Source: Paraspadella gotoi
Lineage: Eukaryota > Animalia > Chaetognatha
DNA length: 31,925 nucleotides
Reading direction: 5' to 3'
Assembly: GCA_051294375.1 (NCBI GenBank)
Contig: CM119268.1
Coordinates: 19,979,611 to 20,011,535, forward strand
Shown: positions 1 to 31,925 of the stretch, piece after piece
Layout: each line of letters starts with the position of its first letter
How positions within the stretch are numbered: position 1 is the stretch's first letter
The notes under the pieces: generated by a model
What the model saw: the letters and a program-made list of their open reading frames with translations, nothing else
Told to the model about the DNA's origin: nothing
Database searches by the model: none
Translations under genes and position numbers: made by a program

Positions 1-809
1 CCAAACACCAAATACAAATATTTTTAGCTATTATTTTTTTTTATAAATTCTTTTATCCTTTCATTTAAAAATATTTGGGCTAAAATTAATTGAATTTCAA
101 TGTTGCAGCAAATTAAAGTTTTATATTGATAAAGATTTTGTTTAAAAATTAATACCAAAAAAATATCTTATTTTGTTATTTTTTTAATTTTATATAAAAA
201 TTTGCAAAATTACTTGTTTCATTATCTTATATTTTTATATTTTATAAATGTTTTACTATTTAAACTATATTATTTAATTATATATATTATTACTTTTAAA
301 AATATTATTTGCTTATTATATTTAATAACTCATTTTGGGAGGGGAGGTCAGTGTTGTTTCTGGAAATAGAGGGAACATCTATACAACACAAGGTTAGATT
401 ACAATAGAATACAATTAGACTACAATATTTAATTTAACATCATTTGGCTTTAAATTATTAAACATAACCTTTCCCTTTTAAATCTTAGCAAATTAGATCA
501 TAAGTTTATCAGTTATATCACATTTTATATTAAATGTATATGCAGGATGTATTAATAAATACTTAATCAGTTAATTAATCAATTAGTCAATTAATTAATC
601 AATAATTCATTAATCAGCTAGATATAAAGTTTTGACGGAATTGTGCCAGTGGAAATGAGTTTAAATGGAAAAAACATAAGTCACATTTACTTGAATCTTT
701 ATGATTTATGATTACTAATAAATGTTTTAATTAATTAATTAATTAATGTGAAAAAATGATGCAAGTTAAAAAAATCTTAAAAGCATAAGGATCGTCGCAA
801 TTGCATAAT

Positions 810-850
<41 letters not shown>

Positions 851-1173
851 GAGAGAGAGAGAGGGAAATAAAAAATTAAAATTTGATGTTGCAATAGCAA
901 AATGATAACATGCACGAATGCGAATTGCTTTAGATTTTTTTAATTGCATCATTTTTCAATTTGCATCATTTTTTCAACTTATCATCATTCTTTCAACTTA
1001 TCAATTATTTAATTATATTTTTTCAACTTGCATCATTTTTCTACTAGCATAATTTTTTAAATTGGCATCATTTTTTCTCATTAATTAATTAATTAATTAA
1101 TTAATTAATTAAAAACATTTGATAGTAATCATTAATTCATTTAAACTCATTTCCACTTGACCACAATTCCGTC

Positions 1174-2170
1174 NNNNNNNNNNNNNNNNNNNNNNNNNNN
1201 NNNNNNNNNNNNNNNNNNNNNNNNNNNNNNNNNNNNNNNNNNNNNNNNNNNNNNNNNNNNNNNNNNNNNNNNNNNNNNNNNNNNNNNNNNNNNNNNNNNN
1301 NNNNNNNNNNNNNNNNNNNNNNNNNNNNNNNNNNNNNNNNNNNNNNNNNNNNNNNNNNNNNNNNNNNNNNNNNNNNNNNNNNNNNNNNNNNNNNNNNNNN
1401 NNNNNNNNNNNNNNNNNNNNNNNNNNNNNNNNNNNNNNNNNNNNNNNNNNNNNNNNNNNNNNNNNNNNNNNNNNNNNNNNNNNNNNNNNNNNNNNNNNNN
1501 NNNNNNNNNNNNNNNNNNNNNNNNNNNNNNNNNNNNNNNNNNNNNNNNNNNNNNNNNNNNNNNNNNNNNNNNNNNNNNNNNNNNNNNNNNNNNNNNNNNN
1601 NNNNNNNNNNNNNNNNNNNNNNNNNNNNNNNNNNNNNNNNNNNNNNNNNNNNNNNNNNNNNNNNNNNNNNNNNNNNNNNNNNNNNNNNNNNNNNNNNNNN
1701 NNNNNNNNNNNNNNNNNNNNNNNNNNNNNNNNNNNNNNNNNNNNNNNNNNNNNNNNNNNNNNNNNNNNNNNNNNNNNNNNNNNNNNNNNNNNNNNNNNNN
1801 NNNNNNNNNNNNNNNNNNNNNNNNNNNNNNNNNNNNNNNNNNNNNNNNNNNNNNNNNNNNNNNNNNNNNNNNNNNNNNNNNNNNNNNNNNNNNNNNNNNN
1901 NNNNNNNNNNNNNNNNNNNNNNNNNNNNNNNNNNNNNNNNNNNNNNNNNNNNNNNNNNNNNNNNNNNNNNNNNNNNNNNNNNNNNNNNNNNNNNNNNNNN
2001 NNNNNNNNNNNNNNNNNNNNNNNNNNNNNNNNNNNNNNNNNNNNNNNNNNNNNNNNNNNNNNNNNNNNNNNNNNNNNNNNNNNNNNNNNNNNNNNNNNNN
2101 NNNNNNNNNNNNNNNNNNNNNNNNNNNNNNNNNNNNNNNNNNNNNNNNNNNNNNNNNNNNNNNNNNNNNN
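1174..2170. other. Assembly gap (N run)
   Basis: Run of Ns; ORFs spanning it are artefacts. Confidence 0.99.
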
Positions 2171-3894
2171 CGTCGCAATTGCATAAAAAAGAGAGAGAGA
2201 GAGAAAGAGAGAGAGAGAAAGAGACATAAAATAAAATAAAATTAATTAATTAATTAATTAAAATTAATTAATTAATGAATTAATAATTAATAATTAATTA
2301 ATAATTAATTAATTAAAAAATAATTAATTAATAAATTATTAATAATTATTTATTATAATTAATTAATAAATAATTAATTAATTAATATAATTAGGCGAGC
2401 AGATGACGACAGTAGGTTTGCTAAATGACAATGAGCAACACTTTAACATATAATAATTAAATTTATATAATTAGTATTTATAATTAATTATAGGTTTTAT
2501 ATTATTTCGGCTTCAGTTATTTTCTGTCTTTTTCCCTCTTATTTTTTACTTAAGTTGTCCCCACGCGTTCGGCCAAATTATTTACTAGTTATTTCGTCGG
2601 TCTTTTGTCATTCTTTTGTCGACCTCCGAGTTGTAATTTGGCGAGACACTATGATCGATTCGTAAGTTATTATTGGGATACAAAACATCGCAGGAGACTC
2701 AACCTCACCAAAAGAGAAATCAAATATAATCCAGAACCGAAATCAAAACAGGATCGGAGGATCGGAGAAAATCCGCAGATTTCGGATTATTGGATCGTGA
2801 TTGGTTGAGGAGAGAATGGCATCGACCAATCCGCTTGCAGAAACAATACAATTGTAAAAATACCCCTTGTCTTTGATCCTCTTCTCTTGATATAAATAGA
2901 CCTAGCTTTCCTTAGTTTCGGTAGAATTGATCTGGACTCTTGCGTGTGTTATTGTTATTATTCTCAGAATAAATCACGTTCGATTTCGTCTTAGAAATCC
3001 ATGAGTTTTTCCTTCAATGTTTTTAAAAAAATAGTTGGAACCCGCCGTAAATGCAAAGGAATATTCTAAAAAAAAATTTGAAATCGCTAAAACAGAAAAA
3101 TATATAATTAAACAGTATGCACTTTTTTAAAGTCATGAAATTTTTTTTTCCGGGTAAATTCTATTTTTTGGCGAAAAATTACTCAATGAAAAATAAATTA
3201 GTGCAATTGTCTGAGTCTTTTCCTATGATCAGGTTTCATGCTTCAGACATTCATTTCTCTCTCTTTTTCTCTCTCTTTCTCTCTCTTTCTCTAACTTATA
3301 TAAGTTTGATAAAAACCGCTGTGGTCGCTGCGAGAGAGAGCGAGACAGAGAGAGAGAGAGAAAGAGAATAATAATAATAATAATAGAAAAAGATGACCAG
3401 GAATGGCAGGAGGGGAGTGAGTGAGAGAGAGGTTTGTAGGTTGAAGGTTGGCTGACTAAAATCCACAGTTACTCCTTTATTCTAGAGGTTTTCTTTTTTT
3501 AAACTAAAAAAAAAAAAAAATTCATCTTACTAACGGACTTAAAATCCTAATTCGATGATAGTGCGGGACTCATGACTTTCAAAACGTAGCATCGACCGTC
3601 CTGAACTTGTGTTTTACAGGATTTTTATGGACATTTTGATATAAAATACAAGTTTCTATATCTTCATCTCTACTTTTTATTCATCATTTACTTCAGATTT
3701 AGAAATAGTTTGAAATTTATAACTTCAACGAATTTGTTATCGTCGCAATCGCTTAGCGTTTGCGACGATATTGTAACACTTTTGCGCATAAGTGGCGTAG
3801 TCGTCGTCGTCGTTGTCGGCGTTCCAAATTATAGATCGCCTTTTTTATGATTAAATTTGGGTGTATGAAGCTGAAAATTTATATACATCATCGA

Positions 3895-4940
3895 TGTGCT
3901 CATCTGCGACATCTCCGGCTCCCGGGCACGCCTACTCGTTCCGGCATCGTTGCGCCGACGCGTTTTCGACGCCACCCATGGAATCGCTCACCCGGAAGTT
4001 CGTGTATCCAAAAAATTCGTAACGACTCGCTGCGTGTGGCCATAAGTCTCTTCCGACGTCGCGCGTTGGGCGGCGTCGTCCGACACTTGTGCATGTGCGC
4101 GAAACTTTTGGACAGTGGTTCAAATTTTTGGAGAAGCGCGCGGACGTAGCGCTGCATCTTGGCGCGCTTCTCCAAAAATTTGAACCACTGTACAAAAGTT
4201 TCGCGCACATGCACATCGATCTGGTTGACCCGCTGCCAGCCGTTTCCGGCCACACGCATCTCTTAACGATGATCGACCACTTTACACGCTGGCCGGAGGC
4301 GGCGCCGCTCCGCGTCGCCTACGTCGCCGCCGCCTTCCTGCAAAACTGGGTCTCGCGATTTGGCGTCCCTTCAGTCGTTACCACCGATCGCGGCGCCCAA
4401 TTCACGTCCGAACTGTGGCGCCAAGTGGCCGCAGTCGTTGGATTTTATTAGATTGAAGCTGGCCGTCACTGACGAGCTCGCACCACCCGACCCACCTCCG
4501 GCACGCCCACGCGGTCATCCCCGTCTCTGGAAATGGAAGCGGCGCCACTCGCGTCTTCCACGACGCCGCACGTTGCTCGACGTCAATCCTTTTCAATTCC
4601 CGGCCTTTTGAACGTTCTTCCGACGATGCTGCAGCCGCCGGAAGATGACGACGAAAGCGACGACCCGACAAACCGGAGACTTTCTCAAGCCTTCTTCCCG
4701 CCCGGTCAAAGCCTTTGTGGGGGGGATGTGTGGACGAACAGCAACAATACGCAACCTCGGTCAAACTATTGACCTTACCAAACTTACTCTCGATCGCTTT
4801 CTCTCACTCTTTTTATGGCCAAACGTTGACCTTGTAAATACCATTGTAATAGACTTAGCATTTGAGCATTTTCATTGTTATTGTTTATAACCTTGTTGAA
4901 GAATAAAATCATTCATGATCTGAAACTTGTTGCGTCCACA
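3895..4940 (+). mobile_element. 5'-truncated, internally deleted relic of a Gypsy element related to 25693-30746 (integrase fragment, PPT, 3' LTR)
   Basis: Aligns to ~29205-29718 (..DATHGIAHP..; HIDLVDPLP..DHFTRWPEA..TTDRGAQFTS), then jumps to ~30236. PPT GTGGGGGGGATG precedes an LTR at 4729-4940 (TGTGGACG...CGTCCACA) that is a diverged version of the full element's LTR. Confidence 0.92.
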
Positions 4941-5515
4941 AAACTTTATTTTTCTCTCTAGATACTATTTCATTTTATTTTCTTTGAGTGGATGCCAGAG
5001 GCGGAGGGAACCTTCCGTCCGTCCGTCCGTCCGTCCGTCCGTCCCACCTTTGCAAAAAACACCAATTACTCGCAATTGGATGGATGGATTTAATGAAATT
5101 TTGTGTGTGGGTAGGGAAGTGTGTGATTGAGCTGGATATAAAGTTTCGATGGAATCGTCCGAGTGGAATTGAGTTTAAATGGAAAAAACAAAAAAATTAT
5201 AATTCACTATTTGAACACCAATTTCTCATGAGTGGATGGGGCGATTGACCTGGAATTTTGTATGTGAGTAGGAAAGTGTGTGATTGAACAGGAAACCAAG
5301 TTTCGATGGAATCGTTTGAGTGGAAATGAGTTTAAATGGATAAAAACAAAAAACCTCTTTCACTAATTGATTATGATTTTTTTACCTTTTATATTATATT
5401 GTAGTGGTAGTATTTCATACCCCACTACTCGTCCGAGAATCAACAGCACCTATGGCGCCGGAGGTAGCACGAGCTCCTCCCAACCCAAAGGACTCGGGTT
5501 CGCGCCCTGCTGATT

Positions 5516-5597
5516 CGCACAAGTAAAAGCGGGACGGGGCGTCTAACCCACCTGTAGTGTGGACTACAGCCCGATCTGAAGTTCGGGACCTTGTGTG
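5516..5597 (+). ncRNA. Twister ribozyme (P5-type permutation), family A 5' LTR
   Basis: P5 CGCACAAG/CTTGTGTG; GA-CGG; P1 GGCGTC; T^AA (5544/5545); CCC-AC; P3 CTGTAG/CTACAG; P4 CCCGA/TCGGG; L4 T-CTG-AAGT. T1 is CGG:CTG (one G-U) and T2 is AC:GT. Confidence 0.75.
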
Positions 5598-5940
5598 CAA
5601 CGGACGGTAAACTGCTCGCGGCATCGTCTTCCACATTGGTGAGCCACACGAAACACGCTGGCACGTTAATACACCTCTGCCCGGGCATGTTAACACACCT
5701 CTGCCCTCGACCATCGTGTGTGAAGACGGGAGCAGGAATAGGCAGCCCCTCCTAGAGTGCTCGGGCACAACGCGTGCATCATAGCCATCACACTTGCGCG
5801 GGTGTGTGATGCCTAGGGGGGATGTGTAGTGGTAGTATTTCATACCCCACTACTCGTCCGAGAATCAGCAGCACCTATGGCGCCGGAGGTAGCACGAGCT
5901 CCTCCCAACCCAAAGGACTCGGGTTCGCGCCCTGCTGATT

Positions 5941-6023
5941 CACACAAGTAAAAGCGGGACGGGGCGTCTAACCCACCTGTAGTGTCGGACTACAGCCCGA
6001 TCCGAAGTTCGGGACCTTGTGTG
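5941..6023 (+). ncRNA. Twister ribozyme (P5-type), family A 3' LTR
   Basis: P5 CACACAAG/CTTGTGTG; L4 T-CCG-AAGT pairs perfectly with GA-CGG (T1) and with AC (T2). Predicted cleavage T5969^A5970. Confidence 0.8.
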
Positions 6024-6810
6024 CAACGGACGGTAAACTGCTCGCGGCATCGTCTTCCACAATATGTATATGCAGGATGTATTAATGAATCAAATAATTA
6101 ATCAGTTAATTAATCAATTAGTCAACAAATTAATCACTAATTAATTAATCAGTCAATCAATCCGTCCATCCGTCCCACCTTAGCAAAAAGCCCCAATAAC
6201 TCGTGATTGGCTGGTTGGATCGGAATGAAATTTTGTGTATGGGTAGGAACATGTGTGATGAAGCTGGATATAAAGTTTCGACGGAATCGTGTGAGTGGAT
6301 ATGAGTTTAAATGGAAAAAAGATAAGTCGCATTTACTAAAATATTTTTACTTATTTTGACCAATAAATACTTGTGTGTGGGTAGGAAAATGTGTGACGAA
6401 GCTTGATATAAAGTTTCGGTACGAGTGGAAATGAGTTTAAATGAAAAAAATATGAGTCACATTTACTTGAATCTTTTTACTTATTTTAACCCATAATAGA
6501 TTGAGATGAAATTTTGTGAGCGGGAAGAAAAGTTTGTTAAGAAGCTAGATATAAAGTTTTGACGGAATTGTGCCAGTGGAAATGAGTTTAAATGGAAAAA
6601 ATATAAGTCACATTTACTTTAGTTTAAGGATATCGTTGATGAAAATCTGTATATAAATTATAATTAATTATTAAATATTAAAATTAATTAATTAATTGAT
6701 TAATTAATTAATTTCCGACATTGTTTGCTCAAACTTGTTTATATATATATATTATATATATTATATTATATACTATATTATATATTATTTTATATATATT
6801 ATATCTATAT

Positions 6811-6841
6811 TGAGGTAGCGTGTTCTTGATGTTCGTCCACA
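6811..6841 (-). mobile_element. 31-bp fragment of a Gypsy LTR 5' end
   Basis: Reverse complement TGTGGACGAACATCAAGAACACGCTACCTCA resembles the LTR start TGTGGACGAACAACTACAACACGCAACCTCG. Confidence 0.65.
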
Positions 6842-6931
6842 ATATATAATTTTTCAATTGTACAAATTATTCAATTAATAATTGTGGTATTTTCCTTTCG
6901 TTTTCGTTGTTTTTCTTTTTGGTTTTTTTTA

Positions 6932-7078
6932 AATTCGCGACAAAGTAAAAGAGTTATTTTTATTTTAATATAACAACGATACTTTTGATTATTCGACTTA
7001 ATTCTCGAAACGTCCGAATTATCAAAAATATCGTTGTTATTATAAAATAAAAATAACTATTTTACTTTGTCGCAAATT
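6932..7078. repeat. Imperfect ~60-bp-arm inverted repeat (MITE-like hairpin)
   Basis: GCGACAAAGTAAAA...TAACAACGATA pairs with TATCGTTGTTA...TTTTACTTTGTCGC. Confidence 0.8.
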
Positions 7079-7423
7079 AATAATTCTGTAGAAGACGAAA
7101 ATAGTAATAATAAAAGTGAGGAGAAGAGTGACGATGTAAGAGAAGTAGAAAAGAAGTGAGACGAGCTCTCTCCTGATCCACTTTTATCATCGCCCGTACC
7201 AATTTGACCTTACGGTCGCCTCGGCCCTATTATTGTGTCCGGTCAATCTAAGGTCATTGCCAAAGCTAGGGCAAAGTGACCGTGTGGAATAGACCGACTC
7301 GGAGAAAGAGGAGAGAGGAAGGGTTTAGAGAGAGAGACCGGTGGTAAGTCGCCTCAATTCAAAAGAATTCTCAAGGCCTTATAATTCGTAGATTCCTTCC
7401 AATTCTGGTTCTTACCCCTTAAG

Positions 7424-7607
7424 GTTCTAAACTCTCAGGCCTACGCCTTCTATGCTTCTCTCGCCGCCTGCATACCAAATCTTCGCCTGACGACCCGACG
7501 CTTCAACATCGTCTACGCGTCAGTGCTGCGCCTGTCGGCCGATCTGGAGTGTCTCAAGACGGTCGCAGAGTCTGGAGTCCAATGGAAATACGTCATTAAC
7601 TTTGCCG
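7424..7607 (+). CDS. GT14 core-2/I-branching beta-1,6-N-acetylglucosaminyltransferase (GCNT-like), first visible exon
   Basis: AG|VLNSQAYAFYASLAACIPNLRLTTRRFNIVYASVLRLSADLECLKTVAESGVQWKYVINFA-G|GT matches the GT14 motif YA..R..ADL.C...WKY.IN..G. An in-frame alternative acceptor exists at 7439. Upstream exons were not found. Confidence 0.88.
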
Positions 7608-7757
7608 GTGAATTATACCAATATAAGCAACATTCTGTGGCGGTATATTCACACCGCCTCACGTCCACCATCCGTCAGCCAAATCCATTGGCTCAGAGGG
7701 GGAACACACCATCCCAGGCGTAGTGTTCCATCCACAGTTCTAATGACTTCCCTCTGC

Positions 7758-7838
7758 GTTGGCAAAGCGAGACCGTCCTAGGGTAACCGCGCCAGTGACT
7801 GGAGGCGTCACTGAGGGTCGGAAGCCCCCAAAGCCAAC
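7758..7838 (+). ncRNA. Twister ribozyme (P5-type), family B 5' LTR
   Basis: P5 GTTGGC/GCCAAC; AAA-GCGA-GA-CCG; P1 TCCTAGGG; T^AA (7784/7785); CCGC-GC; P3 CAGTGAC/GTCACTG; P4 GGG/CCC; L4 T-CGG-AAGC. T1 is CCG:CGG and T2 is GC:GC. Confidence 0.82.
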
Positions 7839-8243
7839 AGTGAGATGCCCCATCCCAATGGGCATCACAGGCAACCCGGCTGTTGCCATAAGTGGTGAGC
7901 CCTACTATCGAACACGCAACCTTCTCAGGGTACGCTGCGACAAACGCCTATGCCCTGCCGACTTCGGTACGCTACGACAAACGCCTATGCCCCTGGGGTA
8001 CGCTACGACAAACGCCTATGCCCCCACAACTCGCGCTCTCTCTCTCTCCCACTATGGTAACAGTCTTGTCAGACACCTCTCAGGCTTGAGGAACCTGAGT
8101 GATGTCTTGGCCCAGGGATCCTGTGGCGGTATATTCACACCGCCTCACGTCCACCATCCGTCAGCCAAATCCATTGGCTCAGAGGGGGAACACACCATCC
8201 CAGGCGTAGTGTTCCATCCACAGTTCTAATGACTTCCCTGTGC

Positions 8244-8324
8244 GTTGGCAAAGCGAGACCGTCCTAGGGTAACCGCGCCAGTGACTGGAGGCGTCACTGA
8301 GGGTCGGAAGCCCCCAAAGCCAAC
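8244..8324 (+). ncRNA. Twister ribozyme (P5-type), family B 3' LTR
   Basis: Identical to 7758-7838. Predicted cleavage T8270^A8271. Confidence 0.82.
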
Positions 8325-8589
8325 AGTGAGATGCCCCATCCCAATGGGCATCACAGGCAACCCGGCTGTTGCCATAATTCTATCATTCCATCGGGAAACA
8401 ATACTGTCATCTCTATTAGTAATACGACTGCGGTAAATTATTTAACTTATTTCTAATCGTTTATAGTGAGGAAGGAACGGGTGACCAAAATCCCTTTAAT
8501 TCGTTTTCCTTTAACCCGATCACCTCCACGGTCCCCGACAGAAACACTACGTCAATATCAACATCATTATCCCTCTCCCTTCCCGTCAG

Positions 8590-8741
8590 GTTCTGAGTTT
8601 CCCCTGAGGACAAACTCGGAGATGATCCGAATTCTCCGTCGATACGAAGGACGAAACGACGTGGAAGGCTTCGTCGCCGATCACCTCGTCGGAAGGTGGA
8701 ACCAAATCTGGAGGATCGAGGAAGCCACCGGGATGATCAAG
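8590..8741 (+). CDS. GCNT-like exon
   Basis: CAG|(G)SEFPLRTNSEMIRILRRYEGRNDVEGFVADHLVGRWNQIWRIEEATGMIK|GT; GT14 G.(D/E)FP..TN motif; phases match the neighbouring exons. Confidence 0.88.
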
Positions 8742-8928
8742 GTGATGACGATGACTAGATGGTGATTATGATTAATATGATAAAACAATCGTGATCATAA
8801 TGGTTATCATAAAGGTTATGAGTATGATTACGATAATCGGATGGTAAGGATGTGTGATTGTGTATAATAAGGACGATAATTCTGATGAGTAAATAAAAAA
8901 AAAGATTATTTTTGGAGACTATATCTAA

Positions 8929-9528
8929 TAGAGTGATGTGAAAATGATAAAATTTTAGAAAATTAAAATTTAGCATATAAAACATAAACATAAAAACCAT
9001 TAAAAATACTTTGGTAAATTTATTTTTTAATTTTATACATTAATGGGCACCAGTGAGCTATATTTATATATAGTAATAAGTATATAATAGGCTAAAATTT
9101 TAAAATTTTAAGATCGGATTTGGATTCCTTGCAAAAAGTTGATAGAAGAAAGTATAATTCTTTTTTAAAAATTATTTTATTAAGTTAGTCAAAAATGTAA
9201 AAAACTATATTTAAGACACCGATTTTCATTTTCCAGCTTAAAAATATAGTTTTTTGTAATTTTAACCTTCTTAAGGACATAATTGTTGAAAAAGATTTAT
9301 ATTTTCTTTTATCAACTTTTAACGAGGAATCTGAATCTGTTCTCAGAATAAAAAAAAAAACATTTTGAAATTTTGACATTATATAAGGGTAGTACTATAT
9401 ACAAAATAAGCTGACTGGGCTACTACATTTGTTAAAAAAGAAAAAAAACTTCAGATTAGTATTCACTAATATGATAGTTTTCAAGATATAATTGCTAAAT
9501 TTCAATTCCAAACTTTCACTTCACCCTA
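8929..9528. mobile_element. hAT-type MITE, diverged relative of the 610-bp family
   Basis: TIRs TAGAGTGATGTGAAA / TTTCACTTCACCCTA; 8-bp TSD ATATCTAA; internal similarity to 10719-11328. Confidence 0.82.
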
Positions 9529-10067
9529 ATATCTAATGTTAAATTTTAATTTAATTTAATTTACTTTTAATTTAATTTTTAATTTTATCTAATTTTAAAT
9601 TGTAAATATTATTGTAATAATTGTCCTTTCTTTTCGTTGCGTTTGTTAATTTTAGGAAGAATAGTTTTTTATATTACAAACAACGATTTTTATTTCTTTT
9701 CAACATAAATTTCTCTATAACATTGAGTTAGAGAGAGAAAGAAAGAGAGAGAGAGAAAGCTTCCAACACAGTGAGAAAAGGTCAGATTTTGAGGACAGGT
9801 TAAGGTAAGGAGAGGGAATAAGAAAAAAATGGTTGAATTTTGAAAGGAATTTTGAAGGAGATTGAGATAGAGAGAGAGAAAATAATTACATTTGGCAATG
9901 TACAAGAATGATAAAGTAAATAAATAAATAAATAAGCAAACTTAATATTTAAACTAGTATAGTTAACAAAGTTTGTTAATTAAGAATGAAATGTAAAAAG
10001 AAGAATAAGTGGTGAAGGATAGTTAAGTTTTAGAGATAGTGGAAAAAAGGAATCTCCACATCATTGA

Positions 10068-10597
10068 CAGCCCGCGGCCGTCTATTGGGCGGCCTGTGCA
10101 GGCAATGGCAACCAAACCTGCTCAGCAGCATACTTTGGCGAGATCGGGAAATCTCTCTCAGATTGGTTCAAACAGCACATAAAGCCATATTGTGACGCCC
10201 AAGGTCTATTGGCTATTGCCGAGCATTCCGCATCTTCTGGCCATCTGTTTAGAGAGTCCGACTGTCTCGTGCTGTCCCATGACCAAAAATGATTTCCATC
10301 AAAGCCCTCGAGCCCTCTCTGAACCGTGATGGAGGACGATTCGACCTTCCTCCAAGCTATGATTCACTCATCAGAATGGAGGTGGAACGCCCAGCGCCAC
10401 CCCAACCGCACGGTGATTCCACTGTCCCCACTCAATGGGTCAGGCGGAGGCCTCTTAGCAAGCAATGGATGCCCGATGCCTCTCCCAAGCCTACAGCAAC
10501 TTGGTGTGACTCTCCTCGCGCTGAGCATCGTCCAAAACGATGGCTGCAGGAGGAGGGAGAGGAGTCTGTATCCCCTGCACCAAAGCAGGCCAGAACA

Positions 10598-10600
<3 letters not shown>
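10068..10600 (+). mobile_element. Penelope-like element 3' fragment (degenerate GIY-YIG endonuclease)
   Basis: Frame from 10077 reads AVYWAACAGNGNQTCSAAYFGEIGKSLSDWFKQH...AIAEHSASSGHLF...; after a stop/deletion it reads SIKALEPSLNRDGGRFDLPPSYDSLI. This is the typical PLE endonuclease C-terminus. Confidence 0.85.
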
Positions 10601-10634
<34 letters not shown>

Positions 10635-10640
10635 AACTCA

Positions 10641-11830
10641 ATGAAATTGGTACAACCAATATAAAAATTATCCATTCATTAATAAATGACGCCTATCTTG
10701 CTCCCTGACTTTGGACAGTAAGGCGTAGTAAAATTTCTAAATTTAACTTTAATTAAAATTCTAAAAGTGAGGAACGAACAACATTATACTAATGAACATT
10801 TATGTAATAAAAAAATTTAAAATAATTTTACAATTTACGCCAGTAGGCCATATTTATACTAGTACTTAACCAATAAATGTTAAAATTTCAAAACAGTTTT
10901 TTCTAAGATTTTTTTGCAGATTTAGATTCCTCATAAAAAGTTTGATAAAAAGAAATATAACTCTTTTTGAAAAATTCCTTCATTAAGTAGGTCAAAAAAT
11001 AGAAAAAGCTATATTTAAGCTGAAAATTTAATTTTTTATATATAAATATAGTTTTTTTAATTTTTAACCCACTTAATGAAAGAATTTTTAAAAATGATTT
11101 ATATTTTCTTTTATCAAGTTTTGACGAGGAATTCAAATCTGCAATCAAAATTAAGAAAAGCCTATTTTGAAATTTTTCGATTTTATAAGGATAGTACTAT
11201 ATATAAATATAGCCTACTGCGAAAATTAAAAAACAAAAAATAATTTTTTTTTACAAATTAATGTTCACTGATGGTGTTGTTCATAATTGACTTTTAGAAT
11301 TTTCGTATGTAACTTTCACTACGCCTTATTGGACAGGCTTTGGTGGTTTAAGGCCTCCATCACTCTTACAAGATAATGACATAGCAGGTCCCTGCAAGCT
11401 TTCAATCAAGACTCTTCACAGACTCGTTTATTCACTCCAGAGTACCTGGCTTCCCTATCAATGAAGTGGAAAATATTTCAAAGAATGTTTCAATTGTATG
11501 AAAAGACCACTCCCTTAAGTATTAGATCGGGAATACTTATTGTACTCCGCACTAGCATCAAAATACAAGGAGCTGAATTTTATGAAATTGGTACAACCAA
11601 TATAAAAATTATCCATTCATTTAATAAATAAGCTATCTTGCCCTGACTTTGGACAGGCTTTGGTGGTTTAAGGCCTCCATCACTCTTACAAGATAATGAC
11701 ATAGCAGGTCCCTGCAAGCTTTCAATCAAGACTCTCTCACAGACTCGTTTATTCACTCCCAGAGTACCTGGCTTCCCTATCAATGAAGATGGAAAATATT
11801 TCAAAGAATGTTTCAATTGTATGAAAAGAA
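10641..11830. repeat. ~320-bp unit in partial tandem, first unit split by the MITE
   Basis: ATGAAATTGGTACAACCAATATAAAAATTATCC... starts at 10641 and 11582. It also occurs at 22715 and 23032, and as a fragment at 19811. Confidence 0.85.
10719..11328. mobile_element. 610-bp hAT-type MITE
   Basis: TIRs TAAGGCGTAGT / ACTACGCCTTA; 8-bp TSD TTGGACAG at 10711-10718 and 11329-11336. Confidence 0.92.
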
Positions 11831-11859
11831 TGTTATAGAGAAAATTATGTTTATTAAAC

Positions 11860-11905
11860 AAACGCTGATGAAGACTAAAATCAAAGAGTCGAAACAGGTC
11901 CCTAT
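11860..11905 (+). ncRNA. Degenerate minimal type I hammerhead ribozyme (Penelope-type)
   Basis: CTGATGA-A-GACT(loop)AGTC-GAAAC-AG-GTC. Stem II is intact, stem III ACAGGT is near-palindromic, and stem I pairs poorly. Confidence 0.5.
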
Positions 11906-12068
11906 GATATGTAAATAAAAATCGTTTTTTGAAATATAAAAAACTGTTCTTCCTAAAACTGTAAATTTTAGATGATGACGAGAAACAATGAAAATAATGA
12001 CAATTAGTATTGAAGATATAGGTTACGTTATGTCAACAGCCGGGTTGTCTGTGATTGGGCATCTCACA

Positions 12069-12149
12069 GTTGGCTTTGGGGGCTTCTGACCCTCCGTAAC
12101 GCGTCCTGTCACTGGCGCGGTTACCCTAGGACGGTCTCGCTTTGCCAAC
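12069..12149 (-). ncRNA. Twister ribozyme in the solo LTR (T1 disrupted)
   Basis: GTTGGC AAA GCGA GA CCG TCCTAGGG TAA CCGC GC...GGG T-CAG-AAGC CCCC AAA GCCAAC. The L4 change CGG>CAG mismatches the middle T1 pair. Confidence 0.7.
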
Positions 12150-12184
12150 GCAGAGGGAAATCGTTTGGACTGTGGAGTGTGGAT

Positions 12185-12794
12185 TAAGGCGTAGTAAAAT
12201 TCCTAAATTTAACTTTAATTAAAATTCTAAAAGTAAGGAACGAACAACATTATACTAATGAACAATTATATAATAAAAGAATTTATAATAAATTTTACAA
12301 TATACGCAGTAGGCCATATTTATACTAGTACTAAACCAATAAATGTTAAAATTTTAAAACAGTTTTTTCTAAGATTTTTTTGCAGATTTGGATTCGTCAT
12401 AAAAAGTTTTTAAAAAGATATTTAACTCTTTTTGAAAAATTCCTTCATTAATTAAGTGGGTCAAAAATTAGAAAAAGCTATATTTTAAGCTGGAAATTAA
12501 CTTTTTATATATTAAATATAGTTTTTTTTAATTTTTAACCCACTTAATATAATAATTTTTAAAAATGATTTATATTTTCTTTTATCAACTTTTGACGAGG
12601 AATTCAAATCTGTAATCAAAATTAAAAAAAGCCTATTTTAAAATTTTTCGATTTTATAAGGATAGTATAAGTATAGCCTACTGCGAAAATTAAAAAAACA
12701 TAAAATAATTTTTTTTACAAATTAATGCTCACTGATGGTATGTTGTTCATAATTAACTTTTAGAATTTTCGTATGTAACTTTCACTACGCCTTA
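12185..12794. mobile_element. 610-bp hAT-type MITE, second copy
   Basis: Same TIRs as 10719-11328; 8-bp TSD GTGTGGAT at 12177-12184 and 12795-12802. Confidence 0.92.
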
Positions 12795-12882
12795 GTGTGG
12801 ATGGAACGCAACGCTTGGGATTGGATGAACGATGGTGGATGTGAGGCGGTGTAATATACCGCCATAACGTTTCATTTCTCAG

Positions 12883-13031
12883 AAAACGAGTTCTCCTCAC
12901 TCCCCTCCGCCACTCAACCTCAAAATCGTCAAGGGCAGCGCCTACTTTGCGTTGACCCGAAACTTCGTCGATTTCATCCTTAATTCTGACGAATCCAAAC
13001 TTTTTTTCGATTGGGTCAAATACGTTTACAG
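12883..13031 (+). CDS. GCNT-like exon
   Basis: CAG|KTSSPHSPPPLNLKIVKGSAYFALTRNFVDFILNSDESKLFFDWVKYVY(S)|GT; GT14 PPP...GSAY..LTR.FV motif. Confidence 0.92.
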
Positions 13032-13081
13032 GTGAAAACGCTTTTTTGTTATACGCTCAACGTTTGCTCTATTTGAATATA

Positions 13082-13129
<48 letters not shown>

Positions 13130-13134
13130 ATCAG

Positions 13135-13202
13135 CCCCGACGAGATATTTTGGGCGACTCTCCAATACAATCCTCACCTTCGAGCTCCGGGCGGCAGCGC
13201 GG
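13135..13202 (+). CDS. GCNT-like exon (catalytic SPDE motif)
   Basis: CAG|(S)PDEIFWATLQYNPHLRAPGGSA|GT. Confidence 0.92.
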
Positions 13203-13749
13203 GTAATTTCGATCGATGTGGGCGAAGGAACTCAACGTATTTCCCTTCGCCTCGCTTTCACGATTTTTTTCTTAAACGGGTTTTCGGTTAATATCTTTTT
13301 CCCACACTTATTGTCGTTATTCCTCACTCGCATTTTCCAGCGACGGTAAAAGTTAACTGGTTAAAAATTAGATGTTTCTTAGAGATCACAAATATAAAAA
13401 AGTTTTAAGATTTAGAGCTTAAAAAGTTTTTAAATTATTTTATAACTGTTTAATAAAGTTTTTTTTTTTTTTTAATTTTCGACCAATCTATTTTCCAAAT
13501 TTGTTAAAGTTTTAATAATAATAAAAATATAAATTATATATTATTTAATATTAAAATTCTTCAGTGTATCAAGCCCAGACAATAAAACTTGTGGTAAATT
13601 CTAGCCCTCTTTGTTCTAATACATAAGTCTGACGCTTCGCTCCCTCCACCCTGTATCCTCTTATCCCGACGTCGTTTTTTACTAACTCCCACCTTTCTCC
13701 CGCCTTCACCTTTACCCTTCTTCCACCCCGCCAACCTCAAACCCCACAG

Positions 13750-13897
13750 ATGGTCCCGGCCCCAAGGACAAATCGAGTTGGCGAATGAAATTTACCAACT
13801 GGCTGACCAAAGCTGAACCTCCTTGCAGAGGAGTCGTGCGACACGCCGTTTGCGTATACGGACTTCAAGATCTCACTTACCTTCAAGGGCTGCAATG
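13750..13897 (+). CDS. GCNT-like exon
   Basis: CAG|(D)GPGPKDKSSWRMKFTNWLTKAEPPCRGVVRHAVCVYGLQDLTYLQGLQ(W)|GTGAGT; C.G..R..C.YG..DL motif. Confidence 0.92.
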
Positions 13898-13978
13898 GTG
13901 AGTTTGGGGGATTGAATTAAAGTTACCGACCTGAATTATCCTATCTCGCTCTTTCTCCTCTTCTTTTTTCCTTGCCAG

Positions 13979-14114
13979 GTTTGCGGCGAACAAGTTCGAC
14001 ATCAACGTGAACCGCATGGCGTTGGAATGTCTGGAGGAGCTGCACCGCAACCGCTCGTTCGCACCGCAGCCCATCGACCTCTCCGCTTATCCATTGGCGT
14101 TGGCGCGGCCCTAA
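13979..14114 (+). CDS. GCNT-like terminal exon
   Basis: CAG|(W)FAANKFDINVNRMALECLEELHRNRSFAPQPIDLSAYPLALARP*; ANKFD...CLEE motif, TAA stop. Confidence 0.92.
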
Positions 14115-14712
14115 ACGAATCTACGAAGTCTTCTATTTGTCCTTACTTTCGTTTCCTCTCTCTTTCTCTCTCATTCCCACCTCTCTCTCCCTCCCTCTTC
14201 CTTCCTTTCCTTCCATTTCTCTCCCTCTCCCCCTCAAATAGAAACTGCGCCACTTTCCAGTCTGTTTGATTTGTTATTATTTCCTTTTTTCTTTCTTTCT
14301 TTTTCTATTTTCTATCTTTGTCTTTCTTTCTTTGTCTTTCTTTGTATCTGTCTTTCTTACTTTCTTTTTTTTATGAATGAAAGCAATTAGTAACTACCAT
14401 GATGGAAAAAAAATTGTCGCGGTTACTTTCCATATTTTTATTAATTGGGGATGAGCATCGTTTCTAAACAACTCATTGTTTTATATCACCATCTCATATT
14501 GGCTATGCCGCATATACAGATAGCCGTGACATAATATGCACATTTAGTGTCATTACTTAATGCATAATTTCATCATAATCCGACAATCCGTTATCGAATA
14601 AAAGCAATCGCAAAAATCGCTCTTTCAACCGATCAACTTTCCTTTAAAATCGAGCTCGTTTTGATCCAACAAAGATTAGTACTATGCGTAGTACTAAGCT
14701 TTAGAACCGGCG

Positions 14713-15024
14713 CACAGTGAGATCCTGGGCCTGAATTTTTCAGAAAAATCCCTTTCAGTTAAAAATAAATTTTTATTATATACGAATTATAAAATAATTT
14801 TTAAAAAATATATTTGAATATTAAAATAATTAAAATATATTTTTTTATAATTTTAAATAAATAAAATAAATTATTTTATAATAAAATATATATTATTATC
14901 AGATTATATAATAATAATAAATAATAATTATAATAATAATAAAAATAATAATTATAATTAAAAAATAAAATTAAAAAATAAAATATTTTTATTTTATTTA
15001 TTATTATTATTTTATTATTATTTA

Positions 15025-15069
<45 letters not shown>

Positions 15070-15399
15070 TAAAATTAAAAAAATTAAAATTTTTAAAATT
15101 TATTATATTTAATATAATTTATATTTTTATTAAAATTAAAATTTATTTTAATCTATATTTTTTAATTATACCATGATAAAAAAACTCGCAGTTTAAAAAA
15201 ATTAGTTAATTTATTTATAAAATATATTTTTTTATACATATATATATATAATATATAGTACTACCTTTCTCAGATTAATAAAAAAAATTATTTTTAAAAC
15301 TATAATTTTATTTATATAAATATTTTTAATATTTATATAATAATATAAAAAAATTTAAAATTTATTTTTCTAGCATTTGGACTCACAAGCAACACTGTG
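14713..15399. mobile_element. Transib-like non-autonomous element
   Basis: Termini CACAGTG...CACTGTG; 5-bp GC-rich flanks CGGCG / CGACG; extremely AT-rich interior. Confidence 0.7.
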
Positions 15400-16694
15400 C
15401 GACGATTTTTGTTTTTAATAAGTTTTTATTGGACTTTTTTAAAATTTTGCATTATATTGAGAAAACGCTTTGAATTAAGCCCGCGCTCTACCTGATTTGA
15501 ATAGTAAAATCAATACAGTTTCTGTCAATTGTGTTCAAAATTGAAAAAAAATGAAGGCTTGACTATGCAGTTTTCACCTAAAAAACCAGTTCATTTGATT
15601 GCTTTATCAAGCAATTAAGATTGCAAGAATTTTAATTTGCTTTTTTTCATCATGTAGAGAAGACATAAGGTTTCGGAAACTGTACTAATATGTATGATTT
15701 GTAATTAGTTAAATCGTTACTTATTTAAAAATCCCTGCCTTTTCTCAGTCTCATGTCGAATGGTTATTGCAGTATCTCCATTAAAATAGATTCAGGGATG
15801 AATCTTAATTCATATATCAAAAAAGAGCGATATTAAAAATATATTGATGCTGTAGATGCTCCAGAATATTTTTTTTATATTATAAAGTATTGATAAAAGT
15901 TATAAGGTTCTGGGTAACCTTTCAGTAAACAAAGTTATCATTTTTATTTACCTCTGGATGTAATATCAGAAGTATCAAACGAGTCCAAAAAAAATAAAGA
16001 TTTTGTTGAAAGGAAAGATAATGCATCATCACATTATGCAGCAACTCAAGCCTAGTTTACTTTATAGGGGATCAAAGATCATTTTTTGCTCAAAATCTGA
16101 TAAAAAATATTATGTCAGAGATATAATATTAATTAATTTTATTTGAGTAAACAAATAAAGATATTTAGACGTGAGATAGTATGATTAAAAGTACAAAAAA
16201 TATTTTGTTTATATTGTTTGGGTAACAGTATCATTAATTAAAATATATTTATAATATTATCTTTATAAAATTAAAAATTTTCAAAATAATTTTTTTACAA
16301 ATTTGTATTAAAGATTCTGATTCTTCATAAAAAGTAAAATCAAAAATATAAAATATGTTATTAGAGAGAGCAAAGAATTTTGAATTTGTTATTAAAAATT
16401 TTAATGTCTTCAGCGTTAAAAATGTATTATATGATAAAACATTTTGGTCATTTTTTATAGTTTTAATCTAAAAATATTATTTAACATATTTTATAAAAGT
16501 TCTTTAGTTTTTTTCAGCGAATCCGAAACTGTTCTTAAAATAAAAAAACAATTTATTTAAAAAAATTTTGATTTTATAAGGATATTACTAAAAAAAAATT
16601 TAATTAATGATATTGTTATACAATTTTTTTTTTTAAAAATGGTGAAGAGACAGTAATTATTATTATGTGTTAGTGATAGAACCGTTCAATATAA

Positions 16695-16768
16695 GCAGTC
16701 CCTGAGCTTCGGATCAGGCTGTAATACCGAGTTATAGGCGGGATAAGCGCCCCCTCCCTCTTAACTGC
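16695..16768 (-). ncRNA. Twister-like ribozyme, family C 3' LTR (degenerate)
   Basis: GCAGT TAA GAGG GA GGG GGCGCT TAT CCC GC CTATAA..TTACAG CCTGA T-CCG-AAGC TCAGG G ACTGC. T2 is intact; T1 has one mismatch. Confidence 0.62.
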
Positions 16769-17121
16769 CAGGCGACCACCAGGCTAAAACCCAAGACCTT
16801 TGGGTTGGGAGGCGAATTATTTGCCTCCGGCACCAATGGCCGCTGATGAACGGTTTGGTGAAAATTTTTAGTCCACCATACCATCCCCTTTCCTGTAGGG
16901 AGAAGTCTGTTGCGTCTCTTCAGTGAATTGTTGTTTGTTGGTGGAAAGTCATCACCAAGTTGAGGCATGTCGCCTGATGTGTTGTGGGCGGAAAGTGCAT
17001 CGCCAGGTTGAGGTATGTCGCCTGAAAGTGTTATTGTTGCTGTTGTGTTCAGAAGTCGGGCTCTACCTATGAAGAGACATAATATTATTATTATGTGTTA
17101 ATGTGGAACCGTTCATATAAC

Positions 17122-17195
17122 GCAGTCCCTGAACTTCGGATCAGGCTGTAACACCGAGTTACAGGCGGGGTAAGCGCCCGTCCCTCTTTAACTGC
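17122..17195 (-). ncRNA. Twister-like ribozyme, family C 5' LTR
   Basis: GCAGT TAAA GAGG GA CGG GCGCT TAC CCC GC CTGTAA..TTACAG CCTGA T-CCG-AAGT TCAGG G ACTGC. T1 is CGG:CCG and T2 is GC:GT. Confidence 0.7.
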
Positions 17196-18499
17196 CGGCG
17201 ACCACCGGGCTAAGACCCCGGACCTTTGGGTTGGGAGGCGAATTAGTTGCCTCCGGCACTAATGGCCGCTGATCGACGGTTGGTGGATTTTAGTCCACCA
17301 TAATGGCTTAATTATTTTTTATTACATATACAAAGGCAGAATAAAAACATTGTTCCATCGCTCAATCTTTTCATCACTCCACCCTAATGAGTAGTCCTTT
17401 TGATCAAAAAGAGGTGAAAACAGTTAGAGACAACCACTTTTGGAAGTAATTATATGCAATAAATAATTTTATGCTGTTGAGAAATGATATTTTTATTTAA
17501 TCTTAAGGAGGTCATATTACCTATTTAATAGCAAAAAAATATAATTGATAACGAAATTAAACTTTTCCAAACCGCGACAATTTTTTTTTCCATCATGGTA
17601 TTAAATTGTTCTTTTGTTTTCATCTTTCCTTATTCTTCAATATCATCTTTTGATTCTTTTATTTTTTTCCTTTTCTCAATTTTTTACTTTATTTTTTTTC
17701 TCGACAAAGATATTTTCGCTCATTTTTAACAGTGATCGTTGTTTCTGTTTTAAACGTTTGTTTTGTTTTTTTTCATTAAAGTTTTGACATGAATTTTATT
17801 TTATTTTTTTTGCGGATCAATTTTGCCTTCAGACTGACGAATAGTGATTACTGATTAGTATTTTTTTTTTAGTTTTCGTCGTCGTCGTCGTCGTTGATTC
17901 GTACTCAGCGGTCTGGTCTCGGCGGAAGAGTGGTCTGTGCAAGACGAGGATGACAATCGAGCAAACACGACTCGCTTTTCAGCGCTCGACCGCTCGACCG
18001 CACCCGGCAATTTCGTGGCCACAGTATTCTTTTTTTTTGGCGGGCCGTTTGCTCTCAATTTTAAATCTCATTTTTTGTTTCATTCACATTAATTAATTGA
18101 TGCTAAATTTAGTATAATTTTTATTTTTCATCGATCATTTTTTATCGTAATCTTTATGGAAATACGCGTCTGTCAGCTATATGCCTCCCATTTTCCAATG
18201 AAAGCAGAATTTCATTAACAACTAAGCCTTTTACCTAAAGTATCATAGTAGAAGTCGAGTGGCATAAAAATCGTGCGTTCCATCCCGTTGTATATTAGCT
18301 TTAATAAATTGAATTTTTAGCCTCCTTTAAATTTACTGTGCCCTCTAGCTTTCGACTGTCTTTGGTGTCCGATTCCACTGTGTGATCGCACGAGGAGGAA
18401 AATTGAAACTGAATTTGCTTCCCGGCTGGCTCCCCCCCTCACAGTTTTCCTCTCCCACGGCTCCTACTCGCATGACCCCTTCCCGGTTGCCACCCACCC

Positions 18500-18936
18500 T
18501 ACCCTCTCCTCTTTCTTCCTTTCTTCTCTTTCTATTCTTTTTTTCTTTTCTCCCTCTCTTTCCTTCTTCCCTTCCTTCTTTCCTCCCTTTCCTTATTACC
18601 TTTCCTTCCTGTCTTTCCTTCCTCCCTGTTACTTTACTTTCTTTTCCTTTTCTTTCTTTTTTTAATCCCTCTCTCTCCTTCTTCCCTTTTCTTTCTTCCT
18701 CCCTTTCCTTCCTCCTTTTTCCTTTCTTTCCTTTTCTTATTCTTCTTCCCTTTACTTTCTTCCTCCCTTTCCTTCCTCCTTTTTCCTTTTCTTCCTCCTC
18801 TTCTTCTCCTTCCTCCCTTACTTCCGTCATCGAATCGGGAAAAATAGAGGAAAGAAAGAAAAAGAAAAAAATAGGAAAAAGCTGTTTTAAAAGCGGGCAA
18901 GCGGAAGCACTGTCGAATCGACTGCTCTCTTTCTCT

Positions 18937-18970
<34 letters not shown>
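18500..18970. repeat. Polypyrimidine/polypurine low-complexity tract
   Basis: CT-rich tract and a (CT)n microsatellite; these explain the low-complexity ORFs. Confidence 0.9.
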
Positions 18971-20557
18971 GGCTCGCCACTTTGCGTCATCGTCATCATC
19001 TCTTCTTCTTTTTACTTTTTTTTTATTGAGTTTTTCATTTTTGCGTGGAACTGAAACACGTACGTTTGCTTTTATGTTTTTACCCTCGAGTTCTTTTCTG
19101 CTCTTTTCTGCTCTTTTCTGATTTTCCTCTTATTCTCGTCGCTCTTAACTTGGAAATGGTTGAAACATTTTTAAAAATATTTTAAGTACAACAGAACTTC
19201 GACATTAAAATGACACATGCGGATAAAAAATATTTCGGAAAAATGCTAAGCTTAAATAAAAACTTTTTTTTTGGAAATAAAGATCGAAAAGTTATTTAGT
19301 TTTTATAATTACAATAATATCATATGAATTATACAAGTTGAATTATACCTAAATGGTATGGTTTTCATTAATTTTCCCCTAGATTAACTCTTATTAACCC
19401 TTATTATTGGTTAAAAAATTTGAGCAAACAATGTCGGATCTTCCCACGATCATTAGCGGTAATTAATTAATAAATTAATTAATTTGATCCGAAATGTTTG
19501 TTTTTAGGTCTTTTCGTCACTGACCACGAAAAAAGCAACAACTACGATGATGGAGGCGACGACAATAATGCCGATAACGATTGGATTGATTAATTGATTA
19601 AATAATTAATTAATTAATAAATAAATTGATTGATTGATTAATTGATTAATTAATTGATTGATTGATTGACTGATTAATTAATTATTGATTAATTAATTGA
19701 CTAATTGAATAATTAACTGATTAATTATTTGCTTAATTAATACATCTTGTATTTATATTTAATATAAAAAGAAGCATAATTAAATCGAATCCATGACTAT
19801 GAACAATTGTATGAAATTGGTACAACCAATATAAAAATTATCCAGTCATTTAATAAATAAGCTATCTATAATAAAAAGCTATAAATAAGCTTAAATAAGC
19901 TATAAATAAGCTATCTATAATGTTAGAAATAGTTCATAAACCACAACAATATCGCCTCGAAATCATTTTTCCATCGCGAGCATCGCAATCGGAACGAAAA
20001 AGAGAGCGAGAAAAGTCAGATCGCCCAATCTGTGTTGCGTTTATGAATTACGAAGCGGATCAAATGAAACTACAGTCATGGCGGATCGGAAGACAATCAG
20101 ATGCCTGGTATCGGGCTTGAGTTACTACAGATACATACCATACATACATACATACCATACATACCATATAGTGAGAGACAGTAAGGTCGCGCCCGTGAAT
20201 CTGAGGTTAAGACTCGTTTATATTTTGGTTTTGAAGAAAAAAAAAGAGAAATAAAAGGTAAATAAGTTTACATTGAAAACGAGGTGACTCTCGTTTTGTG
20301 TCCCCAAAAACACTTATAATATGAAAGTTAATTGGGACTGTTTTTATTAGGGGAAGCCTAAATCAATAAAGTGGTTAAGAAATTTGAATTAAGCACCTGC
20401 TTAAACGAAAATTTAAACATTTTTAAAAAAATTTGAATAGATAAAAAATTTTAATATTACACCATATATAGGACTAAGCTCTGACGAACCTAGCCAGAGG
20501 TTTTTTAATATATTCTTGAAGACATATTGAAGTAATCCTTTTTCGTTGTTACTATTA

Positions 20558-20649
20558 ATTAGAGAATTGACAAAGTTTTTGTTTGCAACGAATTTTATTT
20601 AATTATAAATAAAATTCGTTGCAAACAAAAACTTTGTCAATTCTCTAAT
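20558..20649. repeat. Perfect inverted repeat, 44-bp arms with a 4-nt loop
   Basis: 20558-20601 is the exact reverse complement of 20606-20649. Confidence 0.95.
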
Positions 20650-22714
20650 ATATTCTTATACCGGCCAAGGTAGAATGATGGCAATATTGTTAATATTAAG
20701 TTTCAAAAAAATCCGATCATAAATATAGAAAATATTAACCAAAATCTTCGGAAAATATACCCCTTCTTAGGCAGATTTTTGCCATAGAAGATTTTTCCCG
20801 AATCTGACTCCCCGGGTTTGAAAACTCTTAGAATTCCGAATCGTTAGCTCTCTTTTACTTTAAATAAAAATTTCACCAAAATGACTAATTCACTTTCCCA
20901 TGATCGTATCATATCAAAATGACTAAATAAAATGTAAAGAAAATTTTGAGAGCCCTTCAGACACTTTGTCAAAGGATTCCAAAATTGGATGTCATTTGTT
21001 GAACAGGAACATACCTTAGTCACGGTTTATATCGTTTTCAAGGAAAAAATCCCTTTCATTTCTGTATAAAAATCAGAGATAGAAAATTTTTCCATCCAGA
21101 AGCAGTCTATTTGTTCTGGCTTGTTTGATATCAAGATGTTGATGATTTGACAAGAGAAAAAAAAATGCGAGCCCTTCAGATACAACAGGATTGGAATCAA
21201 GTGTTTTATACATTCGATTGTATTTCGCGGAATTTTTCCCAGGAACGTTTATATTGTTTGGTAGTCAAATTTGAACAACAATCTTCATTGAAAATATCTT
21301 CTTCGATCTCTAAGAACGATGTCGGCTCCTAACATATATTAATTTTTTAATATTTATTTATAAATAAGAAAGGCTAAAAAAATTTTTACGATTTTTTATT
21401 TTTAAGTTCAGATTCAGGTAGCTTGCAAAAAGTTGTCTAACAAAGTATAATTTTTTTTATAATATTTGATCCTAAGTGGGTAAAAAATATGAAAATCTAT
21501 TTATCATCATTCAATAATTTATTCCTTTTTCTTAATTTGGACCAAGAAAACATAAAACTTTTTTAAAGTTGTAGTTTATATTTTTTATTTAACTTTTTAT
21601 GCTCTATAAGAATCCTTTAAAAAAAGTTAAGATTGATTAAAAAAAAATTTATCATTATATATTATTAGTAATATTGTAATTTTGATAGCAATAATAAAAG
21701 CATTAAAATCGAACTTTTTTTTAAAATTCTTTTTGTTACCTGAAAGTAGACTTCAAGACTAAAGTTTTGAACCCCCGCCCCTATTGAATTTAATTTAATA
21801 GAAGATTTCTATCTTTATAACCTCGTTTTTCCAAAAATATTGCCAGAAAGAGCCAATTTTGTAAAAGGCCCTCTATCTCCAATACAATTTTTTTCATGAC
21901 AGATTGAAATTTAAAAAAAAATATCTATAACAAGTATTAATGTTATCAGAAAATAACTTACTGAAAAGTTCACTTTTATTTTTTCCCTTTAATTAATTTT
22001 ATTTTGAAAAAATTTAAAGCCAACGTTTAGACGAAACCACTCCTATCCGAAGCTGCAGACAACGCCTGCAGAAAATTGTATAAGATTTTCTAGTAGTGTA
22101 TCAAGATGGATTCAGATTTTCAAAAACGTTTACACAAGTGATAACACATATATATACTTTAATATACTTTAATTTAAAACACTTTTTATTCGATTTGAAA
22201 TTCTCAACATGAGAGATCCCGGTCGATTTTTATCTGGCTTTTAAATTATGTAAATTAGCTTACGATCGAATTTGTCAGATAACGATTGACGCTCTTTATT
22301 CGCGTAATTTTAAACGTTTTATTATTGTAATATTATAAATAATTAAATATTAAAATTTTTAGAATATATATTTTATAAATATAAATAGTTATAGTATTTA
22401 TAATAATATAAATAAGACAAAAAATAGCATTTAAACGAGAGCTTGAATGCTTCTTATCTAAATGAAGAATTCGAACATATTTTTGCATAAAATAAAAAAA
22501 TAACTATTTTGCTTGCTTAAAATCATTATTACATATAATAAACTTTTATAAATTGTATAATTCAATCGTTTAAGTTATCGTTATACGTGCTTTAATAAAT
22601 AGGTAAATATGAAAAAACTTGATAACTAAGATGAAAATAACCAATAAAAGTAAAATATTAAAAAAAATAATAAAAATATTAATATCATTAAAAATATTAT
22701 TTAACAATAATAAT

Positions 22715-23105
22715 ATGAAATTGGTACAACCAATATAAAAATTATCCATTCATTTAATAAATAAGCTATCTTGCCCCTGACTTTGGACAGGCTTTGGTGG
22801 CCTCCATCACTCTTACAAGATAATGACATAGCAGGTCCCTGCAAGCTTTCATTCAAGACTCTCTCACAGTCTCAATTATTCACTCCCAGAGTACTTGGCT
22901 TCCCTATCAATAAAGTGGAAAATATTTCAAAGAATGTTTCAATTGTATGAAAAGACCACTCTCTTAAGTATTAGATCGGGGAATACTTATTGTACTCCGC
23001 ACTAGCATCAAAATACAAGGAGCTGAATTTTATGAAATTGGTACAACCAATATAAAAATTATCCATTCATTTAATAAATAAGCTATCTTGCCCCTGACTT
23101 TGGAC
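22715..23105. repeat. ~320-bp unit, about 1.2 tandem copies
   Basis: Same unit as 10641-11830, without the MITE (single TTGGACAG empty site). Confidence 0.88.
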
Positions 23106-23939
23106 TATAAACATTATCCATAAAAGAATCAATACTTTTTATTGACTCAATAGTTATAAAAGGTTTTCTTTTAATAATCATGAAATTGTTTATTATGTAT
23201 AGTTACTTATAGTACATACCCTTTTTTTAGTAAAAACCATAACTTTTTATCGAGCCATGACCGGCGAAGCCGGTTCAGGCTCTATAATGTTTTAGGATTG
23301 CTTCTTTGTGACGTAGTCATCGTCGGCGTCGTCGTCGGCGTCACGCTGTTTTTATATAAAAACTACTGCGCTTTTATAGTTTTGGCTGGGACTTACCGTT
23401 TTTTTTTAAATAAAAATTATTATGAATTACAATGAAGTATTATAAAAGTGTGCCATCATAGTAAGTTAAAAATTTAGATATGGCTTCTTATCTTGAAATA
23501 GCTTTGATATTTTCTTATTACATTTGTTGTTTGAATTTTTTTGTTTGAATTTCCACTTCATTATGATTTACTGCAATATGCAAATGAGATTATAGTACTC
23601 ATTATAATATCCAAATTAGTATATAGAAATGCTTTAATCTAATTTACATATTGCAGTATTTAATATTGAAGATGAAATTCAAAATTTTTTTTAAATCTAT
23701 AATAAAAATGGGAACTCCAAATAACTTTTTAATGTGAAGCTATATCTTAATTTTAAATACAAATAAAAATAAAATCTTTTATAAGCTGCGATTGGAAAAA
23801 ATTGGAAAAATTTCCAATTGTAAACCATTGTAACATTTTTTGCCTTTCTTTTATTTATTTTTTAATTATATATATATTTTTTTCAGACGCTGCCTTTTAT
23901 GAATCGTTTAAAAACGAGATCAGTCTCTCTCTGTCTCTC

Positions 23940-23964
23940 NNNNNNNNNNNNNNNNNNNNNNNNN
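23940..23964. other. Assembly gap (N run)
   Basis: 25 Ns. Confidence 0.99.
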
Positions 23965-24129
23965 TTTGTGTGCGTCTGACTCTCTCTGTATGATCTCTTG
24001 CGTGATCGTTCGTTTTTTGAAAAATTCTGATTATTTTTTTCTTTCTAAAAAAAATATATATTTGATCAGGCGCTGCCTTTTCTGAATCGTTTAAAAACGA
24101 GTTCAGGCTCTCTCTCTCTCCCTCCGTCT

Positions 24130-24173
<44 letters not shown>

Positions 24174-24975
24174 ATTTTACAAAAAACAAAATTATTCACT
24201 TTTTTTCACCACCGATTTTTGAAAAATTCTTATTATTCTTTCCTTCTAAAAACTTTTATTATCGCCATTCATTTTTTTTCTCATACAAAATCCCAAATTT
24301 ACATCCGAGATTTTCGTGGATTCATTTTAGAAAAAGGGAAGAATAACTTATAATGCAGGCAATGTCACATGTACATCTACTTGTGTGACAGGTAAGCGAT
24401 ACCTGCTATATATCCGGCAATTGCGCGGATTAATATAAATAATATATAATATAAAAAATATAACAATCTAAAATTTCATTCAAGATAAAATTTTTTTAAG
24501 ATGAGGAAATGAAATTTATTTGAATAAGTAAAAAAAATATTTGGAAGTCAAAAATATCATAGTCGTTAACTGATTATTGTCAACTATATATTTTGTTAAT
24601 AGAAATTATAATTTTTTGACCGTTATTATTGAAAATAGTTTAGCCTTATAGCGACGAGTTTTCATTTCATACAATCAATATCAATCTCATTAATTTTCAA
24701 TAATATGCAAAAAAATAAGGTTTTCAACCTCATTTTGAACTAGATGAACAAAAGACTTCAGTCTTATTTCAATTGAAAAAAAAAAATAGAAAGTTAATTG
24801 ATGCTTAATCACACTCTAATAAAACAATTTTATTTTTATCACGCCACTTTTTTCTTAATACAAAATCCCAAATTTATTTCCGAGATTTTCGTGGATTATT
24901 ATTTTTTTCTTTCTAAAAACTTTTATATTATTTTATTATTCTCTCTATATTTCTCTCTCAATCAACTCTCTGTCG

Positions 24976-25014
<39 letters not shown>

Positions 25015-25023
25015 AATTAACTC

Positions 25024-25292
25024 ATCACGTCAATGAATGACTAGCATCGCATCAATGAATGACTATCATCGCATCAATGAATGACTATCATCGCATCAAT
25101 GAATGATTATCATCCGATCAATGAAGGACTATCATCGCATCAATGAATGATTATCATCGCATCAATGAATGACTATCATCGCATCCATCATTTGGTTATC
25201 ATCGCATCAATCCTTCGGTTATCATCGCATCAATATTTGGTTATCATCGCATCAATATTTGGTTATCATCGCATCAATATTTGGTTATCATC
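25024..25292. repeat. 22-bp minisatellite, about 12 copies
   Basis: Unit ATCGCATCAATGAATGACTATC grading into ATCGCATCAATATTTGGTTATC. Confidence 0.92.
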
Positions 25293-25992
25293 AAAAGTAG
25301 GCTCGATCCCTATTGCTTTTAAGATTTTTTTTTATCATTTTCTTAATTTATGATCTTCCCAGATCTGTGCAAAAATTTTAATAATATTTAAAGTATTAAT
25401 TGTAATTTCGCTATAGAGAGGCAGTGCAAGAACAAAAACACTTATTTTTTTCAGAATGACGTGAAGGAAAATACTTTAATACTAATCACATTAATTATTG
25501 TGAGTATGTACAAATAAATATTACTGTTGAGATAAGACAGTGCAGATTTTAATTTATTTGCTAATATTTTGATATATATTGAGAAATCCTTTGTCCTTTA
25601 ATCTCATTTGCATGAAAATTTTCAAATTACTTGTTTCACTATCTTTTATTTTTTATTTTTATATTTTATGAAAGATTTACCATTTAATCTATTGTGGACG
25701 AACAACTACAACACGCAACCTCGGTCAAAACTGAACTTACCAACCTTACCCTCGACCGTTTTCCCTCATTTCTCTTTATGGTCAAACTTTGACCTTGTAA
25801 ATATCTATTGTTATAGACTTAGCATCTGAGCCTTTTATTGTTATCGTTTTTAACCTTGTTGAAGAATAAATCATTCTTACTCTGAAACTTGTGTCGTCCA
25901 CACGTGGTGAGCCCCGTGAAAAACAAAACAAATAAAACAAACCAAAAAAATAATAAAAAATCTCTCAACTCATTTTTTTTTTTCCCTCTTTG

Positions 25993-27206
25993 ATGTCCCG
26001 TCGACCAAGCACCTTCCGTCCTCCATCGCCAGCCGACGAAGAAGAAGAGACAATGCCAGTAACGACTCGCAACGCCTCTCATTCCGACGGCGCCGGCCAC
26101 GACGAGGCGTTCCACGACGCCGCTGCATCCTCATCTACCCCAAATCTCGAAAACAAAATCGAAAAACTTTTTGAAATGATTTACGAGTTGAATTCAAAAT
26201 TTCCTCCATCACTGAGAGACCAACTCCTTCATCAGCAGACGCCAGCACCGCCTCAACGGAACTGCCTTCCCCACAGGAAGATAATGGCGCCGGTGACGCC
26301 GCCCCCGCAGGGGACGCCGCCCGCCCTCGTCCTTCCTCCGACGCCCCTGCTAGAGACGAAACCCAAAACTGACGACCTTTGACCCCGACCACATCGAGGA
26401 GTGGTTGGACCACACTGCTGTGGAATTTGGCGCCACCGGCGTCACCAACCCGGCGGAGAAGAAGGCGCAAATCCTCAGCGCCATCCCTATCGCCCGCCAC
26501 CGGCTGATTCCACACGCTCTGCGCATCGACGAAGGTCTCGACGCCCACAACAATCTTGTCGCCCACTTAAAAAACATTTATGGTGAAGATGCCAACCGGC
26601 GCGCCGCAAAGGCGTTGAAGATGACGTCGCTGAAAGGCGTCACCCCCTCTCAACACCTTTCTGCGATTGACGCCGTCCTTGAAGGCCTCACCATCGACCA
26701 CATCAAGGCCGCCATCTTGGCCGCTGCCCTCCTCAGAGCGTGAGGGAACACGCCGTCAGGAAGGACAAGAAGCCCGCCGACATCGCCAAAGATGCCGACG
26801 AGTTCTTCCTCCCTTCCGGCCAACTTCGATGCTCCGATCGCGCCTCAACTCCGTGAACGCCGTCACCTCCATTGAAGTCACAGTGGACGAGCCACTGGAG
26901 ACTCCAAACGAATCGACTGATTCCGACGACGCCGCCTTCTCTTATGCGAACGCAGTCCGCCGACCGCCGCCGCGCTCAACGCAACGCCCTTTTTCGCAGC
27001 AGCGTCAACTGCAGCAACGCACGCAGCAGCAACGCCGCCCAATCTTGACGCCTCGTTCCCCTCCACATCGCGAACCGCCTATAGGCGAAGCTAAGTGCTT
27101 TTACCATTACAATTTCGGCCCCAACGCCTTCAAATGCCACGGGACTAATCGCGACGGCCGCCCGTGCCCAATGGCGCCGTCAAACGCCAACGCCAGCGGC
27201 CGCTAG
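25993..27206 (+). pseudogene. gag: gag (frameshifted as assembled)
   Basis: Split over three ORFs. Contains TFDPDHIEEWLDHTAVEFGATGVTNPAEK and C-terminal CFYHYNFGPNAFKCHGTNRDGRPC; TAG at 27204-27206. Confidence 0.85.
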
Positions 27207-30200
27207 TCGCCCACGTCGCTGGCCAAAACGACTCTAAACTCTTTCTAGTGCGCGACCCGACGCCGGCCTGGAGTGGCCGACCGCGCCGCCGCCTAAAGCG
27301 AATCCTGCCGCCGTCGAGGCGGCGCTCCCGCCGCAAACGCTCCGCCACTCCGCGCCGCCAACGACACGCCCATCGAAACCTTTGGCATTCGAGAAATGGG
27401 GATTAGACTGGGAAAACGCGTTTTCCCTTATCTCGTCATTATCGCCGACGTCGCCACGCCCATTCTCGGCGCCGACTTTTTGATGGAGCATCATCTCGGC
27501 GTTGATCATCAACGCCGTATCCTCCTCGACCTCGACGACTACATGGTCATTTCTGGCCATGCCCACGACGCCGCCTCAGCCGCGGCGCCGCCCCGCGTTT
27601 TACAGTCCGCGATGCCTACTCCGCGCTTCTTGATGAGCGACCGGAACTTACAAAGCTCGTCTTCAACTCGGCGCCGCCCAAGCACGGCGTCGAACACCAT
27701 ATCCCAACGAAAGGTCCGCCCGTCTTCGCCCGCGCCGCCGTCTCGCCCCCGATCAGCTTGCCGCCGCCAAAGCCGAGTTTGAAAAAATGTTGGAACTCGG
27801 CATAATCCGACGATCCACTTCCGCTTGGGCGTCGCCGCTTCACGTTACACGGAAACCCGATGGCTCTCTCCGTCCATGCGGCGACTACCGGCGCCTCAAT
27901 GGCGTCACCGTCGACGACCGCTACCCAATTCGCCACCTCATGGACTTTAACGCCGACGTCGCCGGGAAGACGGTCTTCTCGAAGATTGACCTTTGCAAAG
28001 GTTACCACCAGATTCCCGTTGCAAAAGAAGATCGTCACAAAACGGCAATTATCACACCGTTTGGTTATACGAATTTCTCTTCATGCCATTTGGTTGAAAA
28101 ATGCCGGTCAGGACTTCCAACGTATGATGGATCAAGTCCTGAGCGGCATCCCCCATGTTTTCGTTTACTTGGACGATCTCCTCGTAGCGTCTCACTCACA
28201 CGAGGAACACCAAGAAGACCTCAAACGCGTCTTCAACGCCCTCGCCAACAACGGCCTCATTGTCAATCGCGCCAAGTGCGTTTTCGGCGCATCCAGCCTC
28301 GAGTTTCTCGGCTACAACGTCGACAAAGATGGCGTTCGACCACTTCCGGCAAAAGTGGAGGCGCTACGTGCGATGGCAACGCCCACTTCCGTCAAGGAAC
28401 TTCAACGCTTCCTCGGCGTCTTTAATTATTATCGTCGTTTTGTTCCCCACGCCGCACACCATCTCGATCCACTTCTCGAAGTCCTCCGTGGGAAACCGCG
28501 CGCGCTTAAGTGGGCGTCGCCGCAAGACGCCGCTTTCCAGGCAATCAAAGATGCACTTGCAGACTCCACGATGCTGGTACACCCCATCGACGGCGCCCCT
28601 CTCGCTCTCACAGTCGACGCCTCCGACGTTGCTGTCGGCGCTGTCCTCGAACAGCTCGTCAACGGCTAATGGCAACCTCTTGGTTTCCATTCCAAGCCGC
28701 TGAAGCCAAACCAGCGCAAATGGCCTCCCTTCGACAAGGAGCTCCTCGCCGCCCACGCCTCGATCCGCCACTTCCGTCCATATCTTGAAGGGCGCCGTTT
28801 TACTCTTTTCAGCGACCATATCTCGCTCGTACCGGCGCTGAGGAAGAAGGCGGAGCCTCACACAATGAGGCAGACATATCAACTGGCGGGCATCGCCGAA
28901 TATACCGGCGATATTCGCCACATCGCCGGGAAAGCCAACGTCGTCGCCGATGCACTCTCTCGCCCGCCAATGAAAACCCCGTCCCCGCCGCCAGCGTCGC
29001 CAATCAACGCGAACCAAACCGCGCCAGCCTCGAACGTTCAAAAAGCGCGTGACGACATCGCCGCCACCGTCAATGCCGTCGGCGCCCTTCAAATCAATTT
29101 TGAGGCAATGGCGGCAGATCAGGCCACCGACGACGACGTACAGAGGCTCCTCAATGACCCTCACACAGCACTCCGTCTAAAAAACGTTCCAATAAGGAAC
29201 ACAACGCTCGTGTGCGACATTTCCGGTTCGCGGGCACGCCCACTCGTCCCTATGTCATGGCGCCGACGCGTTTTTGATGCCACCCATGGCATTGCTCACC
29301 CAGGGGTTCGCGCATCAAAGAAACTGATTACAACGCGTTTCGTTTGGCCATCCGTCTCATCCGACGTTGCGAGGTGGGCGTCATCATGTGACACATGCCA
29401 GCGCGCCAAGACCAACGTCATGTCCGCGCGCCTCTCCAGCATTTTGAACCACCTTCAAAACGATTCGCCCATGTCCACATCGACCTCGTCGGACCACTAC
29501 CCGCTGTTTCTGGCCACACACATCTCTTGACCATGATCGACCGCTTTACGCGCTGGCCGGAAGCGGCGCCGCTCCGCGACACCTCCGCCGCCTCAGTTGC
29601 CGCCGCTTTTTTACAGAACTGGGTCTCCCGTTTCGGCGTCCCTTCCGTCGTCACCACTGATCGTGGCGCCCAATTCACGTCGGAATTGTGGCGCCAAGTG
29701 GCGGCAGTCGTTGGCTTCGATCCCTCTACAACAACCGCCTACCACCCCCAATCCAACGGGATGGTAGAGCGTCTCCATCGAACGCTGAAGGCGGCCCTTC
29801 GCGCTCGCTGTGACGCCGCGGGAGAAAACTGGCTGGCGCAACTTCCCTGGACTCTTTTGAGCCTCCGCGCAACTCCACGTGAGGATTCCGACGCCTCACC
29901 CGCCGAATTGACGCTGGGCGAGTCACTCACGCTCCCCAGTGAGCTACTTCCGGTTCCAGCAACCGACGTCGACGCCGCCGCTCGCGCACAAATCCTCGAC
30001 AGTCTCCGAGCTGATGTTGCCTCATGCAGCCCCTGCCCGCCGCTTGGCACGCGGCGCCGCCCTCTCACGTCCCGGAAACTCTCGCTGACGCCGACCGTGT
30101 CTACGTCAGACGTGACGGCCACTCGACGCCGCTCCAGCCTCCCTACGACGGCCCTTACGTCGTGCGTGAACGAGGACCGAAAACCTTCAAAGTCTGAAAT

Positions 30201-30579
30201 CCCGGGCCGCGGCGTCGAAGTCATCTCCGTCGACCGATTGAAGCCGGCCGTCACTGACGAGCTCGCGCCTCCTGACCCACCTTCGGCGCGCCCACGTGGC
30301 CGTCCCCGTCGAGTCTCTGCTCCCTCCACCCGTATCCCCGCCTCCGGAAACGGAAGCGGCGCCACTCGCGTCTTCCACGACGCCGCACGTTGCTCACGGA
30401 CAATCCATTTCAATTCCCGGCCTTTTGAACATTCTTCCGACGATGCTTCAGCCGCGAAGATGACGACGAAAGCGACGACGCAATTCAATGATTTTCTCAG
30501 CCTTCTCCCCATCCGGTCGAAGCCTTGGTGGGGGATGTGTGGACGAACAACTACAACACGCAACCTCGGTCAAAACTGA
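27164..30579 (+). pseudogene. pol: pol: protease, reverse transcriptase, RNase H, integrase (frameshifted as assembled)
   Basis: ILGADFL (PR); WASPLH..RPCGDYRRLN..KIDL.KGYHQIP and YLDD (RT); LTVDAS (RH); HGIAHPG..CDTC, HIDLVGP, TTDRGAQF, HPQSNGMVER and YDGPY (IN). Several frameshifts and a TAA at 28667. Confidence 0.95.
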
Positions 30580-31660
30580 ACTTACCAACCTACCTCGACC
30601 GTTTTCCCTCATTTCTCTTTATGGTCAAACTTTGACCTTGTAAATATCTATTGTTATAGACTTAGCATCTGAGCCTTTTATTGTTTATCGTTTTTAACCT
30701 TGTTGAAGAATTAATCATTCTTACTCTGAAACTTGTGTCGTCCACACTATTCTTTAATATTATAGTGCGGTAAAAATTTAAAACGTAAATATTCAATAAT
30801 CCGCTTTACATTTAAAAAAATTAACTTCATATACTTATTTAAGTACATGGAAAGTACAGGAATCACAGACAGGCCAGGCCAAACTCTGATATCGATCCGG
30901 CCTACTGAATGTGTATTTTATGGCCCATATGTTTCAAGTTTTGTTTTTTTTGGATCACTGTGACCCCTCCTCCCTCCTTCTTCCCCCTCTCTCCGCCTTT
31001 ATCTCTCCAATCCCCTCCCTTCTCCTCCTCCTTCCTCTTTCTCCTCCTCCCTTCGCCTCATTGCGTATCATCGACCAAATCGACCAAAATCTTGGGTCAT
31101 TCCTCATTTATTATTCAGTGTAACTGCCGCGTGGGGCATCTGTCGTCAAGTTCCCCTCGCGTTGGACCTTGTCTCTCTCCCCCGCCCCTTTCCCTATCTC
31201 TCTCTCCTCTTCTCTCTGACTTTGCACTTTCTCAATTGCGACTATGAAAGCGCTGTACGTGGCAAAAAATTTCATTGTCCATGTAAACAGTAGTCGGGAG
31301 ACGAAGCGGATTTTTTTATTCGCTCCATTTTTAGCTAATTCTGATTAACGAAAAGGACAACTCTGCTAAATACTACTTTAAACAAGTACTTTTTTATCTG
31401 AACACTGACCCCTTTTTAAGGCTCAAATATCTGAATTAGTGATTCCAATAATTCTGTTTAAGAGCCTAATTGGGTTGAATTTTATACTGAATATCTGGTC
31501 TCTCATTGTAGTAGATGTTTTGATTTATTCTCACTATGAGATTAAAGACGAAGACTTTTACATCAACGATTGATTTTTATTTGTCAGACATGTTACGGCT
31601 TTTTGACTTGTCAACTTTAAATTAATTCATAAGTGAACTATGAATGATATAAGGAAAATA

Positions 31661-31895
31661 CCGCGCTCAACGCAACGCCCTTTTTCGCAGCAGCGTCAAC
31701 TGCAGCAACGCACGCAGCAGCAACGCCGCCCAATCTTGACGCCTCGTTCCCCTCCACATCGCGAACCGCCTATAGGCGAAGCTAAGTGCTTTTACCATTA
31801 CAATTTCGGCCCCAACGCCTTCAAATGCCACGGGACTAATCGCGACGGCCGCCCGTGCCCAATGGCGCCGTCAAACGCCAACGCCAGCGGCCGCT
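31661..31895 (+). mobile_element. Exact 235-bp copy of the gag 3' end (26970-27204)
   Basis: Base-for-base match by eye, from CCGCGCTCAACG to CAGCGGCCGCT. Confidence 0.93.
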
Positions 31896-31925
31896 CGCAG
31901 ATTCGACTGTCGGGCGAAACTAAGA

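What the first reader, a model, noticed from the sequence alone, without database searches (positions are those of the whole stretch)
5400..17302. Candidate new system: non-autonomous LTR 'twister retrozymes', three families, every LTR carrying a twister ribozyme
Seen: three non-coding two-LTR elements with PBS, PPT and 4-bp TSD, plus a solo LTR. All seven LTRs share AAA/TAA-GNGR-GA-NNN-[P1]-TA(A/C/T)-CC(G)C-RC-[P3]-[P4: T-NNN-AAGY], closed by a P5 stem, always on the element's sense strand. The pseudoknots covary between families: T1 is CCG:CGG in B versus CGG:CCG in A and C; T2 is GC:GC in B versus AC:GT in A. P3, P4 and P5 differ in sequence but still pair. Established: this is the twister core (UAA...GC...U-NNN-AAGC...GA-NNN) in the P5 permutation, and LTR retrozymes described in plants use hammerheads. 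Inference: these are retrozyme analogues that use twister in an animal-like genome. I know of no description of this, but that needs a literature check.
Basis: partly seen in the sequence, partly recalled or inferred. Interest (0 to 1): 0.96.

Follow-up and report, generated by a model that had tools for sequence, protein, structure and literature searches.

The report
Twister-ribozyme LTR mini-retrotransposons in an animal
Three tiny, gene-less jumping elements in this animal-type genome carry a twister-type RNA fold in each end repeat, behind a tRNA-like stretch that likely acts as a promoter, so their RNA likely cuts itself to unit length and may close into a circle, a strategy I found described for end-repeat elements only in plants and with a different ribozyme; cutting and circles are untested.

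Summary
Observation confirmed, with corrections. Three non-coding two-LTR elements (A, B, C) and a split solo LTR have 4-bp TSDs, a PBS shared with a Ty3/gypsy element in the same window, and a PPT. All 7 LTRs parse as P5-type twisters on the sense strand, with compensatory changes in both pseudoknots (0 hits in 30 window shuffles). Rfam scores none of them at threshold. It does hit an eighth motif in a non-LTR tandem repeat (D), which a model built from A and C also finds. Only 4 of 7 LTR cores are intact. Public runs show B is a very high-copy family present in an RNA run; the two listed variable sites inside its ribozyme lie in a loop. Best reading: retrozyme-like TRIMs using twister, mobilised by gypsy. 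Not found in 10 literature searches. Cleavage, circles and Pol III use are untested.

The parts
5400..6061 (+). Element A: LTRs 5400-5635 and 5825-6061, 189-nt internal part, PBS 5637-5645, PPT 5815-5822, TSD ATAT
5453..5507 (+). A 5' LTR box A (5453-5464) and box B (5497-5507); twin at 5878-5932
   Evidence: on the 3' LTR only 2 of 400 shuffles score as well
5518..5595 (+). Twister in A 5' LTR, predicted cut 5544/5545, one U.G wobble in T1
5943..6021 (+). Twister in A 3' LTR, predicted cut 5969/5970, core intact
7636..8376 (+). Element B: LTRs 7636-7890 and 8122-8376, PBS 7893-7901, short PPT, TSD ATTC; sits sense in an intron (7608-8589) of a Branch/GCNT-like gene
7689..7699 (+). B box A (twin 8175-8185); box B degenerate
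   Evidence: 33 of 400 shuffles score as well, so weak
7758..7838 (+). Twister in B 5' LTR, predicted cut 7784/7785, core intact
8244..8324 (+). Twister in B 3' LTR, predicted cut 8270/8271, core intact
12029..12866 (-). Solo B-type LTR with TSD ACGT, split by an inverted-repeat element at about 12185-12794; decayed twister 12069-12149 (T1 mismatch, P3 mismatches)
16643..17302 (-). Element C: LTRs 17302-17070 and 16880-16643, degenerate PBS, PPT, TSD CCAT; older copy
17197..17269 (-). tRNA-like cloverleaf in C 5' LTR (twin 16771-16843), called tRNA-Gly only at a relaxed ARAGORN score
   Evidence: 2 and 4 of 300 shuffles hit at that setting
17122..17195 (-). Twister in C 5' LTR, cut would be 17172/17171; second adenine lost
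16695..16768 (-). Twister in C 3' LTR, cut would be 16745/16744; second adenine lost, T1 and P3 mismatches
11634..11695 (-). Eighth twister (D) in a ~320-nt non-LTR partial-tandem repeat; the only Rfam Twister-P5 match (25.8 bits, gathering 37.6)
25693..30746 (+). Ty3/gypsy-type element (RT, RNase H, integrase in several broken frames), ~210-nt LTRs without twister or tRNA boxes, TSD CTAT; candidate helper family

Best explanation
These are non-coding miniature LTR retrotransposons whose LTRs hold a P5-type twister fold behind a tRNA-like head; the RNA is likely made by Pol III from the 5' LTR, likely cut by the twister once in each LTR, and would then be closed into a 425-486-nt circle that a Ty3/gypsy helper likely reverse-transcribes and integrates. 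Shown: LTR anatomy, TSDs, PBS and PPT shared with the gypsy element, twister core with compensatory pairs, very many insertions of B, and B sequence in an RNA run. Inferred: Pol III start about 70 nt upstream of the ribozyme; co-transcriptional cleavage (A at LTR position 145, B at 149); loss of the terminal R repeat after two cuts, which forces circularisation before tRNA-primed reverse transcription (the argument made for plant retrozymes, PMC4918200); ligation by an RtcB-type host ligase (shown in vitro for animal hammerhead retrozymes, PMC7229834). P1 cannot form a hairpin but is self-complementary, so the two LTR ribozymes may fold as a strand-swapped pair. That would favour cutting of the two-LTR precursor over the single-ribozyme circle.
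For: Core and covariation: T1 CCG:CGG (A, C), CGG:CCG (B), CCA:TGG (D); T2 AC:GT (A, D), GC:GC (B, C 3'), GC:GT (C 5'). P3, P4 and P5 differ between families yet pair. A covariance model from A and C only ranks D first among other families (20.8 bits, E 2e-5), a damaged D second, and B weakly (E 0.55); Rfam Twister-P5 hits D. P1 and P2 imperfections and pseudoknot wobbles are tolerated in natural twisters, and about 94% of tested candidates cleaved (PMC11662667). B copy number: summed depth 0.35-1.28 million over B against 229-267 on unique flank in DNA run X4, and 56,000-542,000 against 11-23 in X5. Loose ends pile up at 7636, 7890, 8122, 8376 and 8378 in 29-67 contigs each. Of 40 listed variable places (10 more hidden), the only two within 7745-7891 are 7800 and 7804, both in the 7-nt P3 loop, against 8 in 7636-7744; the 3' LTR repeats this. 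Run X9 holds a contig spliced across the intron and no depth on unique intron 8410-8529, so it is RNA, and it covers all of B. The first 9 PBS letters are identical in A, B and the gypsy element; A's PPT-LTR junction matches the gypsy's over 11 letters; all have 4-bp TSDs. P1 self-duplex -6.3 to -11.0 kcal/mol with no hairpin; 4.4% of background 6-mers are fully self-complementary. The swapped-pair fold is 10-13 kcal/mol below two monomer twister folds.
Against: No Rfam match at threshold for any LTR motif. A, C and D have a 3-nt 5' strand in P2, and one review warns that changing P2 length may disrupt the active site (PMC5408937). A and C close L4 with A-U where G-C is described as essentially invariant. 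The free minimum-energy fold beats the twister secondary structure by 5 kcal/mol in A and 9 in B, pseudoknots not counted; the swapped pair is not below two free folds. 3 of 7 cores are damaged. Contigs cannot show ends, strand, circles or level. Two long X9 contigs carry B LTR pieces inside other transcripts. A second repeat in the same stretch is also in X9, and the B-to-other-repeat depth ratio in X9 resembles DNA run X5, so specific expression is not shown. The host gene is spliced across a sense-strand B, so cleavage there is not dominant, or splicing is faster. Pol III boxes are significant only in A by box score; B is weak. Lack of T4 runs in A and B is not significant (74-77% of shuffles also have none). 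P1 is dispensable in twister, so dimers are not required.
Confidence: 0.6

Rival explanations
1. The twister is active but serves as an end-maker, not a circle-maker. Pol III reads through for lack of a terminator, and transcripts cut at only one LTR keep a terminal repeat and replicate by ordinary strand transfer, like Cassandra or Helenus.
For: The published Helenus LTRs I read mostly end their tRNA head in a T-run close to the LTR end; here a twister stands in that place, and A and B have no T4 on the sense strand. Competing folds could make cleavage partial.
Against: Both LTRs carry the same ribozyme with all its strands inside the LTR, so double cutting is expected whenever cleavage is efficient. 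Double-cut RNA has no R repeat. T4 absence is not significant.
Confidence: 0.22
2. The twister is a passenger or fossil: a piece of a Penelope-type tail or SINE was captured into an ancestral LTR and plays no part in mobilisation.
For: A related twister with the same P2 and P1 peculiarities sits in the non-LTR repeat D. 3 of 7 LTR cores are damaged. Rfam scores are low.
Against: Compensatory changes in P3 and P4 between homologous A and C while the LTR ends diverged to about a third identity. B has swapped T1 and different stems yet the same core, position and polarity. Listed B variants avoid paired and core positions. Intact cores are in the young copies, damaged ones in the old.
Confidence: 0.13
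3. The repeats are not LTR elements but Penelope-type pseudo-LTR tandems (non-LTR retrozymes) that resemble LTRs by chance.
For: Animal retrozymes described so far are non-LTR tandems tied to Penelope-like elements. D in this window looks like one.
Against: Exact 4-bp TSDs at four insertions including a solo LTR; fixed ends in dozens of contigs; PBS and PPT shared with a gypsy element; a distinct internal part.
Confidence: 0.03

Closest known systems
Plant LTR retrozymes (Cervera et al. 2016, PMC4918200; review PMC7761336)
   Same: Non-coding, two LTRs each holding a self-cleaving ribozyme, PBS, PPT, 4-bp TSD, solo LTRs, probable Ty3/gypsy helper, GC-rich structured unit between the cuts.
   Different: Twister (P5 type) instead of type III hammerhead; animal-type host; smaller (660-741 bp, units 425-486 nt against about 600-1000); PBS resembles tRNA-Trp rather than tRNA-Met; tRNA-like head in the LTR; circles not yet shown.
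Helenus / TRIMp3 (Kojima 2024, PMC10886601)
   Same: TRIM under 1 kb, tRNA-like box A and box B in each LTR, 4-bp TSD in animals, gypsy-type PBS including a tRNA-Trp type.
   Different: No ribozyme is reported in Helenus ('twister' 0 occurrences in the main text). In the supplement parts I read by eye (3 of 11) and six motif searches I saw no twister in an LTR. There the head is mostly followed by a T-run and the LTR end; here by an 80-nt twister.
Type-P5 twister ribozyme (Rfam RF02684; class of Roth et al. 2014, not read)
   Same: Strand order, U^A site, GA general-base motif, 8-nt L4, T1 and T2 pseudoknots.
   Different: P1 is a loopless 5-8-nt self-complementary linker; P2 has a 3-nt 5' strand in A, C and D; long P3; below Rfam threshold.
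Twister T-variants at the 5' end of Perere-3 RTE elements in Schistosoma mansoni (PMC8501958)
   Same: Twister used by an animal retrotransposon; long P3 stem of similar make.
   Different: Non-LTR, P1-type, one ribozyme per element making a 5' end; here two per element inside LTRs.
Metazoan non-LTR retrozymes with dimeric type I hammerheads (PMC7229834; bioRxiv 10.64898/2026.07.22.740005)
   Same: Animal ribozyme repeats giving small circles; a weak terminal helix capped by a palindrome, with better cleavage as dimers.
   Different: Hammerhead, tandem repeats, no LTR, PBS or PPT. Element D fits this layout but with twister.

Membership tests
Twister ribozyme, type P5 | U^A cleavage dinucleotide, second A, and GA general-base motif | tested here: met
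   Intact in A (2), B (2), solo B and D; second A lost in both C copies
Twister ribozyme, type P5 | T1 (3 bp) and T2 (2 bp) pseudoknots with covariation | tested here: met
   Three T1 types and two T2 types plus a wobble across families; T1 mismatch in C 3' LTR and solo LTR
Twister ribozyme, type P5 | P2 of 4 bp and P4 closing an 8-nt L4 | tested here: inconclusive
   P4/L4 met in 8 of 8. P2 has 3 pairs only: a bulge in A, C and D, a C.A first pair in B. Tolerated per PMC11662667, questioned in PMC5408937
Twister ribozyme, type P5 | P1 hairpin | tested here: not met
   No hairpin forms; linker is self-complementary. P1 is reported dispensable
Twister ribozyme, type P5 | Rfam RF02684 gathering score | tested here: not met
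   LTR motifs not hit; D 25.8 bits against 37.6
Twister ribozyme, type P5 | Site-specific self-cleavage | not testable with these tools
   Needs in vitro assay
TRIM (non-autonomous LTR retrotransposon) | Under 1 kb, two LTRs, PBS, PPT, TSD, no protein | tested here: met
   660-741 bp; the longest stop-free frame of each element has no Pfam match
TRIM (non-autonomous LTR retrotransposon) | Dispersed multicopy family with fixed ends | tested here: met
Helenus (TRIMp3) | tRNA-derived box A and box B in the LTR | tested here: inconclusive
   Met in A (2 of 400 shuffles) and by cloverleaf in C (2 and 4 of 300); weak in B (33 of 400; no ARAGORN call)
Helenus (TRIMp3) | 4-bp TSD and gypsy-type PBS in animals | tested here: met
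Helenus (TRIMp3) | Pol III transcription | not testable with these tools
   Also unvalidated for Helenus itself
LTR retrozyme | Type III hammerhead in each LTR | tested here: not met
   No hammerhead family match in the window; the motif is twister
LTR retrozyme | One ribozyme per LTR, PBS, PPT, 4-bp TSD, non-coding | tested here: met
LTR retrozyme | Abundant unit-length circular and linear RNA | tested here: inconclusive
   B is present in an RNA run, but only contigs were available

The most novel reading that the evidence does not exclude
An animal lineage has evolved LTR retrozymes independently of plants by joining a tRNA-derived Pol III promoter to a twister taken from a Penelope-type tail. 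The two LTR ribozymes work as a strand-swapped 'double twister' that cuts only the two-LTR precursor and leaves a stable 425-486-nt circular RNA, copied into very many genomic sites by a gypsy helper.
Probability: 0.33. Interest if true: 0.86.

Novelty: new variant of a known kind. Interest (0 to 1): 0.72.

Why it matters
Papers up to 2026 split retrozymes into plant LTR forms and animal non-LTR forms, all with hammerheads, and place twister only in non-LTR elements. These elements break both rules. If they cleave and circularise, the retrozyme strategy arose at least twice with interchangeable ribozymes, twister gains a concrete biological job, and the circle-template model becomes testable in an animal with a candidate helper at hand. 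A natural dimeric twister would parallel the double hammerhead. The motifs fall below Rfam threshold, so TRIM libraries may hide more.

Tried and rejected
No assembly is held for this window, so no genome-wide copy collection or R-scape. Pattern scans for the A/C and B motifs found 0 in viral contigs and 0 in metagenome contigs. A test of 3-nt against 4-nt P2 strands in viral contigs gave 0 for both, control included, so it is uninformative. No run listed for 5350-8450 is on record as RNA; X9 was judged RNA from its spliced contig. Only B was laid on runs, 4 of 12 listed; A, C and D were not. X10 (organism B) has one 276-nt contig over 7700-7967 with 4 differences at depth 6; it may be a relative or carry-over and is not used as evidence. 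Depth figures are not copy numbers or expression levels. T4 depletion is not significant. Circle folding z-scores are modest: -2.5 (A), -1.5 (B), -3.1 (C), 60 shuffles each. ARAGORN finds no tRNA at default score. MAFFT misregistered C's 5' LTR and P5; the model used 3 of the 4 A/C motifs with an imperfect P5. One search misparsed B's P5 by one base; one search corrects it and only its B values are used. A homolog search with one host exon found nothing; Pfam Branch matches are below cutoff, 2 of 3 exons. The host taxon was not determined beyond 'animal-type'. The gypsy LTRs have no twister parse. Rfam miRNA hits are inverted or simple repeats below threshold. No Pfam match in 5 frames of D, so its Penelope link is untested.


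Full report
1. Observation. Self-comparison of the window and inspection of ends confirm three two-LTR elements and one solo LTR. A is 5400-6061(+), with LTRs differing at 4 of 237 columns and TSD ATAT. B is 7636-8376(+), 1 difference in 256 columns, TSD ATTC. C is 17302-16643(-), 29 differences in 241 columns, TSD CCAT. The solo B-type LTR is 12866-12029(-), TSD ACGT, split by a ~610-bp inverted-repeat element whose twin lies at 10719-11328. The longest stop-free frame of each element has no Pfam match. The PBS starts 1-2 nt after the 5' LTR. Its first 9 letters are identical in A, B and a Ty3/gypsy-type element at 25693-30746 (RT, RNase H and integrase domains in broken frames; named relatives from a nematode, cestodes and fish); C's PBS is degenerate. 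B matches the honeybee tRNA-Trp PBS printed in Kojima's Fig. S2 at 11 of 13 letters (my count), so the primer is probably tRNA-Trp (inference). A's PPT-LTR junction equals the gypsy's over 11 letters, and the gypsy also has a 4-bp TSD.

2. The ribozyme. A descriptor for P5-type twister parses all 7 LTRs, always on the element's sense strand, and one more site, D, at 11634-11695(-). It gave 0 hits in 30 block shuffles of the window and 0 of 1000 shuffles of each of four repeats. It was tuned on these motifs, so this overstates significance; a stricter version gave 4 sites against a shuffle mean of 0.1. Stronger evidence is covariation. T1 has three forms, T2 two forms plus a wobble, and P3, P4 and P5 pair with different sequences. 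A and C are homologous, and P3 and P4 show double-sided changes between them. Rfam does not score the LTR motifs (solo LTR 14.4 bits with twister-P1). It hits D with Twister-P5 at 25.8 bits, below the 37.6 gathering score. A covariance model from A and C alone ranks D first among other families (E 2e-5), a damaged D copy next (E 0.004) and B weakly (E 0.55), of 26 matches to E 10. Departures from the canon: P2 has three pairs, with a bulge in A, C and D and a C.A first pair in B; L4 is closed by A-U in A and C; P1 has no hairpin. A large test of natural twisters found P1 and P2 imperfections and pseudoknot wobbles tolerated, but changes at the second adenine and pseudoknot mismatches harmful (PMC11662667). 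A review cautions about P2 length (PMC5408937). By these rules 4 of 7 LTR cores (both A, both B) and D look competent; both C copies and the solo LTR are damaged. Competing folds are 5 kcal/mol (A) and 9 kcal/mol (B) below the twister secondary structure, pseudoknots not counted.

3. Evidence from public runs (B only). Ten of 12 listed runs hold part of 5350-8450. On 7090-8860, summed depth over B exceeds unique flank by three to four orders of magnitude in DNA runs X4 and X5, and 29-67 contigs per site run off into unrelated flanks at the LTR ends. B is therefore a dispersed, very high-copy family; depth is not a copy number. Of 40 listed variable places (10 hidden), 8 lie in 7636-7744 and 2 in 7745-7891, both in the 7-nt P3 loop; the 3' LTR shows the same pattern. 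This fits selection on the fold, with the hidden rows as a caveat. X9 has a contig joining 7438-7606 to 8589-8741, a splice across the intron that holds B, and no depth on unique intron, so it is RNA. It covers all of B. That shows B sequence in RNA, not independent transcription: two long contigs carry B pieces inside other transcripts, and another repeat is present too. The host gene is a Branch/GCNT-like glycosyltransferase (2 of 3 exons, below cutoff).

4. Missed feature one: a tRNA-like head. All three families have a box A-like motif at LTR position 42-54. A has box B 44 nt further on (2 of 400 shuffles as good). Both C LTRs give a tRNA-Gly cloverleaf at relaxed score (2 and 4 of 300 shuffles), though their box score is not significant. 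B is weak (33 of 400). This part is conserved between A and C (44-45 of 72) like the twister (47-54 of 80), unlike the LTR ends (16-17 of 45; 16 of 51). TRIMs with tRNA-like LTRs, 4-bp TSDs and gypsy-type PBS are Helenus (PMC10886601). That paper does not mention twister. In supplement parts 1, 6 and 8 of 11, read by eye, the head mostly runs into a T-tract near the LTR end, and six L4 motif searches over the file gave 9 hits, 8 in internal parts and one upstream of a head, none with twister context that I could see. Unread parts could hold exceptions.

5. Missed feature two: a loopless palindromic P1. The linker between T1 and the cut is 5-8 nt and forms no hairpin, but pairs with a second copy at -6.3 to -11.0 kcal/mol in A, B, C and D; 42 of 959 background 6-mers and 18 of 951 8-mers are fully self-complementary. 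A strand-swapped pair is a nested structure that the two LTRs of one transcript could form. It lies 10-13 kcal/mol below two monomer twister folds but not below two free folds. Axolotl hammerheads with a palindromic cap cleave better as dimers (PMC7229834). Since P1 is dispensable in twister, dimer dependence is a hypothesis. I reached it before seeing that earlier AI notes describe palindromic-P1 twisters in Naiad-type Penelope tails of other genomes; those notes are unchecked and are not counted as support.

6. Mechanism. Likely: Pol III starts at the head in the 5' LTR; the twister cuts in each LTR, giving units of 425 (A), 486 (B) or 427 nt (C). A doubly cut RNA lacks the R repeat needed for strand transfer, so a circle is the plausible template, as argued for plant retrozymes (PMC4918200 Discussion). 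RtcB circularised animal retrozyme RNA in vitro. A gypsy helper would prime at the PBS and integrate. Anatomy, fold, copy number of B and presence in RNA are shown; promoter use, cleavage, circles, dimer and helper are inferred. My odds: real twister fold about 0.93, cleavage by intact copies about 0.75, whole cycle about 0.6. The main rival is cleavage as an end-maker without circles (0.22), then passenger (0.13).

7. Comparison and novelty. It works like a plant LTR retrozyme but is not a member by the hammerhead criterion. It fits Helenus in A and C, less surely in B. It is a twister by core and pseudoknots, though not by P1 or Rfam score. Ten full-text searches returned no report of twister in LTRs, of ribozymes in TRIMp3, or of a natural dimeric twister. 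A 2026 preprint still divides retrozymes into plant LTR and animal non-LTR hammerhead forms and has no 'twister'. The library lacks most subscription journals and Repbase. What I saw of each paper: PMC10886601, main text parts 1-4 of 6, passages, and the supplement as above; PMC11662667, abstract, sections 32 and 35, passages; PMC8501958, abstract, introduction, section 17; PMC4918200, Discussion and passages; passages only for PMC7761336, PMC6765202, PMC13725137, PMC7229834, PMC5408937, PMC5680766, PMC9695139, PMC12542633, PMC8557442, 10.1101/2022.07.19.500677 and 10.64898/2026.07.22.740005; Roth et al. 2014 not read. Supplements of the preprints and of the twister surveys were not seen and could list such motifs without noting the LTR context. 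Helix names follow; part of the box A/B consensus is recalled.

8. Verdict. A real feature and a new variant of a known kind: retrozyme-like TRIMs in an animal-type genome that use twister, probably with a Pol III head and possibly as a double ribozyme. Interest 0.72; the boldest reading has probability about 0.33 and would merit 0.86.

Noticed in passing
window 10641-11829(-), 22714-23105(-), 19805-19867(-): Element D: ~320-nt non-LTR unit in partial tandem, three insertions sharing one 3' end with variable 5' ends, each full unit holding a P5 twister with palindromic P1. One twister is split by an inverted-repeat element, one has lost its cut site. It looks like a Penelope-type pseudo-LTR or a non-LTR retrozyme with twister, and may be the source of the LTR module. 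Naiad elements are reported to lack canonical hammerheads (PMC8557442).
   Followed up: partly
window 10719-11328 and 12185-12794: Two 92%-identical ~610-bp inverted-repeat elements with TAA/TTA-type ends (PIF/Harbinger-like by inference), each inserted into a twister-bearing repeat; older relatives at 9100-9400 and 21391-21500.
   Followed up: partly
window 25693-30746, 3898-4940, 31661-31895: Ty3/gypsy-type element with LTRs differing at about 5 places but broken reading frames; a diverged, rearranged fragment with LTR at 3898-4940 containing a 54-nt inverted duplication (4088-4215); a 235-nt exact copy of 26970-27204 at the window end.
   Followed up: partly
window 7438-14115: Exons of a Branch/GCNT-like glycosyltransferase gene. 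B lies sense in one intron and is spliced out; D and the solo LTR lie antisense further on.
   Followed up: partly
window 7100-7356: Another high-copy repeat with sharp ends, present in DNA runs and in X9, not identified.
   Followed up: no
window 5030-5353, 6161-6619, 534-723: A family of ~130-150-bp degenerate tandem units on both sides of element A and near the window start; A seems to have inserted into it.
   Followed up: no
window 25000-25292: 22-bp minisatellite, about 13 units.
   Followed up: no
window 5636-5824, 7891-8121, 16881-17069: Internal parts of A, B and C are not homologous beyond the PBS, but each holds short internal direct repeats; A and C internals are both 189 nt.
   Followed up: no
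window 6927-7083, 20537-20670, 23544-23683: Long AT-rich inverted repeats; the one at 20537-20670 gives sub-threshold Rfam miRNA hits.
   Followed up: no

Follow-up and report, generated by a model that had tools for sequence, protein, structure and literature searches.

Dimer-dependent cutting has already been shown for hammerhead ribozymes, and a twister version would, judged from the literature searched, be new. Axolotl hammerheads with one base pair and a palindromic tetraloop, or with two pairs and a tetraloop, were reported to be weak alone and much better as dimers (PMC7229834), and a two-copy hammerhead logic was described for Penelope-like elements (PMC6765202). The locus studied here resembles these dimeric type I hammerheads of amphibian retrozymes and Penelope-like elements in its short palindromic helix by the cut site, its arrangement of copies in tandem at intervals of a few hundred bases and its predicted two-copy fold (PMC7229834, PMC6765202). 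The palindromic minimal helix beside the cut site was observed in 7/8 of the ribozyme-like cores, and tandem pairs were found in all of the families A, B, C and D. The locus differs in that its ribozyme is a twister and that the gain from dimerisation, which was measured for hammerheads, is a prediction here (PMC7229834). In addition, helix III of the hammerhead is structurally required, whereas P1 of the twister is reported to be dispensable (PMC5408937).

The plant LTR retrozymes, whose anatomy is described in several sources (PMC4918200, Cervera et al. 2016; also PMC7761336 and bioRxiv 10.64898/2026.07.22.740005), are similar in being non-coding, with a ribozyme per LTR, a 4-bp TSD, a PBS and PPT shared with Gypsy, a GC-rich unit and solo LTRs (PMC4918200, Cervera et al. 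2016). They differ from the elements described here in the host, which is of animal type here, in the ribozyme, which is a type III hammerhead in plants and a twister here, and in the unit, which is ~600-1000 nt in plants and 425-486 nt here (PMC4918200). The PBS here is that of a neighbouring Gypsy element, unlike the tRNA-Met type of the plant elements (PMC4918200).

With the type-P5 twister (Rfam RF02684), the cores share the order of parts, the GA, the U^A, L4, both pseudoknots and helices P3-P5. Unlike that type, they have a loop-less palindrome of 5-8 nt as P1 instead of a 12-34-nt hairpin, score below the Rfam thresholds and lie inside retroelements. The T-variant twisters of Perere-3 in Schistosoma mansoni also belong to a retroelement of an animal and depart from the standard P1, but they are of type-P1, lie at the 5' end of a non-LTR element and derive P1 partly from the target site, and no dimer is mentioned in the accessible text (PMC8501958). 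No report of dimeric twisters or of twisters in LTR retrozymes was found in the literature searched, which had most subscription papers outside its coverage, and the accessible texts of PMC10085705, bioRxiv 10.1101/2022.07.19.500677 and PMC5680766 contained nothing on dimeric twisters.

Twister-like cores and the elements that carry them

The window, that is, the whole stretch of 31.9 kb that was analysed, is AT-rich and packed with repeats, and it is the whole basis for our statements about the host genome. Strict cores were defined by a descriptor for the type-P5 order together with a P5 helix and a U at the cut site. The descriptor had 10 matches in the window, and 8 were strict cores (two in A, three in B including one in a solo LTR, two in C and one in D), compared with a mean of 0.135 (maximum 2) in 200 block-wise dinucleotide shuffles. 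The matches at 5079 and 6499 were rejected, being without P5 and without U at the cut site.

All 8 cores had the permuted type-P5 order with termini in P5, and contained 6-9 pairs in P5, 3 pairs in P2, accompanied by a bulge in A, C and D, and at least 3 in P4. The GA, the U^A and the U and A of L4 were kept in 8/8 cores, as the descriptor requires, and the base following the cut-site A deviated in both C copies. T2 was complementary in every core (GC or AC with GC or GT). T1 was fully paired (3/3) in 6/8 cores, with one mismatch in two decayed copies, and it covaried between families, with CCG or CTG facing CGG, CGG facing CCG, and CCA facing TGG. The CCG/CGG form was also found in phage P5-type twisters, for which 51 of 66 loci passed the helix filter. 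These pair counts were made without the MAFFT alignment of the 8 cores, which placed family B out of register.

The Rfam gathering score was reached by none of the cores. The family D core scored 25.8 bits with Twister-P5 (gathering 37.6), the family B core gave a partial twister-P1 match of 15.2 bits (gathering 67.2), and the A 3' LTR had no Rfam twister match. At E<=1, the scan of the whole window gave neither a twister match in C nor any hammerhead. Rfam microRNA matches in the window were rejected as hairpin or low-complexity artefacts; a near-perfect, AT-rich inverted repeat of 86 nt (20561-20646) was a source of such spurious matches. The window has N runs at 1174-2170 and 23940-23964, and ORFs across them are artefacts. 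Judged from their letters, the cores appear to fit the twister fold except in P1, as a variant and not as standard type-P5 members.

Table 1. Positions of the retroelements, twister-like cores and other repeats in the window.
Feature	Position	Strand	Details
Element A	5400..6061	+	LTRs 5400-5635, 5825-6061; PBS 5637-5645; PPT 5815-5824; TSD ATAT; cut-to-cut 425 nt
A 5' LTR twister core	5516..5597	+	P1 GGCGTC 5538-5543; predicted cut after 5544
A 3' LTR twister core	5941..6023	+	P1 GGCGTC 5963-5968; predicted cut after 5969
Element B	7636..8376	+	LTRs 7636-7890, 8122-8376 (99% identical); PBS TGGTGAGCCC 7893-7902; TSD ATTC; cut-to-cut 486 nt
B 5' LTR twister core	7758..7838	+	P5 GTTGGC/GCCAAC, T1 CGG/CCG, T2 GC/GC
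B 5' LTR P1 TCCTAGGG	7776..7783	+	predicted cut after U7784
B 3' LTR twister core	8244-8324	+	P1 TCCTAGGG 8262..8269; predicted cut after U8270
D tandem array	10641..11829	-	320-nt unit, 37% GC
D twister core	11633..11696	-	P1 AGGCCT 11676-11671; T1 CCA/TGG; T2 AC/GT; predicted cut after 11670
Second D core		-	P1 AGGCCT 11356-11351; split by MITE 10719-11331
MITE, two copies (92% identical)	10719-11331, 12185-12797		inverted ends TAAGGCGTAGT
B solo LTR	12029..12866	-	TSD ACGT; interrupted by MITE 12185-12797
B solo-LTR core	12149-12069	-	P1 TCCTAGGG 12131-12124 kept; T1 mismatch
Element C	16643..17302	-	LTRs 88% identical; TSD CCAT; degenerate PBS; PPT; cut-to-cut 427 nt
C 5' LTR core	17195-17122	-	P1 GCGCT 17177-17173
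C 3' LTR core	16769-16694	-	P1 GGCGCT 16751-16746; G-G mismatch in T1
Further D copy	22714..23105	-	small core deletion spanning P1 end and cut site
Broken Gypsy element	25693..30746	+	RT, RNase H, integrase domains; TSD CTAT; PBS TGGTGAGCCCCGTG; PPT GGGGGATG

Elements A, B and C each had two LTRs, 4-bp TSDs, a PBS and a short internal region (Table 1), and A and C have the appearance of LTR retrozymes with twister-like cores. Each of these two has a PPT, and no clear PPT was seen before the 3' LTR of B. In the internal region of B, a ~34-nt unit is repeated three to four times in tandem (7925-8020). The LTRs of A and C were homologous, with 155 identities and an alignment score of 166 compared with a shuffled maximum of 78, and the scores for A-B (87) and B-C (78) were within their nulls. 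C is a decayed homologue of A, with a 5-nt P1 in one LTR and a T1 mismatch in the other.

The PBS of A, B and C matched that of the broken Gypsy element, with degeneration in C, and the PPT of A and C was of the type found in that element, which is thus a candidate for the helper family of A-C. It is only from these shared signals that we infer a dependence of A-C on the Gypsy family. The Gypsy LTRs were 98% identical, and the descriptor scan found no twister core in them. The nearest named relatives of its integrase were mostly invertebrate, and the relatives spanned molluscs, crustaceans, insects and others. By a motif check without a tree, its Gag contained CX2HX9C, with a final spacing of 9 compared with 3 in the CX2HX9CX3C of the CsRn1 clade. 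A Gypsy-related fragment ends at 3898-4940, a 235-nt exact duplicate of the gag 3' region (26970-27204) was located outside the element at 31661-31895, and a minisatellite with a 22-nt tandem unit was located immediately upstream of it (25000-25300).

A self-complementary P1 at the cut site

The P1 segments were GGCGTC in A, TCCTAGGG in B, GCGCT and GGCGCT in C, and AGGCCT in D, and in each core this segment fills the whole space from the T1 3' strand to the U^A cut site. With G-U pairs allowed, P1 was fully self-complementary over 6-8 nt in 7/8 cores, compared with 2/50 among the shuffle matches with a P1 of 4-8 nt. The exception was the C 5' LTR, whose 5-nt P1 is palindromic only in its GCGC core. 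The centres of the palindromes differed among three unrelated lineages (CG, TA and GC), and two P1 positions differed between A and C, with pairing kept by both changes. Because the stem of any hairpin is self-complementary, only the two inner pairs, which are impossible in a hairpin with a loop of at least 3, were counted. All six inner pairs over the three lineages were complementary, for which the probability by chance was ~0.003, as calculated after A-C had been seen and with D found later.

The initial annotation had given the P1 letters and coordinates of B, A and the C 3' LTR correctly, and each of these is self-complementary with G-U pairs. It had also counted three families; the palindrome was indeed found in the LTRs of A, B and C, but the homology of A and C reduces them to two independent lineages. 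For family C, the self-complementarity held for GGCGCT of the 3' LTR and not for GCGCT of the 5' LTR, which is not a full palindrome. Tying the palindrome to LTRs proved too narrow, as family D is a tandem repeat without visible LTR marks. This family was absent from the initial annotation and surfaced as a weak Rfam Twister-P5 match. Its AGGCCT, found after the hypothesis was set, is a perfect Watson-Crick palindrome in two copies, and LTR ends, PBS and PPT were looked for in its 320-nt unit and none was seen.

The D copies with minus-strand ends at 10641, 19805 and 22714 share an end motif, CCAATTTCAT, ~70-80 nt past the predicted cut. Their variable starts and shared end resemble the tails of Penelope-like elements, with no linked ORF shown. 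Both MITE copies sit within twister-bearing elements, one in a D core and the other in the B solo LTR, and decayed relatives of the MITE were located at ~9050-9405 and ~21391-21500.

To set the short P1 beside that of other twisters, we used as controls 137 phage and prokaryotic loci from three pattern scans (54, 17 and 66), of which 102 passed a P2/P4 filter. The 48 distinct P1s in these controls, which are non-eukaryotic, biased to canonical L4 sequences and partly interrelated, were 12-34 nt long (median 20), and 45 of them formed hairpins below -3 kcal/mol. A loop-less P1 was found in 0/48 and a P1 of 8 nt or less also in 0/48; among the 35 loci that failed P2 or P4, five parses had a P1 of 8 nt or less. 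Within those limits of the controls, natural P5 twisters appear to keep a strong P1 hairpin and the motifs of the window do not. A scan for phage twisters with short P1, over 22 of 64 parts of the collection, gave at least 120 loci, and the two that passed the helix filter were marginal and not palindromic. Pattern scans found no relatives of A-C in viral contigs; 14 metagenome matches to A-C were all judged to be chance on inspection, and one further match was not a twister by inspection. One control contig carries two P5 twisters ~6.9 kb apart. At the level of sequence, the palindrome holds up: it exceeds chance expectation and sets these cores apart from typical P5 twisters.

Predicted pairing between tandem copies

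Pairing between copies is the best explanation of the palindrome. In the reading that we prefer, to which we assign a probability of about 0.55, the palindrome stands where the P1 hairpin would be, and two copies would pair into a strand-swapped double twister, boosting cutting. A loop-less P1 would have to be a palindrome because, in a direct repeat, the same letters supply both P1 strands. Family D and the controls raised our estimate for pairing-enhanced cleavage to this value, and that for a strict gate to a level at which it is still only tentative. The evidence for the palindrome comes from 8 cores in one window.

Isolated P1 segments were modelled at +2.7 to +6.4 kcal/mol as hairpins, consistent with the earlier remark that P1 is too short for a good hairpin, and at -6.3 to -11.0 as self-duplexes. 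Stable tetraloops are of the GNRA, UUCG and CUUG types, and none of these was present in the P1 segments. At 1 M, the swapped dimer of seven single copies lay 9.7-13.4 kcal/mol below two monomers, a margin that shrank to 3.0-3.7 kcal/mol without the P1 duplex. With both cores enforced in whole elements at 37 C, the swap had an advantage of 1.9 kcal/mol in A, 6.8 in B and 0.9 in C (with 14 flanking bases), and one of 6.1-8.9 kcal/mol in core-to-core stretches; when P1 of element A was kept unpaired, the preference was reversed (-246.3 vs -251.3). The unconstrained fold of A was the swapped form, with P1-P1' at 0.83, and that of B had P1-P1' at only 0.01 and the swapped P5 at ~0.35. When the units of A and B were folded as circles, the ribozyme fold was 6.6 and 9.1 kcal/mol above the minimum. 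The models exclude both pseudoknots, tertiary contacts and folding kinetics, and a gain in duplex energy is built into any palindrome, so they show feasibility and not use. An exchange of P1 strands between the LTRs had been proposed at the outset; nearest-neighbour models do prefer the swapped fold, in which P5, P2 and T1 exchange partners too, beyond what was claimed.

The swapped fold is a modelled one, and we infer cleavage, a gain in rate, circles and mobilisation as follows. A tandem transcript would have the order a1-p1-b1-spacer-a2-p2-b2, where a is the 5' half, p the palindrome and b the 3' half, and the swapped fold would be fully nested, with a1/b2, p1/p2 and b1/a2 pairs. The 5' half that is swapped would include the P5 strand, the P2 strand, the GA and the T1 strand, and would pair with the 3' half of the other copy, for which the palindrome may serve as a toehold in strand exchange. 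Formally, the inner core would be a twister of type P1, with the spacer enclosed by its P5, and the same core would hold the ends of the released unit together. The double twister would cut faster than a lone copy, and the two cuts would release a unit of 425-486 nt with the PBS (plus the PPT in A and C), which could then, by the route of the plant LTR retrozymes, be circularised and be copied by a Gypsy helper. A released unit or solo LTR, with its one ribozyme, would be partnerless and cut more slowly, so that the circle would be spared.

An all-or-none gate is doubtful, because P1-less twisters have been reported to cut. It also counts against such a gate, and against a dimer in general, that transcription would reach the first copy ~430-490 nt ahead of the second, which may leave time for the first to fold and cleave by itself. 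A P1 of one pair with a tetraloop is sterically sufficient for a monomeric twister. Silent solo LTRs are in our judgement rather unlikely. The suggestion of efficient cleavage on two-LTR transcripts only, with quiet solo LTRs, is so far unsupported, and a review reports an almost wild-type cleavage rate for P1-less twisters (PMC5408937). The caveat attached to it, that some twisters tolerate a minimal P1, pointed in the right direction but was understated in view of that review and of the CHiTA data, in which the length, stability and defects of P1 were without effect on cleavage, for type-P1 forms only (PMC5408937, PMC11662667). P1-less cleavage is termed 'inefficient' in another source (PMC8501958), and the literature on the need for P1 is therefore mixed.

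The palindrome could instead serve a different contact between RNAs, for example a kissing loop starting dimers for packaging, template switching or ligation, while monomers cut well and P1 is dispensable, which we consider unlikely. Retroviral dimer-initiation sites are also 6-nt palindromes, located in loops. The Gypsy-like PBS in A, B and C makes dimer packaging plausible, and the dispensability of P1 in the literature fits as well (PMC5408937, PMC11662667). However, the palindrome occupies the exact P1 slot in every family, including D, and Gypsy packaging cannot explain D, which is without visible PBS, PPT and LTR ends.

There is a small chance that the palindrome is a neutral remnant, left when the loop and the upper part of the stem were deleted from a long P1 hairpin, with a loop-less stump that the monomer tolerates. 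A central deletion in any hairpin yields a palindrome; the long P1 hairpins of typical P5 twisters may be the ancestral state, and P1 had no measured effect in type-P1 twisters (PMC11662667). This explanation nevertheless requires symmetric deletions in three lineages with no later decay, and it has to face the inner-pair probability given above and the differences between A and C, both of which keep pairing. That the motifs are inactive or merely twister-like, which would make the dimer question void, is very improbable: the unreached Rfam gathering scores, the bulged 3-pair P2 in A, C and D and the T1 mismatch in 2/8 cores speak for it, but the GA, U^A, L4 U and A and T2 are kept in 8/8, T1 covaries, its CCG/CGG form occurs in phage P5 twisters, and P2 defects are tolerated by twisters (PMC11662667).

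Implications for retroelement twisters

With pairing between copies as the preferred reading, a wider pattern can be proposed tentatively. Dimer-gated twisters may be present in unrelated retroelements, namely Gypsy-dependent LTR retrozymes and tandem Penelope-like repeats, where a palindrome would have taken over from the P1 hairpin, only two-copy precursors would be cut and the circle and solo LTRs would be spared. The logic of the double hammerhead would then have arisen convergently in another class of ribozyme and in the LTR retrozymes of animals. Should the palindrome gate cleavage, this would account for Rfam missing such motifs and would give RNA engineers a small switch that responds to copy number or concentration. 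P1 would then gain a function despite its dispensability in vitro, and the gate would show how a very fast ribozyme survives within a circular RNA.

Follow-up and report, generated by a model that had tools for sequence, protein, structure and literature searches.

The window analysed here is a stretch of 31,925 nt of Paraspadella gotoi contig CM119268.1, and it holds a Ty3/Gypsy LTR retrotransposon with CsRn1-type hallmarks, an older deleted relative of the same Gypsy family, three short LTR elements (mini-elements A, B and C) and a solo LTR of the B family. The Gypsy element spans 25693..30746 on the + strand (5054 bp), its coding region is broken as assembled, and the target-site duplication (TSD) CTAT flanks both of its ends at 25689–25692 and 30747–30750. 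The 5′ LTR (25693..25902, +, 210 nt) starts with TGTGGACG, ends with CGTCCACA and is without a twister-type motif; 2 nt past it lies the primer-binding site (PBS) TGGTGAGCCCCGTG (25905..25918, +), which is of the tRNA-Trp type with a G at position 7 (G7). The Gag Cys-His motif CX2HX9CX9C (27096..27167, +) follows the CHCC type of CsRn1 except that its last spacer is longer, and pol (27315..30460, +) comprises a protease region, reverse transcriptase (RT), RNase H and the zinc finger and core of integrase, the last four of which stand in Gypsy order by Pfam. The end of the polypurine tract (PPT), GGGGGATG (30530..30537, +), abuts the 3′ LTR (30538..30746, +, 209 nt). The older relative (3898..4940, +) retains an integrase remnant, the PPT GGGGGGGATG and a 3′ LTR (4729–4940) at a K2P distance of 0.13 from the Gypsy LTR.

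Mini-elements A, B and C are non-coding and measure 660–741 bp in total, with LTRs of 233–255 nt and internal parts of 189–231 nt. Element A (5400..6061, +) has LTRs at 5400–5635 (236 nt) and 5825–6061 (237 nt), a PBS at 5637, a PPT ending at 5824 and the TSD ATAT. Element B (7636..8376, +) has LTRs at 7636–7890 and 8122–8376 (255 nt each), a PBS at 7893, a PPT ending at 8121 and the TSD ATTC. Element C is on the − strand (16643..17302), with the 5′ LTR at 17070–17302 (233 nt), a degenerate PBS at 17055–17069, the PPT at 16881–16889, the 3′ LTR at 16643–16880 (238 nt) and the TSD CCAT. The solo LTR of the B family (12029..12866, −) has the 4-bp TSD ACGT and is split by an insertion (12185–12794) with an 8-bp TSD. 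LTR divergence is 0.004 for B, 0.010 for Gypsy, 0.013 for A and 0.083 for C; by this measure the ages of B, Gypsy and A overlap, and the value for C is smaller than the distance (0.13) between the Gypsy LTR and that of its older relative. A and C have LTRs that are related to each other (score 69 versus a shuffle maximum of 26), and a pattern common to these LTRs has no match in metagenome contigs.

All three mini-elements carry candidate twister-type motifs in their LTRs. Predicted cut sites lie near 5544 and 5969 in A, where the motif is preceded by a box A/B-like tRNA segment, and near 7784 and 8270 in B, and they would delimit units of 425 and 486 nt; in C the motif is found in the 5′ LTR and is decayed in the 3′ LTR (unit of 427 nt). 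The twister-type descriptor, which was tuned after the sequences had been seen and of which two stricter earlier versions matched nothing, matches five of the six mini-element LTRs and none of 100 block shuffles. It also matches none of the three Gypsy-type LTRs, in agreement with a first-pass annotation of this DNA that had described the Gypsy LTR as free of a twister. The pseudoknot pairs of the layout are swapped between A/C and B. The only Rfam match is a weak one to twister-P1, below threshold and confined to B (15.2 bits, E 4.2), whereas A and C give no twister at E values as high as 10, and minimum-free-energy folds of the twister regions are equivocal (z values of 0.06, −2.28 and −1.30). 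Box A and box B are both present in A, and B and the 5′ LTR of C match box A only, by a loose pattern that also matches the Gypsy LTR. ARAGORN finds no tRNA in the mini-elements and no tRNA gene within the whole window. Separately, 25 stretches of viral contigs that fit a loose tRNA-Trp variant pattern were set aside as probably chance matches and irrelevant to the host.

Clade and integrity of the Gypsy element

The hallmarks of CsRn1-like elements are a tRNA-Trp PBS of the form TGGTGA(G/C)CCCG(T/A), 4-bp TSDs and a CHCC Gag (PMC2582038), a source that bears out the first-pass description of the clade as Trp-primed with 4-bp TSDs; Trp-primed CsRn1-like elements have also been reported in crustaceans (PMC3587641). 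A 4-bp TSD alone was rejected as clade evidence, given that Saci2 elements make such TSDs too and that they are common in Gypsy clades (PMC12471100). Like the published members of the CsRn1 clade (CsRn1, PwRn1, AgCR-1 to -14; PMC2582038), the window element has a Trp-type PBS in the G variant already given for CsRn1-like elements, a 4-bp TSD, a G-rich PPT, short LTRs starting TGTGG, a CHCC-type Gag and the order PR-RT-RH-IN. Its PBS has one extra C relative to the printed CsRn1 pattern. Unlike those members, this copy is broken as assembled and its Gag, which keeps CX2HX9C and the CHCC order, has the fourth Cys 9 residues on and not 3. That last spacer is X3 in all 33 motif-bearing related families drawn from the best 79 of 566 loci, and among the 120 integrase matches listed CX2HX9CX3C occurs in 8 of 11 Gag-length homologues and CCHC in none of the 11. 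In an integrase tree of 87 rows, built by a quick search, the element shares its group with four closely similar proteins and two metagenome loci; the grouping, which includes L045 (CHCC Gag, Trp PBS), has an SH-aLRT of 98 on a tree with no named reference of CsRn1 or another clade included. Viral contigs hold no close relative (0 in one search and 1 locus at 35% in another). Judged by its hallmarks and neighbours, the element fits a CsRn1-type retrotransposon with a variant Gag motif.

The first-pass annotation had proposed that the Gypsy element is autonomous, which is false for the copy as assembled. A frameshift-aware alignment against two relatives (64–65% identity) places eight frameshifts in pol (near 27600, 27734, 28066, 28095, 29411, 30020, 30195 and 30322–30343) and one stop at 28667; the same alignment gives no breaks in two control elements, and about two further frameshifts are suggested in gag. 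Contigs from four sequencing runs were mapped onto 25500–30900, and the family is multi-copy in three runs, each from a different study of one and the same organism (2569, 908 and 454 contigs, with every one of 30 bins covered). In the 12 gap rows listed, out of 88, the contigs vary at two pol breaks (50–98% of depth) and at a single break in gag. Three substitution-free contigs have 1, 1 and 3 gaps across stretches with 1, 1 and 3 predicted frameshifts, a correspondence of counts and not of gap places. The two Gypsy LTRs differ by two transversions and three gap columns with no transitions, unlike the LTR pairs of A and C. Given the contig gaps and an LTR pair without transitions, some of the breaks are likely to be assembly errors or very recent. 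An X4-contig joint that skips 5150 bases was rejected as an empty site, being off the element ends and having flanks that are themselves repeated. For organism B (run X10; share of the A/B stretch, 0.06), no contigs fell on the Gypsy element, a zero that may be false and was counted on neither side of the co-occurrence question.

Signals shared with the mini-elements

Boundary analysis recovered the PBS, PPT and 4-bp TSDs that had been quoted for Gypsy, A, B and C. The four PBS strings begin 0–2 nt from the end of the 5′ LTR, each PPT string directly adjoins the 3′ LTR, and 4-bp TSDs are found at all four full elements and one solo LTR. The 9-mer TGGTGAGCC occurs three times in the window (A, B and Gypsy), always at an LTR edge, and C has a degenerate form of it. 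With 0.10 occurrences expected and 0 of 100 shuffles reaching three, chance was rejected as the source of the shared 9-mer. Pairing of the PBS is poor past 9 nt. At the other end, the last eight PPT bases of A and Gypsy are identical.

Outside these boxes, no sequence common to the mini-elements and Gypsy was found, nor any packaging sequence in common; the single borderline match to Gypsy is that of the C LTR (1 of 100 shuffles), one among nine comparisons with the Gypsy element. The earlier claim that the LTR bodies are unrelated hence holds towards the Gypsy LTR (scores 17–18, shuffle mean 17) and for B, and fails for A and C, which are related to each other.

For comparison with related elements we used the best 79 of 566 confirmed loci, which at 90% integrase identity collapse into 65 families. 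Of these, 34 yielded a PBS call, from which L098 was left out because its call was the LTR start, leaving 33, and 55 yielded a PPT call. PBS position 7 is C in 29 of these 33 families from the best 79 of 566 loci, G in 3 and A in 1, with TGGTGACCC found in 29; G7 occurs in all four window elements. The PPT G-run is followed by AT in all four elements and in the older Gypsy relative, giving the Gypsy PPT its GGGAT end, versus 0 of 55 related families from the same best 79 of 566 loci. These two rare variants were picked post hoc, and A and C are kin and hence not independent. As the G variant is known in CsRn1-like elements and G7 has a scattered distribution among the integrases of the tree (4 changes versus a shuffled mean of 3.9), it may track the host tRNA and not the family.

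The LTR termini carry further information. Among the 55 families from the best 79 of 566 loci, LTRs start with TGTGG in 34 and TGTAG in 15, together 49; the B LTR starts with TGTGG and the A LTR with TGTAG. We scored the LTR ends against nine att motifs, six of them Gypsy motifs, out of the eleven in Table 3 of PMC3601003; the row for the solo LTR, offset by one base, was left out. Of the six Gypsy motifs, CsRN1 gives the highest score with each of the four elements, and of all nine it is the best for B and C; the vertebrate Gamma motif outscores it for A and the Gypsy LTR. CsRN1 leads every other motif tried by 13.5 to 1.3 for B and by 7.2 to −0.3 for C, and for A its margin over MagA is thin (8.8 versus 7.7).

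At the level of families the boxes are less specific. In summed box similarity, 3, 23 and 7 of 29 foreign families from the best 79 of 566 loci equal or exceed the window Gypsy for A, B and C, respectively, and the window Gypsy is the best overall match for no mini-element. Against the clade profile the PPT boxes of the mini-elements score near the lower extreme, with 7, 3 and 2 of 55 families (best 79 of 566 loci) scoring lower.

Candidate helpers of the mini-elements

Because the mini-elements have PBS, PPT and LTR ends of CsRn1 type, we consider it likely that CsRn1-type enzymes of the host act in trans to copy and insert A, B and C. The first-pass annotation had proposed that they parasitise CsRn1-type RT and integrase; the LTR ends and PBS support this for the clade, and less so for the particular family, whose box ranking is no higher than that of foreign families. 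In the cycle that we envisage, RNA polymerase III would transcribe a mini-element from the tRNA-like LTR segment, where the motifs are seen, and the predicted twister-type motifs in both LTRs would cut out the unit of 425–486 nt. The excised unit would circularise, by analogy with plant retrozymes, and enter a CsRn1-type particle. There reverse transcription would be primed at the PBS by a tRNA-Trp of the host (probably one with the variant end GGGCUCA-CCA, the complement of TGGTGAGCCCGAC), and CsRn1-type RT would copy the unit, probably as a circle. RNase H would spare the G-rich PPT as plus-strand primer, and integrase would join the TG/TA...CA/TA ends, producing the 4-bp duplications that are observed.

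A narrower form, nested within trans-mobilisation by the clade, has the window Gypsy family itself as helper to all three mini-elements. We regard this as possible and lean somewhat against it. The PPT AT variant counts in its favour, being common to all four elements and the older relative, missing from the 55 foreign families (best 79 of 566 loci) and of a kind that cannot derive from a host tRNA; so do the identical last eight PPT bases of A and Gypsy and the overlapping LTR ages. A further point in favour is that substitution-free contigs have 1–3 gaps across stretches with predicted frameshifts, which makes unbroken sister copies or assembly errors likely. However, Gypsy is the best overall match for none of the three, no internal sequence is held in common and G7 is scattered on the tree. 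The comparison families moreover all come from hosts other than this one. The window family is a plausible, as yet unproven, supplier of the enzymes.

It is improbable in our judgement that the helper is a Trp-primed Gypsy family outside CsRn1, with the likeness arising from a shared host tRNA and generic LTR signals. A PBS reflects the host tRNA and not the enzyme, 4-bp TSDs are widespread in Gypsy clades (PMC12471100), MagA ends fit A almost as well as CsRN1 ends do, and switching of primers, and perhaps of partners, has been reported for Helenus lineages (PMC10886601). Such a helper would nevertheless have to account for CsRN1 ends fitting B and C far better than the next motif, for the TGTGG or TGTAG starts seen in 49 of 55 clade families (best 79 of 566 loci) and for the tie between the Trp PBS and CsRn1 in invertebrates (PMC2582038, PMC3587641). 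We give very little credence to insertion of ribozyme-cut RNAs by a non-LTR route (target-primed reverse transcription), with PBS and PPT as leftovers. Animal non-LTR retrozymes have been linked to Penelope-like elements (PMC7761336, bioRxiv 10.64898/2026.07.22.740005), and the poor PBS pairing past 9 nt and the degenerate PBS of C would suit such a route. Against it stand the exact LTR-to-LTR structure, TSDs uniformly of 4 bp (in all three full copies, and at the solo LTR too), the lack of tails and of 5′ truncation, and a PBS and PPT kept in place across three diverged families.

Relation to known TRIMs and retrozymes

Helper inference of this kind is already published for both Helenus TRIMs and plant retrozymes. 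Kojima (2024) inferred Gypsy helpers of animal Helenus TRIMs from a shared PBS and 4-bp TSDs, and Trp-primed Helenus families (Helenus-2_SyJa) were paired with Gypsy-32_NVi (PMC10886601). A, B and C match the build of Helenus/TRIMp3, with less than 1 kb, two LTRs, a PBS, a PPT, no coding sequence and a 4-bp TSD. They resemble these TRIMs (PMC10886601), above all Helenus-2_SyJa and Helenus-2_SyUm, in being non-coding with 4-bp TSDs, in having a tRNA-like LTR segment (here with both boxes in A, and box A by the loose pattern in B and C), in a helper inferred as Gypsy from the PBS and in LTRs that are non-homologous to that helper. Unlike Helenus as described in that source, they have twister-type motifs and a G7 PBS. 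In the portion of the Helenus paper covered here (PMC10886601), no Gypsy clade is named and ribozymes appear solely in one reference title.

The supplement of the same paper (PMC10886601) permits some side observations. The Trp PBS string occurs four times in the portion covered, only in Helenus-2_SyJa, Helenus-2_SyUm and the rows of the Trp-pair figure. The LTRs of these two families contain, by eye, a full type III hammerhead and account for the only two such cases among eight CTGATGA occurrences, the others of which were read with 90 letters of context in a text where line breaks may hide matches. The ends of Helenus-2_SyJa and Helenus-2_SyUm fit the CsRN1 att motif at 6 of 7 and 7 of 7 positions, again by eye.

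For plant retrozymes, Cervera et al. (2016) made the corresponding argument from boxes (PMC4918200). As in A, B and C, plant LTR retrozymes have a ribozyme in each LTR (here a candidate, in five of six) and a 4-bp TSD, and share with an inferred Ty3-gypsy helper only the PBS, PPT and LTR-end boxes. They differ in having a hammerhead and not a twister, in priming by tRNA-Met and not tRNA-Trp and in their plant hosts, and their cleavage and circles have been demonstrated, whereas A, B and C are known from sequence alone (PMC4918200). LTR retrozymes have been described as mainly plant elements (PMC7761336, bioRxiv 10.64898/2026.07.22.740005). Literature searches found no paper on retrozymes with CsRn1 and, among the titles and abstract openings listed, none on a twister LTR element or a CsRn1 helper, with subscription journals and Repbase outside their coverage. 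What is new is that CsRn1 is named in connection with animal TRIMs that carry candidate ribozymes, and that two wasp Helenus families primed by tRNA-Trp show a hammerhead when read by eye.

The helpers of TRIMs and retrozymes have almost always been inferred from the primer site alone. The helper question becomes testable with a clade to name, a candidate family in this host whose age is similar, and a pair of rare variants in common. The sequences suggest that two ribozyme classes may ride on the same Gypsy clade, the hammerhead read by eye in wasps and the candidate twister here. If the wasp hammerhead elements do not use CsRn1, the present case would be an ordinary TRIM–Gypsy pairing of a kind already published; if they do, animals would have seen repeated origins of LTR retrozymes on a single Gypsy lineage. 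We offer only tentatively, and think rather unlikely, the wider idea that the CsRn1 clade is a recurrent host of animal LTR retrozymes, with wasp Helenus and the twister TRIMs as separate ribozyme captures. Were it true, this would point to an unusual capacity of CsRn1 particles for packaging and copying Pol III RNAs that are uncapped, self-cut or circular.

Primer site and Gag motif among CsRn1-type elements

The Gypsy element of the window, a CsRn1-type Ty3/Gypsy retrotransposon (25693-30746, +), carries a Gag CHCC motif at 27096-27167 in which the last spacer is 9 residues long, against 3 in all 33 related families that have the motif. The first-pass annotation had merged the primer sites of this element and of the non-coding mini-elements A, B and C into a composite tRNA-Trp-type PBS, TGGTGAGCCCGAC, and exactly this PBS is found in one CHCC-bearing metagenome contig element (L032). 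A 235-nt piece of the gag end, without an LTR, lies at the window end (31661-31895) with 100% identity to Gypsy 26970-27204, and represents either a recently derived fragment or an error of assembly. Within the integrase remnant of the older, deleted Gypsy relative there is a 54-nt inverted duplication (4088-4215, 98%).

Other repeats in the window

The solo B LTR (12029-12866, -) is interrupted by an element of about 610 bp (12185-12794), which has terminal inverted repeats and is flanked by an 8-bp TSD. A second copy at 10719-11331 is 92% identical; from the TSD length we take the element to be a hAT-type MITE. A weak Rfam Twister-P5 match (11642-11684, -; 25.8 bits, E 0.16) falls in another repeat family (11329-11829, 22714-23105, 10641-10718 and 19802-19867), which is distinct from these, partly tandem, and shows no LTR pair. 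There are also a tandem array of about 12 copies of a 22-nt unit (25022-25300) and an AT-rich hairpin with near-perfect pairing, about 85 nt long (20561-20646), for which miRNA matches were below threshold only.

Putative hammerhead layout in Trp-primed Helenus LTRs

In the accessible portion of the PMC10886601 supplement text, the wasp TRIM families Helenus-2_SyJa and Helenus-2_SyUm are the sole families matching the Trp PBS string, and their LTR ends, on visual comparison, are CsRn1-type. By eye, both LTRs contain a putative type III hammerhead, of which a keyword search of the accessible parts of that paper found no mention. The candidate lies 3' (downstream) of the tRNA-like segment and appears to combine a GUC site with CUGAUGA and GAAA cores, and its loops I and II seem mutually complementary over 12 nt.
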